From contig JBEKVX010000001.1 of NCBI GenBank assembly GCA_049513595.1, positions 1-48,931 of the forward strand: a stretch of DNA of 48,931 nt, read 5' to 3'. The notes under the pieces are model-generated. The model made no database searches and had not been told where the DNA came from. It saw only the letters and a program-made list of their open reading frames with translations. This DNA comes from Candidatus Staskawiczbacteria bacterium (lineage in GTDB: Bacteria; Patescibacteriota; Minisyncoccia; Minisyncoccales; Staskawiczbacteraceae). The translations under genes and the position numbers were made by a program. Of the stretch, positions 1 through 48,931 are shown one piece after another (positions within the stretch are counted from its first letter, which is position 1; each line of letters begins with the position of its first letter).

Positions 1-18
1 GTCTGCTGATTTGCTGGC

Positions 19-528
19 ATGCTTGGGCTTTCGTACCGCGCCGTCTTGCCGGGATTAGCCAAGGAAGTTTACAGGGCCGGACCGGAAATTATGGGCTGGC
101 TTGCTCTTGCCGCAGGACTCGGAGCACTTACAGGCGCAGCGCTTATTTCCGCGCTTTCCAAAAATCTGCGGCTTCGCAGATTGATTATCGTAGGATGCGT
201 CACAGCCGGAATCAGTTTGATGGTTTTTGCGACTGCTTCGCGGCTGTATCTTGGAATTCCATTCCTGTTTTTGGCAGGGCTCGGATACACCATGACTACT
301 GCAACTTCCAGAGCGGTGTCACAGGTTATCTCGGACCCAGCCATGCGTGGCAGAGTAACCGGACTAACCATGGCAGCATATTTCGGCGGAATGGCCCTGG
401 GAAACTTTGTCACAGGACGTGTCGCCGAATCATTCGGCTGCCCAGCTTCCATGGCAATCTGCGGAGTTTCTTTCTTAATGCTCGCTTTTTCAATGTTCGC
501 ATTGAGGGGCAGGCAGGCGTCGATATAG
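19..528 (+). pseudogene. MFS-type permease, C-terminal half only (fragment or truncated gene)
   Basis: The 169-aa ORF is very hydrophobic with several TM-like segments, resembling the second half of an MFS permease. An in-frame TGA at 7-9 lies just upstream. It is GC-rich compared with the next gene. Confidence 0.45.
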
Positions 529-552
529 TTTGTCGTCGCCTTTTTTATTATG

Positions 553-569
553 TGATATAATAATTTATA
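553..569 (+). promoter_or_regulatory. Extended -10 promoter TGATATAAT ending 7 nt before ATG 569 (leaderless or near-leaderless mRNA predicted)
   Basis: TGATATAAT lies at 553-561 and the ATG at 569. The same roughly 20-nt block recurs in front of the arsR-like gene at 4384-4404. Confidence 0.5.
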
Positions 570-1765
570 TGGAAAATAAATCAGAAAATAAAAAGAATAA
601 AAATGTTTTTTATGTCGGCCTTTTAAGTTTTTTTGGCGGGATATCACAGGATATTTTTTCTCCAATTCTGCCGATTTATCTAACTTCAGTTTTGGGATTT
701 GATAAAACCATTGTTGGCGTTGCTGAAGGAATTGTCTCCGCCAGCGTTAGTATCTTCAGAATTGTTGCGGGATTTTTATCTGACAAATTTAAAAAACAAA
801 AACCGATAATTTTTCTGGGATATTTTTTATCAATGGTCTCGCGACCTTTATTGGTTTTTTTTACATCAGCGGGAGCTGTTTTGGGTTTGCGGCTTCTTGA
901 CGGCGCTGGAAAAGGAATTAAAGATACGCCCAAAGATGTTTTGGTTGCCGGCTCGTCTGAAAAAAATGTGCGCGGAAAGAGTTTTGGTATTGCAAGAATG
1001 CTTGATACTATGGGCTCTGTCGCCGGACCATTAATTTTATTTTTTCTTCTTTGGGTTTTTCAAAACAGCAGTACGCTTTACCATGATATTTTACTTTTTA
1101 CAGCGGTTCCTTTAATAATTACTCTTTTATTAATATTTAAACTTAAAGAACTTCCAAAATCACAACTTACAAAAATTGAAGTTCCTCAGGGACCCAAAGG
1201 GTACCCCGGAAAATTTCCGGCATCATTTTATATTTTTATTGCAATAGTAATTATTTTTACTTTGGGAAATTCATCGGACGCATTTTTAATACTTCGCGCA
1301 AAAGGACTCGGGATATCTTTACTAGAAATTCCGCTTGTGATTGCGCTTTTTAATTTAATTTATGCAGGAGCGGCAATCCCATTCGGTTCTCTGTCCGACA
1401 AAATCGGAAGAATTCCCACTCTGGTTATCGGATGGCTGGCCTTTGCAGTTGTATATTTAGGTTTTGCAATTACCACAAGCGCGCTTTCAGTTTGGTTTTT
1501 ATATTGTCTTTATGGAATTTATTATGCCACAAGCGAAGGCGTTTCAAGAGCGTTGCTGGCAGACCTGGTAAATCCAGACCACAGGGGAAGAGCATACGGA
1601 ATTTTTGGAATGGCGGTCGGCTTAACAACTTTGCCGGCGAGCTTTTTTGCGGGCTTTTTGTGGGATAAATTTGGAGCGCCAGTTCCTTTTTATTTCGGTG
1701 CCTCAATGGCATTGCTGGCGTGCATCGCTTTGTTTATCTATTCCAAAAAATTTCTAAAAAAATAA
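569..1765 (+). CDS. MFS transporter (about 12 TM)
   Basis: Long hydrophobic ORF. I chose the internal ATG at 569 (MENKSENKKNK...) because the 530 start overlaps the promoter block. TM-rich throughout, with a D/K-rich loop typical of MFS. Confidence 0.8.
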   Translation: MENKSENKKNKNVFYVGLLSFFGGISQDIFSPILPIYLTSVLGFDKTIVGVAEGIVSASVSIFRIVAGFLSDKFKKQKPIIFLGYFLSMVSRPLLVFFTSAGAVLGLRLLDGAGKGIKDTPKDVLVAGSSEKNVRGKSFGIARMLDTMGSVAGPLILFFLLWVFQNSSTLYHDILLFTAVPLIITLLLIFKLKELPKSQLTKIEVPQGPKGYPGKFPASFYIFIAIVIIFTLGNSSDAFLILRAKGLGISLLEIPLVIALFNLIYAGAAIPFGSLSDKIGRIPTLVIGWLAFAVVYLGFAITTSALSVWFLYCLYGIYYATSEGVSRALLADLVNPDHRGRAYGIFGMAVGLTTLPASFFAGFLWDKFGAPVPFYFGASMALLACIALFIYSKKFLKK

Positions 1766-1782
1766 AATTAAAAAAAGTTTTG

Positions 1783-1803
1783 AATCCGCGAAAGCGGATT
1801 TTT
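1783..1803 (+). terminator. Intrinsic terminator
   Basis: Hairpin aatccgc-gaaa-gcggatt followed by a T run. Confidence 0.7.
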
Positions 1804-1814
1804 AGTTATAGACA

Positions 1815-1843
1815 TTGACACATTTATTTAAAAAATATATCAT
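1815..1843 (+). promoter_or_regulatory. Sigma70-type promoter (TTGACA-17-TATCAT)
   Basis: TTGACA at 1815-1820, a 17-nt AT-rich spacer, then TATCAT at 1838-1843. It points into the GC-rich segment. Confidence 0.6.
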
Positions 1844-1851
1844 TTAATAAC

Positions 1852-2286
1852 GTCTGGCTCTGTTGCGGAATGGTTCTGCGACAAGTTGACCCAGCCAGAT
1901 TGTGCCGGTTTTCCTTTTTGGGAGGATTTGCCATGAAGCGCCGGTTGCACCTGGACATGAAGATTTCGGCCACCACGAAGAAGAAGACGACTGCGGTGCA
2001 CGCGCTGCTCTGACCAAGATCCGGGCCGGGCGGCGTGTGAAGATGCCGTAGGCACCTAGTGTGCCACGGCACGCGGACTACGACGGGAAGACATCTGTCC
2101 ACCGGCAGGTGTCAAAATTACTTCACTAGCAGCTAGCAGCCCCGGTGGATCGGACTGGCTGGCCCGGTGCGGAGGGGCTCCAGATGCGAGCATGAGTGGA
2201 ACGCCGCTTGTCTCAGGGCGCGGGAACTCATCTCCTTCTTGGAGCCCCTCTCGCACTTGTTTGTTCTTATCGCACATTGAAATCGG
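1852..2286 (+). ncRNA. Candidate structured GC-rich leader/ncRNA co-transcribed with the downstream tRNA-like gene
   Basis: No ORF of 60 aa or more on the promoter strand. There is a perfect 10-bp long-range helix, gaggggctcc (2172-2181) with ggagcccctc (2241-2250). Several local hairpins are present, for example gacatctg/caggtgtc. The only coding candidate is a 26-aa ORF at 1933-2013 behind GGGAGGA. Confidence 0.35.
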
Positions 2287-2362
2287 CGGGGCGTAGCTCA
2301 GCGGCTAGAGTGCCATCACCGTAGAAAGGTGGAGGTCGTGGGTTCGAGTCCTACCGCCCCGA
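2287..2362 (+). tRNA. tRNA-like gene with 3 extra nt in the anticodon arm (identity undetermined)
   Basis: Acceptor CGGGGCG/CGCCCCG, D arm TAGCTCAGCGGCTAGAGT and T arm GTGGG-TTCGAGT-CCTAC are all present. Twenty nt sit where 17 are expected. They fold either as CCATC/GGTGG with a 10-nt loop, or as TCACC/GGTGG with loop GTAGAAA plus 3 unpaired nt. Confidence 0.5.
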
Positions 2363-2370
2363 TTTAGGTC

Positions 2371-2396
2371 AACGGCAGACATAAGTGCCGTTTTTT
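2371..2396 (+). terminator. Intrinsic terminator
   Basis: aacggca-gacataag-tgccgtt followed by a T run. Confidence 0.7.
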
Positions 2397-2397
2397 G

Positions 2398-2425
2398 TTG
2401 TAAAAATTTTGAAATATGATATTAT
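2398..2425 (+). promoter_or_regulatory. Promoter P1 (TTGTAA-16-TATTAT)
   Basis: Closely similar to P2 at 2992-3019 and to the tRNA-Ala promoter at 14664-14691. All are followed by AAAAAT(A/T)A. Confidence 0.55.
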
Positions 2426-2440
2426 AAAAATTAAATTGTT

Positions 2441-2508
2441 GGGGTCGTAAGCTGAATAGGAACAGCACCCGAAAGGGAGGTATGTGGGTTCAAATCCTGC
2501 CGACTCCA
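2441..2508 (+). ncRNA. tRNA-like RNA lacking a normal anticodon arm, with a G3:U70 acceptor stem
   Basis: Acceptor GGGGTCG/CGACTCC (G3:T70), D arm GCTG-AATAGGAA-CAGC and T arm GTGGG-TTCAAAT-CCTGC are present. The anticodon arm is replaced by the mini-hairpin CCC-GAAA-GGG. Total length is 68 nt. Confidence 0.45.
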
Positions 2509-2566
2509 CTTGCCAGAATTTACTGGTAAACTTTGTTCGTTGACTTTTAAGGCAGGGAGGTGTCTC

Positions 2567-2908
2567 GTGCTAGACGTAAAATTCATGATAGACAGAAAAC
2601 TACTAGATGAGCTCTGCGCGGAGTCAGCCACGCTGGAGCTTACCGATGGCGACCTAATTGATTCATCGCATAGAGAACGGCTTGGCGGCAGAATAAACGA
2701 CTTGAGAACCGAGCTCCTGACCAGAATGGGCGGTGGCACAATTGAGCCCGGTGATGAATTGGAACTGCAGGGATACGTAGATAGCGTTGTGCGGTCAGTG
2801 AACAGTGGCAAGAAGCAGCCAGCAGACGTGATCAAAAACCAGCGTAATCAGATGGCCAAGATATTGGTCAAAGCATCGCGGATCTCGTTGGCGAAAGCAC
2901 TCTCGTAA
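2567..2908 (+). CDS. Hypothetical small acidic protein (113 aa), paralogous N-terminus to ORF 3352-3549
   Basis: GTG start 6 nt after GGAGGTGTCTC (2556-2566). The start 2510 listed in the track would overlap the tRNA-like gene. Confidence 0.5.
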   Translation: MLDVKFMIDRKLLDELCAESATLELTDGDLIDSSHRERLGGRINDLRTELLTRMGGGTIEPGDELELQGYVDSVVRSVNSGKKQPADVIKNQRNQMAKILVKASRISLAKALS

Positions 2909-2941
2909 ACCGTACATCACGGGCCAATCAAAGGGCGCAAA

Positions 2942-2983
2942 GCGTCAGGGACCTTGGAGATCGTCTTCGGGGTCTGTTTTTTT
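2942..2983 (+). terminator. Conserved 3' element plus intrinsic terminator
   Basis: gcgtcagggaccttg is identical to 3560-3574. The stem gaccttggag/cttcggggtc needs G:U pairs, so it forms only in plus-strand RNA. A T run follows. Confidence 0.6.
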
Positions 2984-2991
2984 ACAAAATA

Positions 2992-3019
2992 TTGCAAAAT
3001 TTTTGAAAAGTAATATCAT
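2992..3019 (+). promoter_or_regulatory. Promoter P2 (TTGCAA-16-TATCAT)
   Basis: Paralogous to P1. Confidence 0.55.
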
Positions 3020-3039
3020 AAAAATAATCTGACACATCT

Positions 3040-3211
3040 GGAACTACGTGCCACGTAGTTCCGAACAAGAAAGGAGGTGTGTCATGACGGGGAAGCTGTG
3101 GTGTTGCTCGGCCATCAACACGTCGTAGGCACAAGAAGATCGCCGAATTGCGTGTAGTGTCCGAGCGGAGCCACTGGGCAGGAAGCGGAGCGTGTCTGCT
3201 CTGCCCAGTGG
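3040..3211 (+). promoter_or_regulatory. Structured 5' leader of tRNA 3217-3290 containing a 14-codon mini-ORF
   Basis: Perfect 10-bp hairpin at 3040-3062. Mini-ORF at 3084-3128 (MTGKLWCCSAINTS) behind AGGAGGTGTGTC. Perfect 11-bp hairpin ccactgggcag/ctgcccagtgg at 3171-3211. Confidence 0.4.
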
Positions 3212-3216
3212 CCAAC

Positions 3217-3290
3217 GGAGACGTAGCTCAGTTGGGAGAGCGCCTGGCGATTAAACCAGGAGGTCGTAGGTTCAACTCCTATCGTCTCCA
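3217..3290 (+). tRNA. tRNA with an 8-nt anticodon loop (CGAUUAAA); identity undetermined
   Basis: Perfect acceptor GGAGACG/CGTCTCC, D arm GCTC-AGTTGGGA-GAGC, anticodon stem CCTGG/CCAGG and T arm GTAGG-TTCAACT-CCTAT. It is 74 nt to the discriminator, so one nt is extra in the anticodon loop (3248-3255). Confidence 0.65.
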
Positions 3291-3351
3291 TTTTAGCCAG
3301 ACCGTCACTGGCGATCAGCTCATTGTTCTCCTTATTTCGTGGAGGTGTCTC

Positions 3352-3549
3352 ATGAACTTCGCAGGCATGACAGACGAAAATCTCCAATCGTGGCTAGATG
3401 ACCTTACAGAAGAAAGAGATGTGCTCGATGAGCGCAAATTTCCTTGGGCCGCACTTTCTTATGACCAACAAATCGCCGCGCTAGAGCAAGAACTCCAAGG
3501 GAGGAAATCTCCTGAGAGCTCGACACTTCAAGCGACTGCGACTGCGTAA
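3352..3549 (+). CDS. Hypothetical small acidic protein (65 aa)
   Basis: ATG 6 nt after GGAGGTGTCTC (3341-3351). The longer track ORF from 3148 runs through the tRNA and is rejected. Confidence 0.5.
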   Translation: MNFAGMTDENLQSWLDDLTEERDVLDERKFPWAALSYDQQIAALEQELQGRKSPESSTLQATATA

Positions 3550-3559
3550 GGCGCGATTC

Positions 3560-3606
3560 GCGTCAGGGACCTTGAAGTTGAAGTTCAGCTTCGGGTCTAT
3601 TTTTTT
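3560..3606 (+). terminator. Conserved 3' element plus intrinsic terminator (paralog of 2942-2983)
   Basis: gcgtcagggaccttg, then stem gaccttgaag/cttcgggtc, then a T run. Confidence 0.6.
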
Positions 3607-3635
3607 GTTTTTTTAGAATTGCGCATAGAAACCAC

Positions 3636-3664
3636 TTGACTTTTGGTTTTTTTAGGTCTAAAAT
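3636..3664 (+). promoter_or_regulatory. Promoter (TTGACT-17-TAAAAT) upstream of grpE
   Basis: Hexamers at 3636-3641 and 3659-3664. Confidence 0.5.
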
Positions 3665-3807
3665 ATAGAATATAAATAAAAATTTAAAGCAAAATATGCC
3701 CTTTACGAAACGAGGCAAATATTATTACAGCCCAAGCGGCAGAAAATTTACAAAAAAACAAGTAGCTTTATATTACGCCACTCAGGGATTTAGGAAAAAA
3801 CCAAAAA

Positions 3808-4323
3808 ATGCCAGAAGAAAATAAAAAAAATAATAAACAAAAAGAGGAATCCTCCTCCGCTAAAGCTACGGAGGATGAGGTTGCGAACCTCAAAAAAGAA
3901 TTGGAAGACGCAAAAGCAAAGTGCGAGGAATATTTAAACGGCTGGAAACGCGAGCGCGCTGATTTTTTGAATTACAAAAAAGATGAAATGGAAAGAATTG
4001 GGCAACTTGTAAAATATTCAAACGAGGAATTAATTTTAAAAATAATTCCAATTTTAGACAACATTTATTTAGCCGAGTCGCACGTTCCAAAAGAATTCGA
4101 AGGCAACGATTGGCTGGCAGGATTTTTACAAATTAAAAAACAATTGTCTGGCTTTCTTTCCAAAGAGGGGATTGAGCCCATAAAAACAACCGGCGAAAAA
4201 TTTGACCCAAACACAATGGAAGCGGTTGAAGGAGAAGGCGAAATTGTTTCAGAAGAACTCCAACGCGGCTACACCCTGCACGGAAAAATAGTCCGCGTCG
4301 CAAAAGTAAAAATTTCAAAATAG
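3808..4323 (+). CDS. grpE: Nucleotide exchange factor GrpE
   Basis: Charged coiled-coil N-terminus followed by a GrpE-like core (WKRERADFLNYKKD ... GYTLHGKIVRVAKV). It sits next to dnaK and dnaJ. Confidence 0.9.
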   Translation: MPEENKKNNKQKEESSSAKATEDEVANLKKELEDAKAKCEEYLNGWKRERADFLNYKKDEMERIGQLVKYSNEELILKIIPILDNIYLAESHVPKEFEGNDWLAGFLQIKKQLSGFLSKEGIEPIKTTGEKFDPNTMEAVEGEGEIVSEELQRGYTLHGKIVRVAKVKISK

Positions 4324-4340
4324 TATAACATAGTGAAAAC

Positions 4341-4376
4341 GATTGTTCCAAAGTTCTTGAGAACTTTGGAACAATC
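4341..4376. repeat. 36-bp palindrome (16-bp arms), probably the grpE terminator or an operator
   Basis: gattgttccaaagttc-ttga-gaactttggaacaatc. It contains a 21-mer that recurs at 4651-4671. Confidence 0.6.
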
Positions 4377-4384
4377 ACCGTCGG

Positions 4385-4402
4385 TGATATAATAAATTTA
4401 TA
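4385..4402 (+). promoter_or_regulatory. Extended -10 promoter TGATATAAT 8 nt before ATG 4402 (leaderless mRNA predicted)
   Basis: The same block as 553-569. Confidence 0.5.
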
Positions 4403-4674
4403 TGAAAAAAAGTTATTATCAATTAGAAAGAATCGTCAAAGGTGTTGCAAACCATCGGCGGATTGAGATTTTGGAATTATTAAAAATAAATCCAGAATTA
4501 TCTTTGGAAAATATTTCAAGAAAATTAGGCGTTAATTTCAAAACCATATCCGAACACATCAAAAGGTTGGCGGCAGCAGGATTTGTTTTGAAAAGATACG
4601 AGGGTCACAACGTCCGACACAAAATAACAAATAGAGGTTCGGTTATTCTTAAGTTCTTGAGAACTTTGGAATAA
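4402..4674 (+). CDS. ArsR/SmtB-family winged-helix transcriptional regulator
   Basis: 90 aa. NHRRIEILELL...LSLENISRKLGVNFKTISEHIKRLAAAG is a typical ArsR HTH. Confidence 0.75.
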   Translation: MKKSYYQLERIVKGVANHRRIEILELLKINPELSLENISRKLGVNFKTISEHIKRLAAAGFVLKRYEGHNVRHKITNRGSVILKFLRTLE

Positions 4675-4814
4675 ACGAAACGAATTATATTATGATTGAA
4701 CAGTACGAAAAGCAATTCGGCGAAATAAAAACCCAGTTGCCAGTAATGAATAATAAAAACACAACCGAGGACTCAAAATTAGGATTTTAAATATTAAAAA
4801 GTTATTAGATAAAT

Positions 4815-5345
4815 ATGGAGGAACAAAAAATTCAGCTTGATGGGATTCATTGGTGTTTGTATTCATCTGGTGATATTGAACCATTATGCCCTAAACATAA
4901 TCTAAGATTAAGACCGGGTGATGAAGCACGACGTTTTCATTGGGATTACACAGAATTATATTGCGAGGAATGCGCTAAGCCGTATACTCTGCCACGATAC
5001 TATTCTAAAGAGACACAATATATTCGCGACAAAATAGATTCTAAAGAATTTAAGTCGCTCAAATTAATTAATTTAGATGACGAAGCCATTCCTTTGGCAG
5101 AGGATAAAGTTAAAACAAAGGACGGTAAATATTTTGTTACCGCTCTACTAACGGAATCGAAAGTTGGAAAAAGATTGGTTATTTATGCTGGAGAAAAGGG
5201 TAAAAATGAAAAATGTCAGATTTTTGTCGAGCCAGAAGTGAGGAGACTTTCATTTGATCAAAAAGATATTCACCCTAATGACGTTTTTCTAGAAGTTCAA
5301 GCTAAATTCAAAGATGGCGGAACTCATCAAATAAAAAATAATTAA
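4815..5345 (+). CDS. Hypothetical protein with an N-terminal CPxH...CxxC zinc-ribbon-like motif
   Basis: 176-aa ORF with Cys pairs (LCPKH ... CEEC). No family recognised. Confidence 0.5.
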   Translation: MEEQKIQLDGIHWCLYSSGDIEPLCPKHNLRLRPGDEARRFHWDYTELYCEECAKPYTLPRYYSKETQYIRDKIDSKEFKSLKLINLDDEAIPLAEDKVKTKDGKYFVTALLTESKVGKRLVIYAGEKGKNEKCQIFVEPEVRRLSFDQKDIHPNDVFLEVQAKFKDGGTHQIKNN

Positions 5346-5356
5346 AAAATAAAATT

Positions 5357-6505
5357 ATGGCTGGAAAATTTTTGAGTTTTGTTAAGCATTGGTCGAAGGA
5401 AATTATTATCGCGCTGGTTCTCGCTATCGTTGCGTATTTCATCTGCGACGCATATCTTAAAGGAGCCAAACAACAAATTGTTCAGGATAATTTAAAAGCC
5501 GTGATAACTGTTGTAGCGGAGGACAAGTCGGGCAAACCCATTGGACAAGGTAGCGGATTTTTTATTAACCCCAACGGTGAATTAGTAACTAATTATCATG
5601 TAATCAAGGGGGCATCCAATATAGTAGCTACATTTCCAACTGGAGCTATTTATATGTTAGACAAGATAATTTATCAAGATGCAAGCGCTGATATTGCCGT
5701 TCTCCAATTTGTCGCGAAAAATACTCCGTACGTTAATTTAGGCAATTCGGACGGTGTCAAGCCATACCAAGATATATACGCTATCGGCACCCCCGATGGT
5801 TTACAAAATACTATATCAAGTGGTGTCATAAGCAATCCAGATGTCGACGGTTACATTCAATTTACTGCCCCGATTTCTCCGGGAAGTAGCGGTGGCGGTC
5901 TTTTTGACGAAAATGGAGACGTGATTGGCGTTACAGCTGAAAATCAACAAATTTCTTCAGGACCACAAAAGGGAGAGGATCAAAATCTTAATTTTGCAGT
6001 TCCTATAAATAACGTTAAAACTGTTCTTGCTGGCAATACAAATATTACAAGTGGTAGTCCCGAACTTTACTATTCTCAAGGAGTTTTGGCAGACAATAAC
6101 CAACAATGGGATATTGCTATTACAGATTACAACCAAGCGATTCAAATTGATGATAAATATTCTGATGCATACATGGGGCTAGGTTGGGATTATTTTTATA
6201 AAGGAAACTATAACCTAGAGCTGAAAAATTTTTTAGCGGCGACACAATTAGCGCCGAATAATTCAGACGATTTGTATTATCTCGCTGGATCCTATGAAGA
6301 TGTTGGGCAATATTCTGATGCGATAAATACATACACGAAAGTTTTAAAATTGAAACCCGACTATACAGCTGCTTTACATGATTTGGCACTAGCTTATTTG
6401 GCTGTTGGAGATAAAAACTCTGCGACTCAATTAGTTCCCGTATTAACAAAATTGGACAAGGGATGGGGTAATGAATTAAATATAATAATAAATAATACTA
6501 AATAA
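5357..6505 (+). CDS. Trypsin-like serine protease (S1C/DegP-like catalytic domain) fused to TPR repeats, N-terminal TM anchor
   Basis: His (TNYHVI), Asp (DIAVLQ) and Ser (SPGSSGGGLF) triad motifs. The C-terminal region has TPR-like repeats (AIQIDDKYSDAYMGLGW..., KVLKLKPDYTAALHDLA). Confidence 0.75.
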   Translation: MAGKFLSFVKHWSKEIIIALVLAIVAYFICDAYLKGAKQQIVQDNLKAVITVVAEDKSGKPIGQGSGFFINPNGELVTNYHVIKGASNIVATFPTGAIYMLDKIIYQDASADIAVLQFVAKNTPYVNLGNSDGVKPYQDIYAIGTPDGLQNTISSGVISNPDVDGYIQFTAPISPGSSGGGLFDENGDVIGVTAENQQISSGPQKGEDQNLNFAVPINNVKTVLAGNTNITSGSPELYYSQGVLADNNQQWDIAITDYNQAIQIDDKYSDAYMGLGWDYFYKGNYNLELKNFLAATQLAPNNSDDLYYLAGSYEDVGQYSDAINTYTKVLKLKPDYTAALHDLALAYLAVGDKNSATQLVPVLTKLDKGWGNELNIIINNTK

Positions 6506-6530
6506 AATAATCAAATAAAACAAAAAACAT

Positions 6531-8390
6531 ATGTCAAAAATACTTGGTATAGATCTTGGTACTACTTTTTCCGCCATGGCGGTTGTTGAGGGCGGGGAAG
6601 CAAAAATTGTGGAGAATAAGGAGGGGGCGAGGACTACGCCGTCAATCGTGGCGATTACGAAATCGGGAGAACGGGTTGTTGGCGTTCTTGCAAAAAGGCA
6701 GGCGGTGACAAATCCGCAGAATACAATTTTTTCGGTTAAGCGTTTAATTGGCAGAAAATTTTCTGATGCGGAGGTGCAGAGAGACAAAAAATTATTGCCC
6801 TATGAAATTAAAGAAGCCAAAGACGGAGGCGTGGAAGTAAAAATGGGAGATAAATTTTATAATCCTGCTGAAATTTCGGCTATGATTTTGCAAAAATTAA
6901 AAGCAGATGCCGAAGCAAAGCTTGGAGAAACAATTTCTGAAGCAATTATTACTTGCCCGGCATATTTTGATGACTCGCAAAGGAAGGCAACGAAAGTTGC
7001 AGGAGAAATTGCAGGATTTGTTGTAAAAAGAGTTATCAATGAACCGACTGCGGCGGCTTTGGCTTATGGATTGAACAAAAAGAAAGATGAAAAAATTGTT
7101 GTGTATGACTTTGGCGGAGGAACTTTTGATATTTCTATTTTGGATGTGGGAGCCGACACAGTTGAAGTTAAAGCAACCGGCGGAGACACGCATTTGGGCG
7201 GAGATGATTTTGACCAGCGAATTATGGATTGGGTTGTAAAAGAATTTAAAAAAGACAATGGAGTTGATTTGTCAAAAGATAATTTGGCTTTGCAAAGAAT
7301 AAAAGAAGCAGCTGAAAAAGCAAAAATTGAGTTGTCGTCTTCTTTGGAAACAGAAATTAACTTGCCGTTTATAACTTCTGATGCTTCCGGTCCAAAACAT
7401 TTGTTGCTGAAATTAAAAAGAGCCCAACTGGAAGAAATGGTGGCCGATTACATTGATAAATCAATTGATTTGGTGAAAAAAACAATGAAGGAAGCCGGGC
7501 TTGAACCAAAACAAATAAATGAAGTCGTATTGGTTGGAGGGCAGACCAGAATGCCAAAAATGATTGAAGAAGTTAAAAAATATTTTGGCAAAGAACCCAA
7601 CAAAGAAGTAAATCCAGACGAAGTTGTGGCAATTGGAGCCGCAGTGCAAGGCGGAATTATGCAAGGCGAAGTGCGGGATGTTTTATTACTGGATGTGACG
7701 CCATTGTCATTGGGAATTGAAACATTTGGCGGAGTCAACACAATTTTGATTGCAAAAAACACAACTGTGCCGACTGCCAAAAACCAAATTTTTTCAACGG
7801 CGGCGGACAGCCAGACAAGTGTTGAAGTCCATGTTTTGCAGGGCGAACGTCCAATGGCGCAAGACAACAAAACTCTTGGACGATTTATTTTGGACGGAAT
7901 TCCGCCCGCTCCAAGGGGCTTGCCGCAAATTGAAGTAAGTTTTGACATTGACGCAAACGGAATTTTAAATGTTTCGGCAAAAGATAAGGCAACAGGGAAG
8001 TCCCAGTCAATTAAAATTGAGGGGTCTAGCGGAATTTCAAAAGAAGAAGTTGAGCGCATGAAAAAAGATGCGGAAATGCACGCAGCCGACGACAAAAAGA
8101 AACAAGAAACAATTGAAATAAAAAATACCGCCGACGCCCTGGTTTACACCTGCGAAAAGACATTAAAAGATTCTGCTGATAAAATTAAACCGGAAGATAA
8201 AAAAGAAGTTGAGGATAAAATTGCTAGCTTGAAAGACGCGCAAAAAAGTGATAATATAGAAGAAATTAAGTCAAAGACAAAAGATTTGTCGGAATTAATC
8301 CAAAAAATAGGAGCGGAATTGTATAAAGAACAACCAAAAAAAGATGGCGACGAGCCAAAAGCCGAAGAAGGAAAATACACAGAGAAATAG
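6531..8390 (+). CDS. dnaK: Molecular chaperone DnaK (Hsp70)
   Basis: [17 protein letters not shown] and [10 protein letters not shown] signatures; 619 aa. Confidence 0.98.
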
Positions 8391-8472
8391 TTTACTGGTT
8401 AACTGGTAGCTGGTTTGCTGGTTATTTTAAAAGCCAGAAAACTAGACAACCAGAAAACTAGTCAACCAGAAC
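8391..8472. repeat. Intergenic CTGGT x4 / ACCAG-AAAACTAG x2 repeat block
   Basis: The left half carries ctggt four times. The right half carries ccagaaaactagNc twice. The 16-mer at 8448-8463 is the exact reverse complement of 9568-9583. Confidence 0.6.
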
Positions 8473-8473
8473 A

Positions 8474-9553
8474 ATGGATTACTATGAAATTCTTGGAGTC
8501 ACTAAAAGTGCCTCGCAAGAGGATATAAAAAAAGCATTTCATAAACTGGCGCACAAATATCATCCGGACAAAGGCGGAGATGAAAAAAAGTTTAAGGAAA
8601 TAAATGAAGCGTACCAGGTTTTGTCTGACCAGCAAAAAAGAGCGCAGTACGACCAGTTTGGCCGTGTATTTGACCAAGGCCAGCCAGGTGGCGACCAGGG
8701 ATTTAATTGGGCATGGGGAAACAGACCTTCGGGAGAGGAATTTGAATTTGATTTTGGAGATATCGGAGACGTATTTTCTGAATTTTTTGGCGGTGGTAGG
8801 CCAAGAAGCAAAAAGGACTTAAGAAAAGGAAAAGATATACAGGTTGATGTTGAAATAAACTTAGAAAGAACGTTAAAAGAATCGGTTGAAAAAATAAATT
8901 TAACAAAATATGTTGTCTGCCACAGATGTAGTGGGGCGGGAGCGGAACCGGGCAGCAAAGTAAAAGAATGTTTTTCTTGCAGAGGAACAGGACAGGTTCA
9001 GCAGGTTCAGAAAACCGTCTTTGGGTCTTACACGACTTTAGCAACTTGTCCGGAATGCAAAGGCGAAGGAACAATTCCCGAAAAGCCATGCAATGTTTGT
9101 AAAGGTGAAGGCAGAATAAAAGGCCAAGAAACGATTGAAGTGCGCATTCCGGCCGGAATTGACACAAACCAAGTCATAAGAGTTGATGGCAAGGGCGAGG
9201 CAGGAAAAAAAGGAGCCAAATCAGGAAATTTATTTTTGAGAATATTTATAAAACAACATTCTATTTTTGAGAGAAGGGGAGACGACTTGTTTTGCCAGAC
9301 GGAAATTAATTTTTCGCAGGCAGCACTGGGCGACGAAATTGAAATGAAAACATTGGAAGGAACAAATATTTTGCTGCAAGTGCAGGAGGGGACCGAATCA
9401 GGAAAGGTTTTAAGAATTTCAGGAAAAGGGATTCCGCATTTTGGCGGGTATGGCAGAGGAAATTTGTATATTGAATTAAAAATCAAAACACCGCGAAAAT
9501 TATCCAGAAAACAAAAAGAATTATTTGAAAAATTGAAAGAAGAGGGGATGTAG
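8474..9553 (+). CDS. dnaJ: Co-chaperone DnaJ
   Basis: J domain with HPD (KYHPDKGG), a G/F region and four CxxCxGxG zinc-finger repeats. Confidence 0.97.
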
Positions 9554-9597
9554 TTAGTTGACTGGCTGACTAGTTTTCTGGTTAGCTGGTTTAAAAA
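9554..9597. repeat. CTGG/CTAG-word repeat block, inverted partner of 8391-8472
   Basis: gactagttttctggtt at 9568-9583. Confidence 0.55.
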
Positions 9598-9966
9598 ATG
9601 GGGACATACAAAGATTTAGATGTTTTTAAAAGATCCTACAAATTGGCAATAGAAATGCATCAGTTTTCCCTGAAATTACCAAAAACTTTTCAGTACGATT
9701 TATCAGACCAAATTAGAAGAGCTTCTCGGTCTATTCCTTCAAATATAGCAGAAGGATATAGCAGGAATAAATCTTTCAAGGACAAAGTAAATTTCTTAAA
9801 TACCGCACTAGGGTCAAACGAAGAAGTATTATTCAATTTGGATTTTATAAAAGATTCTGACATGGTTGATAATAAGGATATCGACAAATTCCGCCAAGAA
9901 TATGTTATTTGTGGTAAACAACTTAACAATTTGATAAAAAGTTTAAAACCGGCGAACGAAAACTAG
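9598..9966 (+). CDS. Four-helix-bundle protein (the family often encoded in 23S rRNA intervening sequences)
   Basis: 122 aa with the motif pattern DLxV...L..Q.RRAS.SI..NIAEGY.R....D...FL..ALGS..E. Confidence 0.75.
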   Translation: MGTYKDLDVFKRSYKLAIEMHQFSLKLPKTFQYDLSDQIRRASRSIPSNIAEGYSRNKSFKDKVNFLNTALGSNEEVLFNLDFIKDSDMVDNKDIDKFRQEYVICGKQLNNLIKSLKPANEN

Positions 9967-9995
9967 ATAACTAGACAACTAGCAAACTAAAATTC

Positions 9996-10068
9996 GCCCT
10001 TGTAGCTCAATTGGTAGAGCAGTTCCCTTTTAAGGAATTGGTTCCGAGTTCGAGTCTCGGCAAGGGCA
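9996..10068 (+). tRNA. tRNA-Lys (anticodon UUU)
   Basis: Canonical cloverleaf: GCCCTTG/CAAGGGC, anticodon loop CTTTTAA, T loop TTCGAGT. 73 nt, no encoded CCA. Confidence 0.9.
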
Positions 10069-10071
10069 CAA

Positions 10072-10239
10072 ATTAAAAAACATTGTCGCAGATGATGTTT
10101 TTTAATTTGTGATTTAGTGCGAGATGAGAACTCCAAGGAGGGGTCGGGAGGAAAGCATTTCCTCCTGTGTAGGAAATTATTCAAAACCGAGGGTTTTGAA
10201 GGAGCGAACTTGCAGTTCGCGACGAGTTCTAGCGGAGCG
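10072..10239. mobile_element. 168-bp insert bracketed by a 20-bp duplication of the tRNA-Lys 3' end (remnant of a tRNA-targeting integrative element?)
   Basis: It lies between identical copies of gagtctcggcaagggcacaa (10052-10071 and 10240-10259). It has its own hairpin plus T run, then three GC-rich hairpins. Confidence 0.4.
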
Positions 10240-10259
10240 GAGTCTCGGCAAGGGCACAA
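10240..10259 (+). repeat. Displaced duplicate of the tRNA-Lys 3' end (att-like direct repeat)
   Basis: 20/20 identity with 10052-10071. A terminator follows at 10271-10295. Confidence 0.8.
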
Positions 10260-10270
10260 TGAATATAAAA

Positions 10271-10295
10271 ATATACCCTTATGGGTATATTTTTT
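10271..10295 (+). terminator. Intrinsic terminator (probably the original tRNA-Lys terminator)
   Basis: atataccc-ttat-gggtatat followed by a T run. Confidence 0.65.
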
Positions 10296-10366
10296 ATTTG
10301 CTTTTTTATTTTTTTGGAATAAGATTAAAAAAACATCTGCAACTTGTCAACATGAAAGGATATGCC

Positions 10367-11251
10367 ATGATACGACTTTCTAATGGTGTTGAGTTTGAGT
10401 ACGTAAATGCCAGCGGGGCCTTAAACTACGATGGCAACGGTTATCTGCCCGAACAGCCACTGCGCATGACCGGCTATCTAAATTCGTCGCTTCCTCGTTC
10501 CATAACCATTGCCAAGTCCCTGACGTTTAACCCAAACAAGGGAAACTTCAAATGGTACTGGCCGTGGGGATGTATCCGGCCGATTTGGGATGGCGGAGAA
10601 ATTATCGGAGTCCACAACGCCTACGGGCTCACCAATCCCGGGTACCTGCGGTGGTGCAGAAAAATCGGGTCGCGCGTTGATTCTTCAAAAATCCGGCTTG
10701 CTGTTTCCATTTGCGGCGAGCCAGACGAACTGGCAGAGATGGCGGCAGCGGTCAGCGATTTCGATATCGTCGCGGTTGAAGTCAACGTCGGCTGCCCGAA
10801 CACAAAGGGTGGCGTCAAGCTTAACCCCGGGAAAATAATTGAATCCTGCCACAAGGTCAAGAGCCGCACGCAAAAACCAGTTTTCCTGAAGGTTTCTGTT
10901 GCGCACCAAGGCGTGATGCCAGAAATCCTAAAAGGAATTGAAGACGTTGTTGAAGTTTTGGAAATCAACAGCGTTCCTTGGGACATGGTTTTTCCAGGCC
11001 GGAAAAGCCCGCTTGCAAAGTTTGGCGGCGGGGCAGTGTCTGGAAAAATCGTTCAGCGCATTACCTGGCCATTTGCAGAACTGCTTACGAGCATGACGCA
11101 AATTCCGGTGGTCTGGCCCAGCATGTGGGATTACAGCGACATCGGGTTGGTGGAAAAAGTAGGCGCCCAAGCCAAGAGCTTCGGGTCGGTTTACACTTTC
11201 CACCCATGGCGACCGACTGCATTCATCAGGAGAAAAGAAAAAAGTCGGTAG
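10367..11251 (+). CDS. Dihydroorotate-dehydrogenase-like TIM-barrel protein (divergent)
   Basis: NASG, NAYGLTNPG, VEVNVGCPNTKGG, FLKVSV and GGGAVSG motifs resemble class-1 DHOD-family enzymes. The usual C-terminal GGI FMN-binding motif was not seen. Start chosen after AAAGGA; ATG 10352 is also possible. Confidence 0.55.
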   Translation: MIRLSNGVEFEYVNASGALNYDGNGYLPEQPLRMTGYLNSSLPRSITIAKSLTFNPNKGNFKWYWPWGCIRPIWDGGEIIGVHNAYGLTNPGYLRWCRKIGSRVDSSKIRLAVSICGEPDELAEMAAAVSDFDIVAVEVNVGCPNTKGGVKLNPGKIIESCHKVKSRTQKPVFLKVSVAHQGVMPEILKGIEDVVEVLEINSVPWDMVFPGRKSPLAKFGGGAVSGKIVQRITWPFAELLTSMTQIPVVWPSMWDYSDIGLVEKVGAQAKSFGSVYTFHPWRPTAFIRRKEKSR

Positions 11252-11257
11252 TCAAAA

Positions 11258-11279
11258 ACAGCAGGGATGCTGTTTTTTT
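11258..11279 (+). terminator. Intrinsic terminator
   Basis: acagca-ggga-tgctgt followed by a T run. Confidence 0.7.
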
Positions 11280-11295
11280 ATCTTACTTTGAAAGA

Positions 11296-11324
11296 TTGAC
11301 AAGCGTTGTCAAGTATGCTATGAA
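11296..11324 (+). promoter_or_regulatory. Promoter (TTGACA-17-TATGAA) with a perfect palindrome over the -35 box
   Basis: TTGACAAgcgTTGTCAA lies at 11296-11312, a 7-bp inverted repeat. Confidence 0.55.
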
Positions 11325-11408
11325 TAATATATTGAGGGTGAGTATTCCCTTATCCTACTAGGGGGAAATGCCTAGAAATAATAGCACTTTTTTTAGAAGG
11401 ATTCAATC

Positions 11409-11954
11409 ATGAAACAGATTGCCGACGGACTGTACGCGGTTGTCGAGGGGATGCCTTGCTCGCCGGATCAACTCAAAATTGTGCCGCACTCGTGCCCCGG
11501 CGCATTAGGCCGGGCCGAGATTGAGGAGGTGGCGGCGCGCGTGCTGCACTTCTCTATGGAGAACGGCCGATGGGTCGGAGTGACCTGGCGGAAGCTCGTG
11601 GCTCAACTGATTACTGAGCATGATGCCGACCAGAAGCTCGCGGTTGCCAACTCCCACAACTTCGAGGAGTATCTGCGGGTGCAAAAGGCGCGGGAGAATT
11701 ACTATGCGCTCTGCGTTCTCACCCTGGGCCTGTACGCCCTGTTCGTGAGCCGGCCCGAGCCCAACTTGATGCCGGTGCCTCAGGTTGACCTGCCGTTGAG
11801 CTTGGTGCCCATCAAGGGTCCCGACTTCATTCCTGAAGCCATCAGAACACTGCTGGACAGCGGACTCCTGCGGCAAGGGAAAAACAACGGGGACGAAGTT
11901 CTCTTTCCTACGTCGCACCTGGTCAACAAGATTATGGCGGCGCAAGCCGCCTGA
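11409..11954 (+). CDS. Hypothetical protein (181 aa, GC-rich)
   Basis: Clean ORF with codon-position GC bias. The antisense ORF 11505-11945 is its shadow. No family recognised. Confidence 0.6.
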   Translation: MKQIADGLYAVVEGMPCSPDQLKIVPHSCPGALGRAEIEEVAARVLHFSMENGRWVGVTWRKLVAQLITEHDADQKLAVANSHNFEEYLRVQKARENYYALCVLTLGLYALFVSRPEPNLMPVPQVDLPLSLVPIKGPDFIPEAIRTLLDSGLLRQGKNNGDEVLFPTSHLVNKIMAAQAA

Positions 11955-11990
11955 TCAAGCAGAGAGCCATGCTCTCCGCCGAACTACTAG

Positions 11991-12027
11991 GCCGCGGAAT
12001 CCTACGGATTGCCGCGGCTGTTTATTT
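11991..12027 (+). terminator. Intrinsic terminator
   Basis: gccgcggaatcc-tac-ggattgccgcggc followed by a T-rich tail. Confidence 0.55.
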
Positions 12028-12038
12028 ACATTAAAATA

Positions 12039-12066
12039 TTGACAAATAAAATATTTGATATATAAT
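12039..12066 (+). promoter_or_regulatory. Promoter (TTGACA-16-TATAAT)
   Basis: Consensus hexamers at 12039-12044 and 12061-12066. Confidence 0.6.
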
Positions 12067-12118
12067 GTAAATAGTTATTGACAGGTGAATACGGACAAAC
12101 ATAAACGAGGGTGATACA

Positions 12119-12613
12119 ATGAATCGTCCACCAATAGTTCGTAGTTGCGGGGGTTGCAACGCCTGTTGCAAAACTCACATAGCTGACGGGATGAAAAGGC
12201 AAGGGGGCGAATACTGCGATCATTGCCAGATTGGACAGGGATGTTTAATCTACGGCAATCATCCATTTGCATGCAGGGACTACCGCTGCATTTGGGCATG
12301 TGGCAAGAGCCAGGAATGTGACCGCCCCGACCGGCTGAAAATTGTCATGGACGGACGCATGCAAGGTTTTCAAGGGATGAAAGTTATGGTGCTGAACTTT
12401 TGGGAAGCAGAAGAGGGAGCCATAAATCAGCCTCGGGTGCAGCTGTTCATGCAAGCTAACATCGAGGCGGGGTTTGTCGCTGTCCATCGTCCATACAAGG
12501 GCAAGCCCGTGTTCCATTTCCCAGAAGGAATGTTTTCAGACGAAGAGCAACAGCTTTTCATAGACATCTTTGAACACTGGCATGGCCTAACGGATTGTGA
12601 TATTCTAGGATGA
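12119..12613 (+). CDS. YkgJ-like cysteine-cluster protein (CxxCxxCC putative Zn/Fe-chelating domain)
   Basis: N-terminal CGGCNACC plus further Cys (CDHC, CRDYRC). GAGGGTGA RBS. Confidence 0.55.
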   Translation: MNRPPIVRSCGGCNACCKTHIADGMKRQGGEYCDHCQIGQGCLIYGNHPFACRDYRCIWACGKSQECDRPDRLKIVMDGRMQGFQGMKVMVLNFWEAEEGAINQPRVQLFMQANIEAGFVAVHRPYKGKPVFHFPEGMFSDEEQQLFIDIFEHWHGLTDCDILG

Positions 12614-12650
12614 GCTGAAAAGCCATGTGTTGCTTCTCGTTTGACCAATG

Positions 12651-12686
12651 GGCCAGACGCTATCGCTGCGTCCGGCCTCTTTTTTT
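12651..12686 (+). terminator. Intrinsic terminator
   Basis: ggccagacgc-tatcgct-gcgtccggcc followed by a T run. Confidence 0.65.
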
Positions 12687-12720
12687 ATATTTATAGAATG
12701 TTAAAATATAGTGTACGACC

Positions 12721-13818
12721 ATGATAAACAAAGGCGTCGCCACATTTACATTGGATTATGGAAAGTGCCCGAAGTGGCTTTTTGACAGAATGGTTTTGCT
12801 TTCCAAAAGAATGATTTACGCGATTATTGCCGAAGAAGGGCCTGACGAATTTATAAAAAGAATTTCAGACCCTGTATGGTTTCAATCATTGGGAACTGTT
12901 TTGGCTTTTGATTGGAATGCATCTGGTTTAACAACAATTTTGACAGCGGCATTAAAAGAGGCAATTCGCGGAAGCGAAAGGGACTTAGGAATTTTTATTT
13001 GCGGGGGAAAAGGAAAAACATCGCTGAAGACGCCAGAGCAAATAATAAATTGGGCAGAAAGAATTGCCATGCCAGAAAAATCAGCTAATGCCTTGGTTTA
13101 TAATTCTAAAATGGCTGCCAAGGTTGACAGCTCGCTGGTTCAAGACGGATTTCAAATTTATCATCACAGTTTTTTCTTTTCAAAAAACGGCGCGTGGACA
13201 GTTGTCCAGCAGGGAATGAATATCCAGGAGCAATCAGCGAGAAGATACCACTGGTATTCAAAAGAAGTAAAGGACTTAATTGAAGAGCCGCATTCAGGAA
13301 TTACCAGCGATTTAAAAATAAAAAATGTTTTGAATATGACTGCCAACAAATCTAAAGAGAATAGGGGATTGAGCACTGAATTGGTCTCGCAAAGTTTTAA
13401 CACCTTGATGAAAGATATAACTTTATTGAGAAAATATTATACGCCGCTGTCACAAACTTTGTCGGTTCAAAAGGGAAAAGAACAACTAACCTTATTAAAT
13501 TTAGAAAACAAAGAATTTTATTGGCATCCGGTGGTGCACGAGGATTTTTCAAAATCAAAATATTTAGAAAAAATTTTGTGGCGATTGTGCGACCAGCAAC
13601 CGGGAAATTATGAAAAACTTTTGGCAACGCCGGGGGTTGGGCCCAAAACAATTCGGGCTTTGGCTTTGGTTGCTGAAGTAATTTATGGAGCAAAACCATC
13701 TTACGAAGACCCTGCGCGATATTCTTTTGCACATGGAGGAAAAGATGCCACACCATATCCGGTTGACCAGCCAACCTATGACCAGACCATAGAAAAGTTG
13801 AAATCTTTTATTAAATAA
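12721..13818 (+). CDS. DUF763-family protein
   Basis: The N-terminus GVATFTLDYGKCPKWLFDRMV resembles the conserved start of DUF763 proteins, from memory. There is a C-terminal HhH-like GVGPKTIRALALVAE. Confidence 0.55.
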   Translation: MINKGVATFTLDYGKCPKWLFDRMVLLSKRMIYAIIAEEGPDEFIKRISDPVWFQSLGTVLAFDWNASGLTTILTAALKEAIRGSERDLGIFICGGKGKTSLKTPEQIINWAERIAMPEKSANALVYNSKMAAKVDSSLVQDGFQIYHHSFFFSKNGAWTVVQQGMNIQEQSARRYHWYSKEVKDLIEEPHSGITSDLKIKNVLNMTANKSKENRGLSTELVSQSFNTLMKDITLLRKYYTPLSQTLSVQKGKEQLTLLNLENKEFYWHPVVHEDFSKSKYLEKILWRLCDQQPGNYEKLLATPGVGPKTIRALALVAEVIYGAKPSYEDPARYSFAHGGKDATPYPVDQPTYDQTIEKLKSFIK

Positions 13819-13864
13819 AGTAACATTAACGCCGGCGCTCATTGAAAAGAAAGGAGGCGCGTCA

Positions 13865-14617
13865 ATGAAAGCAAAAACGAAACAAACCGCGGCGGTGCTG
13901 TCGGAAGCAGCATCTGTGCTGCTATTCGCTTATCCTTTAGGATTGCTTCTAGGGCTTCTGGGGTTGGCTGGAAGAATGTGCGGAGCATTGAGGGTTCTGC
14001 ATCCTGAAAGATTGTCTTGCCTGGAAAAATTAAACAAGAAAATCCTTGTTGCCCCACATCCATCTTGGATTGACCCATTTTTAGTTGCCATTTTGATTGC
14101 CTGGTATTATGCCTTGCACCCGTTAAGGCATGCTCCACTCATTGTCGCCGATCGCTTGAATTTTTACGATTCCTGGTGGTTTTGGCCATTCAGGTCCGTA
14201 ATGGTTCCGGTTGACAGGGACAGCGACAGGAAAAAAGCAACTGCTCTTTTAAGGATAAAAAAAGCAGTTGACTTGGGCAGGCCGATAGTAATTTTTCCTG
14301 AAGGCGGAAGAACCTTCAAGGGAAAAGAAGGAGAATTTCTGTACAGCCAGCGGGGCAACAAAATAAGATTTTTGCAAGGAGGCATCGGACTTTTGGTTCG
14401 CAAGACAGAGGCAGCCGTAATTCCCATCGGGATCAAGGGCAGCGATAAAGCTTTCCCAAACTCAAGAGAGCGGCTGATAACCAAATTCGTTCCTTGGAAA
14501 AGAATAACAATCGCTGTTGGCGAACCAATGAGGTTTGATGCCAGCACTCCCAGAGAGCGCGTTACTCAAGAAATCGCCAGCACACTCCTGAAACTAATCG
14601 ATGAGGCATCTGCCTGA
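13865..14617 (+). CDS. Lysophospholipid (1-acyl-sn-glycerol-3-phosphate) acyltransferase family protein
   Basis: HX4D motif (HPSWID) and FPEGGRT motif. AAAGGAGG RBS. Confidence 0.75.
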   Translation: MKAKTKQTAAVLSEAASVLLFAYPLGLLLGLLGLAGRMCGALRVLHPERLSCLEKLNKKILVAPHPSWIDPFLVAILIAWYYALHPLRHAPLIVADRLNFYDSWWFWPFRSVMVPVDRDSDRKKATALLRIKKAVDLGRPIVIFPEGGRTFKGKEGEFLYSQRGNKIRFLQGGIGLLVRKTEAAVIPIGIKGSDKAFPNSRERLITKFVPWKRITIAVGEPMRFDASTPRERVTQEIASTLLKLIDEASA

Positions 14618-14663
14618 TATTGGCAGATGGAGTTCCGTGGCAAACGTGCTGCGGTTTTTTTTC

Positions 14664-14691
14664 TTGAAATTTTCGTAAAAAAAGATATAAT
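14664..14691 (+). promoter_or_regulatory. Promoter (TTGAAA-16-TATAAT) of tRNA-Ala
   Basis: Hexamers at 14664-14669 and 14686-14691. Related to P1 and P2. Confidence 0.6.
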
Positions 14692-14708
14692 AAAAATAGT
14701 GTTTGGCT

Positions 14709-14773
14709 CTCGACAAAATTTCTTTTAGAAATTTTGTCGAGCCCGACAAAAACTTTTTATAAAAAGTTTTTGT
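14709..14773 (+). repeat. Two consecutive perfect palindromes in the tRNA-Ala 5' leader
   Basis: ctcgacaaaatttct-ttt-agaaattttgtcgag at 14709-14741, and acaaaaacttttta/taaaaagtttttgt at 14746-14773. Both begin with CGACAAAA. Confidence 0.7.
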
Positions 14774-14777
14774 ATAG

Positions 14778-14851
14778 GGGCCCATAGTAAACCGGTATTA
14801 CGCCTCCATGGCATGGAGGAAGACGGGGTTCAATTCCCCGTGGGTCCACCA
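14778..14851 (+). tRNA. tRNA-Ala (anticodon GGC), CCA encoded
   Basis: Acceptor GGGCCCA/TGGGTCC with G3:U70, anticodon loop ATGGCAT, T loop TTCAATT, 3' ACCA. Confidence 0.9.
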
Positions 14852-14898
14852 AAATAAAAAGTACTCCCCCAAATAGAGTGTTTTTTTATTACCTGGGC

Positions 14899-14927
14899 TT
14901 GACAAGGGTTTTATATTGGAATATACT
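14899..14927 (+). promoter_or_regulatory. Promoter (TTGACA-17-TATACT)
   Basis: Hexamers at 14899-14904 and 14922-14927. Confidence 0.6.
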
Positions 14928-14933
14928 AATAAA

Positions 14934-15299
14934 AAAAGTGAAGTTCGAAGGTCTGGGGAAGAGGGTAACACCTCAACCCCAAGCAACAAGGAGGGTGCAT
15001 TATGCAAACGCCGCCGGGCTGAGTCCTCGTGTCTGTGGCAATACAGACACAGCAGCTCTCGGGCAAGCGTGTGCCTTTCGTTGTGTCTAACGGATCCATT
15101 GCGAGTCCGCAAGTCCTAGAAAAGTCCTAGCCAGAACCATCCTAGGTCGATTCCAGAGAACTCGGATAAAACAATGTAGAGCATAGACCCAGACGCAACG
15201 TCGGCGCATAAGACCAGCCCACCAGTCGTTTACAGCGACAACACACTCTTCATGGGGGCGGTCGGTCTCTAAACAAGATCGCCGCTCCCGATTTTTTTT
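14934..15299 (+). ncRNA. Candidate GC-rich ncRNA of about 365 nt (unknown class)
   Basis: It is bounded by a consensus promoter and by a strong terminator (15254-15299) whose stem needs G:U pairs, so it forms only in plus-strand RNA. It has no credible ORF, only a 6-codon ORF (MQTPPG) behind AAGGAGGGTG. Multiple hairpins are present, for example gtgtctgt/acagacac. Confidence 0.4.
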
Positions 15300-15314
15300 A
15301 CAAAAATTTACAAT

Positions 15315-15336
15315 AAAAAAGCTAAGCGAACTTAGC
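15315..15336 (-). terminator. Intrinsic terminator of the HAD gene
   Basis: The minus strand reads GCTAAG-TTCG-CTTAGC followed by a T run. It overlaps the stop codon. Confidence 0.65.
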
Positions 15337-16147
15337 CCATGCTCTCGTTGCCCAGCCACCAATCGATGACGTCCAAAACGCCACGGGTATATGGGTGAAT
15401 CGAGACCTTACCGCGGTGCTCCCTTACAAATTTAATACAACCGGGCGTTGCATTGCTTGGGCATCCGATTCTGCCAACACTCCTGAAGAGTGGAAAATCC
15501 GACTCTGAATCGCCTACGGCAATGCACCAGGAAGGATCCCAACCCTCGATTCCCATCAGGAACTTTACTGCGGTTCCTTTGCTGACACCGGCAGGAATTA
15601 TGTTAATTGCCCTGTTAAAGTAGCGCTCAACCTTCAGCCGGCGTCTTTTTATCCATTTGTACAATGACCAGCCATGCCTGCGCCATTGTCTTTGTATGAT
15701 ATCGTTTATGGCGGGTTCCAACTCGACCGAAGACCCAGCTTTTTTTTCCAAGCTTTGGCACACCATGTAGCCCAAGTATCTTTGCAGATACCTGTGTCTG
15801 GCCAGTATCGCCGGCACTTTTTTGTTTGCCACCCATTTGAAGAATTTCTCCATGTCGGGCGTGATTGCCGGATTCATTTTCACTTCACGAGTAGTGGGAT
15901 TAAAAAGCGCAGCGCCGCCTTCTACAATCATCCATGAATTTACCATCCCGAAAAAATTGGCCATCAGCTCGACAGAATTTCTGTCTCTGCCAGAGCAGAG
16001 CCGAATACTGGGTCCGTCTCCCACATGGCCGCACCGAGCCAGACGAGCAATTCCGGCGTTTGCTTCATAGTAATCAAGGCAAACGTTTCCGTCTGATGAC
16101 GTAAGGCACCCGTCTATGTCCAAAAGCACGCCAAATTTATTGTCCAT
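15332..16147 (-). CDS. HAD-superfamily hydrolase (Cof/HAD-IIB-like phosphatase)
   Basis: DIDGCL (DxDG motif I) and GDSESD (motif IV). Confidence 0.7.
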   Translation of the reverse strand: MDNKFGVLLDIDGCLTSSDGNVCLDYYEANAGIARLARCGHVGDGPSIRLCSGRDRNSVELMANFFGMVNSWMIVEGGAALFNPTTREVKMNPAITPDMEKFFKWVANKKVPAILARHRYLQRYLGYMVCQSLEKKAGSSVELEPAINDIIQRQWRRHGWSLYKWIKRRRLKVERYFNRAINIIPAGVSKGTAVKFLMGIEGWDPSWCIAVGDSESDFPLFRSVGRIGCPSNATPGCIKFVREHRGKVSIHPYTRGVLDVIDWWLGNESMG

Positions 16148-16271
16148 GGTTTCCCCCGCGTTAGAAAGTCCGATTGAAATGTTAAAGACCAGAAGACCTT
16201 TTATAATATTGTATCTTTAAGATGTTGTTGTCAATCTTGCTTTGCTAATTTATTTTTGGTATAAATATATT

Positions 16272-17510
16272 ATGGTATTTAATAAAAAAATAATTTATTC
16301 GATTGCCTTGGTTGTGGCTTTCATCGCTGTTTTTGGTTTGGGTATTTGGGTCGGCGTTACAAAAATTGCTTATCACGTGCCGCAGCCCGGCACAATTGAT
16401 TTTTCGCTTTTTTGGGACGCGTACGGAAAACTTCAGCAAAATTTTATTGACCCATCAAAAATTGACAACCAAAAAGTGATTTACGGAGCCATTGAAGGAA
16501 TGACAAATTCTTTAGGAGATCCGTACACGGAATTTTTTAATCCTCAGCAGGCGCAAATATTCCAATCGGATTTAGCCGGTTCATTTGACGGCATTGGCGT
16601 GGAAATTGGCATGAAAAATGATTTGCTGACCGTGATTGCTCCTCTGCCCGGAACTCCAGGTGACAATGCAGGATTAAAGTCCGGAGATGAAATTTTAAAA
16701 ATAAATGGGAAGGATGCCACAAACACGACAGTAGACGAGGCGGTGGATTTAATCCGCGGGCCAAAAGGAACTTCTGTTACTTTAAATATTTTTAGAAATG
16801 GATGGAGCAGCGCAAGGGACTTTAAGATTACGAGAGATACAATTGTAGTCCCGTCAATGAAGTGGTCATTGAAAGACAACGACGTTGCCTATATACAAAT
16901 TTTCCAATTTGACGAAACGCTTCCTTCTGATTTCAAGACAGCAGCTCTTCAAATTTTACAAAGTCCGGCAAAAAAAATTGTATTGGACTTAAGGGGCGAC
17001 CCCGGAGGATATCTTGAATCCGCCCAGGATGTTGCCGGCTGGTTTTTGCAAAACGGGCAGACAGTGGCAGCCGAGGACTTTGGAAAAAACAAAACAGAAG
17101 ATTGCGGAGTCAATAAATCCGTTGTAGTCAACGGAGAAACAGAGTGCTTATATGTTGCGCAAGGAAACGCCGAACTGGCAAATTATCCAATTGTTGTTTT
17201 GATTGACCAGGGTTCTGCCTCCGCATCAGAAATTTTAGCCGGCGCCCTGCGCGATAACAAAAATATAAAATTAATCGGAACAAAGTCATTTGGCAAGGGT
17301 TCGGTTCAGGAAGTCGTAAATTTAAATGGCGGTTCATTTTTGAAAATTACAATTGCCAGATGGCTGACTCCAAAAGGAAATTCAATTTCAGAAATTGGAT
17401 TGACTCCAGATGTAAAAGTTGATATCACCGACCAAGACATATCAGCCAAAAAAGACCCGCAACTTGATAAAGCCCTTGAAATTGTGCAATCTATGCCCAC
17501 AGGAAAATAG
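16272..17510 (+). CDS. Carboxyl-terminal processing protease (S41) with PDZ domain
   Basis: GIGVEI...PLPGTPGDNAGLKSGDEILKING (PDZ), GSASASEI and KSFGKGSVQ motifs. Start taken at ATG 16272 (MVFNKK...). Confidence 0.88.
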   Translation: MVFNKKIIYSIALVVAFIAVFGLGIWVGVTKIAYHVPQPGTIDFSLFWDAYGKLQQNFIDPSKIDNQKVIYGAIEGMTNSLGDPYTEFFNPQQAQIFQSDLAGSFDGIGVEIGMKNDLLTVIAPLPGTPGDNAGLKSGDEILKINGKDATNTTVDEAVDLIRGPKGTSVTLNIFRNGWSSARDFKITRDTIVVPSMKWSLKDNDVAYIQIFQFDETLPSDFKTAALQILQSPAKKIVLDLRGDPGGYLESAQDVAGWFLQNGQTVAAEDFGKNKTEDCGVNKSVVVNGETECLYVAQGNAELANYPIVVLIDQGSASASEILAGALRDNKNIKLIGTKSFGKGSVQEVVNLNGGSFLKITIARWLTPKGNSISEIGLTPDVKVDITDQDISAKKDPQLDKALEIVQSMPTGK

Positions 17511-17546
17511 AAATTATTTAAATTTGTTTATTCCAAAAATTTATTA

Positions 17547-17568
17547 AGCCCCGAAAAGGGGCTTTTTG
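17547..17568 (+). terminator. Intrinsic terminator
   Basis: agcccc-gaaaa-ggggct followed by a T run. Confidence 0.75.
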
Positions 17569-17617
17569 GTTGCATTTTTATTTTAAAAAAGTAAAATAAT
17601 AGAATAAACAAAAAATT

Positions 17618-18736
17618 ATGTCAGAAAATTTAAGAAACAATGAAAACCCTACCGAGAGGACAGAACCCGCCGATTTTTTTCCCGAAGAAGTCCCCGCTGT
17701 TGAAAAACAAGATAAAGCGTTAGAAAAGGAAACAAAGAAAAAAGATGAGGAAGAAATTTTGCGATTACAAAAAGAAATTGCTATCCAGTATAACGAAACT
17801 GCAGAAAATGGGGAAGATAATATCAAAACTCCTGAACCCAAAATACTAGAGCAAAAGCCATCACCTGCTTCAAGAATAATTGGAAAAGTTAAATCCTGGT
17901 TTTCAGAATTTTTTACGATAAAATCCCAAGAAAAAATTCAAGATAATAAAAAAGCAGAAAAATTTCTAACACCTGTTTTCAAACCATTTTTTGTTGATTC
18001 TAATCACGACAATGAATTTTCCATCAGGCCGGGAGGAGGTGAAGGATTTGTGGAAATAAAAACAACTGCAAGGGCGAACGACAAGGAGCCAGATGATTTT
18101 AATGCAGATTTCTCTGTAGGGATAGAAACCTATGCTAGGCCCGTAATATTAGATGGTGGTAGCGCAGGATTAGAGTGCATATATGCACAATTTACTGTGG
18201 GAAACAAAAAAATAGAGTTTTGGGATATTGTTCCTCCAGGAATTGAATTATTCATAGGAGGTACTGGTTATGACTTTAACTATAAAATAAATCGTGCCTA
18301 CGATGGCAACGAATCTCATACATGGATTACCGAAGAGCGGGTAAGGGTGAATAGATTTGCCTCGCCTTATGATTTTGTTGCCGTGCTCCATGAGGTGGGT
18401 CATGCGATTAATGACCACAAAAAATTGGCAAAAGATTGGATTGATGAATCTTGTACTATGGCGGACGCGCCTTTTATTTTGGGACAGAAACAAGAAGCTT
18501 TGATAGTCCAAAGCGAGAGGGACGCTTGGGCAGAAGCTATTAAAATTGCAAGAAAAAATGGCTTGTCAATTGAAAAATATATAATGAAAATAGCACAAGA
18601 TAGCTTGAGCACTTATCAAAAATTTGTAGACGAAGGCAATAATTTTACAGGCAAAAATGTTGAAGTGGGGTATACTAATGAAAGAAGAAGGAAAATGAGG
18701 CGTGCAGGAAAAAATTTAAAAGAATTTAAAAAATAG
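17618..18736 (+). CDS. Hypothetical HExxH (zinc-metallopeptidase-like) protein with a charged N-terminal region
   Basis: LHEVGHAIND ... SERDAWAEAIK. It resembles ORF 22382-23053 around this motif. Confidence 0.6.
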   Translation: MSENLRNNENPTERTEPADFFPEEVPAVEKQDKALEKETKKKDEEEILRLQKEIAIQYNETAENGEDNIKTPEPKILEQKPSPASRIIGKVKSWFSEFFTIKSQEKIQDNKKAEKFLTPVFKPFFVDSNHDNEFSIRPGGGEGFVEIKTTARANDKEPDDFNADFSVGIETYARPVILDGGSAGLECIYAQFTVGNKKIEFWDIVPPGIELFIGGTGYDFNYKINRAYDGNESHTWITEERVRVNRFASPYDFVAVLHEVGHAINDHKKLAKDWIDESCTMADAPFILGQKQEALIVQSERDAWAEAIKIARKNGLSIEKYIMKIAQDSLSTYQKFVDEGNNFTGKNVEVGYTNERRRKMRRAGKNLKEFKK

Positions 18737-18888
18737 AAATGCCTCTTATGGGTTTATTGTATTTATAGTGTCGTTGTTGTAATATAAATTATTGAATAAA
18801 TAGTCCTAACTCCTGCAAACCCCTTGAAATTGTTAATACAATAAAGTAGAATATAAAATTGTATAAAGTAAAATAGATAAAAATCACT

Positions 18889-19359
18889 ATGAAGGTTATA
18901 TTGCTGCAAGACGTTGAAGGTCTTGGAAAAAAATATGAAATAAAAGATGTAAAAGATGGCCATGCCAGAAACCTTTTAATTCCAGAAGAAAAAGCAAGGG
19001 CTGCAACAAGAGTCGCATTAAAATGGCTTGCCGAGCAAAAAGAAATTATAGAAAAACAAGCGGAAGAGGACTTGAAAAAAGCGCAGGAAGTTGCCTCGAG
19101 TTTAGACGGATTTGAATTAAATATTGCAGTTAAAGTCGGAGATGAAGGGCAGCTTTTTGAATCGATTAACAACCAAAAAATTGTAGAAAAATTGAAAGAA
19201 GCCGGATTTGAAGTTAAAAAATCGCAGGTTGATTTAAAAAATCCAATTAAAGAACTTGGAGAATTTCCAGTGAACATAAAATTAGACCACAATTTAGAGG
19301 CAGAAATAAAAATAATAATAACCGCAGAAAAAACAAACGTAAAAACAGAAGAAGAATAA
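18889..19359 (+). CDS. rplI: 50S ribosomal protein L9
   Basis: MKVILLQDVEGLGKKYEIKDVKDGHARNLLIP. Confidence 0.93.
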   Translation: MKVILLQDVEGLGKKYEIKDVKDGHARNLLIPEEKARAATRVALKWLAEQKEIIEKQAEEDLKKAQEVASSLDGFELNIAVKVGDEGQLFESINNQKIVEKLKEAGFEVKKSQVDLKNPIKELGEFPVNIKLDHNLEAEIKIIITAEKTNVKTEEE

Positions 19360-19360
19360 T

Positions 19361-21028
19361 ATGCCAACAAAATATATTTTCGTCGCGGGAGGAGTAATGT
19401 CGGGCATCGGAAAAGGAATTGCCACTGCCTCCATCGGAAGAATTCTAAAAAGCAAGGGGTTTAAAGTTACTGCTATAAAAATCGACCCGTATATCAATGT
19501 TGATGCAGGAACCATGAACCCAGTCGAGCACGGAGAAGTTTTTGTGACCGACGACGGAATTGAATGCGATCAGGATGTGGGAAATTATGAAAGATTTTTA
19601 GACGAAAATATCTACACCGACAACTATATGACAACCGGCAAGGTTTACTTATCGGTAATAAATAAGGAAAGAAACCTGGAATATAATGGCGAATGCGTTT
19701 CAGTAATTCCCGGAATTCCAAACGAAGTTATAGACACAATTAAAAGAGCAGGAAAAAAAGCAAAAGCGGATTTTGTTTTAATTGAAATCGGCGGAACCGT
19801 CGGCGACTACCAGGACTTGATTTTTTTAGAGGCCGCCAGAATGATGAAACTTGCACAACCAAAAGACGTGCTTTTTATTTTGGTCAGCTATCTGCCGGTG
19901 CCAGCAATGATCGGAGAAATGAAAACAAAACCAACCCAACAGGCGGTAAGATATTTAAACGAGGCCGGCTTGCAGGCCGACATGATTTTGGCAAGGTCGG
20001 AGGTTCCAATGGATGAACCAAGAAAAAAGAAGCTGGCAATTTATTGCAATATACACCCAGACGACGTAGTTGCGGCCCCTGATGTCAAATCCATTTATGA
20101 AGTGCCGATAAACTTTGAAGACGAAGATATCGGAAATAAAATTTTAAAAAAATTAGGCATTAAGCCAAGGGCAAGCGAATTAAAAGAATGGGGTGATTTG
20201 GTAAAGTTGATAAGAAATCATCCCAAGGAGGTTAAAATTGGTATCGTGGGAAAATATTTTGAGAGTGGAAAATTTACTCTGATGGACTCGTATATATCTG
20301 TTATTGAATCCATAAAACATGCTGCGTTTTCTCAAAACAGAAAGGCAAATATATCCTGGATATCATCAGAAAATTTTGAAAAAGACCCGAAATCGCTGGA
20401 AGAATTAGATAAATACGACGGCATAGTTGTCCCAGGAGGGTTTGGAAACAGGGGAATAGAGGGGAAAATTAAAGCAATTGAATATTGCAGAAAAAATAAA
20501 ATTCCGTTTTTGGGATTGTGCCTGGGGCTTCAGCTTTCTGTGATTGAATTTGCCAGAAACGTTGCCGGCATTAAAGACGCTACATCAAGAGAATTTGACA
20601 AAAACGCTAAAAACCCAGTGATTGATGTAATGCAGGAACAGAAAAAATTATTAAAAGAAAAACATTATGGCGGGACAATGCGGCTTGGCGCATATGACTG
20701 CTTAGTTCAAAAGAACACAATAAGCCACAGGGCATACAAAGACTGGACCAAAGATGCAAAAGGACCGTATATGATTTCCGAACGACATCGGCACAGATAT
20801 GAGGTAAACAATGATTATCGCGATATTCTTAAAGAAAAAGGCCTTGTGGTTGCTGGTATCAACCCAAAAAAAGATTTAATAGAAATAATTGAAATTAAAA
20901 ATCATCCATTTTTTGTTGCCACGCAATTCCATCCAGAATTTAAATCAAGACCTTTAAAACCGCATCCGTTATTTAAAGAATTTATTAAAGCCGCGATTAA
21001 ATCTGAGAATAAAAAAACCGCCGCTTGA
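19361..21028 (+). CDS. pyrG: CTP synthase
   Basis: KYIFVAGGVMSGIGKG, a GATase domain with the GLCLGLQ catalytic Cys, 555 aa. Confidence 0.97.
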   Translation: MPTKYIFVAGGVMSGIGKGIATASIGRILKSKGFKVTAIKIDPYINVDAGTMNPVEHGEVFVTDDGIECDQDVGNYERFLDENIYTDNYMTTGKVYLSVINKERNLEYNGECVSVIPGIPNEVIDTIKRAGKKAKADFVLIEIGGTVGDYQDLIFLEAARMMKLAQPKDVLFILVSYLPVPAMIGEMKTKPTQQAVRYLNEAGLQADMILARSEVPMDEPRKKKLAIYCNIHPDDVVAAPDVKSIYEVPINFEDEDIGNKILKKLGIKPRASELKEWGDLVKLIRNHPKEVKIGIVGKYFESGKFTLMDSYISVIESIKHAAFSQNRKANISWISSENFEKDPKSLEELDKYDGIVVPGGFGNRGIEGKIKAIEYCRKNKIPFLGLCLGLQLSVIEFARNVAGIKDATSREFDKNAKNPVIDVMQEQKKLLKEKHYGGTMRLGAYDCLVQKNTISHRAYKDWTKDAKGPYMISERHRHRYEVNNDYRDILKEKGLVVAGINPKKDLIEIIEIKNHPFFVATQFHPEFKSRPLKPHPLFKEFIKAAIKSENKKTAA

Positions 21029-21047
21029 TGCGGCTGGTTTTAAAATC

Positions 21048-21335
21048 TTATTTTGATTTTGCCGGCTCTACTGAAACAATCTTTGCAGACCTCAAAGAAC
21101 CGTCAAAAAGTTTTTTTGTTTGTGAAGAAAATTTAACTACCCCGTCTTTCATAGCATAAATTGTATCGTCAGAACCTTTCTTCACGTTTTTTCCGACAAG
21201 ATATTTTGTTCCTCTCTGCCTTATGATTATCATTCCGATTTTGGCAAATTGCCCGTCAGAAATTTTAATTCCCAGGCGCTGGGCCGCTGAATCTCTGCCA
21301 AGCCGAGATGAACCTCCTTGTTTTGTCTTAGACAT
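21048..21335 (-). CDS. rpmA: 50S ribosomal protein L27
   Basis: [18 protein letters not shown]...IIIRQRGTK. Confidence 0.93.
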
Positions 21336-21523
21336 ATCAGGACCGCTCGCTCACCAATCTTTTTCTACTGCAACTTGTAATTTCGGCTGCAAAATCATAA
21401 AATCTCGTCGGCAGACATTACTTCGTTAGTATACCTTCTCGATTTTCTGATTTTTCGCACGAAATTACTGCGTTTCGCTACGAAAAAATTGGTAATCGAC
21501 CGGCCTAGTTTTAAAATTATTAT

Positions 21524-21688
21524 ATGAATTTTATCTTAACAAAATTTTTATCCTTTGTCAAATCTCATTTTAATGATATAATGATATTTATTATAGTTGC
21601 GCTTTTGATTTTGCTTTCATTCGCAGCGGGCTACATAATCGCAAAATATCAATCGAAGGCGCCAATAACAATAGGACAAAAACAATGA
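21524..21688 (+). CDS. Small membrane protein (54 aa), translationally coupled to uppS
   Basis: ATG at 21524. One TM segment (IMIFIIVALLILLSFAAGYII). Its stop overlaps the uppS start as ATGA (21685-21688). Confidence 0.4.
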   Translation: MNFILTKFLSFVKSHFNDIMIFIIVALLILLSFAAGYIIAKYQSKAPITIGQKQ

Positions 21689-22368
21689 ATATTCCGCAAC
21701 ACATTGTATTGTTTCCAGACGGCAACCGCCGCTGGGCAAAACAAAAAGGATTAATATCTTTAGAGGGCCACAAAAGGGGCTATGATAATCTTTTGGATTT
21801 TTCCGAATGGTGCAAAAACAGGGGAGTAAAAACGCTCACTGCTTTTGGATTTTCAACTGAAAACTGGAACAGGTCCAAAGAAGAAGTTGACTATTTAATG
21901 AAACTTTTAGAAAACTGCCTGATAGATAATTTATCAAAATATGATAAAGATGGCGTGAGGGTAAGAGTGATAGGGCAGCGCGAGCGTCTTCCAAAATCAT
22001 TGCAGGAGGCCATTAAAAAAACTGAGGAAGCTACAAAAAACAATTCAAATCTTTTTTTAAATTTAGCAATCAGCTACGGAGGCAAATGGGATATTTTGCA
22101 AGCAGTAAAAAAAATTGTTGAAGCAAATATTCCTGCAGACCAAATTGATGAAAAATTATTTGAAAACTGTTTATCGACTGCAGGATTGCCAGCCCCCGAC
22201 TTTATAATCCGCGCTGGCGGAGAAATGCGAATGTCTAACTTTGTCTTATGGCAGGCAGCTTATTCAGAATTATATTTTTGTCCAAAGTTCTGGCCGGACT
22301 TTACCGAACAGGACTTAGATGTCGCATTGGCAGAATTTGACAAACGTTCCCGAAGATTCGGAAAATAA
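21685..22368 (+). CDS. uppS: Undecaprenyl (di-trans,poly-cis) diphosphate synthase
   Basis: HIVLFPDGNRRWA, FSTENWNRS and RAGGEMRMSNFVLWQ. Confidence 0.95.
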   Translation: MNIPQHIVLFPDGNRRWAKQKGLISLEGHKRGYDNLLDFSEWCKNRGVKTLTAFGFSTENWNRSKEEVDYLMKLLENCLIDNLSKYDKDGVRVRVIGQRERLPKSLQEAIKKTEEATKNNSNLFLNLAISYGGKWDILQAVKKIVEANIPADQIDEKLFENCLSTAGLPAPDFIIRAGGEMRMSNFVLWQAAYSELYFCPKFWPDFTEQDLDVALAEFDKRSRRFGK

Positions 22369-22381
22369 CTTTAAAAATAAG

Positions 22382-23053
22382 ATGGAAAATCCAGAACAAA
22401 AGAAATCACCTGAATACAAACCAAGTCCCGATAATCATGTACCAAATCCAGAAATGGTAGAATTTTTTGAAACTGAAGTTTATCCAGTGCTCTCTCAACT
22501 TTTTGAGCACAGATATCCTATTGCCGAAGTTCAACAAAGATATAATCAATTGGCGACACAAATAACAAACCGTTTTCATCGTCCAGAGTTACCAGTTAAA
22601 TTATCCGACGTAGAATCAAAAGATAATGCTGGTAATAATTTATTGCCAATGGGATGTGATTTCAAGGATGGCCAACCTTCTATCTCGTTGTTTGTTCCAA
22701 CGTTAAAAAAAATATTCGACATGGAAAAAGCGATGAACCCGGAAAAACATAAAGAACGATACGAAGATAGTATTGTAGTCGGTTATCTTCACGAACTTGA
22801 CCATTTGGCAGGGGGTTTTATTGGAACCATAGATGAAAATCTGCAAACAACAATCGATCACGAATGCCTCACTTGGGCAGAAACATGCGAACACACCATA
22901 AAATTTTTTGTTGAGACGGGCAGAGAAGTTAACCAAAGTGATTTATCTTTTTATAACACCTGGAAAAAATGCGGCCGTAATCCGTACAGCAAAAGATGGC
23001 GCGATTTTATGTCAAATATGTACGGCGGACTGAAACGCAACAAGGGTAAATAG
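22382..23053 (+). CDS. Hypothetical HExxH protein
   Basis: LHELDHLAG ... HECLTWAETCE. Start taken at ATG 22382 (MENPEQKK) to avoid overlapping uppS. Confidence 0.6.
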   Translation: MENPEQKKSPEYKPSPDNHVPNPEMVEFFETEVYPVLSQLFEHRYPIAEVQQRYNQLATQITNRFHRPELPVKLSDVESKDNAGNNLLPMGCDFKDGQPSISLFVPTLKKIFDMEKAMNPEKHKERYEDSIVVGYLHELDHLAGGFIGTIDENLQTTIDHECLTWAETCEHTIKFFVETGREVNQSDLSFYNTWKKCGRNPYSKRWRDFMSNMYGGLKRNKGK

Positions 23054-23054
23054 A

Positions 23055-23075
23055 TTTTATTGTGCGACAAATCAT
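23055..23075 (+). repeat. Direct repeat DR1 (ttttattgtgcgacaaatcat), core ATTGTGCGACA
   Basis: 21/21 identity with 23551-23571. A GGGAAGC box lies 36 nt downstream of the core. Confidence 0.85.
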
Positions 23076-23191
23076 GGCACACACACAAAGAGCGGGGAAG
23101 CAAAACAAAAAATTGATTAAAATTATATTTTATGATAATCTTTAATATGCGTCGTTTGAGGAAAGATGACGTTCTAAAATGGAGGGATGCC

Positions 23192-23530
23192 ATGAAAACG
23201 GCGGAGATTACCTTGTACCGAGTTGGCATGCAGGTTACCTGGATTGATGAGATTCCCAAAGAAGAGGGCTTAGTCCTGCTGGATGAAAGCTGGGCTGTGG
23301 AAACCACGCTTGACAAGAAAACAGAACTCAGTATGGCTGCCAGTCGGATATATTCTGGCAGCGTCCGGATGCTGGAAAAACTCAAGCGAAGCTACGGTCC
23401 CGGCCCCTTTACGGTGACCTGCGCCTCTTCTGAGTTCGCCAACCGTGATACGAGCCACCCTCAGCACATTCAAATCAATGCAGCGCCGGGAAAATCTTTT
23501 TCCGGCTACTGGTTCAAGCTCGTTGAGTGA
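23192..23530 (+). CDS. Hypothetical protein (112 aa) in a GC-rich cassette
   Basis: ATG 5 nt after GGAGGG (MKTAEITLYRVG...). The upstream part of track ORF 23132 is AT-rich promoter DNA. Confidence 0.5.
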   Translation: MKTAEITLYRVGMQVTWIDEIPKEEGLVLLDESWAVETTLDKKTELSMAASRIYSGSVRMLEKLKRSYGPGPFTVTCASSEFANRDTSHPQHIQINAAPGKSFSGYWFKLVE

Positions 23531-23550
23531 GCGCACGCACACAACGACTT

Positions 23551-23571
23551 TTTTATTGTGCGACAAATCAT
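23551..23571 (+). repeat. Direct repeat DR2 (ttttattgtgcgacaaatcat)
   Basis: Identical to DR1. A GGGAAGC box lies 34 nt downstream. Confidence 0.85.
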
Positions 23572-23603
23572 TGCCCATAGACAGGATAGGGAAGCGAGAG
23601 TAC

Positions 23604-23634
23604 TAAAAAAACAGGCGTTGGCCTGTTTTTTTTA
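23604..23634. terminator. Bidirectional intrinsic terminator
   Basis: An A run, then acaggc-gttg-gcctgt, then a T run. It lies between convergent genes. Confidence 0.7.
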
Positions 23635-23636
23635 TT

Positions 23637-24128
23637 TTACGATGTTTTAGACAATGTCTTTGCCATTTCCAGCCATTTTGGCTGGCGCGGCCTGTTTTTA
23701 TATTTTGCAGATGACTTATGAATTTCTATAAGAGTGCACAAATCATTTTTTTTCCAGGCGGCCAAATATTTTCCTTTATTTTTTTGAATTATCTCAACTC
23801 CTTTTGCCCAAAGTTCAAAATCCTTTTTCTTTTTATTAGCCAAACAATTTTTCCGGAAAAATGGCACAACAGTTTCTGCAATATCGCTTATCTTCTGCAC
23901 CGAAAACCTTGCCTGGTCTTTTGATACGCAAATTTCTCCGCAGGCCATCTTGTTTTTTATTTTTTCTAGAACTTTTATATTTCCTTTCGGCGAAGTTATC
24001 ACAAACTGCGCTTTCCACCTGTAATAAGTCGGGGCATTGGTGCGCTCGTGCCTTGTATCTTTTCTAAACTGCAAATCAAAACATCCATCGTTATTTACTA
24101 TACTTGAAATGCTAAATTTTTCTGCCAT
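23637..24128 (-). CDS. LAGLIDADG-type homing endonuclease-like protein (free-standing)
   Basis: N-terminal IVNNDGCF resembles the LAGLIDADG/DGDG motif. The central pattern FSV....D....VVPFF.K..L...K..DFELW and the ...IH.....KN tail match this family's fold pattern as I recall it. Confidence 0.5.
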   Translation of the reverse strand: MAEKFSISSIVNNDGCFDLQFRKDTRHERTNAPTYYRWKAQFVITSPKGNIKVLEKIKNKMACGEICVSKDQARFSVQKISDIAETVVPFFRKNCLANKKKKDFELWAKGVEIIQKNKGKYLAAWKKNDLCTLIEIHKSSAKYKNRPRQPKWLEMAKTLSKTS

Positions 24129-24169
24129 AGTTTTAAAATTTATTTATATTTTATTATACTACGCAGTTC

Positions 24170-24188
24170 ATTATGCGACAATAGTGCC
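24170..24188 (+). repeat. Motif copy attatgcgacaatagtg
   Basis: Near-identical to 25939-25956 (attttgcgacatagtg). Both lie about 40 nt upstream of a minus-strand start codon. Read on the minus strand it gives TTGTCG-17-TATAAT. Confidence 0.6.
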
Positions 24189-24200
24189 CAACACGGTTAC

Positions 24201-24235
24201 AATATTTTGCAACGTTTTAAACGTTGCAAAATATT
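24201..24235. repeat. 35-bp perfect palindrome (17-bp arms)
   Basis: aatattttgcaacgttt-t-aaacgttgcaaaatatt, followed by a T run. It lies in the divergent intergenic region. Confidence 0.8.
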
Positions 24236-24354
24236 TTTTTGTCTTACTACCGATATTAAGCGACATTAAGGACTTAAATTTTAAATCTTGCTGATCTCTT
24301 TTCGTGAGGTATTTTTTATAGTAATATAAGATTATATAATTATTATTTGTTTCT

Positions 24355-24855
24355 ATGCAAAAGAAAAACATTTATCTTATAGTTATTGTAATTTTATTTG
24401 TAATCTTCCTGAGTGGAGTGTATGCTATACTGCATATAATAAAACCAAATACTACCACCAATAATTCTTCTGGAACGGCAAGACAAACAGTTAGCTCTCA
24501 AGATACTATTCGGTTAATAACTTATAAATCGTTGGATGTTTTCACTGATGCCAAGGGTATGACCCTTTACCACGACATCCAGGACTGGCCACGCAATGCA
24601 AAACCTCCATATAATCCATATACTAAATGCACCGGAGCATGCAGCGTTACCTGGCCGCCGTTCTATACTGACAGCATTAAAGTTTCTCCGCCTTTAAAGG
24701 CCAGCGATTTTATGGTGTTTACCCGACCTGATGGAAAAAAACAGGTGGCTTACAGGGGCTGGCCTCTCTACTATTACACGGGGGACAACAAACCAGGAGA
24801 TGCTAACGGACAAAATATCGGAAATATTTGGTATGTGGGCGTCTCACCGGACTAG
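24355..24855 (+). CDS. Secreted/membrane-anchored protein with a 'secreted repeat of unknown function' (Lipoprotein_15-like) domain
   Basis: N-terminal TM. The pattern G.TLY.......C.G.C...WPP...RPDG..QV.Y.GWPLYYY.GD..PGD..GQ matches that family from memory. Confidence 0.55.
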   Translation: MQKKNIYLIVIVILFVIFLSGVYAILHIIKPNTTTNNSSGTARQTVSSQDTIRLITYKSLDVFTDAKGMTLYHDIQDWPRNAKPPYNPYTKCTGACSVTWPPFYTDSIKVSPPLKASDFMVFTRPDGKKQVAYRGWPLYYYTGDNKPGDANGQNIGNIWYVGVSPD

Positions 24856-24868
24856 AAAGCAGGTTCTT

Positions 24869-24879
24869 ATTGTGCGACA
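24869..24879 (+). repeat. Motif copy ATTGTGCGACA (third direct copy)
   Basis: Exact 11-mer within cttattgtgcgacagatt, just 3' of the recombinase gene. Confidence 0.7.
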
Positions 24880-24922
24880 GATTGGATGAAATAAAAAAGG
24901 GGGACTGAGCCCTCCTTTTTTA

Positions 24923-25897
24923 TCAGCTTTTTTTGTCTGGATCGCTATGAAATTGATGGTGGATATCGCGGAGGCGTTTGTTGGTTACGTGCGTATAAAT
25001 TTGGGTTGTGGCAATATTGCTGTGGCCCAGGAATTCCTGGATGGAGCGCAGGTCAACGCCTTGATTTAATAAATCTGTTGCATATGAGTGTCGCAACGTG
25101 TGGGGAGTGGTAAAAATTGGTACGCCGGAAAGCAGGGCGTATTTTTTAACCATTCTTTCAATTGAGCGTGGCGTAAGTCGGGCGTCTGTATCGTCTTTTT
25201 TATCGCGGAAGTTTATGAACAAGGCCTTTTGATTGGCGTGTTTGATATCGTTTCTTATTTCAAGATATTTTTTAATGAAGTTTAATGCGCGCTCAGAAAA
25301 ATAAACCACGCGTGGCTTACCGCCCTTACCAATAACACCCAGCTCCATATCTTTTTTATTTTTCAAACTATTAAATTGCTCAAGATTTAAGGATACTAAT
25401 TCGGCTATTCTTAAACCGGTTGAAAAAAACGCCTCTAAAATAGCCCTGTCGCGGGCGCTTATATCGTCTTTTGGCTCAATGGATGATAAAAGCTTGCCAA
25501 TCTGCTCTAAACTAAGGAATTTCACGCTTTTTGAGCCCCTATCTGGCTTTGAGAGCGAGATTTTATCCGGAGGCAGCGAAAGTACGTCTTTAGCCACAAA
25601 ATAGCCCAAAAAGGCCCTTAAAGCGATTAAATAGTAGTTCTGGGTGCCTTTTGACAGCAATTTGCCCGTAGCTGGGCTGGGCGTCCTGGAAAGGTACAAA
25701 CGATAGGTCCATATATGATCCGAGGTCAACTGATGGGGGAGTAAAGAGCCCAATTTAGCATGGTCCAACCAATGAAAAAACTTTTCCAAATAATTTTTAT
25801 AATTCTCTTGAGTATTTTTTCTCAAACCTTTTTCAACTTCGCAAAAATCCAAAAAATCTTGCAGGTGTTCTTTTATTGGTTTTGATGATTTTTCCAT
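24923..25897 (-). CDS. Tyrosine recombinase, XerC/XerD family
   Basis: GLRIAEL (Arg I), HTLRHSYAT (HxxR) and LGHSNIATTQIYTHV (His/Tyr). 324 aa with an N-terminal SAM-like core-binding domain. Confidence 0.88.
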   Translation of the reverse strand: MEKSSKPIKEHLQDFLDFCEVEKGLRKNTQENYKNYLEKFFHWLDHAKLGSLLPHQLTSDHIWTYRLYLSRTPSPATGKLLSKGTQNYYLIALRAFLGYFVAKDVLSLPPDKISLSKPDRGSKSVKFLSLEQIGKLLSSIEPKDDISARDRAILEAFFSTGLRIAELVSLNLEQFNSLKNKKDMELGVIGKGGKPRVVYFSERALNFIKKYLEIRNDIKHANQKALFINFRDKKDDTDARLTPRSIERMVKKYALLSGVPIFTTPHTLRHSYATDLLNQGVDLRSIQEFLGHSNIATTQIYTHVTNKRLRDIHHQFHSDPDKKS

Positions 25898-25938
25898 GTT
25901 TTAGAAGTGTCTCCCTCCATATACGTCGCTTTACCTAC

Positions 25939-25956
25939 ATTTTGCGACATAGTGTA
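25939..25956 (+). repeat. Motif copy attttgcgacatagtg immediately upstream of the recombinase gene (loosely dif-like)
   Basis: TTTGCGACATAGTGTATATATTAATAAT has loose similarity to the TGCGCATAA-TGTATA-TTATGTTAAAT organisation of E. coli dif. Confidence 0.35.
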
Positions 25957-26013
25957 TATATTAATAATAGCCGTCCCCTAGACCCCAGTCAAGCCCCAAA
26001 AGGTCAGGCGCGG

Positions 26014-26382
26014 CTATTGGCCAGAACCAGATGATGTTTGGGCCGGCTGGCAGTTCTGCGAAGTTCCTGGATGTAAAATACTATTTGTAATTCCAGAAAC
26101 ATAATTTGAAATTTTTTGTCCAATATTTTCTGAAACATTTTTTTGTTCTTGCCCAACTTCATTTTTTATCATATCCCCTCTCGCCTGGACTTCCCCGCTG
26201 ATTTTTGGATAAATAGTGGATATAGCCCAGTTAGATGCTTTTGCCGTGTAGGCGCTGGCCTGGTTTGTGGCGTCAGAAATTAAGGTCTTGCCAATTCCCC
26301 TAAAATATGCCTGCTGGCTCAAAAAAACAACAATTAATATAATGACTATCACAATAATGCTAAATATAAATTTCTTCTTCAT
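26014..26382 (-). CDS. Small single-pass membrane protein
   Basis: Start taken at MKKKFIFSIIVIVIILIVVF. The track's longer N-terminus covers the upstream motif copy. Confidence 0.5.
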   Translation of the reverse strand: MKKKFIFSIIVIVIILIVVFLSQQAYFRGIGKTLISDATNQASAYTAKASNWAISTIYPKISGEVQARGDMIKNEVGQEQKNVSENIGQKISNYVSGITNSILHPGTSQNCQPAQTSSGSGQ

Positions 26383-26431
26383 AATTTGATTAATTAATTG
26401 TATCGCTTCCCTTTTCGTTTCGTGCCAAAAG

Positions 26432-26442
26432 TGTCGCACAAT
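26432..26442 (-). repeat. Motif copy ATTGTGCGACA (inverted orientation)
   Basis: The minus strand reads gatattgtgcgacactttt, with GGGAAGCGA 31 nt downstream of the core start, as in DR2. Confidence 0.7.
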
Positions 26443-26477
26443 ATCGGTGTCTTCTCAATTATTCCAGATAAAATACA

Positions 26478-27971
26478 CTAAAAAAGCATTTTAATCGCGT
26501 CTTCTATGCGCCTTAGAGTTTTTTCTTTGCCTAAAATGTCGGCTATTTCAAATGGGCTGGGCGAAAATTGTTTGCCAGACAAAGCCACACGCAATGGCCA
26601 AAGCAGGAATCCCCTGTTCTGTTCTGGATATCTTTTTTCTTTGTTAAATATTTGCGCAGCTGCAAATAATTCTTTTTCTAAATTTTTCAATTCCCATTTT
26701 TTTATTCCAGATATTATTTTTTTAGAAAACAATAACGATTCTTTTGTCGCTTCATCCCCTACCTTCTGCCAGTGCAACAAATTTTTATCAAAACTTAACT
26801 TATCTTTGAAGAAAAAATCGGAAAGTGAGACAATATCTGATAATTTTTTCATTCTGGTTTTAGAAACCTCAACAATTTTTTCTAATTTGTTTTCCGAAAC
26901 CTGGCCCATTACTAAAAGCCCTGCTTTTTTGAGATATGGCGCGCAAAGTTCTGCTAATTTTTCTATGGGCTTAGAGCGGATATAAAGGCCGTTCAAAAAA
27001 TCCAGACGAGTAATATTAAAAACAGCTCCGGCTTTTTGGACTTTTTCAATGGAAAATTCTTTTACCAGCTGCGGCAAAGAAAAAACTTCTTTTTCTGTTC
27101 CGGGATTCCAGCCAAGCAGCGCCATAAAGTTTACCAATGCCTCCGGCAGATAACCTTGATTATGATAATCAGCTAGGGCAACATCTCCTTGGCGCTTGGA
27201 AAGTTTTGACCTGTCGGCATTTAACATCAGGGGCAAATGAGCATAAGTCGGCTGATAAAAACCCAATGCCTGCTGCAATAAAATTTGGCGAGGCGTGTTT
27301 GACAGATGCTCCTCGCCTCTTATAACATGGCTTATTTGCATTTCAAAATCGTCAACAACAACTGCAAAATGATACAAAGGATTTTCTAAATTTTTTGCTA
27401 TTACAACATCTCCTAAAAGTCCTGCTTCAAATTCCACGTCGCCGCGCACGAGATCATTAAATTTAATTTTTTTATTTTGAACGCGAAATCTTATTACAAA
27501 TTGTTTTCCGGATGCCAAATTTTTTTCAACAATTTCTTTTGATAAATGGGCGCACGTTCCATCATATTTTGGAGCCAATCCCCTGCTCATTTGTTCCTGT
27601 CGTTTAGCTTCTAACTCCTGTTCTGTGCAAAAACAATAATATGCATTATCGTCTTTCAAAAGTTTTTTTAAATATTTTTCGTAGATATCCAAACGCTGCG
27701 ATTGTTTATACGGCCCGAATTTACCGCCAATGTCCGGTCCTTCATCCCATTCAATCCCCAACCATTTTAATTGCTCAATAATTTCATCAGTCCATTTTTG
27801 CTCGGAGCGTTCTTTATCTGTATCTTCAACGCGCAATATCAATTTGCCTTTATTTTTTTTGGAAAAAAGATAATTAAATAATGCAGTTCTGCTTCCTCCG
27901 ACATGCAATGGTCCTGTCGGTGATGGCGCAAAACGAACTCTTATTTTTTTTATTTCTGTTTTCTTTGGCAT
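26478..27971 (-). CDS. gltX: Glutamyl-tRNA synthetase
   Basis: RFAPSPTGPLHVGGSRTAL (HIGH-type) and KLSKR. Confidence 0.95.
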   Translation of the reverse strand: MPKKTEIKKIRVRFAPSPTGPLHVGGSRTALFNYLFSKKNKGKLILRVEDTDKERSEQKWTDEIIEQLKWLGIEWDEGPDIGGKFGPYKQSQRLDIYEKYLKKLLKDDNAYYCFCTEQELEAKRQEQMSRGLAPKYDGTCAHLSKEIVEKNLASGKQFVIRFRVQNKKIKFNDLVRGDVEFEAGLLGDVVIAKNLENPLYHFAVVVDDFEMQISHVIRGEEHLSNTPRQILLQQALGFYQPTYAHLPLMLNADRSKLSKRQGDVALADYHNQGYLPEALVNFMALLGWNPGTEKEVFSLPQLVKEFSIEKVQKAGAVFNITRLDFLNGLYIRSKPIEKLAELCAPYLKKAGLLVMGQVSENKLEKIVEVSKTRMKKLSDIVSLSDFFFKDKLSFDKNLLHWQKVGDEATKESLLFSKKIISGIKKWELKNLEKELFAAAQIFNKEKRYPEQNRGFLLWPLRVALSGKQFSPSPFEIADILGKEKTLRRIEDAIKMLF

Positions 27972-27972
27972 G

Positions 27973-29088
27973 TTAATCGAGCATTAAAAATTCTAAAATT
28001 TCACGGGCAACAGCTCTTGCTGCCAGTGGTTTTGCAAAAGCCAAAGCTGCATCCGACATTTCTGCTAATTTTTCTGGATGCAAAAACAATAACTGAATAT
28101 TTTCCATAAAAAAGTTTGGCGTTAAATTTTCCTGTTCAATCACCAGGCAGGCGCCGGTTTGGCTATACGCATAGGCGTTCTTTGATTGATGGTCGCCGGC
28201 AGCTGATGGCAAAGGAATTAAAATGCTTGGCTTGCCAACTGCCGCAAATTCAAAAATACCGCTGGAGCCGGAACGGGAAATTATCAAATCGGCTGCTTTG
28301 TATGCGTGCTTTATTTGTTCTTCATCTAAAAACCCAATCGGATGATAATACTTATCCAAGTCCTTATCCATCACAACCTGCGCCTCAGCTTCTGTTTCTT
28401 TCAAATTTTCTCTGCCGGTCACGTGAATTATTTCGTAGTCCTTTAATAAACCATTTATAATTCTTAAAATAAAATCATTTATAGCTTCAGCTCCCTGGGA
28501 GCCGCCAACTATTAAAAATATTGGCTTTGAAAAAGTTAAATTAAAAATCTCTCCGGCTTTTTCCTTATCGCCATCTAAAATTTCTTTTCTTATTGGATTT
28601 CCGGTCAGGGTTGTTTGCTCGGGATTAAAATATTCTGTTTTTTCAAAAGAAATAAAAATTTTTTTCGCCCATTTAGCCGTGGTTTGGTTTGAAAGTCCGG
28701 GAACTACATCCGACTCGTGCAAAAAAACAGGAATTCTTAAAAGACGGGCTGAATAAGTTACAGAAATGGATCCCGAGCCGCCTTTGGAAAAAACCAAATC
28801 CGGCTTTATTGCCAGAAGCAGAAAAAAACTTTGTATTACGCCAAATGGAATCTTAAATAAAATATCAACAAAATTTCTCCAACTAAAATATCTTCTTATT
28901 TTTCCCGAAATAATTGTTTTTATAATTAAATCCTCCTGCTGCAATAAAATCGCGCCAAAATCATCTTTTAGACCCAGATAATAAAACTCTAAGTCCTTTT
29001 TTGGATAAAGACGCCTTAATTCTCTGACAATGGCGACCAAGGGATATACATGCCCGCCTGTTCCCCCGCCGGTAAATAAAATTTTCAT
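27973..29088 (-). CDS. murG: UDP-N-acetylglucosamine--N-acetylmuramyl-(pentapeptide) pyrophosphoryl-undecaprenol GlcNAc transferase
   Basis: ILFTGGGTGGHVYPLVAI, with a C-terminal GT28 domain. Confidence 0.93.
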   Translation of the reverse strand: MKILFTGGGTGGHVYPLVAIVRELRRLYPKKDLEFYYLGLKDDFGAILLQQEDLIIKTIISGKIRRYFSWRNFVDILFKIPFGVIQSFFLLLAIKPDLVFSKGGSGSISVTYSARLLRIPVFLHESDVVPGLSNQTTAKWAKKIFISFEKTEYFNPEQTTLTGNPIRKEILDGDKEKAGEIFNLTFSKPIFLIVGGSQGAEAINDFILRIINGLLKDYEIIHVTGRENLKETEAEAQVVMDKDLDKYYHPIGFLDEEQIKHAYKAADLIISRSGSSGIFEFAAVGKPSILIPLPSAAGDHQSKNAYAYSQTGACLVIEQENLTPNFFMENIQLLFLHPEKLAEMSDAALAFAKPLAARAVAREILEFLMLD

Positions 29089-30209
29089 GAATTTTTTGAA
29101 ATGTTTAGTAATAATCCGATGCCGAAAAGTTCAACTGCCAGATGTGAGCCGCCGTAGGAAAAAAATGGCAATGGAATCCCCGCTAACGGAAAAATTCCCG
29201 CCACCGAAGCCATATTTACAAATGCCTGAAAAGTTATCCAGACAACAATTCCTATGGCTGTCATTTTTGAAAATTTATCGTTTGTGTTTTTTGCAATCTG
29301 AATTCCCAGCCAGAAAAATAAAATAAAAATTGCTATTAATGCAACGCAACCGACTATGCCGAACTCTTCTCCGATAATTGCAAAAATTGAATCGGACATT
29401 GCCTGCGGCAAAATAAATTTTTCAACTGACATTCCCAAGCCCTTGCCAAAAATTCCACCTGATCCCAAAGAAATTAAGGACTGGCTCAGCTGGCGCCCTT
29501 TGCCCAGCGGATCTGCGCCTGGATGCAAAAAAATAAACCAACGGTCGAAACGGTACGGCTCAAATTTTATCAGACAGAATAAAATAATAACTCCAGAAAC
29601 AATTATCAATAAAGTGTGCCACAGGGGAGTTTTTGCAGAAAAATACAAGACAAGAAGGGTGATGGCAATAATTCCCAATGTGCTGATGTCGCTTTGAAAA
29701 TATAGCGCAACAGCAATGATGCCTAAAAAAATTGCGAAAGGAACAAGTATATATATTATATTATGATAACCTTTTTTTGTAATAGATTTCCAGTCCGACA
29801 CATTTGCTTCAGACAATTTAGAAGCAATCCAGGCAGACAAATATAAAATTGCCGTAATTTTTAAAAATTCCGACGGCTGCAGGGTTATGCTTCCGATTCC
29901 AATCCAGCGGCTGGCGCCCCCGACTTTAGAGCCAATTTTTGGCAAAAAAACCAAGAACAATGCAAAAAGATTCAAAAGAAATAACCAAAATGCCCACTTT
30001 TTTAAAAATCGCAGGGAAATTTTATAACCGATAAAACCTAAAATAACTGCTGGCAAAAGCCCGAAAAGCAGCTGGTGAAACAAGTAATAGTTTGTATTTC
30101 CAAATTTTTGCAAAGAAGACGATGCCGACAAGCAGGCAAAAAACAAAAAACTGAAACCAATCGTAAAAACAATCAAAAAAAATAAAAAATAATTAAAATG
30201 TTTTTTCAC
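29085..30209 (-). CDS. ftsW: SEDS-family peptidoglycan glycosyltransferase FtsW/RodA
   Basis: Polytopic, with C-terminal PLPFFSYGGS. The stop overlaps the murG start (ATGA). Start uncertain: I prefer GTG 30209 over ATG 30338, because the latter overlaps the upstream gene by 146 nt. Confidence 0.85.
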   Translation of the reverse strand: MKKHFNYFLFFLIVFTIGFSFLFFACLSASSSLQKFGNTNYYLFHQLLFGLLPAVILGFIGYKISLRFLKKWAFWLFLLNLFALFLVFLPKIGSKVGGASRWIGIGSITLQPSEFLKITAILYLSAWIASKLSEANVSDWKSITKKGYHNIIYILVPFAIFLGIIAVALYFQSDISTLGIIAITLLVLYFSAKTPLWHTLLIIVSGVIILFCLIKFEPYRFDRWFIFLHPGADPLGKGRQLSQSLISLGSGGIFGKGLGMSVEKFILPQAMSDSIFAIIGEEFGIVGCVALIAIFILFFWLGIQIAKNTNDKFSKMTAIGIVVWITFQAFVNMASVAGIFPLAGIPLPFFSYGGSHLAVELFGIGLLLNISKNS

Positions 30210-32736
30210 TTTTTGAGAACTTTTTAATTGCCGACTGATACTGGTCGCCTTTTTCCTCAAAATTTTTCCATAAAGAATAACTTGGCGATGCGCATGAAAG
30301 CAGACAAGTTTTGCCTGGTTTTGTATATTTATACGCAAACTTAACAGCTTGTTCCATACTCTCTGTCTTAAGAATATTTAATCCCGTTAATTTTATTCTT
30401 TTGCCGCTGTCTGGGAAAAGTACGGCATTCTTTATTTTATATTTTTTTATTATTTTTTCCAACTGCGAAAAATCATATCCTCTGTCTTTGCCTCCCAAAA
30501 AAATTGTATCAACATCTTTTAATGCCTTAATCGCCATTATAGTTGATTCGGGAGTTGTTGAAATTGCGTCGTCGTAAAATTTAATATTTTTAAATTTTCC
30601 CACAAATTCCAGGCGGTGCGGCAATGGTTTAAAATTTTCAATTGCTGTCTTTATAATTTTATCTGAAATGCCGAGTTCTTTCGCAACTGCGACAGCAGCC
30701 CTTATGTTTTCTTTGTTGTGCCCGCCTATCAACTGTAAATTAACGCCATCAATAAAACTTTCATTCGCGAACGGAACAACTTTTGCTCTTGCTTCTTTCG
30801 CCCAGGCGACCAATTTTTTATTTTTTGGATTATAAACAAATACATTGTTTTTATTTTGAAAATTAATTATATTTTTCTTTGCATCATAATAATTTTCAGC
30901 TCCTTTATGATAATCCATGTGTTCTGGAAATAAATTTGTCACAACTGCTATATCTGGCGAAAACTCAATATCATCTAATTGATAACTGGAAAGCTCTAAA
31001 ACAAAAATTTGGTCTTTTTTTATTGGCTTTAACAAAGCATCAAGCATAGGATTTCCGATATTTCCCAAAATTTTTACATTTTTTCCGGCTTCTTTCAAAA
31101 TAAAATAAATTAACGAGGTTGTAGTTGATTTTCCTTTGCTTCCTGTAATTCCAATTATTTTATTTTTTCCTAAAATTTTTGAAAAGAAAATATTTGTGGC
31201 TGTTGTGTAGGGTATTTTAAGCAGATTTTTTGGAATTCCCGGAGTTTTTATGGCAATATCAAAGGAATTTTGTTTTTTAAGATAGTCATCGCTAAATTTT
31301 TCATCTGCAATGCCAATCTTCAAACCAGGATAATTTTTTTCAACATATTTTTTTGAAACCTCGCCTTCTCTGCCATAACCCAAAATTAAAACATTTTTCA
31401 TGCCAGAAAACTTAAACTGGCTGGGAATATTTTGCGCTGATTGGGCTTTTAATAGCTTTTCTGCAGCTTCTTTTTCGATTTTTATTTTTGGCAGAAGATT
31501 TTTTACAATAAAATCGTCTTTAAATTTTTGGGCACCGGAAATAAATGCTGTTTTTGACTCTTCAAAAGTTCCGACGCAATCAAACGGCTTCATTTTTCCA
31601 ATGCCCAAAATATCTTTGAATAAAGATAAAAGATTTTCATCCTGGTAGAGATTTTTTTTGAAGATACCCAACAATTCTTTTTTTGTTAAAAAAGCAGAAA
31701 GTAAAGTAAAAACAAAAACGCATTTCGGGCATTGGCCGCACCAAAGACCCTTTGAAGCGCCCTTTTGGTCGTTTTTGACTAGTTTAAAATTTTTATTGCA
31801 GGAAGAAAAATATGGAAAATATTTTTTATAGTTTGAAAATAATTCTGCGATTCTTATTTCGTAAAACGGCCTTAACAAAGAAAAATATTTTACGCTTGGA
31901 GAAATAAAATTATAAATATAGTCCGAAAAAAGATTTTCAAACTCTGATGATTTTGACCACTGGTGGTTTATTAAGCGGCCTTTGTATTTTATGTTTCCAA
32001 AATTGCTGCTGTATTCGTTGGCAACCGCAAAATAAGAATATTTATACAAAACAGCACATAGAATTCCTGAGAAAGCGTATATTGCAGAAATCGGTATGTG
32101 GCCGTCGTATTTGTGTTTTTGGAAAACCTGCCAGTCCAAAAAGCGCTGAATTTTCAAAAATTTTACGCCCACTTCTCTTGCGACGCCGTCAACCAAATCG
32201 TACTTGGGGCACCCTTTGGGTCTTGTTTCTGTAAAAATTGTTGTGATGTCAATCCCCTGCTCTTTTAATAATTCGGCGGCAACAATTGAGTCCTTTCCGC
32301 CAGATAACGCAACCAGACATTTATTATTTTTTTCTAAATTATAATTTTCTGGTTTTACATTTTTATCATAAGGAAATTTGGGAGATTTTTTCGGATCTAA
32401 CTTATTTCTGAAATAAAATTCTCCCAAGCCATCTTTATAAATTGTATTCCAAAAATCCGCCTCTTTTTTTGAAATAGCATAAGGAATTTTTACTTTTGTC
32501 GCACAATAAAATTTATAATAACTCACACCGGATACAAGATGCAAACTTTCTAAAAGTTTGCTGAACAATTTATTGGAAACGTTTTTTAGGTCAAGGGTTT
32601 CAGGCAAAATTATTGTCTCCGTAAAAATGAAAGGGGTTTTGCCATCAAATTCCTGTTTGTAATTAAAAAAAATCCTTTTTTTCTCAGGTTCAAATTTGTA
32701 TGAGGTAAACTCAAAAATAGTGGCTTTGGCCTCCAT
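30193..32736 (-). CDS. murD: Fusion protein: N-terminal PP-loop ATPase-like domain (possibly MurL-like) plus C-terminal UDP-MurNAc-L-Ala--Glu ligase (MurD)
   Basis: SGGKDS PP-loop at 32287-32310. The MurD part begins near 31401 (MKNVLILGYGREG ... ITGSKGKSTTT). It is a single 847-aa ORF. Confidence 0.8.
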   Translation of the reverse strand: MEAKATIFEFTSYKFEPEKKRIFFNYKQEFDGKTPFIFTETIILPETLDLKNVSNKLFSKLLESLHLVSGVSYYKFYCATKVKIPYAISKKEADFWNTIYKDGLGEFYFRNKLDPKKSPKFPYDKNVKPENYNLEKNNKCLVALSGGKDSIVAAELLKEQGIDITTIFTETRPKGCPKYDLVDGVAREVGVKFLKIQRFLDWQVFQKHKYDGHIPISAIYAFSGILCAVLYKYSYFAVANEYSSNFGNIKYKGRLINHQWSKSSEFENLFSDYIYNFISPSVKYFSLLRPFYEIRIAELFSNYKKYFPYFSSCNKNFKLVKNDQKGASKGLWCGQCPKCVFVFTLLSAFLTKKELLGIFKKNLYQDENLLSLFKDILGIGKMKPFDCVGTFEESKTAFISGAQKFKDDFIVKNLLPKIKIEKEAAEKLLKAQSAQNIPSQFKFSGMKNVLILGYGREGEVSKKYVEKNYPGLKIGIADEKFSDDYLKKQNSFDIAIKTPGIPKNLLKIPYTTATNIFFSKILGKNKIIGITGSKGKSTTTSLIYFILKEAGKNVKILGNIGNPMLDALLKPIKKDQIFVLELSSYQLDDIEFSPDIAVVTNLFPEHMDYHKGAENYYDAKKNIINFQNKNNVFVYNPKNKKLVAWAKEARAKVVPFANESFIDGVNLQLIGGHNKENIRAAVAVAKELGISDKIIKTAIENFKPLPHRLEFVGKFKNIKFYDDAISTTPESTIMAIKALKDVDTIFLGGKDRGYDFSQLEKIIKKYKIKNAVLFPDSGKRIKLTGLNILKTESMEQAVKFAYKYTKPGKTCLLSCASPSYSLWKNFEEKGDQYQSAIKKFSKSEKTF

Positions 32737-32765
32737 AATTGATTAAGTATAGCAAATTTTTACAT

Positions 32766-32794
32766 AAAAACAACCCCGCTAAGCGGGGTTGTTT
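32766..32794 (-). terminator. Intrinsic terminator
   Basis: caaccccgc-taa-gcggggttg, with a T run on the minus strand. Confidence 0.75.
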
Positions 32795-32802
32795 AAGGTT
32801 AA

Positions 32803-35565
32803 TTAAGCGTTAGATGAAAGGCGCCTGAACACCACAACAAATAAAAATATCAGCACAAGTGCCACTAAAATCCACAGATACCATCGTTTTAAGAATGCCC
32901 AAAAACCCGATGTTGACTGAGTAGAAGAAACTGATGCAGCAGCAGCCTGGCTTGGAATTAAGTTAATTGAAACAGAGTCGGACTGCGCGGGACCCGTAGA
33001 AACATTACTTGTGGCAACTGCCTGTTCTGTTGCCTGGGTTGAAATTGTCTGGGTTTTGCCTTCAAAAGTTATTGATTTTGCGCCTCCAGGAGTTAAAGAC
33101 CCGATGCTTACGCCAGAAACAATGTCGCCCGAAACTAAGACGCCATTAATCTGTAAGTTTCCCAACGAAGTAACCTCGTTTGGAATATTTGCCGAAATGT
33201 TTACATTATTTACCTGGCTTGCCGAATTATTTACAACAGAAATCATAAAATAAACCTGTCCGTTAGAACCGACCTGAACTGTTTTCTGCCATTGTGTAGA
33301 ATTTTGGTCTTGTTTTGCAAAAAATGAAACTGACAAGGTGCTTACATTATTGCTGACATTATTATTGTTATTATTGCTGTTATTGCTGGAGTTATTGTTG
33401 TTATTATTAGTATTGCTATTATTGTTGCTTGAGCAATAATTATTATAATCAGCAGAGCCGGCGGCGCAGGTTGTGCCGTCGCATTTTATAGTATTAGAAC
33501 ATTGTCCGCCAATACAACTGTCTAAAGTACAACTATTGCTGTCTGCGCAGCTCTTGTACAAAGTATTCGCTCTTCCGAGAGAGTCATACCAATAAAGGTT
33601 GTTTGAGTAACAAGCGGTTTTGTAGTGAGCTACGTAAGAAGGATTATATACTATAGGAACAATAATTTGCTGATATGATATAGTGCATATGCCATATTGA
33701 CAGGTCGTGTTGACGCCGGCGCAGGTTTGAAAGAGGTCTTGCTGACCGCCGCATGAGTCGTACCAATAGATATTATTTCCTACGCATAGTTTATAAGCGT
33801 GATAAGTGCAATTTCCATACGGATTATATGGGGTGTATGAGCACGAATTGTTGTAGCATCCGTTCTGACAGTATTGCGACTGGCTTTCTTGGTTGCCACA
33901 TGAATCGTACCAATACAAATAATTTCCACTGCATCTTTGGTATGAGTTTTGTGTGCAGTTATTATTGTTTGTGCATGCACTGCCCGAACATCCATTCTGG
34001 CAATATTGAATCAAACTCTGTTGAACCCCGCACGAATTGTACCAGTAAAGATTATTGCCGACACATTGTTCATACGAATTAGATGTACAAGGGTTAAGGT
34101 ATACACAGATGTTGCCAGCGCATCCATTGGGGCAGTACTGCGCCTGGCCTTGCTGGTTGCCGCATGAGTCGTACCAGTACAAATAGTTGCCTTGACATTG
34201 CTGATATGAATTTTGCGTGCAGTTGGTGCCACAACTTCCATTAGAACATGTTTGGTTTCCCGTGCACGTGGTTTTTAACTGAGGAGCTGTGTTGTTTGAG
34301 CAGTACGAAGTACCTGTACCAGGGTTGTTGCAAGTGTAAGTGATGTAATTTTGATAAACATTGTTACCTTGGCAGAAAGGCGAGCCGATGTATGCGTTGG
34401 TGCCGCAGTCAGTGTTGGCTGTACACGTTATTGTCTGGTTGGTGCACGAACCGCCAGAACATATCTGGTTCCCCGTACACGTTGTCTTTAATTGCGAAGC
34501 AGTGTTGTTTGAGCAATATGAACTTGGTGTTCCTGCGTTGTTGCAGGTGTATGTGATATAGTTTTGATAAACGTTGTTGCTTGAACAATATGGCGAGCCG
34601 GTGTAGGTGTTGGTGCCGCACTGAGTGTTGGAGCTGCAGGTGATATTTGGACTTGGACATTGTCCTTGGCTTACCACATTTGTGCCGGCTTGAATTGCCA
34701 AACATGAGTTGCAATAAGTTCTTCCGTCTGCGCCACAAACATATACGCAATACAAAGGACAAATTATATTGCCGCACGAGCCGCCAGAACAGGTTTGGCT
34801 GGTAGTGCATTGCTGGTAAAGAGTCCCCTGATTTCCGCAAGAATCAAAATTATAAACAGAATTACCGACGCATCGTTTTGAGGCATTCGGAGAGCATGAA
34901 TATATGCATTGGGCGTTTGTACAGGTTTGGCTTGTCGTACACTGCTGAAATAAATCTTGCTGGACTCCGCAAGAATCAAACCAATAAACAACGCTACCAA
35001 CGCATTTTTTAGAATCGTGCGAGATGCAACTGGGCGTCGGCGAATTAATATTTCCTGAGAAATCGCACTTGTACGCGCCGTTGTTATCAAAGTAATAGCC
35101 GTCAATGTCCACAACATAAATATAAGCTGATGTCGCTCCGGCAGGCACAGAAATCGCGCTATTTAATGCGGCAGAAACCGGAACTTGCTGAATCAGCACA
35201 GTTGCATTATTGTAAAATCCAATTTGCACGGCTCCGCCATCGGTACAATTATGTAAAAAACCTTCCTCGCATCCGTAATATGTATTCCAAACGCAGGTTC
35301 CTGCAGTTTCATATCTAGTACAATAATTTCCCGTGATGGCATTTAATTCCAACATATCTCCTGGATGCAAATTGTTGGAAATTAAAATTGGACTTCTTGC
35401 GCATTGTTGTCCGGCTTTTGAAAATGGCGCCTCTAACGCGTTTACGCTTCCGGAAAAATTAATCGTGGAAGCTTTTGCGGCTTGCGGAGCAATTATTGCA
35501 GAAAACAAAATTGCCGAGCATAAAACCAGGCCGCTAATTACGAATATCTTTAAAAATGTATTCAT
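32803..35565 (-). CDS. Large secreted cysteine-rich repeat protein with a Kazal-like domain, poly-Asn tract and C-terminal TM anchor
   Basis: It has a signal/TM at the N-terminus. Roughly nine modules of about 40 aa follow (C..NSY..C.GN.LYWYDSCG.QQ...QYC.NGC). There are two repeats of about 70 aa, VCGADGRTYCNSC (Kazal-like), an N/S-rich tract and a hydrophobic C-terminus. Confidence 0.8.
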   Translation of the reverse strand: MNTFLKIFVISGLVLCSAILFSAIIAPQAAKASTINFSGSVNALEAPFSKAGQQCARSPILISNNLHPGDMLELNAITGNYCTRYETAGTCVWNTYYGCEEGFLHNCTDGGAVQIGFYNNATVLIQQVPVSAALNSAISVPAGATSAYIYVVDIDGYYFDNNGAYKCDFSGNINSPTPSCISHDSKKCVGSVVYWFDSCGVQQDLFQQCTTSQTCTNAQCIYSCSPNASKRCVGNSVYNFDSCGNQGTLYQQCTTSQTCSGGSCGNIICPLYCVYVCGADGRTYCNSCLAIQAGTNVVSQGQCPSPNITCSSNTQCGTNTYTGSPYCSSNNVYQNYITYTCNNAGTPSSYCSNNTASQLKTTCTGNQICSGGSCTNQTITCTANTDCGTNAYIGSPFCQGNNVYQNYITYTCNNPGTGTSYCSNNTAPQLKTTCTGNQTCSNGSCGTNCTQNSYQQCQGNYLYWYDSCGNQQGQAQYCPNGCAGNICVYLNPCTSNSYEQCVGNNLYWYNSCGVQQSLIQYCQNGCSGSACTNNNNCTQNSYQRCSGNYLYWYDSCGNQESQSQYCQNGCYNNSCSYTPYNPYGNCTYHAYKLCVGNNIYWYDSCGGQQDLFQTCAGVNTTCQYGICTISYQQIIVPIVYNPSYVAHYKTACYSNNLYWYDSLGRANTLYKSCADSNSCTLDSCIGGQCSNTIKCDGTTCAAGSADYNNYCSSNNNSNTNNNNNNSSNNSNNNNNNVSNNVSTLSVSFFAKQDQNSTQWQKTVQVGSNGQVYFMISVVNNSASQVNNVNISANIPNEVTSLGNLQINGVLVSGDIVSGVSIGSLTPGGAKSITFEGKTQTISTQATEQAVATSNVSTGPAQSDSVSINLIPSQAAAASVSSTQSTSGFWAFLKRWYLWILVALVLIFLFVVVFRRLSSNA

Positions 35566-35612
35566 AGATTTTTAAAGTTGTTAATATTTTTATGATTTTT
35601 TATTTATTGTTG

Positions 35613-35641
35613 ACATTACCACTTTAAAGTGAAAAGGTCAA
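35613..35641 (-). promoter_or_regulatory. Promoter (TTGACC-17-TAATGT) for the 920-aa gene
   Basis: Read on the minus strand. The spacer contains the palindrome cactttaaagtg. Confidence 0.5.
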
Positions 35642-35655
35642 TGCGGGCGTGGTAA

Positions 35656-35682
35656 TAAAAACAGAGGTTCTTTATCCTCTGT
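35656..35682 (-). terminator. Intrinsic terminator after mraY
   Basis: acagagg-N8-cctctgt, with a T run on the minus strand. Confidence 0.65.
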
Positions 35683-35718
35683 TATATTACAAAATTACAA
35701 ATTAAAAATCAAGGTTTT

Positions 35719-36780
35719 TTACCGCAACAATCTTACTGCAACGCCGACTATTGCCAGAACAATTCCGATAATCCAGGCGCGCATTGTAACTTTATATGAC
35801 GGCCAGCCCAATGCCTCAAAGTGATGGTGAATTGGCGTTGATAAAAAAACTTTTTTCTTTCTGATTTTTTTGGACAAAAGCTGGATAATCACAGATAAGA
35901 CCTCTATTACCAAAAGTCCGGCAATGATGGGTAAAACGTAGACAGAATCGGTAAGAAATGCCACGACAGCAAGAGTGGTAGTGAGCCCCAAGATACCTGT
36001 TTCTGTCATGTAAAATCTGGCCGGCGGAATATTAAACCATAAAAAGGCAAACAGCGCGCCGGTAATAACTGCGCAAAAGGTTGCCAAATCAATTTTCCCC
36101 AAAGAAAAAGATATTATGGTGAACGCGCCAAAAATTGAAGCAAATGTTCCACCCGCCAATCCATCCAAGCCGTCTATAATTCCGCCAGACCAGCAAGCAA
36201 CGGTTACCAAAATAAATAAAGGAATATACCACAGTCCGATTGAAACGTCGCCGACAAATGGCACATAAATCACATCCCAGCCCAATTTTTGATAAAACCA
36301 AATGCTTCCGATAAGACCGATTAAAATTACTATCAGCAAACGTTTTTTAAAAGAAATTCCGCCGCCAATATATTTTCCCCATCCCTTAACAACGAGAATG
36401 TCATCTATTAAACCCACAATAGATGCGACAACCAACGTAAAAAGCGGCAGCCATGTCTGGCCTCTTGATAAAAAGTTAAATTGAGCCAGTGGCGTATTCG
36501 GAAAAATTAAAGATAAAATAAAAAATAAAAAAATAACCAAAACAACCGTAACCCAGACAAGCAGGCCGCCCATGCGCGGAGTTCCCACTTCTTTTTCTTT
36601 GTGCAGGGTGTTAAAAACAACCGCGTCTTCGCCGGAAATTGCTTTCATTCTTGCTGATTTTTTCCAGAGTTGGTGTTTATACAAAAAATTGGTCAGCAGC
36701 GGACACCAAAAATACGCCAAAACCGAAGTAATGGCTGCCAGACAAAAAATTTTGATAACGTTAAAAATTAGAATTATCAT
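35719..36780 (-). CDS. mraY: Phospho-N-acetylmuramoyl-pentapeptide transferase
   Basis: Polytopic. GLIDDILVV, DGLDGLAGG and STPIHHHFE motifs. Confidence 0.95.
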   Translation of the reverse strand: MIILIFNVIKIFCLAAITSVLAYFWCPLLTNFLYKHQLWKKSARMKAISGEDAVVFNTLHKEKEVGTPRMGGLLVWVTVVLVIFLFFILSLIFPNTPLAQFNFLSRGQTWLPLFTLVVASIVGLIDDILVVKGWGKYIGGGISFKKRLLIVILIGLIGSIWFYQKLGWDVIYVPFVGDVSIGLWYIPLFILVTVACWSGGIIDGLDGLAGGTFASIFGAFTIISFSLGKIDLATFCAVITGALFAFLWFNIPPARFYMTETGILGLTTTLAVVAFLTDSVYVLPIIAGLLVIEVLSVIIQLLSKKIRKKKVFLSTPIHHHFEALGWPSYKVTMRAWIIGIVLAIVGVAVRLLR

Positions 36781-36792
36781 ACAGGTACAGAT

Positions 36793-37722
36793 TTAATTAC
36801 AAAAGGCATTTTGCCAGTCAATTAATTGTTTCATTTCAGAAAACCTGTCGTCAGCGCCCAAAATCACGTTTATTAAGTAGCCATTATCTTTTGGGTTGTT
36901 CATTACTAAAAGCAGACATCCCTTTGCCTGCGTGGTAAAACCGGTTTTGCTGCAGACAATCTCGGGAATTTCTCCCAAAAGCTGGTCTGTGTTTGAGACC
37001 TCGCCAAAGCCAGGCACATAAAACTCTTTTACCCTGCTTATGTCAGCTATTCTGGGATAATTTTTCAAGATATATTCTGCCAATTTTACTAAATCGTCTG
37101 CTGTGGAAACATTTTGCGGGCTCAAACCGGTCGGATCTGCAAAAAAAGTATTTTCTAAGCCAATTTCTTTTGCCTTTTGATTCATTAAACCAACAAATGC
37201 CTCCTCCCCCGGGGTGCTCCCTGGGCCTTCTGACAAGGCATACGCTGATTTATTGGACGATTCAACCAGCATTATTTCCAAAAAATTTTCTGCCGGCATA
37301 GTATCTCCCGATTTTACATCCTGCTTCATTGAATCCTGAGAATCGGCAATTTCATCTACCGTGATATTATCTGATAAATTGTAGTTATCTAAAACAATTA
37401 CCGCTGTCATTAATTTGGTTAAACTGGCAATCGGTAATTTTGTGTCGCTGGCTTTCTCAAAAAGGATTTTGTCTGCATCAGATAAATTGCTTTCAACGGA
37501 AATTGCCGACTCCGCGCTTATTTCCGGCTTTACGGCCGGCTGCACGGAATTTTCCGGCACAATATCTTGAACAGCGCCAGAAACACTTCCTAAAAATGCC
37601 TCTTTATTTTGACCTTGCGCAAAATTCTCAAAAATCCACTGCACACCGGAAATTAAATATACAAAAACCAGCAAAAAAATAAACGACAATAAAAAACCTC
37701 CGATTGCGCGCTTTAAATTCAT
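36793..37722 (-). CDS. D-alanyl-D-alanine carboxypeptidase (S11, PBP5-like)
   Basis: SxxK (ASLTK), SxN (ESSNKS) and KTG (SKTGFT). Confidence 0.85.
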   Translation of the reverse strand: MNLKRAIGGFLLSFIFLLVFVYLISGVQWIFENFAQGQNKEAFLGSVSGAVQDIVPENSVQPAVKPEISAESAISVESNLSDADKILFEKASDTKLPIASLTKLMTAVIVLDNYNLSDNITVDEIADSQDSMKQDVKSGDTMPAENFLEIMLVESSNKSAYALSEGPGSTPGEEAFVGLMNQKAKEIGLENTFFADPTGLSPQNVSTADDLVKLAEYILKNYPRIADISRVKEFYVPGFGEVSNTDQLLGEIPEIVCSKTGFTTQAKGCLLLVMNNPKDNGYLINVILGADDRFSEMKQLIDWQNAFCN

Positions 37723-37728
37723 TTATTT

Positions 37729-39060
37729 TTATGGGGTTAATCTTTTTACGCCGCGATAAACAAACATTGCATCTCTTACATTATCAAGACCAAAAAGTTT
37801 CATAATCATGCGATTCGGCCCCATGCCGTAACCACCGTGAGGAGGACATCCGTATTTGAAAAAATCCAGATAAAACTGTAGTTTTTTTGTATTCATACCC
37901 TTTTTTTTGGCCTGGCTCACTAAAACATCGTAGCGATGTTCTCTTTGCGCGCCAGTCGTAATTTCAAGGCCATTCCAAAGCAAATCAAAACTTTTTGTGA
38001 GCGTTGGATTTTTTTCATCATGCATATGATAGAAAGGCCTCGCGCTTACAGGATATTCTGTGACAAAAACAAACTCGTGACCATATTTTTCTTTTATATA
38101 ATCGCCGAGACCGCGTTCTTCCTCCGAGGATAAGTCGCCCTCTTTTCCGCCGCTGATTCCACGGCCTGAAAGAATACTTTTCGCCTCTTTAATTGATATT
38201 TCGGGGAATGGAAGCGAAGGGACAACAACTTCTCTGTCAAACATTTTTTTAATTTTTTCGCCATAAACCTCTTTTATCCTTTTCAATCCATAAGCAATCA
38301 TTCTCTCTTCTTCATCCATCACGTCGTGGTGAGAATCAATAAAAGAGATCTCCGCGTCGTAACCGGTAAACTCCGTCGCGTGGCGGGAGGTAAATGACGG
38401 TTCGGCGCGAAAAACCGGACCCACTTCAAAAACTTTTTCAAAACCTGCCGCCATCGCCATTTGCTTATAAAACTGCGGACTTTGAGCAAGATATGCTTTT
38501 TTTTCAAAATATTTTACTTCAAAAACTTCTGATCCTGATTCGCTGGCGGTAGCAATGAGTTTTGGAGAGTGTATTTCCAAATAATTATTTGAAATCCAAA
38601 ACTCCCTAAAGGCCTCTTCCATTAATGTCCAGACCTTAAAGATCAATGCATTTTTAGGCTTTCGCAGATCTATCCATCTCCAATCCATTCTCTTGTCAAT
38701 TTCCGGCTCCTCAGCGACTTCTTCGCCAACCGGAATCGGCGGTGTCTCTGCCACAGACAAAACTTTCAGCGTCTCAACCGACATTTCAACCTGTCCGGTT
38801 TCAATTTTTGGATTAACCATATTTTCCGGCCTTTTTACAATCTGCCCGACAATTTCCACAACCCATTCCGGCCTTAAAGTTTCGGCTAAATCATAAACTT
38901 CTTTGTTTGAAGGCACAAAAACAGCCTGCAAAACACCGCTGATATCTCGCAAGTCAATAAATAAAATTTTCCCGTGGGCTCTTCTGGTATTCACCCATCC
39001 GCACACGCGAACCTTTTCTCCAATATGTTTTGCTGTATCGGAAACTAAAAATCTTGGCAT
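37729..39060 (-). CDS. aspS: Aspartyl-tRNA synthetase (archaeal/type-2 size class; AsnRS not fully excluded)
   Basis: OB-fold N-terminus, FRAEPSFTSRHATEF (motif 2), GGYGMGPNR (motif 3) and the ending RLTP. Confidence 0.8.
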   Translation of the reverse strand: MPRFLVSDTAKHIGEKVRVCGWVNTRRAHGKILFIDLRDISGVLQAVFVPSNKEVYDLAETLRPEWVVEIVGQIVKRPENMVNPKIETGQVEMSVETLKVLSVAETPPIPVGEEVAEEPEIDKRMDWRWIDLRKPKNALIFKVWTLMEEAFREFWISNNYLEIHSPKLIATASESGSEVFEVKYFEKKAYLAQSPQFYKQMAMAAGFEKVFEVGPVFRAEPSFTSRHATEFTGYDAEISFIDSHHDVMDEEERMIAYGLKRIKEVYGEKIKKMFDREVVVPSLPFPEISIKEAKSILSGRGISGGKEGDLSSEEERGLGDYIKEKYGHEFVFVTEYPVSARPFYHMHDEKNPTLTKSFDLLWNGLEITTGAQREHRYDVLVSQAKKKGMNTKKLQFYLDFFKYGCPPHGGYGMGPNRMIMKLFGLDNVRDAMFVYRGVKRLTP

Positions 39061-39085
39061 ATTAAAAAATTTTCTAATTGTTTTA

Positions 39086-40702
39086 CTATTTTATTTTGCA
39101 TTTTATAGGATAAGTAGGGTCGCTACTTGGCAAACATAAATTGCCGCCACCATCCACAAATATGTTTGAGGGCGAAAATGAGGCATTAAATAAAGTGCCG
39201 AAATTATTGTTCTTTATTATATTATTACTTGCAACAACTTGTTGATTGGTAAAATCAGGGAATTGAAACCCACCGCCCAACCCTGACGGCGCAAATATGT
39301 TAATATTTGTAGAACTCCTTGCAGATGTTTTTTGTGAAGTCAATGTGTTTGATGCAAAATTATTATTTTCAAAATACATCACTGGTTCTACGGATGGCCT
39401 TAAATCATAATCTCTAAAATACAGAAAAAGTTCTGGAGCGTTAGTGACTATATTCCCAGAAATTATATTTCCTTTCATACTGAGATAATACCATCCTCCA
39501 ATACCAGCAACTCCTACATTGTCAATTTTATTATTAATAATTTGAGAGTCGTACATATATCCTCCGTTTTCAATTCCACAATCCCAATTATTTTTTAAAT
39601 TATTACCACTAATCAAGTCTAATTTCTCGTCTGATATCACTATGTCGTCATCAACACCAATGTCTTCTCCTGGACCAGATCCATGGAATATGCCATCTGA
39701 CATACCATCTATATTATTATTGACAACGCTATTGTTGTTACCGCCTTGCAAATCTACAACAACGCCTCCTTGTGCGGTAGTAGCTGAAAAAGTATTATTC
39801 TTCGTATTAATAAAATTTGATTGATATATCAAATATTCAAGACCCGTGAACTTACTGCCGCTAACAGTAATTTTATTGCTATTGCTAATCTCCATCATAT
39901 CAGATGGACCAGCAGAAACATTAAGGTTTGATAGAGTCCCATTGCTGCTATTTAACAACATCATCGGCACTTGAGTCGCTGACGTATGATTAGTTATTGG
40001 TTGAACAATACAATTATTTATTGAAAAATTATTAACATTGTTAAAATAAATCGCATAATTTCCTCCATTACTTTCAACGGAATGATTTTGACAATCAAAA
40101 TTAACATTATTTGTATCATGAATATTAATACAGGGGGTTGCAACGGTGTTAGTAATATCTGCACCCAACGAATATGTTCCCGGCTTGCTAATATCTGTAC
40201 AAAAATTTATTATAGTTGACTGATTGTTCGATTGTTTGCAAGTTATAGTATTTATCCCCACATTTTTTTTGCAGGCGGAAATATAGTTGGCGCTGGTTCC
40301 GTCCCATTGCCACATGTAATTACCTTGGCAGGAAGAATAAAAACCGTACTGTTTTGTAAAACTTATCAATGTGTCATAACCCTTCATCTGGCATAATTTT
40401 TGAGCAGTCGCGCTATCCGGATAATATCCGCCGGCGCAAGATGTTTTGCAAGAACCAAAAGTTCCGTTGCATTTTTTATTTATGCAGGGCAGTTTTGGCA
40501 CCTTGCTGTCGACGCCATTGTATATTTGATTATTATTAAATTTAACAGTTCCAGATGCGGACGTAGAAGAAGTTGATGCAGAAATATCCGTCAGGTTTAT
40601 TTTAATATTGTTTTTTATCTTATTGAAATCAAGAATTACAACCAACGCGGCTAAAATAACAGCAACTAATACTAATATCAAAAAAAATTTGTTGTTTTTC
40701 AT
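39086..40702 (-). CDS. Secreted/anchored protein with parallel beta-helix repeats
   Basis: N-terminal TM. Repeated N-rich approximately 22-aa turns (NNSVVNNNIDG, ISGNNLKNN, IINNKIDN, ISGNIVTN). Confidence 0.6.
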   Translation of the reverse strand: MKNNKFFLILVLVAVILAALVVILDFNKIKNNIKINLTDISASTSSTSASGTVKFNNNQIYNGVDSKVPKLPCINKKCNGTFGSCKTSCAGGYYPDSATAQKLCQMKGYDTLISFTKQYGFYSSCQGNYMWQWDGTSANYISACKKNVGINTITCKQSNNQSTIINFCTDISKPGTYSLGADITNTVATPCINIHDTNNVNFDCQNHSVESNGGNYAIYFNNVNNFSINNCIVQPITNHTSATQVPMMLLNSSNGTLSNLNVSAGPSDMMEISNSNKITVSGSKFTGLEYLIYQSNFINTKNNTFSATTAQGGVVVDLQGGNNNSVVNNNIDGMSDGIFHGSGPGEDIGVDDDIVISDEKLDLISGNNLKNNWDCGIENGGYMYDSQIINNKIDNVGVAGIGGWYYLSMKGNIISGNIVTNAPELFLYFRDYDLRPSVEPVMYFENNNFASNTLTSQKTSARSSTNINIFAPSGLGGGFQFPDFTNQQVVASNNIIKNNNFGTLFNASFSPSNIFVDGGGNLCLPSSDPTYPIKCKIK

Positions 40703-40707
40703 AAGTT

Positions 40708-41376
40708 TTAAAACGCTTTGAATGTTTTTACAATTTGCACCGCTTCGTCAAATCCGATTGCGCTCGTAAACCCATACCATCTTGGCGGAGTTGCAAAAAC
40801 ATATTTTGAATTTTCTCCAACTTCTGCGGGACCAATTGGCGCCGCAGAAATTGCAACCGATGGATTATTTCCACTTACCAATTTCCAGACATCTGGCGTA
40901 AAAACCATTATCGGAATGTCTTGATATTGCTGGCTGGCGGTTGTCTGCGGATTTTTAAAAAGGAATTCAACTCCGCTGTAATCTCCAATTTTTCCGCCGT
41001 TAATTTTCCATCCTTTCCAGGTATTTTTTTGAACAATAAACCCTTGCCATGTGGCAGGAAAAGTCATTCCAAATCCATACTCTGAATTTTTGTATGATAT
41101 TTTGCACTTTCCGTCGTAAGCATAGCCGGCTCCGTGCTGAAATGCGATACATTGGTTGCAATAATTTTTCCCATCTTTCCCGCAAACGCCGCCGGAAACA
41201 CAAGTTGCTGGACAAATCGGCGCTACCTGAAAAATTTTAGCAATTGTCGGATGCACAAAAAGATACTCATAACCAATCTGCGCAGATAAATAGTATCTGG
41301 CAATAAAATATCCGCCAATGCAAACGATTATTAAAATAATGATTATTATTAATAATATTAAAAATATTTTTTTCAT
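40708..41376 (-). CDS. Membrane-anchored Kazal-like domain protein
   Basis: N-terminal TM, then CPATCVSGGVCGKDGKNYCNQCIAFQHGAGYAYDGKC. Confidence 0.6.
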   Translation of the reverse strand: MKKIFLILLIIIIILIIVCIGGYFIARYYLSAQIGYEYLFVHPTIAKIFQVAPICPATCVSGGVCGKDGKNYCNQCIAFQHGAGYAYDGKCKISYKNSEYGFGMTFPATWQGFIVQKNTWKGWKINGGKIGDYSGVEFLFKNPQTTASQQYQDIPIMVFTPDVWKLVSGNNPSVAISAAPIGPAEVGENSKYVFATPPRWYGFTSAIGFDEAVQIVKTFKAF

Positions 41377-41377
41377 T

Positions 41378-42571
41378 TTATTTCAATTTAATTTTTATAA
41401 ACTTTCTGCTGCCAACTTTTATTATCATTCTATTTTGCAAGTTAACTTCTTTTTTCCAATCAGTAATTCTTTCCTTTTTATCTCCGGTTTGTATTTCCAC
41501 TCCTCCTCCCTCAACTAATCGCTTGGCTTCATTTTTCGACGAAGCAAGTTTTGTATCAAATAATAAATCCAAAACAAAATAATTTTGTTTCCCAGTTTCA
41601 AAAACCGGAATATCGCTTGGTAATTCTTTATTTCTGAAAACCTTGTTAAATTCTTCTTCTGCCATTTCCGCTTCTTTTTCTCCGTGATACATTTTTACAA
41701 TTTCTTTTGCCAATTTGGCTTTAGCATCTCTTGGGTTTGTCATTTTATTTATTTCATTCATCGGAACGCTGGTGCAAATTTCAAAACCGAGCTCAATCAA
41801 ACCATCGGGCCAGCTCATTACTTTGCCATACATTTCATTAGGACCCTCGTCTAAATTTATCATGTTCCCCTCTGTTTTTCCCATCTTTTTTCCCGTCGGG
41901 TCAACAAGAAGCTTAATTGCTATTACAAACATATCCTTATTTTTCATTTTTTTCATCAAGGTTCTTCCCGCCAGCATGTTAAATGTCTGGTCGTTGCCAC
42001 CAACTTGCATATCCACATCCATAGTCACTGCGTCATAGGCCTGGAATATAGGATATAAAAATTCGTGTACGTGAATATCCTGGCCAGATTTAATCCTTTC
42101 TTGAAACATATCTCTTTCTAACAACCTGGCAACTGTAAATTGGGACGCTAAAGAAAGCATGTCTATTGGTTTTAATTTGTTGCTCCATTTTTCGTTATGC
42201 AAAAATCTGACTTTTGACTTTTTGGAATTTAAAATTTTAAGAATCTGCTTTTTGTAATCTTTGGCATTTGTCAGCACTTGGTCGCGTGTTAGCGATTTTC
42301 TTGTTTGGCTTTTTCCGGTTGGATCTCCAATGGTGGCTGTAAAGTCCCCAATTAAAACAATAATTTCGTGCCCTAACTCCTGAAATTGGCGTAACTTTTC
42401 TAAAACTGCGCCGTGACCAAGATGGAGTTTTCCAGTCGGGTCAATGCCGCAATAAATCCTGAGCTTTTTGCCAGACATTAAAACCGCTTCTAATTCCTTG
42501 CGGCTGGGATAAATATTTTCTACTCCCCTGGTGATAGCTTCTTCTATTTTTTGAGAATTTGTATCGGTCAT
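41378..42571 (-). CDS. tyrS: Tyrosyl-tRNA synthetase
   Basis: GIDPTGKLHLGHG (HIGH), KMGKT (KMSKS) and a C-terminal S4-like domain. Confidence 0.93.
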   Translation of the reverse strand: MTDTNSQKIEEAITRGVENIYPSRKELEAVLMSGKKLRIYCGIDPTGKLHLGHGAVLEKLRQFQELGHEIIVLIGDFTATIGDPTGKSQTRKSLTRDQVLTNAKDYKKQILKILNSKKSKVRFLHNEKWSNKLKPIDMLSLASQFTVARLLERDMFQERIKSGQDIHVHEFLYPIFQAYDAVTMDVDMQVGGNDQTFNMLAGRTLMKKMKNKDMFVIAIKLLVDPTGKKMGKTEGNMINLDEGPNEMYGKVMSWPDGLIELGFEICTSVPMNEINKMTNPRDAKAKLAKEIVKMYHGEKEAEMAEEEFNKVFRNKELPSDIPVFETGKQNYFVLDLLFDTKLASSKNEAKRLVEGGGVEIQTGDKKERITDWKKEVNLQNRMIIKVGSRKFIKIKLK

Positions 42572-42640
42572 AGATTTTATAATAACATTATTCTATTATA
42601 CTTGTTTTATAAAAAAATAAAAGAAAGCCGCCGAGTATTG

Positions 42641-42670
42641 ACCCTTCACCCAAAAATTTGGGTGAAGGGT
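42641..42670. promoter_or_regulatory. Perfect 11-bp-stem hairpin abutting/overlapping a TTGACA -35 box
   Basis: acccttcaccc-aaaaattt-gggtgaagggt. TTGACA lies at 42670-42675 (TTGACAAGCG, as at 11296). Confidence 0.5.
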
Positions 42671-42772
42671 TGACAAGCGCTCATAAAAATGAGATGATTA
42701 AAAAAGATTATCCTGCGCTTCGTAGGATAAACTGCAACTTGAAAACCTACTTTGAGAGGAGGATAAAAGTAG

Positions 42773-43030
42773 GTGCTTAAAGATGGAAAGAAGTACTTCG
42801 CTTTTACACGGCCAACGACACGGAGACAAGTCATGGCAAAAAGAAAAGGCAAAAAGAGAAAAGGCAACAATGGATCGGGCGGATTATTCTCTTTCCGCTA
42901 CACAACCCCAACCGTGCCAGTCGGACTCTTCAACAACGGCGGCGGGAGGCTGATTACTACAAGGATGAGGCGTGAACGCCAAAGGCGACGATACAGAACT
43001 GACAACCTGAATCACGCGCGCCTGTGTTAG
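42773..43030 (+). CDS. Small highly basic (Arg/Lys-rich) protein
   Basis: GTG 42773 follows GGAGGA. An alternative start, ATG 42833, follows GGAGA. KRKGKKRKG and RMRRERQRRRYR tracts. Confidence 0.45.
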   Translation: MLKDGKKYFAFTRPTTRRQVMAKRKGKKRKGNNGSGGLFSFRYTTPTVPVGLFNNGGGRLITTRMRRERQRRRYRTDNLNHARLC

Positions 43031-43061
43031 TCGCTTGACTGCAATCCCACCTCCAATGAGC

Positions 43062-43098
43062 CCCCGATCTGTGCTGAACAGACCGGGGCTATTTTTTT
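43062..43098 (+). terminator. Intrinsic terminator
   Basis: ccccgatctg-N7-cagaccgggg followed by a T run. Confidence 0.65.
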
Positions 43099-43114
43099 AT
43101 AAAAATTTTCATTA

Positions 43115-44407
43115 TTAAAACTTGTCTGCCAGTTTGTAAATATCTCCCGCGCCCATGATTATCAAAACATCGCCAGATTTTACTTTTTCTTTAATGTGAT
43201 TTTCTAATTCTGACAAAGAGGAATAAACAATGGTATTCCTATCTATTTCTTTTACTAGATTTTTGGAACTGACTTCTTGCTTAATTTCTTTAACCTCTCT
43301 TCCAGCAACATCGTAAATATCTGTAATTATAATCTCGTCTACGGGAGCTAAACGAAAAGTTTTAACGAAATCTTCAAAAAGATAATATGTTCTCTGATAT
43401 TGATGCGGCTGGAAAACGCACCAAATTTTTTTACTTGGATATTTTTCTCTGGCAGCTTTTAATGTTGCTGAAATTTCATTTGGATGATGAGCATAATCAG
43501 AAACAATTGTAATTCTTTTGCCATCTGCGCTCCCCTGCTTTATTTCAAACCTTCTCCAGGTTCCCCTAAACTCTGACAGCGCATTAAAAGTAATTCTGTC
43601 TGGGATTAATAAAATTCTTGCGACTTGCAAAACCGCCAGAGCATTGGAAACATTGTGCGCGCCAGGAACTTTTAGAATACTTTTTATTTTTTTGGCTTCT
43701 TTTTGTTTTACAGAATAACTAAATGCTTTAAATTTAGGCTTTGAAATTTTTGGCGGATATTTATCATCCTTGTTAAAAACCAAAAATCCGTCAGCCGGAA
43801 GTTGCGCAATAAAATCCTCAAACGCCTTTTTAACCTTGGCAAATGTCTTGAAATAATCCAAATGCTCTTTATCAATGTTTGTGATTACAATTATTTTTGG
43901 CGAATAATGCAAAAACGAAGAGTCGTATTCGCATGCTTCAATAACCAAAAATTTGCTTTTACCTGAGCGGAAATTAGAATTTCCAAATTCTTTTAATTTT
44001 GTTCCAACAATGACAGTCGGGTCAATTCCTGCTTTTATCAAAACTAAGGCAATCATCGCAGTGGTTGTACTTTTTCCGTGAGCTCCAGAAACCGCTATTG
44101 TATAATATTCTTTTGTTAATCTTCCCAGCGCTTCCGGATAACTTATGGTTTTTATTCCCAGCTCTTTTGCTTTTTTGTATTCTGGGTTATCGGCTTTTAC
44201 CGCCGGGCTATGCACCACTAAATCAAAATCATTTTTGATATTTTTTGCGAAGTTTCCAATAATTATTTTAATCCCCTTCTCCTTTAAAAGGTCAGTAATT
44301 TCCGAAGCAGCCAAATCAGAGCCACTCACCTGGTGCCCTTTTGACAAATAATATTGTGCCAGTGCGGAAACCCCAATTCCGCCGATACCTATAAGATGAA
44401 TTTTCAT
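43115..44407 (-). CDS. murC: UDP-N-acetylmuramate--L-alanine ligase
   Basis: IHLIGIGGIGVSALA and VSGAHGKSTTTAMI. Confidence 0.95.
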   Translation of the reverse strand: MKIHLIGIGGIGVSALAQYYLSKGHQVSGSDLAASEITDLLKEKGIKIIIGNFAKNIKNDFDLVVHSPAVKADNPEYKKAKELGIKTISYPEALGRLTKEYYTIAVSGAHGKSTTTAMIALVLIKAGIDPTVIVGTKLKEFGNSNFRSGKSKFLVIEACEYDSSFLHYSPKIIVITNIDKEHLDYFKTFAKVKKAFEDFIAQLPADGFLVFNKDDKYPPKISKPKFKAFSYSVKQKEAKKIKSILKVPGAHNVSNALAVLQVARILLIPDRITFNALSEFRGTWRRFEIKQGSADGKRITIVSDYAHHPNEISATLKAAREKYPSKKIWCVFQPHQYQRTYYLFEDFVKTFRLAPVDEIIITDIYDVAGREVKEIKQEVSSKNLVKEIDRNTIVYSSLSELENHIKEKVKSGDVLIIMGAGDIYKLADKF

Positions 44408-44413
44408 AATATT

Positions 44414-44983
44414 TTATTCTCCTAATTGATGCGACTCTAAAATTGTATATTGCGGACCGCTGCGTTTTAATTCCGACTCCATAACTTCAATTGATTCTAC
44501 TGTAAAAACCAAATCAATGTCCTCGTTTATTTCCGGCCTTTCGTCCAAATCAAATTTTTTAAATTCCCATTCTGAAATTCTTGCCAAAGTAATATGCGGA
44601 ACAAGTCCCCTACCCTCTGGCCTGAAACTTATTTTTTCAAGCAAATCTTCCTGCAAATCCTCTTTCAAATCAGCAAGCTCTTCGGATTTTTCTCCATCTG
44701 CCCAAACCATTCGCGGAGGATTCTTTTTCGGCGGCGCATACAAAATTTTATTCAAAGTTATTGAAAATGTCTTATGTTTTTTTACAACTTGTTTTACAAT
44801 TTGACAGGCATCTCCAATTTCAACATCGGTTAAGTCGCCCAAAAATTCCAAGGTAATATGCAAATTATCTTTTGCTGTCCATTTTGCAGGCAACTCAGGC
44901 CATTTATCACAAAACTTAGCCAATTCCCTTTTGACTTCCTCTGGCAAATTTATAGCAATAAAAACCCTGTGTCGCTTTTCCAT
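44414..44983 (-). CDS. thpR: RNA 2',3'-cyclic phosphodiesterase (2'-5' RNA ligase family)
   Basis: Two HxT/S motifs (LHITLEFLG and PHITLARI). Confidence 0.85.
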   Translation of the reverse strand: MEKRHRVFIAINLPEEVKRELAKFCDKWPELPAKWTAKDNLHITLEFLGDLTDVEIGDACQIVKQVVKKHKTFSITLNKILYAPPKKNPPRMVWADGEKSEELADLKEDLQEDLLEKISFRPEGRGLVPHITLARISEWEFKKFDLDERPEINEDIDLVFTVESIEVMESELKRSGPQYTILESHQLGE

Positions 44984-45019
44984 GACTTTACTTTATCAAA
45001 AAAATTGTTTTATTTCACT

Positions 45020-45048
45020 ATTGACAAATCTAAATAATAGTTATAAAT
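45020..45048 (+). promoter_or_regulatory. Promoter (TTGACA, AT-rich -10 region)
   Basis: TTGACA at 45020-45025, with TATAAA/TAAATT 15-17 nt downstream. Confidence 0.5.
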
Positions 45049-45086
45049 TATAATTATTATCCTAAACCCAGCCAGAAAGGAAACCT

Positions 45087-45290
45087 ATGGATAATGAGAT
45101 TAAAATCGGCGACAGGGTCAAGCTGAAGGAAGAAGCTCTAAAACAACTTCCTCCCTGGGCAAGAAGTATTTTGTCTGCGCCGCTGATTGTCTTGGATGTC
45201 AACGGCACCGAAATCGGCGCATTCCGGTCAGCTGACATGCAAAACGGAATATACCTCCATGAAAGGTTCTTTGAAAAGCTCGTGGCGTAG
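45087..45290 (+). CDS. Hypothetical small protein (67 aa), first gene of a GC-rich two-gene operon
   Basis: GAAAGGAAACCT-ATG initiation region. Confidence 0.5.
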   Translation: MDNEIKIGDRVKLKEEALKQLPPWARSILSAPLIVLDVNGTEIGAFRSADMQNGIYLHERFFEKLVA

Positions 45291-45326
45291 TAAACTAAAC
45301 CTCCAACTCTCACGAAAGGAAAAACC

Positions 45327-45614
45327 ATGGAGATTCGAGAAGGCACGCTGGTGGCTCTGCAAAGGCTAAACCAGTGGGTACTGGGTGTGGTCATAAACAA
45401 GAGATCGTCGGTGAGACTAATCTATCCGAAGCACCTCTACAACACCGAGACCAGCGCTCTTGCCGAAGACCTGACACCCCTGGCCCAGACGCTCGGAAGA
45501 GAATCGGTTTCCACCGAAATCTCAAACTGCTTGCCAGAGGTAATTCTTTCTCTCGTCGCCCGGCAAGACGAACTGGACAGGCGACTGAATGCAATGACCG
45601 CCCCCGTGATGTAG
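45327..45614 (+). CDS. Hypothetical small protein (95 aa), second gene
   Basis: GAAAGGAAAAACC-ATG initiation region, nearly identical to that of the first gene. Confidence 0.5.
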   Translation: MEIREGTLVALQRLNQWVLGVVINKRSSVRLIYPKHLYNTETSALAEDLTPLAQTLGRESVSTEISNCLPEVILSLVARQDELDRRLNAMTAPVM

Positions 45615-45648
45615 GCATGTCTTGCATCGGCATACGCTGAGCAAGACG

Positions 45649-45685
45649 GCCCGAGCTAATTAACACTTAGCCGGGCTATTTTTTT
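45649..45685 (+). terminator. Intrinsic terminator
   Basis: gcccgagct ... agccgggc followed by a T run. Confidence 0.6.
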
Positions 45686-45715
45686 GCAAAAAAAGTGATA
45701 ATATAAATTAAAGAT

Positions 45716-46384
45716 ATGAACAAAGAAATCAGTAAAATATTTAATGAAATTGCCCGGCTTTTGGAAATCAAGGGAGATTCGACGTTTAGAATTAACGCTT
45801 ACAGAAAAGCAATAAAAACTTTGGATAGTTTGCAACAAGATGTTTCTGATATTTACAAAGAAAAGGGACTGAAGGGCTTGAAAGAGTTGCAAAACATTGG
45901 CGACAGCTCGGCAAAAAAAATTGAGGAGTTTATAAAACACGGTAAAATTAAATATTTTGAGGAATTAAAAGAGGAAACAGCTATCAGACAGATTATCACT
46001 CATTTTTTTCAGTCAAAGGGTTTGGGCTTGCAGGAATTAAAAGAAAATGCTAAAAAGAGAAGGATAATATATTCTCGGTTTACGAAGCCCAGCAAACAAT
46101 TGCTGGAATTAGCGGGTTCTGTTGAAAAAGCCAAAGAAGCGATTAATACTGTCGCTGCTTGGGCAAATTCAAGAAAACTGGATTACGCGATTGAAACAAT
46201 TTTTAAAAAATGGCTGGAACTGGACCGCTTAAAACCGAAAGAAATTGTTAAAAAACCATTTTACAGAGGAGATCCGATGATTTGGTCGGAAACAAAAAAG
46301 AAATGGTTTGTGATTTCAAAATACGGCGAATGGTTAGAATTTGCCGACAAAAAATCCACAATTGAGTGGCGAGTTATAGAATAA
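45716..46384 (+). CDS. Helix-hairpin-helix protein resembling the N-terminal domain of family-X DNA polymerases
   Basis: IFNEIARLLEIKGDSTFRINAYRKAIKTL ... LQNIGDSSAKKIEEF. There is no polymerase or PHP domain in this 222-aa ORF. Confidence 0.5.
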   Translation: MNKEISKIFNEIARLLEIKGDSTFRINAYRKAIKTLDSLQQDVSDIYKEKGLKGLKELQNIGDSSAKKIEEFIKHGKIKYFEELKEETAIRQIITHFFQSKGLGLQELKENAKKRRIIYSRFTKPSKQLLELAGSVEKAKEAINTVAAWANSRKLDYAIETIFKKWLELDRLKPKEIVKKPFYRGDPMIWSETKKKWFVISKYGEWLEFADKKSTIEWRVIE

Positions 46385-46397
46385 ATTAATAAAAAAC

Positions 46398-46958
46398 ATG
46401 CTAACACATACTGACTTAAAACCGGGGGTTCAATTTATTTATGAAGGCCAGCCGTGGGAAGTGCTGACTGCCGAAATGATGAAAATGGCGCAAAGACGTC
46501 CGGTAATTCAAAGCAAAATAAAAAATTTAATAGACGGCAGGGTTCAGGAAAAAAACTTCCAGCAGGGAGATGTTTTTGACGAGGCCGATTTGCAGAAAAA
46601 AGATATTAAATTTTTGTACCAAAGCAAGGGACAATATTTTTTCTGCGAAACAAATGACCCGTCGAAAAGATTTTTCTTTACAGAAAACCAAATTGGAACC
46701 CAGGCAAAGTTTCTAAAACCAAATGAAATTGTGACCGGAATTTTATTTGAAGAAAAAATTATAACTTTTAAATTGCCAATTAAGGTTGTGCTAAAAGTAA
46801 AAGAATCTGCCCCTGGAGTTAAGGGCGACCGCGCCCAAGGCGGAACAAAAGAAGCGACATTGGAATCCGGTGCAGTTATTCAGGTTCCTCTGTTTGTTGA
46901 AGAAGGCGACACAATTGAAGTCAACACCGAAACCGGAACATATGTAAAGCGGGTATAA
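46398..46958 (+). CDS. efp: Elongation factor P
   Basis: 186 aa, with a KOW-like N-terminus and a C-terminal VPLFVEEGDTIEVNTETGTYVKR. Confidence 0.93.
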   Translation: MLTHTDLKPGVQFIYEGQPWEVLTAEMMKMAQRRPVIQSKIKNLIDGRVQEKNFQQGDVFDEADLQKKDIKFLYQSKGQYFFCETNDPSKRFFFTENQIGTQAKFLKPNEIVTGILFEEKIITFKLPIKVVLKVKESAPGVKGDRAQGGTKEATLESGAVIQVPLFVEEGDTIEVNTETGTYVKRV

Positions 46959-46989
46959 AGCATTTTTTATTTAGTATATTGGGAAAACT

Positions 46990-47015
46990 AAAAATCCGCG
47001 CACCCGCGGATTTTT
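46990..47015. terminator. Bidirectional intrinsic terminator
   Basis: An A run, then atccgcg-cacc-cgcggat, then a T run. Confidence 0.75.
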
Positions 47016-47018
47016 AGT

Positions 47019-48931
47019 TTATTTTTTGATTGGTGGCGGAGGATTTACTGGAGGAACCATGGGAGGCAATTCAACAAATGAACGCTGGGCAATCTCTTCC
47101 TCAACAATTGCTTTGGGGCGGGAATATTTTAATTTTGAGATTTTTTTAATTGCTTCAATAATTTCCGGACGGCCTTTGGGCGAAGGCAGCGTCTGCATTT
47201 TAAATGGCGTGGAAATTTTATTGTTTATCATCATTTTAACTATCATTGTAAAGTTATCTAAATTTACCAAATCAAATCTTGAAAAACCCGGCTCGAATTG
47301 TTTTTCCAAGTTTTCTGCATCTTCTGCTCCGATGCGAAATGCTCCAATTGTTCCAACGTTGCCAAGCACCGCGTCGCGAATTTCCTGTTTTAACTGGGGC
47401 ATATATTGATGCGCCATTATCAAATTTAATTTATATTTTCTAGCCTCAGACAAAATTGTGGCGATTGAATCGGTTGTAAAATTTTGGAACTCATCAACAT
47501 ATAAATAAAAGTCGGTTCTCTGGTCTTCCGTAACTCTTGCCCTTTTCATGGCAGCCATTTGTATTTTTGATATTAAAATCAAGCCAAGCAGAGAGCTATT
47601 AACCTCTCCGGTCAAACCCTTAGACAAATTTGCCAAAAATATTTTTTTCTTATCCATTATGTCTGCCAAATCAAACCCCGAATGCGACTGCCCAATTATA
47701 TTTCTCATCATTTCGTTTTCAATAAATCTTCCTAATTTTGAAACCACATAGCCCAACATATCAGACCTGGTGCTGCCCGTTGTCTGCGCCCATTCTTTCG
47801 TCCAGAAACTTCTCACAATCGGGTCAGAAACTTTTGCAAGCCGCTGCTGTAAAAATGCCGGGTCTGTAAACATTTTTGGAATTTCAACCAAGCTGCCGGG
47901 ATTATCTTTGTCTGCCATCAATGCCAGCATTGCGTTTCTCATGTAGTGTTCAAACATCGGACCGATAATTTCGGGCGGAAAAAGTTTCATAAAAATTGCA
48001 ATCATTTCCTGCACGGCAAAGTCCTTCTGCTCTGGCGAATCATACTCTAGCATATTCAAACCGCACGGCCTTTCTATATCAAACGGCTCAAACACAACAA
48101 CGTCATCTATTCTTTCTTTCGGAATATTGGCCAATGTGTGCTCAACCATATCTCCATGCGGGTCAACAACTGCCACCCCTTCTCCGTTTGCAATATCCTG
48201 AGCGATTAAACCCTCCATAAAATTTGATTTACCAACACCTGTCTGTCCAACAATGTAAAAGTGTCTTCGTCTGTCCACCTTGCTTGCAAAATAAACTTTT
48301 TTCTCGTCATTTCTGTACGAAACCTTTCCGATGCAAACTTCTCCTTTTTCGGGCAAGTCGGTTGGCGGAGCGGCCGACACTGATTTTGCTGCCTTAATAT
48401 ACGGGGTTTCAATGTAATGCGTTGGAAAATGATAAATGGATGCCAGCTCTTCTAAATTTAGTATGCAAGATTGTTTTTTATTAAAGTTTCTGAAACTATA
48501 ATCATAAATTAATTTTTGCAAGTCCCTTTTATAAACTTCTTTGGGCTCTAAACTATTTATCGCAGACAATGAAAACTGGCTGAAGGCAGAAGTCAAATGA
48601 TTTAAAATTTCTTCTGCTCGGCTGACTGATTGGGCAGACGAGACAATCCTTATATTTGTCTCAAACGGCTGTTTTTGGATTTTGCTTTGTATGGCGTCGT
48701 ATCCTTTCTGGTCAATTCCCTGCTCTTTATCTTTCATCGCCATCTCTGACTCTTTTGATTTTTGGTCTTTAGAAAACAACACTTTTGAAAAGTCCTCTAC
48801 TCCCTCGGCAAAATGACCCCGAAATGCTTGAAGCGGCAATGCACACGTTGGATTCTTGTAAGTGTGCTTATGGAGACCCTTCAAACGGCGCTCCAAGGCA
48901 AAGCATATAATCCCACCGTCCCCAATTGTGA
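47019..48931 (-). CDS. P-loop ATPase, TraG/VirD4 (type IV coupling protein)-like / DUF87-like; 5' end outside the window
   Basis: Walker A GQTGVGKS and Walker B-like LYVDEFQNF. The reading frame stays open to the window edge, beyond the TTG that the track lists at 48896. Confidence 0.7.
   Translation of the reverse strand, partial: TIGDGGIICFALERRLKGLHKHTYKNPTCALPLQAFRGHFAEGVEDFSKVLFSKDQKSKESEMAMKDKEQGIDQKGYDAIQSKIQKQPFETNIRIVSSAQSVSRAEEILNHLTSAFSQFSLSAINSLEPKEVYKRDLQKLIYDYSFRNFNKKQSCILNLEELASIYHFPTHYIETPYIKAAKSVSAAPPTDLPEKGEVCIGKVSYRNDEKKVYFASKVDRRRHFYIVGQTGVGKSNFMEGLIAQDIANGEGVAVVDPHGDMVEHTLANIPKERIDDVVVFEPFDIERPCGLNMLEYDSPEQKDFAVQEMIAIFMKLFPPEIIGPMFEHYMRNAMLALMADKDNPGSLVEIPKMFTDPAFLQQRLAKVSDPIVRSFWTKEWAQTTGSTRSDMLGYVVSKLGRFIENEMMRNIIGQSHSGFDLADIMDKKKIFLANLSKGLTGEVNSSLLGLILISKIQMAAMKRARVTEDQRTDFYLYVDEFQNFTTDSIATILSEARKYKLNLIMAHQYMPQLKQEIRDAVLGNVGTIGAFRIGAEDAENLEKQFEPGFSRFDLVNLDNFTMIVKMMINNKISTPFKMQTLPSPKGRPEIIEAIKKISKLKYSRPKAIVEEEIAQRSFVELPPMVPPVNPPPPIKK

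Follow-up and report, generated by a model that had tools for sequence, protein, structure and literature searches.

The window, the whole 48,931-nt stretch of DNA analyzed here, belongs to a genome of Patescibacteria/CPR size (765 kb) with a GC content of 0.384. Between the gene for an MFS transporter and the hrcA-like/grpE genes lies a 0.55-kb unit that runs from one promoter to one terminator and joins a folded GC-rich RNA to a tRNA-shaped RNA (Table 1). Transcription is predicted from the promoter to start near 1850. A promoter scan counted 6 promoter-like sites in the region against 1.6 expected and none between 1843 and 2398, which leaves the upstream promoter as the one that the tRNA-like gene depends on. 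An earlier, sequence-only reading had described the TTGACA-17-TATCAT promoter, a terminator after the tRNA-shaped gene and a leader running directly into that gene, and all three are borne out as parts of a single promoter-to-terminator unit. The nested helices it listed (AGATG...CATCT and GAGT...ACTC) are likewise present where it placed them. The window opens with a truncated, GC-rich half-MFS ORF.

Table 1. Features of the unit, its borders and the neighboring modules, in window coordinates
Feature	Position	Strand	Basis and details
MFS transporter gene, upstream neighbor	530-1765		Pfam MFS_1, E 2.5e-41
Terminator hairpin of the MFS gene, left border of the unit	1782-1801	+	Terminator scan
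Sigma-70-type promoter TTGACA-17-TATCAT	1815-1843	+	11/12 matches
Predicted 5'-terminal hairpin of the transcript	1852-1890	+	MFE folds; 10-bp core, 1861-1870 with 1874-1883
Predicted multi-branched domain	1891-2162	+	Single-sequence prediction; closing helix CCAGCCAG (1891-1898) with CUGGCUGG (2155-2162)
Predicted G.U-rich hairpin GGUUUUCCU/GGGAGGAUU occluding the Shine-Dalgarno sequence	1907-1928	+	MFE helix, 1907-1915 with 1920-1928
26-codon ORF encoding MKRRLHLDMKISATTKKKTTAVHALL	1933-2013	+	TGA stop; only coding candidate
Predicted 92-nt hairpin with UUGUUUGUUCUUAU (2258-2271)	2166-2272	+	Hairpin 2166-2257, -56 kcal/mol
Non-decoding tRNA look-alike, 'M1-type'	2287-2362	+	48.5 bits versus Rfam tRNA (gathering score 29)
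Intrinsic terminator, right border of the unit	2371-2398	+	Hairpin 2371-2392 with T-run
Module 2	2398-2985	+	Promoter 2398-2437; ORF 2567-2908 (small protein 'Y'); terminator 2949-2975
Module 2 tRNA look-alike, alanine-type, anticodon-less	2441-2508	+	G3.U70, A73; arm CCC-GAAA-GGG
Module 3	2992-3600	+	Promoter 2992-3019; 5' hairpin; ORF 3352-3549; terminator 3571-3595
Module 3 Shine-Dalgarno sequence and 14-codon mini-ORF, hairpin after	3084-3128	+	
Module 3 tRNA look-alike	3217-3290	+	8-nt loop CGAUUAAA

The leader is a 437-nt block whose GC content is 0.60-0.64 across 1900-2300, and it is the largest ORF-poor GC-rich block of the 765-kb genome. The sequence-only reading was right about both its composition (60-64% GC against 38% for the genome) and its strong folding. 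The minimum-free-energy structure, predicted from a single sequence, reaches -185.6 kcal/mol (z = -3.3), and none of 100 shuffles was as stable. The excess stability is not strand-specific, because the opposite strand folds with z = -2.85. The multi-branched domain is predicted to hold the mini-ORF along with several hairpins of 10-12 bp. The helix at the core of the 2166-2257 hairpin, described earlier as a perfect 10-bp pairing of 2172-2181 with 2241-2250, is real and actually spans 11 bp (2172-2182 with 2240-2250). In the modeled fold, the GC block closes at 2166-2272 in the manner of a terminator or attenuator, just before the tRNA-like gene. The block's own hairpin and U-tract had been overlooked in the sequence-only reading.

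Coding signal in the block is concentrated in the mini-ORF, which is preceded by a Shine-Dalgarno sequence (GGGAGGA, 1920-1926) ending 6 nt before the ATG. Three-base periodicity over the mini-ORF gives z = 6.3, partly from AAG repeats, and outside it the block gives z = 0.8, against 8-16 in real genes. The mini-ORF has no codon run apart from Lys/Thr and no codon bias towards a sensed amino acid. The longest plus-strand ORFs measure 47-49 aa, in agreement with the earlier statement that none reaches 60 aa; stops occur in all three plus frames, which look non-protein-like, and GC is enriched at the third frame position (0.69) throughout the block. The SD-led 26-aa ORF stands, as first proposed, as the only coding candidate. 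A protein-coding homolog had been named as the finding that would speak against a non-coding leader. A search of 5.8 billion proteins by word index yielded no candidate, Pfam matched neither of the block's two longest antisense ORFs, and among all ORFs of the related loci BLASTP found nothing significant, including for the mini-ORF peptide.

The tRNA-shaped gene at 2287-2362 that the sequence-only reading had proposed is confirmed by its score above the Rfam gathering threshold. By Infernal alignment and pair counts it forms the cloverleaf of RF00005, with canonical D and T arms, a perfect acceptor stem (7/7) and T stem (5/5), together better than in the ortholog of the congener G012, and an anticodon stem of CCAUC/GGUGG. 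The three extra anticodon-arm nucleotides noticed earlier are seen by Infernal as 10 nt, ACCGUAGAAA, in place of the 7-nt anticodon loop, and the gene lacks an ortholog-conserved 7-nt loop with U33 and a purine at 37. Its acceptor end (C1-G72, A73) is that of bacterial tRNA-Pro, with G3-C70 beside it, and the anticodon determinants of ProRS, G35/G36 in the identity sets of PMC9976931, are absent or incomplete. ARAGORN names the gene 'Ser(aga)', a name that the annotation should not carry. Its variable loop has only 5 nt, while the real tRNA-Ser genes of this genome have a long variable arm and measure 85-87 nt; tRNA-Ser(AGA) was rejected on the missing arm and on the disagreement between anticodon and identity elements. 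A tmRNA or permuted tmRNA was also rejected: the genome has a standard tmRNA (92.9 bits) beside smpB on contig C18, and the look-alike has G3-C70, not G3.U70.

Orthologs of the look-alike occur in G012 (locus L044, 5031-5169) and in a second congener, G020 (locus L148, minus strand). Across the three, the anticodon loop measures 10 nt (here), 7 nt (ACUUGGA, with C at 33) and 5 nt (UUGGC), while 35 of 36 acceptor and T-stem pairs are kept. Compensatory changes are found at pair 6-67 (C-G or U-A) and at 50-64 and 51-63, each with three pair types; one ortholog has a 68-nt insert in its D loop. Because the loops vary between 10, 7 and 5 nt while all stems are kept, the comparison indicates an RNA that is under structural selection yet non-decoding.

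Both congeners lack the GC block. Their look-alikes begin 30 (G012) and 20 nt (G020) after a TTGACA-17-TATTAT promoter, so that all three loci have the design TTGACA-17-TAT(C/T)AT in common, and the U-rich pre-tRNA leader 'ttgtt(t)gttctt(t)tat' is common to G012 and window positions 2258-2271. Since a promoter of this type lies 20-30 nt ahead of the look-alike in both congeners, the block looks like a lineage-specific insertion of ~400 nt, and its insertion-like position is evident from the comparison of these loci. The promoter at 1815-1843 may be resident or may have been brought in with the block. No terminal repeats or clear target-site duplication were found at the block; a weak AT-rich 12-nt direct repeat (1773-1784 and 2402-2413) flanks the whole unit. 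A tRNA-targeting or gene-end-replacing element was considered and rejected, as the sequence around 1850 holds no repeat of the tRNA 5' end. Relatives do carry such duplicated ends at other tRNAs (L074, L075, L084 and L090). The sequence-only reading had overlooked how the block stands relative to the congeners.

Searches for relatives of the block itself were extensive. Scanned at gathering scores across the entire window and at E<=10 over 1700-3400, Rfam yielded tRNA hits and noise but nothing else; the large ornate RNA class that the sequence-only reading suggested checking is therefore without a match, and membership in GOLLD, ROOL, OLE, HEARO or raiA was rejected on covariance models at either threshold. 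No second copy exists in the genome, and no DNA match appears in 40 relatives or in 60 metagenome loci that share synteny at the MFS gene. Across 400 genomes of the order there are only chance-level matches of 20-27 nt, and those that recur on the SD region lie in unrelated contexts at about chance frequency. Phages and plasmids matched only the tRNA parts, to ordinary tRNAs, and a pattern scan of IMG/VR for the 10-bp helix pair returned one unrelated palindrome. None of the papers searched joins tRNA-like RNAs or GC-rich ncRNAs to Patescibacteria/CPR. Across all collections searched, about 470 related genomes among them, the GC block is a species-specific orphan, and the picture of a conserved structured RNA is not supported, since no collection searched contains a homolog of the leader.

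The unit is followed by two further modules, and the three together place three tRNA look-alikes in a row, starting at 2287, 2441 and 3217, which the sequence-only reading had missed. The look-alike of module 2 has the full bacterial alanine identity set as listed in PMC9976931. Duplex energies between the leader and the three look-alikes equal those of shuffles, and no complementarity of at least 9 nt was found. Neither small proteins X and Y nor the 65-aa ORF belongs to a Pfam, PHROG or PADLOC family. Protein X gave an AF2 model with pLDDT 85 (best VIA-align Z 4.9) with no Foldseek match in the PDB at E<=0.001; protein Y modeled poorly (pLDDT 65), and its profile search reached only 53 representative clusters.

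The order of SD and tiny ORF, hairpin and tRNA look-alike recurs in module 3, in a related genome (G015, locus L054) and in the metagenome locus L072. These recurrences carry unrelated sequence; the G015 hairpin has a clean U-run, and the mini-ORFs of these analogous leaders have 5-16 codons and are unrelated. A stand-alone unit of the same cassette type is found at 14899-15299 of the window, and architecturally analogous units are found in L050, L059 and L056. We define a 'GC-rich mini-ORF RNA cassette' by its own consensus promoter, one tiny ORF behind a strong SD, a folded tail rich in GC and a strong terminator, together with non-conserved sequence and a variable intergenic location. The block fits this layout, a grouping by architecture and not by homology.

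The spot upstream of hrcA-like/grpE is a hot spot anchored by anticodon-less, alanine-type tRNA look-alikes. Among relatives, the MFS gene and grpE are separated by anything from ~50 nt to 2.5 kb, and this spacer holds GC-rich promoter/SD/mini-ORF/terminator modules that differ by genome. Related genomes fill the locus with other non-decoding tRNA look-alikes, a set that had gone unnoticed in the sequence-only reading. Across the genome, 64 GC-rich segments, most of them accessory genes, make up a GC mosaic.

We tentatively favor, at somewhat below an even chance, an accessory and lineage-specific composite in which an inserted leader puts the look-alike under attenuator-style control of transcription and translation. 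The older part of the unit would be the non-decoding look-alike with its proline-type acceptor end, one of several tRNA-shaped RNAs found in this genus immediately ahead of the heat-shock genes. In this species, a block of ~400 nt (about 1852-2258) would have been placed between look-alike and promoter as a self-contained cassette comprising a 5' hairpin, an occluded SD, a 26-codon ORF, a folded tail and a hairpin with U-tract. Transcription would begin near 1850, ribosomes would load on the mini-ORF, and many transcripts would probably end or pause at 2166-2272, giving an RNA of ~420 nt. Read-through transcripts would reach the terminator at 2371-2392. The genome encodes RNase P RNA (C2:41006-41358, 121.6 bits), and RNase P could cut at the 5' end of the tRNA-shaped gene; a cut at 2287 would yield a folded leader RNA and a 76-nt tRNA-shaped RNA that would have no standard 7-nt anticodon loop. 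We infer transcription, partial termination, RNase P processing and a regulatory or trans-acting role for the products. In the single-sequence MFE fold, the ORF region pairs with 2121-2147 and not with the terminal hairpin, and no alternative antiterminator pairing overlapping the ORF was identified. The attenuator reading draws on layout, as neither an antiterminator pairing nor a regulatory codon bias was identified. The leader fold and ORF, seen in one sequence, could also be neutral inserted DNA.

Several other explanations compete with attenuator-style control. The leader might be a trans-acting structured ncRNA of a new class, with the look-alike as an RNase P/RNase Z handle that sets its 3' end. 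This idea draws on GC enrichment in an AT-rich genome, the strong promoter, the fold z-score of -3.3, long perfect helices, a coding signal confined to the mini-ORF, the presence of RNase P RNA and the recurrence of the layout beside tRNA look-alikes. Functional structured RNAs are, however, normally conserved at least within a genus, whereas Rfam is empty at E<=10, no collection searched holds a homolog, and the block is missing from both congeners that have the orthologous look-alike. With the antisense strand folding nearly as well, and GC-richness in this genome coming mostly from accessory protein genes rather than RNA genes, we regard a new ncRNA class as unlikely. It is quite unlikely that the unit serves chiefly as an mRNA whose product is a functional, basic peptide of 26 residues and whose long, structured 3' UTR is stabilized or processed through the look-alike. 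The strong SD with ideal spacing and the periodicity over the ORF (z = 6.3) speak for such a peptide, as do relatives' cassettes that encode short basic peptides (the 28-residue MRRMVRRLAGAPRRNRLRRKKYTKRRVK in L050 and MKKALQRRHRAKTLDSLLNNSL in L044). Nevertheless, the periodicity is mostly due to the (AAG)n run, related loci have no homologous peptide, the SD is predicted to be sequestered in a hairpin, and the analogous mini-ORFs of 5-16 codons are unrelated, which favors 'throw-away' ORFs.

Were the block neutral foreign DNA, that would account for its orphan status. It might be a degraded remnant of an acquired GC-rich gene or element in a recombination hot spot, in keeping with the mosaic of 64 GC-rich, mostly accessory segments, the truncated GC-rich half-MFS ORF at the window start and the GC enrichment of the third frame position over the whole block (0.69). 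The look-alike would then be a silenced relic, its expression possibly blocked by the strong hairpin and U-tract. The perfect stems of the look-alike (acceptor 7/7, T stem 5/5), above those of the G012 ortholog, weigh against a relic, and the six-frame ORFs have no Pfam match or homolog among 5.8 billion proteins, with stops in all three plus frames and a non-protein-like appearance. The ordered layout also matches functional-looking cassettes elsewhere, which leaves neutral DNA a rather improbable account. That the look-alike is a working decoder with an expanded loop, a suppressor of frameshifts or unusual codons behind a leader that is a mere 5' precursor, is very improbable. An alternative register does offer a 7-nt loop, GUAGAAA, with U33, A37 and an 8-bp anticodon stem, and the neighbor at 3217-3290 has an 8-nt loop, the size of a quadruplet decoder, but homology supports the 10-nt loop, and the ortholog loops of 10, 7 and 5 nt differ in sequence and share no conserved anticodon. 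Moreover, AGA with an unmodified A34, a serine anticodon without a long variable arm and a Pro-type end are mutually inconsistent (PMC9976931). An assembly chimera joining foreign GC-rich reads into an AT-rich contig, to which the sharp composition shifts at 1850 and 2260 might point, is barely credible: GC blocks are regularly spaced between AT-rich promoters and terminators of host style, the same mosaic architecture is seen in metagenomes and in independently assembled relatives, and the look-alike that follows the block has orthologs in the congeners.

Beyond attenuator-style control of a single look-alike, leader and look-alike may form an undescribed device, in which a translation-sensing, fast-evolving leader would gate or mature a tRNA-shaped RNA acting with the neighboring alanine-accepting, minihelix-like RNAs and proteins X and Y in quality control or stress linked to hrcA-grpE-dnaK; we consider this a long shot. 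The ~1.8 kb right before the chaperone genes consists of three strongly promoted units, each built around a non-decoding tRNA-shaped RNA. If the leader gates or matures the look-alike, regulation of a tRNA mimic by an attenuator-like leader ahead of it would be new. It would also offer a way into the function of the GC-rich 'mini-ORF RNAs', which recur in these bacteria and are missing from Rfam and the literature searched. If the block is merely junk, the look-alike locus would be a gain/loss hot spot for accessory DNA in streamlined genomes.

Several known systems resemble the unit in part. Phage morons share with it an own promoter and terminator, a deviant base composition, restriction to one lineage, insertion between resident features and absence from close relatives. 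Unlike morons, the unit sits in a bacterial chromosome and no phage genes surround it. Where a moron carries a protein gene, it carries a folded RNA with a tiny ORF, and phage collections hold no match. The GOLLD and ROOL RNAs (Rfam RF01998 and RF03087) are ~580-800 nt long and often lie beside or contain tRNAs. Here too, a large GC-rich folded non-coding stretch in accessory DNA of an AT-rich genome is joined directly to a tRNA-shaped gene, whereas the leader is a 437-nt single orphan sequence with no family, no covariance-model match at E<=10, and a strong SD and ORF.

In tRNA-linked co-transcripts such as the E. coli thrU-tyrU-glyT-thrT-tufB operon and MALAT1-mascRNA, RNase P or RNase Z matures the transcript. 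The unit likewise has a tRNA-shaped module in a predicted shared transcript, and cleavage is predicted to set the end of the partner; the difference is that here an orphan leader is joined to a tRNA module that does not decode. The tRNA-like domain of tmRNA and the non-proteinogenic tRNA-Gly of staphylococci are, like 2287-2362, non-decoding look-alikes. Their kinship lies in acceptor, D and T arms kept intact through compensatory changes and in an unusable anticodon loop. In contrast to alanine-type look-alikes, 2287-2362 has G3-C70 and a proline-like end, and no partner enzyme adjoins it.

Leader-peptide attenuators (trpL, pheL and hisL) have the same layout: an SD-led short ORF within a long 5' leader, and a hairpin with U-tract before the next gene (here 2166-2272, -56 kcal/mol, with UUGUUUGUUCUUAU). 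In contrast to these attenuators, no antiterminator pairing or regulatory codon run was found, and the leader is not conserved and is 3-4 times longer than classical ones. The gene it would control is a tRNA-shaped RNA rather than a biosynthetic operon.

The genome carrying the window measures 765 kb in 51 contigs, is 98% complete and has an overall GC content of 0.384; its size, like that of its relatives (0.3-1.0 Mb), is typical of Patescibacteria/CPR. The unit at 1815-2392 on contig C1 is real, unusual and strongly promoted. Its promoter lies exactly where the sequence-only reading had placed it, and the GC-rich stretch described there as free of long ORFs (the leader, GC 0.60-0.64 from ~1850 to 2260) exceeds every other ORF-poor GC-rich block of the genome in size. 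The succession of a tRNA-shaped gene and a terminator was recovered as well, and the three extra anticodon-arm nucleotides noted there agree with the Infernal alignment, which puts 10 nt into the anticodon loop. The "perfect 10-bp helix" exists but is one base pair longer.

Features of the promoter-to-terminator unit, its neighbours and its orthologs (window positions unless a locus is named)
Feature	Position	Strand	Remarks
MFS transporter gene	530-1765		Pfam MFS_1
Terminator hairpin closing the MFS gene	1782-1801		
Promoter TTGACA-17-TATCAT	1815-1843		after MFS terminator
5' hairpin of leader	1852-1890		predicted fold
Helix CCAGCCAG/CUGGCUGG closing multi-branched domain	1891-1898 with 2155-2162		predicted fold
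G.U-rich hairpin occluding Shine-Dalgarno (SD) sequence	1907-1915 with 1920-1928		predicted fold
26-codon ORF	1933-2013	+	sole credible + strand frame; GGGAGGA 6 nt 5' of ATG
92-nt hairpin	2166-2257		predicted, -56 kcal/mol; UUGUUUGUUCUUAU immediately 3'
11-bp inverted repeat	2172-2182 with 2240-2250		
tRNA-shaped gene, module 1 (M1-type)	2287-2362		Rfam tRNA (Infernal), 48.5 bits, gathering score 29; 10-nt loop
Terminator 3' of tRNA-shaped gene	2371-2392		
tRNA-shaped gene, module 2 (M2-type)	2441-2508		anticodon arm CCC-GAAA-GGG; promoter 2398-2437
tRNA-shaped gene, module 3 (2992-3600)	3217-3290		60.4 bits; 8-nt anticodon loop CGAUUAAA
M1-type ortholog, G012	L044 5031-5169		68-nt D-loop insert; loop ACUUGGA
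M1-type ortholog, G020	L148	-	Rfam tRNA 47.4 bits; loop UUGGC

The leader matches no RNA class that we searched for. At gathering scores Rfam returns tRNA only, and hits at E<=10 over 1700-3400 are noise, with no GOLLD, ROOL, OLE, HEARO, raiA, T-box or RNase P; the large ornate RNA class suggested earlier therefore found no match, and an ornate reading of the leader is unproven. A tmRNA was rejected, the 516-nt tmRNA (92.9 bits) adjoining smpB on contig C18, as was a recognisable pseudogene: Pfam gave no match for either of the two antisense ORFs (92 and 73 aa), and 5.8 billion proteins yielded no candidate, so the coding homolog that might have undone the original description did not appear. 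All three plus-strand frames of the block look non-protein-like, and three-base periodicity is absent in 2014-2286 (z = 0.8 vs 8-16 in real genes). The mini-ORF itself reaches z = 6.3, in part because of an AAG run; that the unit is an mRNA for a small basic peptide is improbable.

The leader is an orphan. It occurs once in its own genome; BLAST of 1846-2400 against 40 relatives matched the tRNA part alone, to ordinary tRNAs; and the leader by itself gave just 17-48-nt matches in 400 genomes of the order (E 0.003-0.1, about half on the SD region), those inspected lying in unrelated contexts. Sixty metagenome loci sharing the MFS gene (up to ~80% protein identity) hold no leader-like DNA, and phage and plasmid collections matched tRNA parts only. 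An assembly chimera, which would make the block foreign to this contig, is scarcely credible. Elsewhere, a small promoter-to-terminator unit that encodes a 49-aa membrane peptide (L123, G209:C1, ~567383-567410, minus strand) has a translation start region, UUUUCUCUUUUUGGGAAGGAUUUGCCAUAUG, 93% identical to window 1909-1934 over 28 aligned nt, SD-occluding hairpin design included, a likeness that may be due to chance considering the number of genomes searched.

Folding of the 441-nt leader gives an MFE of -185.6 kcal/mol (z = -3.3). Such stability might speak for a new trans-acting structured RNA, but the complementary strand folds similarly (z = -2.85), which indicates that stability comes mainly from inverted repeats and GC content and provides no evidence for a strand-specific RNA; we consider this reading unlikely. 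The anatomy predicted from the single sequence comprises a 5' hairpin, an occluded SD, the 26-codon ORF, a multi-branched domain and a terminal hairpin, and thus all parts of a stand-alone promoter-to-terminator cassette. The terminal hairpin with its UUGUUUGUUCUUAU, 15 nt 5' of the tRNA look-alike, is a predicted terminator- or attenuator-like element. The same layout recurs in unrelated sequence: before a tRNA look-alike in module 3 (5' hairpin, SD, 14-codon ORF, hairpin) and in the relative genome G015 (16-codon ORF and, after it, a hairpin carrying a U-run), with a 5-codon ORF in metagenome locus L072, and without a tRNA at window 14899-15299 and loci L050, L056 and L059. The unit at 14899-15299 is a second GC-rich one and adjoins tRNA-Ala(GGC); it has a 6-codon ORF (MQTPPG) behind a strong SD, and it shares the leader's architecture but no sequence similarity.

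The position of the leader is insertion-like. The G012 ortholog of the tRNA-shaped gene begins 30 nt after a TTGACA-17-TATTAT promoter and the G020 ortholog 20 nt after, whereas the window has 443 nt between the same kind of promoter and the look-alike; the last 14 nt of the AT-rich pre-tRNA spacer (2258-2271, ttgtttgttcttat) resemble the G012 leader (ttttttgttctttttat). Together these place the extra DNA at ~1852-2258. Neither terminal inverted repeats nor a duplicated tRNA end was found at the block, and a 12-nt AT-rich direct repeat flanking the whole unit (1773-1784 / 2402-2413) may be due to chance. Our preferred reading of the leader is an inserted, lineage-specific mini-ORF RNA cassette, a grouping by architecture, that now stands ahead of a tRNA look-alike; to the rival reading of neutral inserted DNA or a decayed gene we give little weight. 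In four metagenome relatives (L074:7366-7545, L075:2404-2583, L090:2550-2729 and L084:10590-10778), a copy of the first 13 nt of a different tRNA gene stands ~110-120 nt upstream of that gene, and a GC-rich block and a new promoter come after the copy; this looks like a small insertion replacing the gene's 5' end.

As for how an orphan leader of this anatomy might work ahead of a non-decoding but structurally maintained look-alike, transcription would start at ~1850, ribosomes would load on the mini-ORF, and polymerase would partially terminate or pause at 2166-2272 or read through as far as 2392, after which RNase P, whose RNA is encoded in the genome, would cut at 2287. The look-alike would then arise from read-through transcripts only, with a ~420-nt folded RNA as by-product or co-product. 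Attenuator-like control of the look-alike is a tentative proposal, to which we assign somewhat less than an even chance; no antiterminator alternative was found in the leader fold, nor does the leader show antisense pairing with the tRNA look-alikes.

The MFS-grpE locus is a hot spot. Across the genus the spacer measures between ~50 nt (in G014) and 2.5 kb, usually contains a short hrcA-like gene, and often carries GC-rich modules. Every such module has a promoter, strong SD, small or tiny ORF and terminator of its own, and the modules vary between genomes. Window 1800-3600 consists of three such tandem modules with one abnormal tRNA-shaped gene each. Module 3 has a leader with the 14-codon mini-ORF (3084-3128) before its tRNA-shaped gene and a 65-aa orphan ORF (3352-3549) after it, and its SD and terminator are similar to those of module 2. 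In most relatives (L046, L053, L062, L047 and others) the MFS-grpE spacer holds the hrcA-like gene, of 135-177 aa; in the corresponding interval of the window (1766-3807) the three-module island takes its place, and a search with the relatives' protein found no hrcA-like gene anywhere in this 98%-complete genome.

M2-type look-alikes are anticodon-less, alanine-type RNAs present as a single copy in each of 15 out of 79 family genomes, from 7 genera (loci L042, L052, L054, L058, L065, L072 and L132-L147). G2-C71, G3.U70, G4-C69 and A73 are invariant in 17/17 sequences, positions 5-68 covary (U-A in 8, C-G in 8), and 4/204 stem cells in the alignment are non-standard. The middle part runs from 10 nt (a 42-nt minihelix, G420/L132) to >100 nt, the anticodon arm being replaced by nothing, by GAAA- or UUCG-capped stubs or by inserts of >100 nt. 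Where flanks are visible, these RNAs lie just 5' of the hrcA-like gene or grpE, and in most of these genomes are followed by X, Y or both, small proteins of no known family (L136:1563-2089, L133:1570-2134, L145, L135, L141, L147; window 2567-2908). X (~75 aa, motif YIFxYDD...GRFASNPELSF) is modelled by AF2 (pLDDT 85) as a beta-hairpin and two helices; Y (~100 aa), which includes the window ORF, is helical; neither matched Pfam, PHROGs, PADLOC or a PDB fold. The literature searched contained no description of anticodon-less alanine-type look-alikes in CPR bacteria. In another genus (G438, L138:1308-1522), an 82-nt look-alike with an extended anticodon region and, after it, a 113-nt alanine-type RNA share one promoter between MFS and hrcA-like genes, mirroring the pairs in G020 and the window. 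The genome carrying the window also encodes, on contig C5 (11759-12745) and unlinked to this locus, a FemAB-family (aminoacyl-tRNA-dependent) transferase that might use an alanine-charged non-decoding look-alike.

The M1-type gene at 2287-2362 belongs to a small, lineage-specific family and encodes a tRNA look-alike that does not decode; its ARAGORN label, tRNA-Ser(AGA), is a mis-call. Orthologs occur in two congeners only, G012 and G020 (in the latter 10 nt 5' of an alanine-type look-alike, under one common promoter), and the 5' half was recovered from 2/79 family genomes by a pattern search. Across the three sequences, 35/36 acceptor and T-stem pairs are standard, with compensatory changes at 6-67 (C-G or U-A) and at 50-64 and 51-63 (three pair types each), while no two of the anticodon loops agree in length or sequence. 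Selection for tRNA shape, but not for decoding, would be expected to leave such a pattern; a true decoder with an expanded loop is highly improbable. The acceptor end (C1-G72, A73) and T arm match tRNA-Pro; the D arm does not resemble it. Over 28 nt, the 3' end has 93% identity with a region of relative G016 that contains tRNA-Pro(CGG), and all three tRNA-Pro genes of the window's own genome share this end. In the bacterial identity sets (PMC9976931), G3.U70 is the alanine determinant and A73, G72 and G35-G36 are proline determinants; the M1-type RNA lacks G3.U70 and G35-G36 and carries A73 and G72.

Follow-up and report, generated by a model that had tools for sequence, protein, structure and literature searches.

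In E. coli, the thrU-tyrU-glyT-thrT-tufB operon joins ordinary decoding tRNAs to a protein gene, in a pairing that is not specific to a protein family. In Staphylococcus, tRNA-Gly isoacceptors used for cell-wall bridges are excluded from translation at the EF-Tu step; their anticodon loop is the usual one, as GlyRS depends on it. Type III toxin-antitoxin systems of the ToxIN kind consist of a promoter, a structured RNA built of tandem repeats, a hairpin and a protein gene, which encodes an endoribonuclease toxin. The tRNA-like domains of tmRNAs, in turn, have no canonical D stem. Forms of tmRNA without a coding sequence (CDS) occur in jakobid mitochondria, in Mallomonadaceae plastids (plastid forms of ~65 bp) and in phage DS6A (PMC11915505). 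Finally, the t-elements of plant mitochondria (Forner et al. 2007, PMC1920247) are tRNA-derived, cloverleaf-like structures at the ends of protein-coding transcripts; in Arabidopsis, they are cleaved from the mRNA and then receive CCA and base modifications, but no amino acid (PMC1920247; PMC11658184).

Here, we describe a locus in a stretch of 48,931 nucleotides from a Candidatus Staskawiczbacteria bacterium (the window, by which we mean the whole stretch analysed). Its positions 2398-2983 represent a unit that recurs across the lineage, in Staskawiczbacteria as well as in related Parcubacteria, and in which a tRNA-shaped, alanine-marked, anticodon-less RNA is combined with small proteins. 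We found no bacterial description of such a combination. The module had gone unrecognised in an earlier note on this DNA, and we indeed found neither a family for it in Rfam, Pfam, PADLOC, PHROGs or NCBIfam nor a description in the literature. We propose, with moderate confidence, that the unit produces a non-decoding, alanine-accepting RNA together with its partner proteins.

As in the tufB operon, tRNA-shaped RNAs and a protein gene are here apparently served by one promoter, and processing of the RNase P/Z type would part the RNA from the mRNA in both cases. Like the staphylococcal tRNA-Gly, the RNA would, on the reading we prefer, be an aminoacyl-tRNA withheld from translation for another reaction; its exclusion would be absolute, because it has no anticodon, and no Fem/MprF-type enzyme is linked to the unit. 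The order of parts (promoter, structured RNA, hairpin, ORF, terminator) is also that of type III toxin-antitoxin systems, but a repeat search of 1700-3700 revealed no tandem repeats in the unit and PADLOC gave no match. Moreover, the unit occupies a fixed chromosomal site beside chaperone genes, and the product of its first open reading frame (ORF1) is modelled as a four-helix bundle.

Organization of the locus

The earlier note had described two modules, 2398-2983 and 2992-3606 (U1 and U2 in the following), duplicated as a unit. These share a promoter type, a start block, an exact 15-mer and a terminator, and each contains one tRNA-shaped gene whose anticodon loop is non-functional. The count has to be extended from two to three, however, since directly upstream lies another unit that runs from promoter to terminator and includes a tRNA-like gene (U0, 1815-2392). 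The features of the three units are as follows.

1815-1843, + strand: U0 promoter, TTGACA-17-TATCAT; the related locus L099 has a similar promoter in front of a GC-rich RNA
1850-2286, + strand: GC-rich leader or non-coding RNA of U0; no convincing ORF, no Rfam match
2287-2362, + strand: tRNA-like 0; C1-G72, G3-C70, A73
2371-2392, + strand: U0 terminator
2398-2425, + strand: U1 promoter, TTGTAA-16-TATTAT, TG-extended
2441-2508, + strand: tRNA-like 1, of alanine identity and anticodon-less; G3·U70, A73; CCA not encoded
2511-2528, + strand: hairpin directly 3' of tRNA-like 1, GCCAG..CTGG type, without T run
2535-2546, + strand: 5'-UTR motif GTTCGTTGACTT; family consensus, by inspection, about GYWCRTTGAAAA
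2556-2569, + strand: Shine-Dalgarno (SD) and start block of U1, GGAGGTGTCTC-GTG; the block of L086 is identical but has ATG
2567-2908, + strand: ORF1, 113 aa, start GTG 2567; the database entry begins at ATG 2585
2942-2983, + strand: 15-mer (2942-2956) and U1 terminator, into which it leads; stem 2949-2975 followed by T run
2992-3019, + strand: U2 promoter, TTGCAA-16-TATCAT
3040-3062, + strand: U2 leader hairpin GGAACTACGT-GCC-ACGTAGTTCC; the GGAAC stem start is kept in L092 and L099
3073-3128, + strand: SD and 14-codon upstream ORF MTGKLWCCSAINTS, ATG 3084
3170-3212, + strand: strong hairpin, 4 nt 5' of tRNA-like 2; -35.8 kcal/mol for 3160-3216, z = -5.6
3217-3290, + strand: tRNA-like 2; A3-U70, A73, 8-nt loop CGAUUAAA
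3296-3312, + strand: hairpin GCCAG..CTGGC 3' of tRNA-like 2, in position and type like 2511-2528
3341-3354, + strand: SD and start block of U2, GGAGGTGTCTC-ATG
3352-3549, + strand: ORF2, 65 aa, acidic; identical copies only, in four samples
3560-3606, + strand: 15-mer (3560-3574) and U2 terminator, into which it leads; stem 3571-3595 followed by T run

The promoters of U1 and U2, described as near-identical, share 82% identity across 34 nt (2398-2431 and 2992-3025); both are sigma-70-like by score, with spacers of 16 nt, and the U1 type, TTGCAAAA..AGTAATATYAT, recurs in orthologous loci. The start block GGAGGTGTSTCRTG is likewise identical at 2556 and 3341, and an additional copy at 3073 had been overlooked, giving three copies in the window against 0.00 expected from 100 shuffles. 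The two copies of the 15-mer GCGTCAGGGACCTTG, at 2942 and 3560, match exactly and lead, as reported, into the terminators; their hairpins, the first of -17.2 kcal/mol (z = -2.9) and the second of -17.4 kcal/mol (z = -3.1), are followed by T runs.

Simple duplication as a unit, by contrast, does not describe the relationship of U1 and U2. Their interiors are not alignable, and the two represent different conserved leader types, one direct and one with an upstream ORF. The upstream ORF has counterparts in L092 (MKKLLMMMLPLASARNTS) and L099 (MERWMLSTLNSS), and the L092 changes in the hairpin 3170-3212 match on both strands in an alignment inspected by eye. Hairpins of the same type and similar position as 2511-2528 were seen by inspection, with covariation uncounted, in L086, L090, L094 and L027; the 5'-UTR motif was also seen in L014, where the tRNA-like RNA is absent. 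A pairing between this motif (UUGAA) and the T loop (UUCAA) was considered and discarded, as species with a UUCGA T loop show, on inspection, no matching change. For the GC-rich upstream RNA, a four-locus alignment intended for a consensus fold was poor. Between tRNA-like 1 and ORF1 (2508-2567), we found no promoter and no T-run terminator, and the layout suggests that the two share one transcript.

The region has a GC content of 0.49-0.55 in a genome of ~0.37, and tRNA genes are common integration sites. Both facts would suit foreign or mobile DNA, such as what is left of a phage or integrative element whose attachment sites derive from tRNAs, or else a chimeric join. Yet the assembly, for which the earlier note had considered a chimera, is not chimeric: 1639-9549 is 100% identical in contigs of four independent samples, which also means that within-species strain variation is of no use for dN/dS or covariation. 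No integrase or phage genes were found flanking the units, PHROGs and PADLOC gave nothing significant, and two scans of viral collections yielded no such unit, but only ordinary tRNAs, a phage tRNA-Ala(UGC), chance matches to coding sequence and what may be 3' ends of tmRNAs. Furthermore, the unit is syntenic 5' of grpE in many species, in several of them at native low GC. We disfavour a mobile or chimeric origin and regard it as highly improbable.

A family of tRNA-shaped RNAs

The acceptor stem, D arm and T arm of tRNA-like 1 are normal, while CCC-GAAA-GGG takes the place of its anticodon arm, a 3-bp stem with a GAAA tetraloop; the minimum free energy fold is a cloverleaf. That each of U1 and U2 holds a tRNA-shaped gene is borne out by the Rfam tRNA model (RF00005, gathering score 29), which gives 35.6 bits for 2441-2508 and 60.4 bits for 3217-3290. 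ARAGORN missed the former and reported the latter as 'tRNA-???' with a 4-base anticodon. Neither has the anticodon arm of a tRNA-Ala (5-bp stem, 7-nt loop, U33, NGC and purine 37).

The two RNAs are not equivalent. The alanine identity set (G3·U70, A73, G2-C71) is complete in 2441-2508, but not in 3217-3290, with A3-U70, or in 2287-2362, with G3-C70. As the core of tRNA-like 2 is 72-84% identical to seven members with G3:U70, we read it as a paralog that lost this pair. tRNA-like 0 can be drawn either with a 10-nt loop or with an extended arm of 8-9 bp and the loop GUAGAAA, and the whole resembles the tRNA-Pro(UGG)-like gene L087:40-112.

tRNA-like 1 belongs with other RNAs of Staskawiczbacteria and related Parcubacteria to one family, in which we count 25 distinct elements. 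All 25 retain the pairing of the acceptor (7/7), D (4/4) and T (4-5/5) stems, with compensatory changes, and none of those tabulated has the YU-NGC-R anticodon loop. The hairpin at the anticodon position varies freely, from about 11 to 110 nt (~105 nt in L093); the arm and variable region together span 17 to 116 nt, and among the terminal loops, GAAA is seen four times and GCAA once. Typical elements show G3·U70, G2-C71 and A73 in the acceptor, GG in the D arm and TTCRA in the T arm, and a sigma-70-type promoter stands about 8-15 nt 5' of the RNA. Twelve of thirteen scanned elements exceed the Rfam tRNA gathering score (31-54 bits); the scanned set comprised the window element, eleven relatives and L099, the last being absent among the matches listed.

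Twelve elements were found without imposing a G·U pair at 3:70, and all twelve have it, while double compensatory changes occur at 1:72, 5:68 and 7:66 and a single change at 4:69. In their alignment, 99.3% of the cells are paired, compared to 34-61% in slid controls, and five pairs vary on both sides. Since the elements are related sequences, the invariance of G3·U70 covers fewer than twelve independent events. The discriminator is A73 in ten of the twelve; the G of L093 and the U of L099 would weaken alanine identity there.

Judged from these sequences, the RNA retains all the tRNA features required to fold, to have its ends processed and to be recognised by alanyl-tRNA synthetase (AlaRS), whereas any hairpin seems to serve in place of the anticodon arm, and the RNA therefore cannot decode. 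An intron-containing tRNA-Ala was considered and rejected, as no arm contains an interrupted YU-NGC-R loop; bacteria are also not known to have the splicing endonuclease.

One might instead see in these RNAs what is left of a decaying cluster of tRNA genes (Pro-X-Ala) that lay by chance 5' of the chaperone operon; they would be pseudogenes without selected function, retained through their neighbours. The tRNA-like genes are indeed clustered and differently defective, both here and in L086/L087, where L087:40-112 is still tRNA-Pro(UGG)-like and the L086 allele is more degenerate, and neither 2287-2362 nor 3217-3290 has alanine identity. Neutral decay would, however, strike every arm, whereas the 25 elements vary in the anticodon arm only and preserve their stems by compensatory substitutions, even as the linked proteins fell to 16-45% identity across lineages. 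For the G3:U70 family, we disfavour the pseudogene reading and consider it very unlikely.

Another alternative is a tmRNA-type rescue RNA without CDS, which would be charged with alanine and enter stalled ribosomes, a role proposed for the jakobid, plastid and DS6A forms, with the small proteins as cofactors or regulators; this would be a specific sub-case of the explanation we prefer. The tRNA-like domain of tmRNA and the elements described here are both G3·U70 acceptor/T-arm RNAs of about 65-80 nt that cannot read codons, they agree in A73 and the T arm, and both may be linked to protein quality control; the unit adjoins heat-shock and proteostasis genes. The Rfam tmRNA model (RF00023 / RF02544) also aligns with both ends of 2441-2511, but only with these, and its 21.6 bits fall far below the gathering score of 47, while the tRNA model passes; at permissive E-values, 1600-3800 matched no Rfam family other than tRNA and this sub-threshold tmRNA. 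Neither ARAGORN nor, on 13 related loci, Rfam called a tmRNA. Of the marks of a tmRNA (a tRNA-like domain without D stem, helix P2 and SmpB), the first is contradicted by a canonical 4-bp D stem-loop in 25/25 elements, with a short hairpin at the anticodon position. No internal tag reading frame, which CDS-less forms also lack, was identified either; the arm of 2441-2508 is 10 nt long, and the larger arms reach about 105 nt (L093). The elements are apparently co-transcribed with SD-led protein genes, none of which is smpB-like in the loci inspected, and ORF1 is predicted to be all-helical. CDS-less tmRNAs are documented, including three 'Standard NoCDS' entries from Patescibacteria (PMC11915505). 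Standard tmRNA is nevertheless usual in this group (5252 in 6765 genomes, 0.78 per genome, like other MAG-rich phyla), so the RNA described here would be an extra. All in all, we consider a tmRNA-type RNA improbable.

Linkage to small proteins and the chaperone operon

Whether the tRNA-like RNA and the small ORF stay together in related genomes had been set beforehand as the test of the module, and they do. From the protein side, 11 of 14 distinct loci of the ORF1 family have a G3:U70 tRNA-like RNA 40-130 nt upstream on the same strand. From the RNA side, SD-preceded small ORFs follow directly downstream in 6/7 elements of grpE-anchored genomes and, in a metagenome scan, in 12 of the 13 inspected elements of the acceptor type; in the latter, the elements are followed by an SD with ORF-A and/or ORF1-family genes and then by hrcA-grpE-dnaK. 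The unit always lies upstream of (hrcA-)grpE-dnaK-dnaJ. Downstream of the RNA, it comprises a hairpin, the GYWCRTTGAAAA motif, a strong SD, one or two small proteins and a conserved terminator, the proteins being of the ORF1 family (predicted four-helix bundles) everywhere and of the ORF-A family in some relatives.

The link, which had been called hard-wired, is frequent but not strict. The ORF1-family genes of L094, L027 and L014 have no tRNA-like RNA in cis, which shows that the protein does not need the RNA on the same transcript; conversely, in L006, the element occurs without an ORF, flanked by a promoter and a terminator of its own, 84 nt 5' of grpE, which speaks for an independent function of the RNA.

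With the tRNA-like RNA at the predicted mRNA end in more than 20 related loci, the layout is that of t-elements, and the main rival to our proposal is that the RNA acts only in cis, on the processing or stability of the mRNA, as a bacterial analogue of those of plant mitochondria. Its tRNA shape would merely recruit RNase P/RNase Z and so define a hairpin-protected mRNA 5' end, and the excised RNA would be uncharged and have no function of its own. Both kinds of element lack a decoding role and an encoded CCA, and RNase P/RNase Z cleavage is expected for both. The t-elements of Arabidopsis provide the precedent (PMC1920247; PMC11658184), and the elements lie where such a signal should, about 8-15 nt from the predicted transcript start and directly 5' of the conserved hairpin, UTR motif and SD; this position at the 5' extreme of the mRNA is equally expected of a pure processing signal. 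The unconstrained anticodon arm fits as well, as does 3217-3290, which stands before an ORF although it has no G3·U70.

What this account leaves unexplained is the invariant G3·U70 amid covarying neighbours, as pair 3·70 is dispensable for RNase P/RNase Z and a G-C or A-U would be at least equally stable, and also the stand-alone element of L006 with its own terminator. Moreover, the hairpin and UTR motif persist without a tRNA-like RNA in L094, L027 and L014, so the mRNA does not require it. The t-elements are organellar and of heterogeneous origin, whereas the elements here are bacterial and chromosomal, form one family and keep to a single genomic neighbourhood and a single family of proteins, one even standing alone; and the invariance of the AlaRS identity pair suggests that they are charged, unlike t-elements. 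In our estimate, a pure processing signal is rather unlikely.

The encoded proteins

HMM searches had been suggested for both ORFs, with divergent outcomes: ORF1 belongs to a small conserved family with the core ..D.DLI..S....L......LR.ELL.RM.., whereas ORF2 is, by its sequence, an orphan without detectable relation to ORF1. In phmmer searches, ORF1 matches its family at 3e-17 to 3.5e-4, and an HMM built without ORF1 recovers it at 7e-5 among 5703 ORFs. An HMM of either subfamily recovers the other subfamily, and the only matches of these HMMs in the 5703 ORFs are those located at this site upstream of (hrcA-)grpE. The N-terminal similarity between ORF1 and ORF2 that had been claimed could not be reproduced: BLASTP gave no alignment, hhalign a probability of 2.3%, and the family HMMs miss ORF2.

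For neither ORF did Pfam, PADLOC, PHROGs or NCBIfam yield anything significant, and a word-indexed protein search returned self matches only; a profile search found seven unnamed proteins. Matches to the giant proteins P0006, P0009, P0010 and P0012 in an exhaustive search were discarded; P0006, P0009 and P0012, which we scanned, are coiled-coil stalks of trimeric autotransporters, and we consequently read the matches as compositional.

AlphaFold models ORF1 as a confident four-helix bundle (pLDDT 87.8, pTM 0.81). A Foldseek search of the PDB with this model retrieved generic four-helix bundles only (best E = 0.42), and PDB sequence searches with ORF1 and ORF-A gave nothing below E = 0.4. From the model, ORF1 would be a small acidic helical protein rather than one with an endoribonuclease fold.

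A possible function for the unit

In our preferred reading of an alanine-accepting RNA made together with its partner proteins, the tRNA-like RNA would be excised from the primary transcript by RNase P together with an endonuclease for the 3' side, for instance RNase Z, CCA would be added and AlaRS would charge it; the charging step we infer from the fact that AlaRS requires the acceptor stem only. The product would be an alanyl-RNA held out of normal decoding. The residual mRNA, its 5' end now at the protective hairpin, would be translated, so that RNA and protein would be made in fixed proportion. Both would probably act jointly in a process related to protein quality control, for which ribosome rescue, alanine tailing or another Ala-tRNA-dependent transfer are candidates. 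U2 would be a second variant with the upstream-ORF leader type, whose tRNA-like RNA is without G3 and whose ORF may have diverged past recognition or been replaced.

More tentatively, and with some doubt on our side, the dedicated alanyl-RNA, an otherwise whole tRNA body whose anticodon arm was deleted or replaced, charged by AlaRS via G3·U70, and one or two helical proteins could form a ribonucleoprotein for quality control beside DnaK. It might, for instance, mediate template-free alanine addition, or ribosome rescue without a tag frame or SmpB, and would then constitute a new class of bacterial aminoacyl-RNA effector, apart from tRNA and tmRNA.

If the RNA is charged, it would be a natural tRNA body retained solely for its amino-acid-accepting half, exploiting the indifference of AlaRS to the anticodon, and a third kind of alanine-accepting RNA beside tRNA-Ala and tmRNA, in a little-studied, largely uncultured radiation. 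It would also tie such an RNA to two uncharacterised small-protein families and a chaperone locus. As a mere processing signal, it would still be, so far as our literature search shows, the first conserved bacterial counterpart of t-elements, and would offer a defined route by which the tRNA-processing machinery shapes mRNA 5' ends. In either case, gene finders mislabel these elements, which ARAGORN reports as Lys, Leu, Arg or Gly tRNAs, and tRNA inventories and inferences about codon capacity can consequently be distorted.

Two units of one family upstream of grpE

The units lie on a contig of 48,931 bp from 'Candidatus Staskawiczbacteria bacterium', a metagenome-assembled member of the Candidate Phyla Radiation, in a region (2001-3500) with a GC content of 0.49-0.55 against a background of about 0.37. 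Their surroundings are as follows:

upstream of the units: two MFS transporter genes
1815-2392: a third promoter-to-terminator unit (promoter TTGACA-17-TATCAT, 437-nt GC-rich stretch, tRNA-like gene 2287-2362, terminator)
2398-2983: first unit, with tRNA-like gene 2441-2508 and ORF1 (locus tag ABSF55_00025)
2992-3606: second unit, with tRNA-like gene 3217-3290 and ORF2
3808-4323: grpE, downstream of the units
downstream, after grpE: an HTH gene, a trypsin-like/TPR gene, dnaK and dnaJ

The region is not an assembly chimera, since 1639-9549 is 100% identical among contigs of four independent samples, with no strain variation among them.

An earlier note described the two units as paralogous modules, and each of the shared elements that it names is there. 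Their promoters are indeed near-identical (82% over 34 nt, both matched by a sigma-70 scan), and each unit holds a tRNA-shaped gene, scoring 35.6 bits (2441-2508) and 60.4 bits (3217-3290) with the Rfam tRNA model (gathering score 29). The common start block GGAGGTGTSTCRTG occurs three times in the window against 0.00 expected, its third copy (3073) opening a 14-codon upstream ORF (3084-3128), and the 15-mer GCGTCAGGGACCTTG has two exact copies, each leading into a stable terminator hairpin. Because they have promoter, start block, 15-mer and terminator in common, the units are two variants of one family. The paralogy does not extend to their interiors, for which we found no alignment, and the proposed kinship of the two encoded proteins gained no support: ORF1 and ORF2 have no detectable relation. 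Within this genome the flanks are nearly identical, which suggests a recent duplication or gene conversion of the unit ends.

A family of alanine-type tRNA-like RNAs

All three tRNA-like genes of the window are defective in the anticodon region, with a 10-nt loop or extended helix (2287-2362), a GAAA tetraloop on 3 bp (2441-2508) and an 8-nt loop (3217-3290). A structure-based scan of 80 related loci from species-representative genomes, anchored on grpE and with no identity pair imposed, yielded, upstream of grpE, seven tRNA-shaped genes whose anticodon arms are non-canonical (window and loci L006, L020, L024, L026, L029 and L032). All are on the grpE strand and carry G3·U70, the wobble pair of alanine identity that AlaRS recognises together with A73; ARAGORN labels for these elements are Lys(ctt), Leu(taa), Arg(acg) and Gly(ccc). 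Five further elements precede distant metagenomic ORF1 homologs (L086, L090, L092, L093 and L099). Acceptor and T stems of the twelve are 99.3% paired, compared with 34-61% when partners are slid, and five pairs have changed on both sides; pair 1:72 is G-C or A-U, 5:68 is U-A or C-G and 7:66 is G-C or A-U. Pair 3:70, by contrast, is G·U in 12/12, and A73 is present in ten.

Searching metagenomes for tRNA bodies that have G3:U70 and an enlarged middle part (114 loci) provided 112 elements, 52 of them ordinary tRNA-Ala and 60 non-canonical. Pooling in thirteen of acceptor type GGGGTCG/CGACTCC gave 25 distinct sequences. Acceptor (7/7 pairs) and D stem (4/4) are complete in all, the D-stem types GCTC/GAGC, GCTG/CAGC and ACTC/GAGT being compensatory with one another, and T stems have 4-5 of 5 pairs. 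Arm plus variable region spans 17-116 nt, with terminal loops including GAAA (four times), GCAA, triloops and larger loops; a YU-NGC-R loop occurs in none of the 25. With stems intact or nearly so, G3·U70 invariant and the anticodon arm free to vary, selection retains the tRNA top half, the elbow and the alanine mark and disregards the anticodon arm.

Twelve of 13 family elements scanned with Rfam score as tRNA at 31-54 bits (window and eleven relatives; that of L099 was scanned and is not listed). None of those scanned reached the tmRNA threshold, the window element scoring 21.6 bits against a gathering score of 47. The elements encode no CCA, and their 3' trailers are U-rich.

The ORF1 family and its chaperone neighbourhood

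A word-indexed protein search with ORF1 matched only itself, and exhaustive phmmer found six small proteins (E 3e-17 to 3.5e-4). Four giant proteins also matched by phmmer were dropped as compositional, because Pfam identifies three of them as trimeric-autotransporter stalks. As the homologs begin MQDVKLM... immediately after GGAGGTGTCTCATG, the true start of ORF1 is GTG 2567 (113 aa) and not the annotated ATG 2585. Run against the full set of 5703 ORFs (40 aa or longer) from the related loci, an HMM of the 'long-form' proteins matched window ORF1, ORFs directly downstream of the tRNA-likes in L020, L026, L024, L032 and L029, and two ORFs in L027. In the reverse search, an HMM of the 'short-form' ORFs recovered window ORF1 at 7e-5 and one new member in L014. 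The HMM searches thus trace a family for ORF1 through related loci and do not pick up ORF2. AlphaFold models ORF1 as a confident four-helix bundle (pLDDT 87.8, pTM 0.81); structure and sequence searches returned no informative neighbour, and the libraries searched hold no name for the family. By eye, the C-termini of ORF2 and of many family proteins are short tails with a final alanine (..ATATA, ..TTATA, ..TVAPA, ..LQTA, ..LQIA; window 3352-3549, L029:4260-4568, L032:2122-2439, proteins P0003/P0007/P0011), which are loosely reminiscent of C-terminal degradation tags.

The ORF1-family gene has a constant place immediately upstream of a short hrcA, grpE, dnaK and dnaJ, and is often preceded by FKBP or MsrA genes. 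The HrcA proteins of these Parcubacteria (L020:5540-5986, L024:5394-5921, L032:2540-2956 and others) comprise 138-175 aa, the N-terminal third of the 338-position TIGR00331 model, and a CIRCE-like operator, TTATCACTC-N9-GATTGNTAA, overlaps the -35 of the hrcA promoter. In the window and in L006, no hrcA precedes grpE.

A G3:U70 element lies 40-130 nt upstream of the gene in 11/14 distinct ORF1-family loci. L094, L027 and L014 have the gene without the element but keep hairpin, UTR and SD; for L027 this absence is not certain, because a run of N with duplicated flanks (L027:4519-4617) occupies the expected tRNA-like site upstream of its long-form ORF1 gene. Conversely, L006 has the element alone, directly followed by a terminator. 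The proposed tRNA-ORF linkage is therefore frequent but not strict, and with the kinship of ORF1 and ORF2 undetected, the earlier interpretation as a whole is supported in part. In several relatives, a second small-protein family, ORF-A (..ERYIFxYDDE..LGRFASNPELSF.W.DA..), is encoded between the RNA and the ORF1-family gene.

Two leader types

The direct type (2398-2983) runs promoter, tRNA-like, hairpin, GTTCGTTGA motif, SD, ORF1. The second type (2992-3606) runs promoter, hairpin, SD, upstream ORF, strong hairpin, tRNA-like, hairpin, SD, ORF, and in L092 and L099 it stands ahead of G3:U70 elements and long-form ORF1 genes as well. In its second hairpin, the two strands carry matching changes (alignment A8, by inspection). 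The upstream ORF has 12-18 codons and a conserved position and C-terminal end, N-[TS]-S-stop; that of the window, headed by a separate copy of the strong start block, encodes MTGKLWCCSAINTS (L092, MKKLLMMMLPLASARNTS; L099, MERWMLSTLNSS) and may be a regulatory leader peptide. The core of tRNA-like 3217-3290 is 72-84% identical to seven family members and 57-63% to the window's real tRNAs. Since it has A3-U70, alanine identity would be lost. Its companion ORF2 sits in the slot of the ORF1-family gene, yet is unrecognisable as one.

Proposed function and relation to known systems

Neither a promoter nor a T-run terminator separates RNA and ORF. We propose that the RNA would be released by RNase P and RNase Z-type cleavage, receive CCA and be charged by AlaRS, giving an alanyl-RNA unable to decode, while the remaining mRNA, its 5' hairpin retained, would be translated. 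In layout, the nearest known systems are the t-elements, tRNA-like processing signals on plant mitochondrial mRNAs, which are organellar and uncharged (PMC1920247; PMC11658184). That our elements, too, are pure processing signals seems less likely: a Watson-Crick pair would serve folding and processing at least equally well, yet G3·U70 never varies, and L006 retains the RNA as a stand-alone gene. For these reasons we favour a trans-acting charged RNA, to which we give an even chance. Candidate uses of the alanyl-RNA are tmRNA-like rescue, template-free alanine tailing or Ala-tRNA-dependent transfer, for which the chaperone neighbourhood is only a hint.

In chemistry, the CDS-less tmRNAs come nearest (PMC11915505), but the elements have a true D arm and fail the tmRNA model. 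Standard tmRNA is general in the phylum carrying them (0.78 per genome). In full-text literature searches we found no account of such a unit in bacteria. We see it as a novel variant either of mRNA-attached tRNA-like elements or of alanine-accepting non-decoding RNAs; a new class of aminoacyl-RNA effector is possible, though less likely than not.

Upstream RNAs and further observations

The 437-nt GC-rich stretch of the third unit has no Rfam match and no convincing ORF. Its tRNA-like (2287-2362) has C1-G72, A73 and an acceptor similar to that of a tRNA-Pro(UGG)-like gene (L087:40-112), and its 3' end, CGCCCCGA, also opens L090, 11 nt before the G3:U70 element there. In several species, the tRNA-like/ORF1 unit is immediately preceded by a GC-rich, apparently non-coding RNA that has a promoter and a terminator to itself (window 2150-2290; L099:3310-3640; L027:5080-5400; L024:4690-4815). 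These four have no Rfam match and have in common a long-range helix, CAGRTGYGAG ... CTCRCATCTG.

Flanking tRNA-likes seem to turn over rapidly, because L086 and L087, which encode an identical P0003 protein, differ strongly in the first tRNA-like of their arrays (L086:1-63, L087:40-112): in one of them the anticodon loop is Pro(UGG)-like, with T loop TTGAAAT and D loop AATTGCTA, and the other combines a loop of 5 nt with T loop TCCAAAT.

Unrelated organisms, in other contexts, also have tRNA-shaped genes with G3:U70 and a non-canonical anticodon loop (L165, L132, L169 and L241, GC 0.63-0.66; L170, L133/L206 and L135, AT-rich tRNA arrays), some alone with terminators and some within tRNA arrays. 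Anticodon-defective alanine-type tRNA-likes may thus be spread more widely than the Staskawiczbacteria-related lineage.

Finally, the coding DNA of the window is a mosaic of AT-rich and GC-rich segments (1-528, 530-1765; 10370-12613; 15332-16147), which may include acquired DNA. An MFS C-terminal fragment of GC 0.53 (1-528) abuts a complete AT-rich MFS gene (530-1765), and more GC-rich protein-coding islands follow tRNA-Lys (9996) and tRNA-Ala (14778).

Follow-up and report, generated by a model that had tools for sequence, protein, structure and literature searches.

The 68-nt element on the plus strand at 2441..2508 of this DNA is, judging by its homologs, under purifying selection across species and not decaying. 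We see about an even chance that it is a functional gene whose product derives from tRNA-Ala but does not decode; this RNA would be processed like a tRNA, charged by AlaRS, and used outside normal decoding. The window, by which we mean the whole stretch of 48,931 nucleotides that was analyzed, is a piece of the chromosome of a Candidatus Staskawiczbacteria-like Parcubacterium (CPR). Its gene content is chromosomal and includes GrpE-DnaK-DnaJ, mur/ftsW, aminoacyl-tRNA synthetases, and L9. Given this gene content and no match by megablast against phages, we rejected a phage origin of the window. IMG/VR also gave no match, either with a neighboring protein or with a DNA pattern that was over-specific.

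The element has these parts, all read directly from the sequence:
2441-2447, plus strand: 5' strand of the acceptor stem, GGGGUCG
2448-2450, plus strand: linker UAA after the acceptor 5' strand
2451-2454 and 2463-2466, plus strand: D stem, GCUG/CAGC (the D arm spans 2451-2466)
Between 2454 and 2463, plus strand: D loop of 8 nt, AAUAGGAA, including a GG like G18-G19
2467, plus strand: A between the D arm and the mini-hairpin
2468-2470, 2471-2474, and 2475-2477, plus strand: mini-hairpin CCC-GAAA-GGG at the site of the anticodon arm
2478-2483, plus strand: variable region, AGGUAU
2484-2488 and 2496-2500, plus strand: T stem, GUGGG/CCUGC, with two G·U pairs (the T arm spans 2484-2500)
2489-2495, plus strand: T loop, UUCAAAU
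2501-2507, plus strand: 3' strand of the acceptor stem, CGACUCC
2508, plus strand: discriminator A73

G3·U70 corresponds to G2443·U2505, and the gene does not encode CCA: A73 is followed directly by CUU. The initial annotation had described a tRNA-like fold with G3:U70 and no anticodon arm, and reading the sequence, the minimum-free-energy fold, and Rfam all confirm this. The tRNA cloverleaf is the minimum-free-energy fold (-24 kcal/mol), with a z-score of -2.0, which is modest taken alone. The Rfam tRNA model (RF00005) matches 2441..2508 end to end over model positions 1-71. It scores 35.6 bits, above its gathering score of 29, with E = 7e-4 when the window is searched as a whole; in this alignment, the anticodon loop region has just 4 nt for 11 model positions. 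The element has the 7-bp acceptor stem, the D arm, and the T arm with T-loop of a tRNA. In place of the 5-bp stem and 7-nt loop of a decoding tRNA, it has a 3-bp stem and GAAA, and ARAGORN did not call it when run on the window. What makes the element more than a chance resemblance is mainly that eleven further loci have the same architecture, with compensatory base changes. An ORF on the minus strand (2431..2835, 134 aa, TTG start) overlaps the element. This ORF is probably spurious; the sole evidence against it is its overlap with the conserved RNA gene and with the small plus-strand ORF described below.

The family has twelve members: the element in the window and those in L130, L150, L153, L144 (identical to L214), L156, L148, L210, L132, L125, L005, and L139. 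Wherever the locus is long enough to reveal gene content, the member sits upstream of hrcA/grpE, and the syntenic locus is flanked by an MFS/FKBP/LiaF block on one side and hrcA-grpE-dnaK-dnaJ on the other. Only a narrow clade has the family.

G2:C71, G3·U70, G4:C69, and A73 are invariant in all twelve members, and positions T54, T55, C56, A58, and T60 of the T loop are invariant too. In contrast to this block, acceptor pairs 1:72, 5:68, and 7:66 switch from G:C to A:U or from U:A to C:G; for instance, the window and most other members have G1:C72, while L144/L156 have A1:U72. The D stem varies at pair 13:22, with G:C in the window and in L150 and C:G in the other members. MAFFT misaligned the D arm in a full-length alignment, so we used a three-sequence covariance model and a gap-free alignment of the minihelix instead. 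In the latter, which includes 10 members, 97.5% of the acceptor and T-stem cells are paired, a percentage that is inflated because the scans for members required pairing and G3·U70 (homologs without G3·U70 would escape them). When the alignment was slid as a control, the paired share dropped to 36-60%. Covariation across homologs was among the checks that the initial annotation had proposed: in these 10 members, both sides have changed in 6 of the 12 acceptor and T-stem pairs, and the covariation score of 0.365 was reached by none of 500 shuffles (shuffled mean 0.213). There are also irregular members, as L139 has one acceptor mismatch and L005 has a weak T stem. On this comparative evidence, selection keeps the coaxial minihelix of acceptor and T arm, the T loop, A73, and the block of G2:C71, G3·U70, and G4:C69. 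For G3·U70 in particular, the statistics make only a weak case for selection, with about 8 inferred substitutions elsewhere in the acceptor, 12 closely related lineages, and 5 of 12 pairs invariant.

Unlike the minihelix, the site of the anticodon arm holds a different closed hairpin or insert in every lineage, and in the lineage of L132 only the minihelix is left:
Window: 3 bp and GAAA
L150: 6 bp and GAAA
L148: 6 bp and UAA
L210: 4 bp and GCAGU
L130: 6 bp and UCUUU
L144/L156: irregular stem of about 8 bp and ACGU
L153: 7 bp and a 13-nt loop
L125: 5 bp and CAGAAUA, without U33
L132: no arm at all, leaving a 42-nt acceptor/T-arm minihelix
L139 and L005: inserts of 81-114 nt

In none of the twelve members does a loop of 7 nt occur together with U33, an anticodon for Ala, and a purine at position 37. 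For the member in L130, a 7-nt loop with U33 (CUCUUUG) can be drawn, but the anticodon would then be CUU, with U at position 37. ARAGORN forces three of the orthologs to Lys, Arg, and Gly, which implies that the family has no consistent anticodon. The main idea of the initial annotation, an Ala-accepting RNA that cannot decode, is partly supported: it is the best fit to the comparative data, with the identity set present in all twelve members while other acceptor pairs covary.

The conserved identity set for AlaRS is G3·U70 with A73 and G2:C71, and minihelices suffice as substrates (PMC9976931, PMC11392972). All three features of tRNA-Ala identity are present in the element at 2441. Like canonical tRNA-Ala, such as the window's own tRNA-Ala(GGC) at 14778..14851 or the tRNA-Ala(CGC) in L105, the family also has the 7-bp acceptor stem, a D arm with GG, a TΨC-type T loop, its own promoter, and a U-rich trailer without CCA, as the genome's other tRNAs do. 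Outside of the anticodon arm, the member in L148 is about 88% identical to that ordinary tRNA-Ala(CGC). This points to descent of the family from tRNA-Ala and not from tmRNA, as far as sequence similarity can tell. In contrast to tRNA-Ala, the family lacks the 5-bp stem with 7-nt anticodon loop and the Ala anticodon (U33 can be drawn only in L130); it has a capped arm of variable length or no arm; and it is usually co-transcribed with a small ORF. Also, two members have A1:U72, whereas G1:C72 is universal in known tRNA-Ala (PMC9976931). The synthetic minihelix-Ala and microhelix-Ala, which are minimal AlaRS substrates, share with the family the 12-bp acceptor/T-stem helix with G3·U70, the T loop, and A73, and the 42-nt gene in L132 is close to a synthetic minihelix-Ala with a 10-nt bulge. 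Those are laboratory constructs, while the family consists of natural genes with promoters.

The initial annotation had also alluded to tmRNA, and this holds only as an analogy. No tmRNA family matches the window at gathering level; at 2441, tRNA is the best-scoring member of the Rfam clan. The element lacks both the tmRNA 5' motif (GGAUUCGAC) and a tag frame, for which a 68-nt RNA has no room. Where tmRNA would differ, it has a true D stem (UAA-GCUG...CAGC) and a tRNA-type variable loop, with AGGUAU preceding the T arm. No plausible tag frame was found in the longer inserts, either: L005 reads GCA-AAC-UGA, and L139 has no in-frame stop. Genuine tmRNA minis reduced to the tRNA-like domain do turn up in metagenomes and viral contigs (L013, L022, L066, L074, L119, L252, and L255), and in these the acceptor is followed by GG-A/N-UUCGAC, the 5' hallmark of tmRNA, and the T arm is preceded by GGAC. 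Given its D stem, the absence of GGAUUCGAC and GGAC, and the Rfam result, the element belongs to another class. Such domain-only derivatives are known from jakobid mitochondria, the plastids of Mallomonadaceae (~65 bp), and mycobacteriophage DS6A, and the DS6A-type molecule is thought to titrate SmpB (PMC4131195, PMC11915505). Like the family, they are short acceptor/T-arm RNAs with Ala identity and neither anticodon nor tag frame. They differ in deriving from tmRNA, in having GGAUUCGAC as an analog of the D loop and no D stem, and in having GGAC before the T arm; the family is chromosomal, with a D stem and an apparent origin in tRNA-Ala, and its phylum has standard tmRNA (5252 calls in 6765 genomes of Patescibacteria). 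There is no smpB gene in the window.

Two other kinds of RNA invite comparison. The tRNA-Gly species that FemXAB uses in Staphylococcus and tRNA-Other of Bacillus cereus are non-proteinogenic or pseudo-tRNAs of Firmicutes. They are chromosomal tRNA paralogs, like the family, and were diverted to aminoacyl donation or regulation; they differ in that they keep a complete anticodon arm and have known partners (Fem transferases; LysRS1/2). Among the ORFs of the window, Pfam and PHROGs gave no Fem/MurM-type, MprF-type, or SmpB user of an Ala-RNA. The consensus drawing of SpF41, a Streptococcus sRNA (RF02435), is also similar, with an acceptor-like stem, a short tetraloop hairpin, a T-arm-like hairpin with GGUUCGAAUCC, and a terminator. 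At 2441, RF02435 reaches just 20.7 bits (E = 2.1), where its gathering score is 52; the element is therefore not a member of SpF41, and our literature search found nothing on a tRNA-like function of SpF41.

Around the element, we identified these features:
2371..2397, plus strand: hairpin like that of an intrinsic terminator, with a T run, closing the Pro-type tRNA-like gene that comes before (stem 2371-2392, tail TTTTGTTGTA)
2398..2425, plus strand: sigma-70-type promoter with TTGTAA, a 16-nt spacer, and TG-n-TATTAT (extended -10)
2509..2529, plus strand: trailer that starts with CUU and continues with the hairpin GCCAG-AAUUUA-CUGGU (called at 2510-2529)
2536..2545, plus strand: shared 5'-UTR motif YTCRTTGAVW, here TTCGTTGACT, which belongs to the leader of the small ORF
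2555-2560, plus strand: RBS GGGAGG
2555..2908 including the RBS, plus strand: small orphan ORF, from GTG at 2567 or ATG at 2585 to the stop at 2908 (113 or 107 aa)
2949..2985, plus strand: strong intrinsic terminator, with a 12-pair stem and T7, that closes the unit

The hairpin at 2371..2397 sets the element apart as a transcription unit of its own. Transcription is predicted to start about 5-10 nt 5' of G1, giving a leader of at most 10 nt. The same type of promoter (TTGCAAAA...TAATATTAT) lies directly upstream of the members in L130, L150, L144, L005, L148, L132 (as TTGATA...TATAAT), and L125, and the lineages with conserved promoters have GrpE proteins that are only ~60-80% identical. The trailers of the family are mostly U-rich and do not encode CCA. 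With its weak T tail, the 2510-2529 hairpin does not make a convincing terminator. In L148 and L210, a hairpin of unrelated sequence takes this position, and the rest have none. Judging from these predicted signals, the element is transcription-unit-like: it has its own promoter, a terminator precedes it, and a small ORF and a terminator usually follow. A search for transcripts turned up no RNA library that contains the region. Contigs from peat metagenomes cover the region thinly and contain no informative variants; one of them, 151 nt long, matches the promoter and the 5' half of the element and then diverges.

An RBS and a small ORF follow within ~50-65 nt in 10 of the 12 members, and these ORFs belong to two unrelated families. 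The ORF at 2567-2908 is a divergent member of family A and is probably co-transcribed with the element. Family A is clade-restricted (only 7 clusters in a database of 5.8 billion proteins) and has no match in Pfam, NCBIfam, or among PDB folds; AF2 predicts a confident four-helix protein for one of its members. Family B is widespread (5497 clusters) and likewise has no match in Pfam, NCBIfam, or searches of PDB by sequence and by fold. Copies of the motif YTCRTTGAVW, which occurs about once per 35 kb, lie 6-28 nt past A73 in 7 of 11 family members. We ruled out that YTCRTTGA is a promoter because its spacing to the RBS is too short in L210, and that it is part of the RNA because L156 has it 5' of a family-B ORF with no tRNA-like element upstream. 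We assign it to the UTR of the small ORFs. In L130, a terminator comes directly after the element and no ORF accompanies it; the RNA can therefore occur by itself.

The locus is also rich in other aberrant tRNA-like genes. A tRNA at 3217 in the window has an 8-nt loop and A3:U70, and this paralog shows that copies without G3·U70 exist. It has the same layout as the 2441 unit, with an identical RBS context (GGAGGTGTCTC). The initial annotation had raised the possibility that the element is a degenerate paralog of this tRNA. The two do share their 3' half, but the tRNA at 3217 is itself aberrant, and the element at 2441 appears to be under purifying selection. Neighboring Pro-type tRNA-like genes have scrambled anticodon loops too, and in L003 and L004 an RBS and short ORFs come next. 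Because bacterial ProRS requires the anticodon, the scrambled loops hint that a role that is structural and independent of charging may explain the whole locus.

If the element is a functional gene for a non-decoding tRNA-Ala derivative, RNase P would trim the short leader, RNase Z would cut after A73 (as the U-rich trailer without an encoded CCA suggests), the CCA-adding enzyme would complete the 3' end, and AlaRS would load alanine, for which the acceptor helix with G3·U70 is all that this synthetase needs. With no anticodon loop, the Ala-RNA could not be chosen by its codon match in the ribosomal A site and so would act outside normal decoding, perhaps by donating its alanine or by binding to a factor that recognizes the top half of tRNA. 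Its excision would also determine where the co-transcribed mRNA of the small ORF begins. We tentatively suggest, as a rather unlikely possibility, that these are natural minihelix-Ala genes: a dedicated, Ala-charged, non-decoding top half of tRNA that would feed alanine to a process not directed by codons, such as cell-envelope alanylation, template-free C-terminal addition of alanine, or rescue of stalled ribosomes.

Instead, the minihelix might be an instance of tRNA punctuation, that is, only an RNase P/RNase Z module (with a promoter) that releases or stabilizes the small-ORF mRNA; aminoacylation would then be irrelevant and G3·U70 a leftover. The recurring arrangement of element, RBS, and small ORF with two unrelated ORF families favors this, as do the scrambled Pro-type genes in front of short ORFs, the similar unit at 3217, and the fact that the acceptor/T-arm half is all that RNase P and RNase Z need and is exactly the conserved part. 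But the L130 copy is high-scoring and runs straight into a terminator, the family-B ORF in L156 shows that the ORFs do not need the element, and a wobble without a purpose should drift to G:C or A:U, yet G3·U70 is kept in 12 of 12 members while three Watson-Crick pairs are doubly changed. We consider punctuation unlikely. The same half is what AlaRS recognizes, and it sits at the 5' end of the mRNA, so the unprocessed leader could also be an operator that mimics the tRNA-Ala acceptor helix and lets free AlaRS control translation or stability of the ORF. The analog would be the thrS operator, though an AlaRS version would read the acceptor stem only. A family-B ORF does lie directly 5' of alaS in one other lineage of Patescibacteria; that locus has no tRNA-like element, however, and a hairpin separates the two genes. 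Nor does the adjacency recur in three independent Planctomycetota-like contexts, where family B has an orphan gene on one side and a XerC/D-type recombinase on the other. Also, the distance from element to RBS varies (~30-60 nt), we saw no conserved base pairing to the RBS, and the L130 copy has no ORF to control. An operator is very unlikely.

A derivative of tmRNA that consists of the tRNA-like domain only would account for G3·U70 and A73, the T arm, and the 3' end GGGTTCAAWTCCnnnCGACTCCA, which is common to many tmRNAs; it has precedents (PMC11915505, PMC4131195). Furthermore, the long form in L005 weakly matches tmRNA (18 bits against a gathering score of 47, E = 1.3e-3), and the 42-nt form in L132 looks like a bare tRNA-like domain. 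Against this stand the real 4-bp D stem, the tRNA-type variable loop, the missing hallmarks of genuine minis, the better Rfam match to tRNA, the apparent tRNA-Ala ancestry, the lack of a tag frame, and the standard tmRNA that Patescibacteria normally have, which together make this origin highly improbable. Lastly, the element could be a neutral relic: a tRNA-Ala isoacceptor gene that was redundant, has lost its anticodon, and now decays slowly without any function. This would fit a molecule whose center changes through indels and replacement, as it would fit the stem defects in L139 and L005, a locus full of aberrant tRNA-likes, and the narrow clade. Six compensatory pair changes that maintain the helices do not fit, and neither do the invariant T loop, promoters conserved across diverged lineages, or the arms of the ten short members that keep one, which are closed, stable hairpins (GAAA twice) and not random sequence. 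We give little credence to a relic.

The known non-decoding relatives of tRNA include tmRNA, the staphylococcal cell-wall tRNA-Gly, tRNA-Other of B. cereus, and viral tRNA-like structures. We found no description in the literature of a family on bacterial chromosomes in which just the AlaRS-recognized acceptor/T-arm half of tRNA-Ala is left and the anticodon arm is capped or deleted. Because tRNA finders mis-annotate these genes as tRNA-Lys, tRNA-Arg, tRNA-Gly, or tRNA-Leu, they distort inferences about tRNA sets and codon usage for metagenome-assembled CPR genomes. The biology of CPR bacteria is largely inferred from genomes. If these RNAs are charged in vivo, the family would be the first natural minihelix-type substrate of AlaRS, and it would point to an unrecognized use of Ala-RNA in these ultra-small bacteria. 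If they are indeed natural minihelix-Ala genes, they would be a living counterpart of the minihelix that has been proposed as the ancestor of tRNA.

The initial annotation described a tRNA-like RNA with G3·U70 and no anticodon arm at 2441..2508 (+). Direct reading of these 68 nt, their fold, and their match to the Rfam tRNA model confirm this description. By sequence reading, the element has these parts, all on the + strand:

Acceptor stem: GGGGUCG/CGACUCC, with G3·U70 at 2443·2505
D arm: 4-bp stem (GCUG/CAGC) and an 8-nt loop with GG
Anticodon-arm position: CCC-GAAA-GGG instead
T side: AGGUAU, then the T arm GUGGG-UUCAAAU-CCUGC, then discriminator A73, with no CCA encoded after it

The thermodynamic fold is a cloverleaf with these parts (-24 kcal/mol), with a z-score of -2.0 that is modest taken alone. 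The Rfam tRNA model matches the element end to end (35.6 bits, gathering score 29; E = 7e-4 for the window), with 4 nt aligned to the model's 11 loop-region positions, and tRNA is its best clan member. ARAGORN, run on the window, did not call the element.

The window encodes an MFS transporter, GrpE, DnaK, DnaJ, CTP synthase, GluRS, TyrRS, an Asp/AsnRS-type synthetase (Pfam tRNA-synt_2), ribosomal protein L9, UppS, an S41 protease, and MurG/FtsW/MraY/Mur ligases, among others; this gene content rules out a phage origin. No Fem/MurM-type, MprF-type, or SmpB genes are among them. The closest named relatives of its GrpE are from Ca. Staskawiczbacteria (Parcubacteria, CPR/Patescibacteria), and peat and wetland metagenomes contain the same sequence. 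None of the RNA-seq runs searched matched the element's region. In relatives, the gene order is MFS (or FKBP/LiaF), a small HrcA-like regulator, grpE, dnaK, and dnaJ. The window's MFS-to-grpE interval (1766..3807, ~2 kb) has three tRNA-type genes among small ORFs, promoters, and terminators:

1815..2285 (+): promoter TTGACA-17-TATCAT and GC-rich structured non-coding leader (~440 nt)
2286..2362 (+): Pro-type (C1:G72) tRNA-like gene, 10-nt loop ACCGUAGAAA; ARAGORN, 'tRNA-Ser(aga) at position 37'
2371-2397: terminator of the preceding gene
2398-2425: promoter TTGTAA-16-TGnTATTAT
2441-2508 (+): the element
2510-2529: hairpin, not a terminator
2536-2545: UTR motif
2567/2585-2908: ORF of 113 or 107 aa, after an RBS
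2949-2975: strong terminator
3085..3129: 14-codon ORF (MTGKLWCCSAINTS)
3217..3290 (+): further tRNA, 8-nt anticodon loop CGAUUAAA, A3:U70; ARAGORN, 4-base anticodon 'atta'
3352..3549: ORF, with the same RBS context (GGAGGTGTCTC) and start codon as at 2441

Elsewhere in the window are a free-standing LAGLIDADG endonuclease ORF (23637..24128, -), a XerC/D-type recombinase (24923..25897, -), a LigT-type 2H phosphoesterase of the 2'-5' RNA ligase family (44414..44983, -), and, directly 5' of tRNA-Lys, a 23S-rRNA-intervening-sequence protein gene (9598..9966, +). The mur/ftsW cluster has an 847-aa protein (30193..32736, -), in which an N-terminal PP-loop ATPase-like segment (tRNA_Me_trans/PAPS_reduct HUP) is fused to the middle and C-terminal domains of a Mur ligase, beside a 920-aa protein (32803..35565, -) with no match in Pfam or PHROG.

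Using GrpE synteny, a DNA pattern for the 3' end, structural scans, a covariance model, and the downstream ORF, we found 11 members of the family besides the window copy. Where a locus extends far enough to reveal the neighboring genes, the member occupies the same interval 5' of hrcA/grpE. Each lineage has a different structure in place of the anticodon arm.

Replacements of the anticodon arm (locus, member length, structure)
Window: 68 nt, CCC-GAAA-GGG
L130: 76 nt, CCGCAC-UCUUU-GUGCGG
L150: 77 nt, CCCUGC-GAAA-GCAGGG
L148: 72 nt, CCCCGC-UAA-GCGGGG
L210: 70 nt, CCCC-GCAGU-GGGG
L144 (=L214) and L156: 75-76 nt, irregular stem of ~8 bp with ACGU
L153: 84 nt, 7 bp with a 13-nt loop
L125 (3428..3501): 74 nt, CUUGG-CAGAAUA-CCAAG, without U33
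L132: 42 nt, none; acceptor, 10 nt, and T arm only
L139 and L005: 113 and 146 nt, branched inserts

The center is a closed, stable hairpin in the ten short members with an arm, and GAAA arose twice. ARAGORN labels three members as Lys(CUU), Arg(ACG), and Gly(CCC) and the L148 member as Leu(UAA); there is no conserved anticodon. Genuine tRNA-Ala(GGC) and tRNA-Lys(UUU) in the same genomes show normal conservation. A canonical anticodon loop, the defining feature of decoding tRNAs, is absent from every member, so we rejected a decoding tRNA.

Several related sequences turned up. If the L125 member decoded, its 7-nt loop would pair with Phe codons. Contig L026 has a tRNA with alanine identity (G3·U70) and anticodon CUA (13263..13335, -), which may suppress amber codons by inserting alanine. 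Two very AT-rich contigs encode tRNA-Ala(GGC) whose D-arm region is enlarged by insertions of 15-30 nt (L023 957..1061 and L049 10424..10513). A 151-nt peat-metagenome contig (record 13, run X4; matching window 2430..2466) has a similar promoter (…GTAATATTAT) and the element's 5' half with 4 mismatches, then unrelated sequence (GCCTTGATTTTTGAC…); it may be an assembly fragment or derive from a different strain or species whose element has another center.

Covariation across homologs, proposed in the initial annotation as a check, revealed compensatory changes. Pairing over the 12 acceptor and T-stem pairs is 97.5% in ten members, a value that is inflated because the scans demanded pairing and G3·U70 (orthologs without G3·U70 would be missed). 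Six of the 12 pairs changed on both sides: 1:72 (G:C/A:U), 5:68 (U:A/C:G), 7:66 (G:C/A:U), 50:64, 51:63, and 52:62. The covariation score was 0.365, as compared to a shuffled mean of 0.213, and none of 500 shuffles reached it; sliding the partners reduced pairing to 36-60%. The D-stem pair 13:22 also covaries. G2:C71, G3·U70, G4:C69, C6:G67, A73, and T-loop positions 54, 55, 56, 58, and 60 are invariant in the ten tabulated members, while L125 has U6·G67 instead of C6:G67. The invariance of 3:70, versus ~8 substitutions over the other acceptor positions, is suggestive but not statistically decisive. Synteny, the promoter, and the flanking motif and ORF independently establish the homology of the loci between which compensatory changes occur, and such changes are the strongest evidence for selection on the helix.

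In 10 of the 12 members, an RBS and a small ORF, from one of two unrelated families, lie ~50-65 nt downstream. Family A, which includes the window's ORF, is restricted to this clade (7 clusters). It is confidently predicted to be a four-helix protein, and a fold search against the PDB found no neighbor. Family B (consensus ...ERYVFLYDDASRAETLRVLGRFASNPELSFTWYDAAVLSQKIR...; ~81 aa) is highly conserved and unexpectedly widespread, with 5497 clusters from Planctomycetota, Patescibacteria, and others. Its ORFs include L153 4004..4234, L132 5578..5850, L150 5302..5568, and L156 564..788, as well as entries P0128-P0247, L217, and L225-L230. It had no match in Pfam, NCBIfam, or PDB, and its fold search found no neighbor. 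In one Patescibacteria (CPR) lineage, family B lies just upstream of alaS, which encodes a short AlaRS (582 aa). In three other contexts, its neighbors are an orphan gene on one side and a XerC/D-type recombinase on the other, a conserved block in Planctomycetota-like genomes, so we do not claim a link to AlaRS. The rare motif YTCRTTGAVW (~1 per 35 kb) is 6-28 nt past A73 in 7 of 11 members; the same motif stands before a family-B ORF without a tRNA-like element, so it is part of the ORFs' 5' UTR. A terminator directly follows the L130 copy, so the RNA can be a stand-alone gene.

The adjoining Pro-type genes (C1:G72, A73) form a second tRNA-like family whose anticodon loop is not conserved. 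Besides the window's copy, we found:

L003 9332..9406: loop UUAGGGA
L005 7558..7635: loop CUUUGGG
L004 8993..9062: 5-nt loop GAGUU
L131 ~4960..5110: ~70-nt insert in the D loop

The leader has counterparts of 440-600 nt (L210 1390..1850; L148 ~4380..4800; L156 ~1560..1995; L005 6960..7556; L003 8790..9290). A long hairpin, GUGCGGAGGGGCUC...GGAGCCCCUCUCGCAC, occupies its final ~130 nt (window ~2160..2262); this hairpin is conserved and shows compensatory changes. Leaders in relatives have 9-codon mini-ORFs after GGAGACCCCAGAKATG, such as MIARRALIV and MNAMSVKAV; the window's has a 26-codon ORF (1934..2014). The leader has no match in Rfam; it may be an RNA under leader-peptide control or an ncRNA of unknown type. 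Locus L003 also has ~300 nt of GC-rich, structured, non-coding sequence (8360..8670), flanked by GGAGCUGGCAGG and CCUGCCGGCUCC and then a T run; it superficially resembles RNase P RNA, and an Rfam search at E <= 1 gave no match.

The initial annotation also pointed to G3·U70 in tmRNA. That likeness holds, but neither tmRNA nor a domain-only derivative fits: the element's D stem is genuine, its variable region is of tRNA type, and both the GGAUUCGAC-type 5' segment and the GGAC junction are missing; it also fails tmRNA's defining score features. Genuine domain-only elements of 78-81 nt, from metagenomes and viral contigs, have both the 5' segment and the junction. Sequence similarity also points to tRNA-Ala ancestry: outside the anticodon arm, the L148 member shares ~88% identity with an ordinary tRNA-Ala(CGC) in L105. 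Standard tmRNA is usual in Patescibacteria (5252 calls in 6765 genomes). The domain-only minis are in L013/L041 (81 nt), L022 (78), L066 (78), L074 (79), and L119 (80), and on IMG/VR viral contigs L252 (80) and L255 (78), with the layout GGGGUCG-n-GGnUUCGAC ... short hairpin ... GGAC-T arm-CGACUCCA. A similar form has been reported for mycobacteriophage DS6A, and the minis seem commoner than the literature suggests.

The element is a conserved, promoter-equipped gene. The selected part is an acceptor/T-arm minihelix with the alanine identity set; the anticodon arm is capped, scrambled, or deleted. The top half of tRNA is the region on which RNase P acts, as do RNase Z (for CCA-less precursors whose trailers are U-rich), the CCA-adding enzyme, and AlaRS. 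AlaRS requires only G3·U70 with A73 and G2:C71, and it charges minihelices (PMC9976931, PMC11392972). Because these enzymes act on the top half and AlaRS charges minihelices, the RNA would most likely be excised, CCA-tailed, and alanylated, yet incapable of decoding. We give this reading about an even chance. Excision would also generate the 5' end of the small-ORF mRNA. The Ala-RNA might be an alanyl donor outside decoding, might be a ligand or titrator of a factor that binds the top half, or might do nothing past processing.

The element could instead be punctuation for processing only, independent of charging, which is kept alive mainly by the scrambled loops of the neighboring Pro-type genes; we consider this unlikely. 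The initial annotation's other option, a degenerate paralog of the tRNA at 3217, is right in that the 3' halves are alike, and we saw no ortholog of that tRNA in relatives. But a decaying relic is improbable, given helices maintained by compensation, conserved promoters, an invariant T loop, and, in the short members with an arm, a closed hairpin at the center. A mimic of an AlaRS operator is more improbable still, a role like that of a bare tmRNA tRNA-like domain slightly more so, and other explanations share the small remainder.

A processed, alanylated element would work like a member of a broad class of non-decoding tRNA relatives. It is close to tRNA-Ala by ancestry and to domain-only tmRNA derivatives and non-proteinogenic and pseudo-tRNAs by analogy, and it has the same core as synthetic minihelix-Ala. 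No account of such a family, from CPR or any other source, came up in our literature searches; irregular tRNA polycistrons in peat-soil metatranscriptomes are noted in one review (PMC7609411). This is a real and conserved feature, one that tRNA biologists would find striking if charging were confirmed.

Follow-up and report, generated by a model that had tools for sequence, protein, structure and literature searches.

The closest described systems to the element reported here are the leader-peptide attenuators, such as trpL/pheL, tnaC and the erm leaders. In them a strong Shine-Dalgarno (SD) sequence and a very short ORF precede an intrinsic terminator, and the end of the ORF is part of one strand of a helix; the opposite strand of this helix has an alternative partner in the 5' arm of that terminator. 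A similar arrangement is predicted for an RNA of a Candidatus Staskawiczbacteria bacterium (hereafter, the element), encoded in a stretch of 48,931 nt that we call the window (contig JBEKVX010000001.1 of GenBank assembly GCA_049513595.1, positions 1 to 48,931). The Pro-Pro-Gly-stop that ends its mini-ORF would also be a plausible stalling signal. Unlike the known attenuators, the element has about 190 nt of stable structure between the first and the second pairing strand, it shows no run of regulatory codons, and neither its peptide nor its reading frame is conserved. In addition, there is no adjacent same-strand gene in the window genome (ctpA follows directly in two other genomes, G429 and G183), and the switch is not evident in all the copies.

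The dual-function small RNAs, represented by RNAIII of Staphylococcus, SR1 of Bacillus and SgrS of E. coli, are also similar: each has a dedicated promoter and terminator, extends over several hundred nt with numerous hairpins, and combines a regulatory function with a short translated ORF. However, their peptide is conserved and functional, whereas the element keeps only the start site, and there is no sequence or Rfam relation between them. Because neither a conserved peptide nor an adjacent regulated gene was found, we place the element neither among the attenuators nor among the dual-function small RNAs. Minigenes, such as bar of phage lambda and the pentapeptide minigene of the 23S rRNA, share with it an ORF of a few codons behind a strong SD; in them the act of translation counts and not the product, as would be the case here, but the known ones do not lie inside a folded RNA of 350-500 nt with a dedicated promoter and terminator.

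Two other groups of elements deserve mention. OLE, ROOL, GOLLD and the raiA motif are, like the element, GC-rich, highly structured and ORF-free intergenic islands in AT-rich genomes; unlike them, the element matches no Rfam model, is much less conserved and is far rarer, and it is also smaller than OLE, ROOL and GOLLD. On the other hand, tRNA-linked repeats such as RtT of E. coli follow a tRNA gene directly on its 3' side and occupy a variable spot, as the element does, but the element carries no significant copy of the T-arm or 3' end of its own tRNA (p = 0.9), no flanking repeats and no recombinase.

The host belongs to the CPR/Patescibacteria, as marked by its genome size and its relatives. 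The genome comes from peat metagenomes and has 765 kb, 98% completeness and a GC content of 38.4%. The genomes of this group are too small for much ballast and, to our knowledge, their regulatory RNAs are almost unknown.

Results

Genomic setting and limits of the transcription unit

The features of the locus are collected in Table 1. An earlier note, made by a model from the letters of this DNA, had proposed a stand-alone, GC-rich candidate non-coding RNA next to a tRNA-Ala gene, and the adjacency was borne out by both ARAGORN and Rfam. The same note described a GC-rich segment inside AT-rich DNA, which is correct in part: the element has 51.9% GC against the 38.4% of the genome, but the two flanking genes reach 45-52% GC themselves, and the AT-rich part is limited to the short spacers around the element. 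In the window genome no same-strand gene was found within about 950 nt downstream of the element, the next gene being a convergent HAD hydrolase.

Table 1. Position of the element, its predicted parts and the neighbouring genes in the window
Feature	Position	Strand	Evidence or remark
Acyltransferase gene	ends at 14617		5' of the tRNA-Ala(GGC) gene and the element
tRNA-Ala(GGC)	14778-14851	+	ARAGORN; Rfam tRNA, 55.5 bits
Putative sigma-70-type promoter, TTGACA-17-TATACT	14899-14927	+	11/12 positions matched; predicted start at about 14934-14936
Predicted primary transcript, about 365 nt, 52% GC	14935-15299	+	Promoter and terminator positions
Predicted 5' hairpin, stems TGGGG/CCCCA and GAGG/CCTC	14951-14984	+	Pair probability 0.98-1.0 for both stems
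SD and candidate mini-ORF	14989-15022	+	SD AAGGAGGGTG at 14989-14998, ATG at 15002, MQTPPG (6 codons), TGA at 15020-15022
Predicted core domain, long irregular rod (about 200 nt)	15016-15220	+	Pair probability 0.82-1.0 for the named helices
Region 2, GACCAGCCCACC	15212-15223	+	Candidate antiterminator strand; duplex energies and pair probabilities
Predicted small hairpin, GTCGTT/AGCGAC	15225-15239	+	Pair probability 0.90
Predicted intrinsic terminator	15254-15299	+	ViennaRNA; 14-bp stem, 2 G:U, one bulge, 7-nt loop, GA, T8
Terminator of the HAD-hydrolase gene	15319-15338	-	3' limit of the locus of the element
HAD-hydrolase gene	15332-16147	-	Convergent with the element
ctpA	16242-17510	same as the element	Only after about 950 nt
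EF-P gene	46398-46958		Within the window

The consensus promoter and the strong terminator that had been described for this segment were both recovered. A simple promoter and terminator scan did not list the terminator of the element, which was shown by folding with ViennaRNA. Its stem has 14 bp, one more than counted before, and consists of the stacked helices 15254-15261:15282-15289 and 15263-15268:15276-15281 (pair probability 0.98-1.0), with a single U as the bulge; GA and then T8, at 15292-15299, lie 3' of the stem. The duplex energy is -24.1 kcal/mol, and the G:U pairs make the terminator specific for the plus strand, in agreement with the earlier description.

On the plus strand, the 365-nt transcript folds with a z-score of -5.9, and none of 100 dinucleotide shuffles (0/100) was as stable. 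The minus strand folds equally well (z = -6.4). Because both strands fold well, we assigned the strand of the element by the promoter and by the G:U-containing terminator.

The element does not code for a recognisable protein and matches no known RNA

No family of Rfam 15 was found in the body of the element (14930-15299), neither at gathering scores nor at E<=10. The families without a match include RNase P, tmRNA, SRP, 6S, T-box, OLE and ROOL, as well as GOLLD, raiA, the group I/II introns and HEARO, and the related copies described below did not match any Rfam family either. The element thus belongs to no curated RNA family, and the failure to recognise by eye the motifs of RNase P, tmRNA, SRP or 6S RNA in it is upheld by the search. 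RNase P RNA and tmRNA are encoded elsewhere in the genome (C2:41006-41358, 121.6 bits, and C18:12912-13427, 92.9 bits, respectively). For SRP and 6S RNA, the models RF00169, RF01854 and RF00013 gave no match over the whole genome, which is 98% complete. The missing SRP RNA was also sought in a GC-rich gap at C47:5065-5301, again with no Rfam match.

Regarding the coding capacity, the ORFs 14878-15090 and 14916-15119 exist on the plus strand. They had been dismissed as not credible, and we agree: they start in or before the promoter, lack an SD and have no Pfam match. The longest ORF (104 aa, on the minus strand and running into the tRNA gene) had 0 relatives among 1.84 billion representative proteins, and the comparison of the copies by tblastx showed no frame-consistent similarity. 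Similarity to a degraded gene had been named as the finding that would speak against a non-coding RNA; the search of the 1.84 billion proteins, the Pfam search and the comparison of frames among the copies all point away from such a gene. A pseudogene of the small genes that occupy the same position in other HAD loci was also considered and rejected, as there was no similarity. Genetic code 25 extends some of the frames through one recoded TGA, that of the mini-ORF to 53 aa; the flanking genes are open with table 11, and this option was discarded.

No BLASTN match was obtained between the element and phages or plasmids, and no paralogues were found in its own genome. A copy of the 3' part or the T-arm of the host tRNA within the element was not significant in either direct or inverted orientation (p = 0.9); neither direct repeats flanking the element nor a recombinase were found. 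An enrichment of the word AGTCCTAG was tested and dropped.

Related copies at the same locus in other genomes

Relatives of the element were found through relatives of the HAD protein and then their contigs, except for G429, which was found by BLASTN from L043 (E 1e-11). In total there are seven other copies of similar design, in six other loci. In L043, a metagenome-assembled genome from NCBI whose HAD protein is 61% identical, the tRNA-Ala(GGC) gene is followed by a TTGACAAGG promoter and a body of about 500 nt that contains no ORF, then by a GC stem with T7 and by the convergent HAD gene. L047, a JGI contig (HAD 58%), carries two tandem units, both of them equipped with a promoter and a terminator. 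L096, L046 and L097 each show the 3' part of another unit, at the end of the contig. G429 has a full unit, no HAD gene at the locus, and ctpA as the next gene on the same strand. Five copies are therefore of full length: the window copy, L043_A, L047_A, L047_B and G429.

Wherever the 5' flank is present on the contig, the related copies lie directly 3' of tRNA-Ala(GGC), and they are mostly convergent with a HAD hydrolase gene. The order tRNA-Ala(GGC), TTGACAAGG promoter, ORF-free body of 350-500 nt and GC stem with a T-run is common to L043, L047 and G429, where the promoter motif TTGACAAGG(G/C)T comes directly after the tRNA gene. The promoter and the flank of the terminator (T-run, (A/G)CAAAAA) are near-identical between the window and the related copies. 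The interiors are highly diverged and are linked by a network of short blocks. All the copies have 45-52% GC and their loci 36-46%. The folding z-scores of the related full-length copies were -3.9, -4.0, -3.4 and -1.7, the last one for L047_A; with the window copy included, four of the five fold significantly better than shuffles. Hairpins with different sequences were seen by eye at matching positions in this small and divergent set of copies. The MAFFT alignments of the copies were unreliable for RNAalifold or for pair counts.

The element has the features that we propose for the family: it lies on the same strand 3' of tRNA-Ala(GGC), with a TTGACAAGG-type promoter, a GC-stem/T-run terminator and an ORF-free body of 350-500 nt. 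In the body, the window copy shares one block of about 41 nt with L047_B (pairwise E 0.57). With a single-sequence covariance model of 14984-15093, the best match was the SD/mini-ORF block of G429 (E 0.026), and the block of L047_B came fourth (E 0.38). Judging by position, by the flanks and by the block of about 41 nt, the window copy is probably a member of a common family with the others. The family appears to be an undescribed one that has few members and diverges fast; its RNAs, of 350-500 nt, are located directly 3' of tRNA-Ala(GGC) in a few Patescibacteria.

The distribution of the element is narrow. By BLASTN, its body was absent from 24 genomes of the same genus and from about 400 of the same order. 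In the closest species, G022, the element is missing and the HAD gene begins about 50 nt after the tRNA. The BLASTN search of the related copies against relatives returned only G429, and a metagenome scan with the HAD protein found nothing. A scan of viral contigs with the pattern SD..ATGCAAAC..GGGCTGA gave one chance match, inside a phage gene. Among the sequencing runs listed as containing this sequence, none was of RNA. Four DNA runs of peat metagenomes presented no difference within the element; since all the copies there were identical, no covariation could be obtained from these runs.

A conserved candidate translation start site

The SD site preceding the six-codon ORF MQTPPG-stop was confirmed (Table 1). 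In the body, the block that contains it, AGCAAC..GGAGG..ATGCAAAC..GGGCTGA, is the sole recognisable similarity to the other copies. Each of the five full-length copies (5/5) has exactly one strict SD (GGAGG or GGGAG) with an ATG 5-7 nt further on and an ORF of 4-12 codons; a strict SD plus ATG site is expected by chance with a probability of 4-7% per sequence. The peptides encoded by the five mini-ORFs are MQTPPG, MQTRADLVGAI, MHWP, MHWPLHRFSAW and MKTQAKLIKRLD; three of the copies encode MHWP, among which there is a synonymous CAC/CAT change. Depending on the copy, the conserved GCTGA falls in one of three frames (G-GC-TGA, GCT-GAC and G-CTG-A), so that the nucleotides of the block are conserved and the peptide and its frame are not. 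Since the peptides differ and the frame of GCTGA varies, what is kept would be the start site for the ribosome and not the product.

The suggestion that MQTPPG could be a regulatory leader peptide depending on EF-P thus holds in part. The SD, the ATG and an ORF of 4-12 codons are present in all five full-length copies, and a gene for EF-P lies within the window, but Pro-Pro-Gly is not conserved. As this motif is confined to the window copy among those compared, the argument built on it in the earlier note is unsupported.

Predicted fold of the window copy

In the fold predicted for the transcript, the 5' hairpin 14951-14984 has, besides the two stems given in Table 1, an outer stem of 2 bp (pair probability 0.61). 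The rod of the core domain is closed by 15016-15025:15212-15220 (P 0.82); further inside are the helices 15069-15075:15203-15209 and then 15079-15088:15191-15200, and a side hairpin is formed by 15029-15050. An inverted repeat of 19 nt between the tRNA trailer (14866-14884) and 15240-15258 is absent from the other copies and was dropped as a general feature.

Discussion

The own promoter and terminator, the lack of a coding signal, the strong predicted structure and the distant homologues at the same locus uphold the proposal of a stand-alone candidate non-coding RNA. The element may be described, from its sequence, as an orphan structured RNA with a candidate regulatory mini-ORF, and we consider it probable that it is a functional structured RNA gene of a new family. 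The best explanation overall goes one step further: the segment 14935-15299 would be an RNA gene with a transcription of its own, non-coding and structured, which belongs to a new family and also senses translation. We regard this fuller reading as possible, with somewhat more doubt than belief.

As for the mechanism, the one that we prefer, although it is tentative and more doubtful than the reading just given, is that the RNA would sense the translation of its own throw-away mini-ORF. According to the predicted fold, the last codons of the mini-ORF and the UGA would sit in the strand 15016-25, which pairs with 15212-20 and closes the 200-nt core. A ribosome sitting or stalling at the Pro-Pro-Gly-stop would free 15212-23, and this strand would become available for pairing with the 10 nt that begin the 5' arm of the terminator (15254-63). 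Such a layout would correspond to the 1:2, 2:3 and 3:4 helices of a leader-peptide attenuator, and a ribosome lingering on the Pro-Pro-Gly-stop would favour read-through. The resulting transcript would cross the convergent HAD gene in antisense orientation, in the direction of ctpA; in the two relatives without a HAD gene at the locus, it would enter ctpA directly.

The energies calculated for the three duplexes are -14.2 (1:2), -14.1 (2:3) and -24.1 (3:4) kcal/mol, values in the range of those of the trp leader of E. coli. On a transcript that ends before the 3' arm of the terminator, the 2:3 pairing has a probability of 0.57, which rises to 0.95 when the ORF is held single-stranded. When the spacers alone were shuffled, 18 of 393 controls (4.6%) gave the same layout, so the arrangement is only marginally unusual. 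No such layout was seen in L047_B and L043_A, and those of L047_A and G429 seem to differ from it. Furthermore, region 1 and region 2 are separated by the long stable structure mentioned above, the terminator always wins at equilibrium in the folding predictions, and the element is dispensable, being missing in G022 and in nearly all the relatives searched.

A wider proposal, which we hold to be unlikely, is that these RNAs represent a new class of CPR-specific "ribosome-reporting" RNAs, that is, folded transcripts of 350-500 nt with one ribosome loaded on a mini-ORF. In this class the Pro-Pro-Gly-stop would depend on EF-P and its occupancy would switch a distant terminator; the switch would set the antisense or sense transcription of nearby envelope and metabolic genes, namely those for the HAD phosphatase and the CtpA protease.

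The unit from promoter to terminator, non-coding, GC-rich, predicted to be folded and with one ribosome-loading site, is a concrete and clonable candidate for a new RNA family. If the translation-sensing switch were true, it would offer a simple model for the coupling of translational capacity (EF-P activity, proline supply) to gene expression. If it were not real, the locus would still document a fast turnover of the spot 3' of tRNA-Ala.

Several other explanations were weighed against a structured RNA that senses translation. The same RNA gene could act in trans, as a stand-alone regulatory or dual-function small RNA in the style of RNAIII or SR1, with the body or a loop binding mRNAs or a protein and the mini-ORF translated incidentally or stabilising the RNA. 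The independent promoter, the very strong terminator and the large stable predicted body agree with this, and so does the convergent next gene, which leaves no same-strand gene to regulate in 5 of the 7 loci; the tandem diverged copies of L047, each with promoter and terminator, moreover resemble paralogues of a small RNA. Yet no target or partner was identified, the sole conserved block is the SD/ATG region and not a loop, the distribution is very patchy, and the peptide is too short and variable for the product of a dual-function RNA; we think it rather improbable, a little less so than the wider class just described. A sponge for CsrA in the manner of CsrB/RsmZ, with the SD-like GGA motifs as binding sites, would agree with the size of the RNA, close to that of CsrB, with its own promoter and terminator and with the presence of an encoded CsrA (C22:5039-5194, 88.6 bits). 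However, none of the copies is enriched in the motifs GGA, AGGA or GGAG (GGA occurs 4 times in the window copy and 5.6 +/- 1.8 times in shuffles), which makes such a role extremely improbable. Scarcely credible at all is a very divergent housekeeping RNA, SRP or 6S, even if RF00169, RF01854 and RF00013 match nowhere in the 98%-complete genome: an RNA of this kind would persist in the genus, and the body is absent from the 24 same-genus and 400 same-order genomes, the syntenic site in G022 is empty, the SRP domain-IV motif was not seen by eye, Rfam gave no match at E<=10, and RNase P RNA and tmRNA are located elsewhere. A small protein, encoded by the plus frames of 50-70 aa, by minus ORFs of 91-104 aa or by the mini-ORF read through its TGA, might be invoked in view of the several stop-free frames of 80-105 codons that cross the segment. 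Nevertheless, the plus-strand ORFs lack an SD and have their starts within the promoter or ahead of it, the 104-aa minus ORF extends into the tRNA gene, Pfam gave no matches and the protein search 0 relatives, every frame of the related copies is interrupted by stops and none is common to them, and the flanking genes, open with table 11, give no sign of TGA recoding; we judge it very improbable, if less so than a sponge or a housekeeping RNA.

Finally, the main rival is a relic: the segment could be what remains of a small gene or mobile cassette whose interior is decaying and which is kept only because its promoter and terminator still work, and the predicted structure would then be a by-product of a GC-rich, palindrome-rich sequence. 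We consider this unlikely, to the same degree as the wider class. Small genomes of 0.5-0.9 Mb shed junk fast, and yet at least 7 loci keep 350-500 nt, with a GC content 6-13 points above the surroundings; four of five copies have folding z-scores between -3.4 and -5.9, and all five retain the SD/ATG site. The element also resembles none of the neighbouring small proteins at other loci, nor any other protein, and it is flanked neither by a direct repeat nor by a copy of the tRNA 3' end. What favours a relic is the behaviour of the spot itself, which is a hot spot: the divergence of the interior is very rapid, G022 lacks the element, and scans of genome and metagenome contigs with the pattern of a tRNA T-arm plus TTGACAAGG recovered mostly unrelated cargo behind the same promoter, which after tRNA-Ala drives unrelated protein genes in other genomes. 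Among 38 further tRNA-Ala(GGC) loci (29 of the same family and 9 of relatives of G429), only G183 has a long cassette, consisting of a membrane-type ORF of 60 aa, with no HAD gene at the locus and with ctpA directly downstream on the same strand; in G009 and L043, an unannotated ORF of 229-262 aa adjoins the tRNA. In addition, the HAD gene of the window is 43% identical to that of G022 and 58-67% identical to those of the element-bearing contigs, which hints at an exchanged or replaced block formed by the element and the HAD gene.

Surroundings of the RNA element

The HAD hydrolase encoded convergently, 3' of the RNA element, shares just 43% identity with the HAD hydrolase of the closest species (G022, which has the tRNA-Ala site without the element), and 58-67% with those from contigs that bear the element. 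The neighbouring acyltransferase, on the 5' side of tRNA-Ala, is 83% identical between the window and G022. Since the hydrolase is closer to those of element-bearing contigs than to that of G022, and the acyltransferase keeps this high identity to G022, the comparison of sequences suggests that the element and the HAD gene were replaced or exchanged as a block.

The vicinity of tRNA-Ala was also occupied by ORFs in relatives (see the table). The two unannotated ORFs of 229-262 aa are similar to each other in sequence and, judged by eye, look like a putative insertion of the homing-endonuclease type. The small ORFs of 33-49 aa contain a hydrophobic stretch, and each one has its own promoter and terminator. 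In the window, these hydrophobic ORFs are absent from the interval between the acyltransferase gene and tRNA-Ala, which presents two perfect palindromes in their place.

Coordinates of features in the window, in its genome (G000) and in related loci
Feature	Position	Strand	Location or remark
HAD hydrolase gene	window 15332-16147	-	
Inverted repeat, first arm	window 14866-14884		in the trailer of the tRNA, 5' of the promoter of the element
Inverted repeat, second arm	window 15240-15258		from shortly ahead of the 5' arm of the terminator to within that arm
ORF, 229-262 aa, G009	L020:3041-3730	-	directly upstream of tRNA-Ala(GGC)
ORF, 229-262 aa, L043 genome	L043:4458-5246	-	directly upstream of tRNA-Ala(GGC)
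Small ORF, 33-49 aa	L019:3820-3930	-	between acyltransferase gene and tRNA-Ala
Small ORF, 33-49 aa	L020:3830-3980	-	between acyltransferase gene and tRNA-Ala
Small ORF, 33-49 aa	L047:2135-2240	-	between acyltransferase gene and tRNA-Ala
Tandem RNA units	L047:1120-1966	-	behind a single tRNA-Ala
CGAGTTCGACT	L043:4060-4075	-	within the RNA copy
EF-P gene	window 46398-46958	+	all three EF-P domains found
CsrA homologue	C22:5039-5194		88.6 bits
tmRNA match	C18:12912-13427		516 nt
GC-rich gap	C47:5065-5301		57% GC
tRNA	window 3217-3290		60.4 bits (Rfam)
Weak tRNA	window 2441-2508		35.6 bits (Rfam)

The two arms of an inverted repeat of 19 nt, with 79% complementarity, lie ahead of the element's promoter and at its terminator. 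Where transcription from the tRNA promoter reads through, this repeat could be a competitor of the terminator; none of the other RNA-element copies shows it.

Related RNA units

Locus L047 carries two diverged units in tandem, each with a separate promoter and terminator. Within the copy of L043, CGAGTTCGACT exactly matches the tRNA-Ala T-arm from G429, another genome with a full unit, and not that of L043's own tRNA (z 4.2); either a T-loop-like module or a remnant of an old tRNA could be present here.

Other RNAs and genes of the genome

The Rfam models detected neither SRP RNA (RF00169, RF01854) nor 6S RNA (RF00013) in the whole 98%-complete assembly, and the search of the C47 gap against Rfam gave zero matches. 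The tmRNA match is unusually long. This 765-kb CPR genome has a CsrA homologue, and we know of no CsrB-like RNA in it. As for tRNA-like calls elsewhere in the window, the weaker was not called by ARAGORN, and the tmRNA model also gives a weak signal there. The other scores well with Rfam, and ARAGORN reports it as a tRNA with a four-base anticodon ('atta'), assigning it no identity; its anticodon loop may be 8 nt long, or the tRNA may carry a small insertion.

Follow-up and report, generated by a model that had tools for sequence, protein, structure and literature searches.

The window, a 48,931-nt stretch of the chromosome of Candidatus Staskawiczbacteria, which belongs to the ultra-small (CPR) bacteria, contained a gene (xer; 24923-25897, minus strand) for a 324-aa tyrosine recombinase of the XerC/XerD type with a Pfam Phage_integrase domain and a SAM-like N-terminal domain. 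The protein scored 230 bits against the NCBIfam XerD model and 221 bits against the XerC model, both under the equivalog cut-offs, its best PDB matches were XerC-like 4a8e and XerD 1a0p, and its orthologues across Staskawiczbacteria were 81-96% identical. Matches in all three collections thus bore out the assignment to the Xer family made in a preliminary description of this DNA. Classification as an integron integrase was rejected from a score of 106 bits against a model cut-off of 265. The xer promoter (TTGACT-17-TATTAT; 25964-25992, minus strand) was recognizable in relatives from conservation of TTGAC(A/T) and of the -10 region.

Between gltX and the xer leader lay a conserved gene for a small membrane-anchored protein of 122 aa (26014-26382, minus strand), which was present in 53 loci and gave no match in protein family searches. 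On the other side of xer, a free-standing LAGLIDADG endonuclease-like gene (23637-24128, minus strand; Pfam LAGLIDADG_1, E = 2e-13) was syntenic between xer and uppS and was found in 37 loci, although in L159, L172 and L176 none lay less than 10 kb from xer. Two lineage-specific genes of 223 and 127 aa (22382-23530, plus strand), which most relatives lacked, separated uppS from the LAGLIDADG gene as an insertion, and a lineage-specific Lipoprotein_15 gene (24355-24855, plus strand) was inserted between the latter and xer. This last insertion was unique to the window among the loci compared, and the corresponding site was empty in L189.

Gene orientation and GC skew both flipped at the xer locus, as expected of a replication terminus. 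Genes of the window converged on this locus, the cumulative GC skew reached its maximum at 23.2-25.8 kb, and, of 21 genomes, all 21 had positive skew toward gltX and 20 had negative skew on the opposite side. The possibility that the terminus maps here, raised in the preliminary description, was supported by this switch in skew; the locus of xer behaves as the replication terminus.

A 28-bp dif-type site, reading ATGTCGCAAAA-TGTAGG-TAAAGCGACGT on the minus strand (11 + 6 + 11), was identified in the xer leader at 25923-25950, beginning approximately 13 nt past the -10 box of the xer promoter. Its 19-nt core was found with at most 2 mismatches in 68 of the 68 relatives that matched, once per locus and always upstream of xer, with an invariant left arm and centre and a variable right arm. 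More distant lineages carried AGTTCGCATAA-TTATAG-TTAAGCGAAT and similar sequences at the corresponding place in the xer leader. The 11-6-11 layout of inverted arms was retained while the arms changed together by lineage, as GTCGCAAAA/TAAAGCGAC, TTCGCATAA/TTAAGCGAA and GAGTATAA/TTACACTC, and the centre was conserved inside lineages and different between them, as is also the case for published dif sites (PMC2731167). No compensatory changes were found in the 7-bp inverted repeat of the site, and a simple RNA hairpin is disfavoured by this result. The arms matched published XerC arms of dif, examples of which include AAGTCGCATAA, AGTTCGCATAA and ACTGCGCACAA. A resemblance to dif had been proposed previously for 25939-25970, which was incorrect, as the actual site extends to the left of the motif copy at 25939; the stretch 25951-25992 belongs to the xer promoter. 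The proposal that dif adjoins the recombinase gene was upheld, since the dif-type site abuts xer, as in the neighbouring xer and dif module of XerS/difSL (PMC5357621).

The left, strong arm of the dif-type site was the copy at 25939 (ATTTTGCGACA) of a repeated 11-mer, ATT[G/A/T]TGCGACA, which gave 7 matches in the window compared with 0.12 expected, a number reached in none of 100 shuffled sequences. All of the copies claimed in the preliminary description, at least six in number, were present as placed, while a seventh exact copy at 32497-32507 had been missed. Exact copies of ATTGTGCGACA were noted on the plus strand at 23059-23069, 5 nt past the stop codon of the 223-aa gene, at 23555-23565, 24 nt past that of the 127-aa gene and ahead of a bidirectional terminator, and at 24869-24879, 13 nt past that of the Lipoprotein_15 gene in the interval between this gene and the convergent xer. 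Most relatives likewise carried a copy just beyond the 3' end of xer. Another exact copy of ATTGTGCGACA, on the minus strand at 26432-26442, was 36 nt past the gltX stop codon and 60 nt ahead of the ATG of the small membrane-protein gene, and this position, approximately -550 from xer, was kept in relatives. The seventh copy, also on the minus strand, fell inside a MurL-type ORF (30193-32736; frame F-Y-C-A-T), with syntenic counterparts at -5 to -8 kb in relatives. On the minus strand, the LAGLIDADG promoter (TTGTCG-17-TATAAT; 24153-24181) drew its -35 box, TTGTCG, from the variant ATTATGCGACA at 24170-24180 (plus strand), an arrangement that recurred in L135, L136 and L189; this variant was the main form of the motif in L197 and L204. 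The copies at 24170 and 25939 were each 42 nt before minus-strand ATGs (24128 and 25897), in agreement with the spacing of about 40 nt described previously. Two of the window copies followed a stop codon and preceded an intrinsic terminator.

The 11-mer was conserved throughout an entire family of CPR bacteria. In 64 related loci totalling 703 kb, 159 exact copies were found, as opposed to approximately 0.3 expected, and 156 of the 159 read toward dif. The three exceptions each followed a co-oriented gene, and 36% of copies were less than 30 nt past a co-oriented stop codon, so that polarity could be tied to genes rather than to dif. Copies were densest within 1 kb of xer, at 7-11 per 10 kb, and fell to 0-2.6 per 10 kb farther away, the distal 39 kb of the window contained none, and, in an 18-mer scan of reference genomes, the xer neighbourhood held 35 of the 61 CPR matches listed, compared with about 3% if matches were uniform. 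The five most strand-skewed of all 8-mers were sub-words of the motif. Copies within coding sequence occurred in gltX and also in hrcA and the genes for MurL, MurD, DegT and FtsQ, with use of all three reading frames; in GltX, the peptide LLLCD was seen only where the DNA motif was present, in a segment that was variable elsewhere, except for a partial LLLCK in two loci with a truncated copy. Other copies, in the DNA that separates the xer terminator from the LAGLIDADG promoter, fell outside any sense transcript, and one copy in L185 was antisense within xer. The data show that selection acting directly on the DNA maintains these sequences, in coding and intergenic regions alike, and that they cluster within a few kb of dif.

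Read in reverse complement, ATT(G/A)TGCGACA becomes TGTCGCA(C/T)AAT. The motif matched the left arm of dif at 10 of 11 positions (estimated to occur by chance at about 3e-4) and matched the published XerC arms given above as well, and the variants of motif and dif arm across lineages had the common pattern TGTCGCA[A/C/T]AAT. Judged by this likeness, the copies outside dif are orphan versions of its strong arm with the partner arm missing; on both replichores these run 5'-ATTGTGCGACA-3' toward dif, and the bases beside them in the place of a central region are TAAAA, unlike the TGTAGG of dif. The earlier suggestion of recombinase binding sites was supported to the extent that the motif appears to carry the sequence of an Xer-binding arm. 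We give about even chances to the interpretation that the copies are predicted Xer-binding half-sites that mark or organize the terminus in a manner comparable to XDS or KOPS. Each orphan copy would bind one Xer monomer and would not recombine, and the array would mark or organize the terminus for a directional machine, perhaps as XerD-bound XDS do in unloading SMC in Bacillus subtilis or as KOPS do in steering FtsK to dif. Where copies overlap promoters, Xer binding would repress the LAGLIDADG gene (at the -35 box) and xer itself (at +6 to +33 of the transcript), and the hypervariable genes near the copies would reflect plasticity of the terminus rather than a cassette array.

XerD is reported to bind dif-like XDS near the terminus and to unload SMC complexes there (Karaboja et al. 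2021, as described in PMC11840125 and PMC11894783). XDS of B. subtilis resemble the present copies in being dif-like partial sites scattered in the terminus in addition to dif, presumably Xer-bound without recombination and with a probable chromosome-organizing role, whereas the copies described here are bare single arms of 11-15 nt, strictly polar toward dif, packed within a few kb of a CPR genome of approximately 0.75 Mb, and accompanied by an apparently single Xer with a dif-type site in the xer leader. XerS/difSL, XerH/difH and archaeal XerA/dif share with this locus a dif that directly adjoins the recombinase gene and an arrangement of 11 + spacer + 11 with one strong conserved arm and one degenerate arm (PMC5357621), but the present protein scores best against XerD and XerC models rather than those of XerS, XerH or XerA, and the present spacer is 6 bp; no array of orphan arms was described for these three systems in the literature examined.

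A different role for the copies, as crossover sites for the gain, loss and exchange of gene modules on an Xer-driven platform, seems unlikely but is not without evidence. According to this explanation, which is modelled on integron cassettes, IMEX elements and the dif modules of Acinetobacter, a module would be acquired when its own copy recombined with one on the chromosome, and direct repeats would be left at both ends. Consistent with such exchange, the xer-uppS interval was hypervariable, being empty in L189 and elsewhere occupied by 0.6-6 kb of unrelated genes, direct copies bracketed every xer-uppS gene in L131 and in the window, many boundaries of variable modules coincided with copies, the same genes were found on either side of dif depending on the genome, and the three reversed copies went with reversed genes. 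Moreover, the segment that differed between L130 and L131, which were 90% identical, started directly past TGTCGCACAATAAAA and ended at TGTCGCATAAT|AAATG, where a boundary between arm and central region would lie; exact bounding of this replaced segment by copies keeps crossover at the motif a live explanation. However, this pair was the one informative comparison of close relatives, and at its right-hand junction in L130 the incoming side was without an arm. The motif also lacks a partner arm, although two monomers normally have to be bound at each site of a tyrosine recombinase; internal copies were missing from many multi-gene blocks, some shared genes (a denV-like gene) had no copy of their own, and insertion at copies inside essential genes (gltX, hrcA, murD, ftsQ) would be lethal. 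The copies in essential genes, the use of three frames and the strict polarity are more in keeping with a chromosome-architecture motif than with cassette crossover sites or with the operator set of a local regulator that was previously offered as an alternative. Integrons, IMEX and Acinetobacter pdif do resemble the locus in having a tyrosine recombinase beside short variable modules parted by a repeated short site. In contrast with these systems, each locus here has a single full dif-type site rather than several, so the tandem IMEX-like insertions suggested earlier do not apply; integron-like insertions were likewise discounted, as the enzyme is far under the integron-integrase cut-off and without an IntI-specific signature, and a paired structure like that of attC is lacking in the motif. 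A further difference from all three systems is that the sites here are half-sites, with polarity on each side of the recombinase, and are found in essential genes as well.

The motif remained ATTGTGCGACA where the dif arms differed, most clearly in L283 (arms GTGAGTATAA; Xer 43% identical), and this invariance makes a different binding protein possible. Under this explanation, which we consider rather improbable, the LAGLIDADG-like protein or another terminus-specific factor would bind the motif and act either as a local repressor or, in the manner of Ter/Tus and Ter/RTP, as a polar barrier to replication forks; the likeness to an Xer arm would be secondary. In every lineage examined, one or two copies overlapped the LAGLIDADG -35 box, just as TerI and TerII overlap the promoter of rtp in B. 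subtilis. Opposed groups of polar sites around a terminus are the classic layout of a fork trap, LAGLIDADG proteins recognize long asymmetric DNA sites, and a Y in place of the LAGLIDADG acidic residue in L286 and L300 hints at a non-nuclease role. Against this, the motif was kept around xer in the three loci without a nearby LAGLIDADG gene, its variants followed the A/C/T position that varies in dif arms, and its 10/11 match to the dif arm would be a coincidence of the low estimated probability given above. Despite their similar layout and overlap with the promoter of an adjacent DNA-binding protein gene, Ter sites are unrelated to the motif in sequence, no Tus or RTP homologue was identified here, and the likeness to an Xer arm points to another binding protein.

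Direct reading of the motif by FtsK to find dif, independently of Xer, is improbable. Like KOPS, SRS and AIMS, the motif showed a leading-strand bias that switched at dif, notably in the sub-words with the strongest 8-mer skew, increased in density toward dif and was tolerated in coding as well as non-coding DNA, and KOPS-like motifs are known to vary between phyla (PMC5357621). In contrast, guide motifs of FtsK and SpoIIIE are purine-rich words of 7-8 nt that are distributed over whole replichores and, for KOPS-type words, read by the FtsK gamma domain, whereas the present motif is longer (11-15 nt), Xer-arm-like and terminus-local as far as sampled, being absent from the distal 39 kb; moreover, its resemblance to an Xer arm would be left unexplained. 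Action at the level of RNA or transcription, as a 3'-UTR element, terminator-associated signal or promoter element, is very improbable: although nearly all copies were on the sense strand of neighbouring genes, frequently just past stop codons and twice in the window ahead of an intrinsic terminator, conserved copies also occurred in the untranscribed DNA and antisense within xer as noted above, no -10 box or partner box was conserved across the family, and clustering at the terminus would not be accounted for.

Additional elements were noted near the copies. A weaker copy described previously at 24255-24265 (plus strand; ATTAAGCGACA, or ATGTCGCTTAAT on the minus strand) was present but, with 2 mismatches, was not significant alone because a search at this stringency gave 24 matches in the window compared with 13.5 expected. 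The second box GGGAAGC did accompany three copies, at 31-36 nt from their starts, but was not part of the family motif, a logo of 176 unique copies having no information farther than approximately 4 nt out from the core in either direction. A palindrome of two back-to-back 11-mers resembling dif arms (ATTTTGCAACG / CGTTGCAAAAT) was noted at 24201-24235, and related palindromes were present in the xer leaders of L169, L172, L181, L185 and L256.

Pattern searches of the window with ATT[G/A/T]TGCGACA gave seven matches, as opposed to 0.12 expected from shuffled sequence, at 23059, 23555, 24170, 24869 and 25939 on the plus strand and at 26432 and 32497 on the minus strand. The copy coordinates of the preliminary description were correct, as was its spacing between two copies and minus-strand ATG codons, which measured 42 nt. 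When two mismatches were allowed, 24 matches were noted compared with 13.5 expected; since the signal at this level sinks into noise, a copy at 24255 is weak evidence by itself. The motif was then counted in 65 (703 kb in total) of 80 fetched loci that encode relatives of the window recombinase, where the exact 11-mer occurred 159 times as opposed to approximately 0.3 expected. The family logo, tYTT-ATTGTGCGACA-aWt, was a single box of 11–15 nt and nothing was conserved outside it, i.e., neither a partner arm nor a general second box. GGGAAGC, previously put forward as a second box, was indeed present after three window copies (at 23095-23101, 23589-23595 and 26406-26412) and also accompanied the copy ahead of the small gene in one relative (locus L002), but was absent from the family logo. 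The three window copies with GGGAAGC may share an origin in one element of about 45 bp.

The 324-aa product of the recombinase gene, xer (24923-25897, minus strand), contained Pfam Phage_integrase and SAM-like N-terminal domains, had XerD (230 bits) and XerC (221 bits) as top NCBIfam models, both under their equivalog cut-offs, and matched XerC-like and XerD entries in the PDB. Its earlier identification as Xer-type was borne out. The nearest relatives (81-96% identical) are annotated as Candidatus Staskawiczbacteria (CPR/Patescibacteria), and the gene itself is on a JGI metagenome contig. Local gene order is uppS, two hypothetical genes, LAGLIDADG, Lipoprotein_15, xer, a small membrane protein, gltX and murG.

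Alignment of xer upstream regions from approximately 60 relatives revealed a shared promoter, TTGACA-N17-TATTAT, and behind it a core, GTCGCAAAATGTAGGTAAA, that is conserved up to a variable right end. In the window, a dif-type site occupies 25923-25950 on the minus strand in an 11+6+11 layout, ATGTCGCAAAA-TGTAGG-TAAAGCGACGT, and the motif match at 25939 is its left arm; the placement of dif at 25939-25970 in the preliminary description was in error, as the sequence to the right of 25950 is promoter. Exactly one full site was present in each of 68 loci. A single-copy site with two 11-bp inverted arms and a 6-bp centre is as expected for a dimer-resolution module, for which sites of about 28 bp with centres of 6-8 bp are typical. 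The inner arm bases were non-palindromic in the main lineage. Sites at the same position in distant lineages were AGTTCGCATAA-TTATAG-TTAAGCGAAT, GTTCGCAAAA-TGATAG-TAAAGAGAAT or GTGAGTATAA-TATCTC-TTACACTCAA, the layout being constant between lineages and both arms shifting jointly. Arms of these dif-type sites were identical to published XerC-side dif arms (e.g., AGTTCGCATAA in N. meningitidis and AAGTCGCATAA in M. loti), and the centre showed the published behaviour of dif, i.e., conservation within a lineage and not between lineages (PMC2731167). In XerS/difSL, dif likewise adjoins the recombinase gene and has a strong left and a degenerate right arm (PMC5357621), and the present arrangement also resembles that of dif and recombinase in XerH and XerA systems (PMC11840125).

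A simple RNA hairpin formed by the 28-mer was not supported because its 7-bp inverted repeat showed no compensatory changes and no excess over shuffled sequences. Additional long leader hairpins with compensatory changes were noted in a few lineages. A palindrome of two back-to-back dif-arm-like 11-mers, ATTTTGCAACG/CGTTGCAAAAT, occurs at 24201-24235 of the window, and similar palindromes were seen in xer leaders of other fetched loci (L169, 9884-10000; L172, 9818-10000; L181, L185 and L256). Such leaders add a long hairpin, formed by pairing with the right half of the dif-type site, in which compensatory changes are lineage-specific. Palindromes and hairpin together could represent an attenuator, or else a miniature element inserted at the dif-type site.

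The GC-skew analysis proposed in the preliminary description showed a terminus-type switch at this locus, to which gene orientation contributes. Thus, genes in the window converge on the xer locus, and cumulative GC skew is at its maximum at 23.2-25.8 kb, with gene orientation as a confounder. Among 21 related genomes, skew was positive on the gltX side (upstream of xer) in 21/21 and negative on the uppS side (beyond the 3' end of xer) in 20/21. The xer locus therefore looks like a replication terminus, with gene orientation contributing to the skew, and the dif-type site lies at the skew switch as expected of a dimer-resolution module, subject to the same confounder. The motif cluster is real, conserved family-wide and centred on the xer/dif module at this terminus.

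The relationship between the dispersed motif and the dif-type site was evident from comparison of the motif reverse complement, TGTCGCACAAT, with the dif left arm, TGTCGCAAAAT. These differ at one position (10/11 match), and that position is variable in both across lineages (C or T in the motif; A, C or T in the arm). In L197, a lineage picked up via Xer and not via the motif, ATTATGCGACA was the commonest repeated 11-mer, with seven copies that likewise switch strand at dif. Each of the 71 copies located on the gltX side in the 65 loci reads 5'-ATTGTGCGACA-3' toward dif, as do 85 of the 88 copies opposite (156/159 in total). In an unbiased test of all 8-mers, the top five strand-skewed words were motif sub-words (e.g., TTGTGCGA, 184 vs 7). 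Motif density fell from 7-11 per 10 kb at less than 1 kb from xer to 0-2.6 per 10 kb at distances of 1-10 kb; no copy was found in the outer 39 kb of the window, and copies up to approximately 22 kb out were noted in other genomes. The strand skew of the motif thus inverts at dif and its frequency rises toward dif, as do those of KOPS/AIMS words, although the latter are of 7-8 nt, extend over whole replichores and are read by the FtsK gamma domain whereas the present motif is 11-15 nt in length. As in XDS systems, dif-like partial sites besides dif are found around the terminus, here as orphan arms concentrated near xer.

Similar positions were indicated by an 18-mer scan of reference genomes (one per species, and read as proportions only), in which 35 of the 61 CPR matches listed were in the xer neighbourhood and 7 of 61 in the hrcA-grpE-dnaK block, which is 17-22 kb from xer in the window. 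A 14-mer scan of viral contigs gave at least 120 matches, single and scattered as expected by chance. One locus, L185, has an exact motif copy (8861-8871) antisense within the xer coding sequence, in a variable protein segment, and the orientation of this copy fits its side of dif and not that of the gene.

Selection on the motif copies acts at the DNA level. In several species, a copy within gltX encodes LLLCD, and LLLCK is encoded in two loci with a truncated gltX copy. Since gltX genes that lack the DNA motif encode unrelated variable residues at the same place (e.g., SLSFSEK), the GltX peptide follows the motif and not the reverse. Further in-gene copies were found in hrcA (DFIVRQ), the gene for MurL (FYCAT, the 32497 copy of the window) and those for MurD, DegT and FtsQ, with all three reading frames in use. 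The interval from the xer terminator to the LAGLIDADG promoter also has conserved copies; these are outside any sense transcript, which argues against a role at the RNA level.

The sequence evidence points to Xer as the putative binder of the motif, although in locus L283 the motif is unchanged in spite of quite different dif arms. The binder may instead be the LAGLIDADG protein, the gene for which is free-standing and endonuclease-like (23637-24128, minus strand) and syntenic beside xer in most Staskawiczbacteria (37 loci). Motif copies were present at the LAGLIDADG promoter in every case, commonly in tandem about 25 bp apart, and one supplies the -35 box of this promoter (TTGTCG-17-TATAAT); however, three lineages retain the motif although the vicinity of xer has no such gene. 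Some lineages (L286, L300) have Y in place of the acidic residue of the LAGLIDADG motif, and this suggests domestication as a DNA-binding protein as opposed to an active homing nuclease.

We infer that the motif copies are best read as orphan Xer-arm sites, arrayed with fixed polarity, that have a putative terminus-organising role. The closest known system is that of the XDS sites of B. subtilis, and KOPS are closest in geometry. XDS sites, as described in PMC11840125 and PMC11894783, are bound by Xer and unload or stall SMC complexes. A more speculative and, in our estimate, improbable proposal is that the orphan arms constitute either an orientation-dependent barrier or unloading array or the entry points of an Xer-driven, pre-integron module platform. 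In the former case, monomeric Xer, bound in one polarity per replichore, would stop or release a machine on its way to dif (SMC, FtsK or replisome). If true, bacteria would have their own counterpart of the convergent-CTCF rule, in this case in a minimal CPR genome and with a recombinase half-site as the building block. Binding of the copies by Xer would extend the XerD/XDS idea past Firmicutes and give it an orientation rule.

CPR/Patescibacteria are for the most part uncultured bacteria of tiny genome size, and a full-text literature search for dif and Xer in this group found no paper on chromosome termini. The locus offers a family-wide candidate dif site for these organisms and a candidate new class of terminus motif, i.e., polar single-arm copies of dif. 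Terminus location, contig orientation and assembly checks of Staskawiczbacteria MAGs can make use of the 21-nt dif core and the 11-mer as markers.

That the copies represent an Xer-driven recombination platform for gene modules, which would amount to a simple Xer-based gene-acquisition system if they were crossover points, appears doubtful. Relatives share a conserved frame of gltX, small gene, dif, xer, variable stretch, LAGLIDADG, sometimes more variable genes, and uppS; the variable stretch is empty in L189 and holds one to six unrelated genes in other loci, with motif copies at many, not all, module boundaries. In the sole informative pair of close relatives (L130 and L131, 90% identical), the replaced segment runs from directly behind TGTCGCACAATAAAA to TGTCGCATAAT|AAATG; at the L130 junction, however, the incoming side is without an arm. 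The side of dif on which some genes lie, left or right, differs between genomes. These observations lend the platform some support, whereas copies inside essential genes, multi-gene blocks that lack internal copies and the missing second arm of the motif count against it. Mobility of the three inserted genes of the window was considered and rejected, since the Lipoprotein_15 and 127-aa genes had no homologue in 90 loci and the 223-aa gene had only 38%-identical relatives located at the same place.

The cluster is not an integron, an IMEX array or a general promoter motif. The integron-like and IMEX-like insertions of the preliminary description were abandoned: IntI-type integrase models scored 106 bits (cut-off 265) and 58 bits (cut-off 435), and only one full dif-like site was found per locus, as opposed to the two or more that flank IMEX elements. 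In addition, the variable DNA here is not at the dif-type site, as in an IMEX array, but downstream of xer. The attC sites of integrons are imperfect inverted repeats (R''-L''...L'-R') at cassette 3' ends; the logo here is a lone 11-15 nt box with no paired box. A sigma-70 promoter or the operator set once suggested finds no fixed placement of copies relative to -10/-35 boxes and gene starts, the majority of copies being within genes or after stop codons; most have no -10 box at the correct spacing, and TATAAT at N11 was confined to LAGLIDADG-upstream copies. A palindromic operator or matS-like site was rejected as symmetry is limited to TTGT-GCG-ACAA, flanks are asymmetric and polarity is strict.

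Changes of side were noted for several genes around the terminus. A block of MraY, 309-aa and 443-aa genes (window 35719-39060, minus strand) is on the gltX side of xer in some genomes, whereas others (L169, L189, L191 and L202, at +7 to +11 kb) have it in inverted orientation toward uppS; these changes are inversions or translocations symmetric about the terminus. A switch of side was likewise seen for the hrcA-grpE-dnaK block (CAYLWZ010000001.1). A 114-aa gene, which we take from inspection of its sequence by eye to be a putative pyrimidine-dimer glycosylase (DenV-like), is in a hot spot before the small gene in L139 (-981..-637) and downstream of xer in L159, L172, L179 and L183 (+1.1 to +2.7 kb from the dif-type site), co-oriented with replication in every case.

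Elsewhere in the window, ARAGORN called a tRNA of undetermined identity with a four-base anticodon, 'atta', at 3217-3290 (plus strand), which matched the Rfam tRNA family at 60 bits, and a weak Rfam tRNA without an ARAGORN call was present at 2441-2508 (plus strand). Two large conserved ORFs of 920 aa (32803-35565) and 538 aa (39086-40702), both on the minus strand, had no match in a Pfam search. A VirD4/TrwB-like type IV coupling ATPase (HerA/DUF87, T4SS-DNA_transf) is encoded at 47019-48896 on the minus strand, approximately 21 kb from xer.
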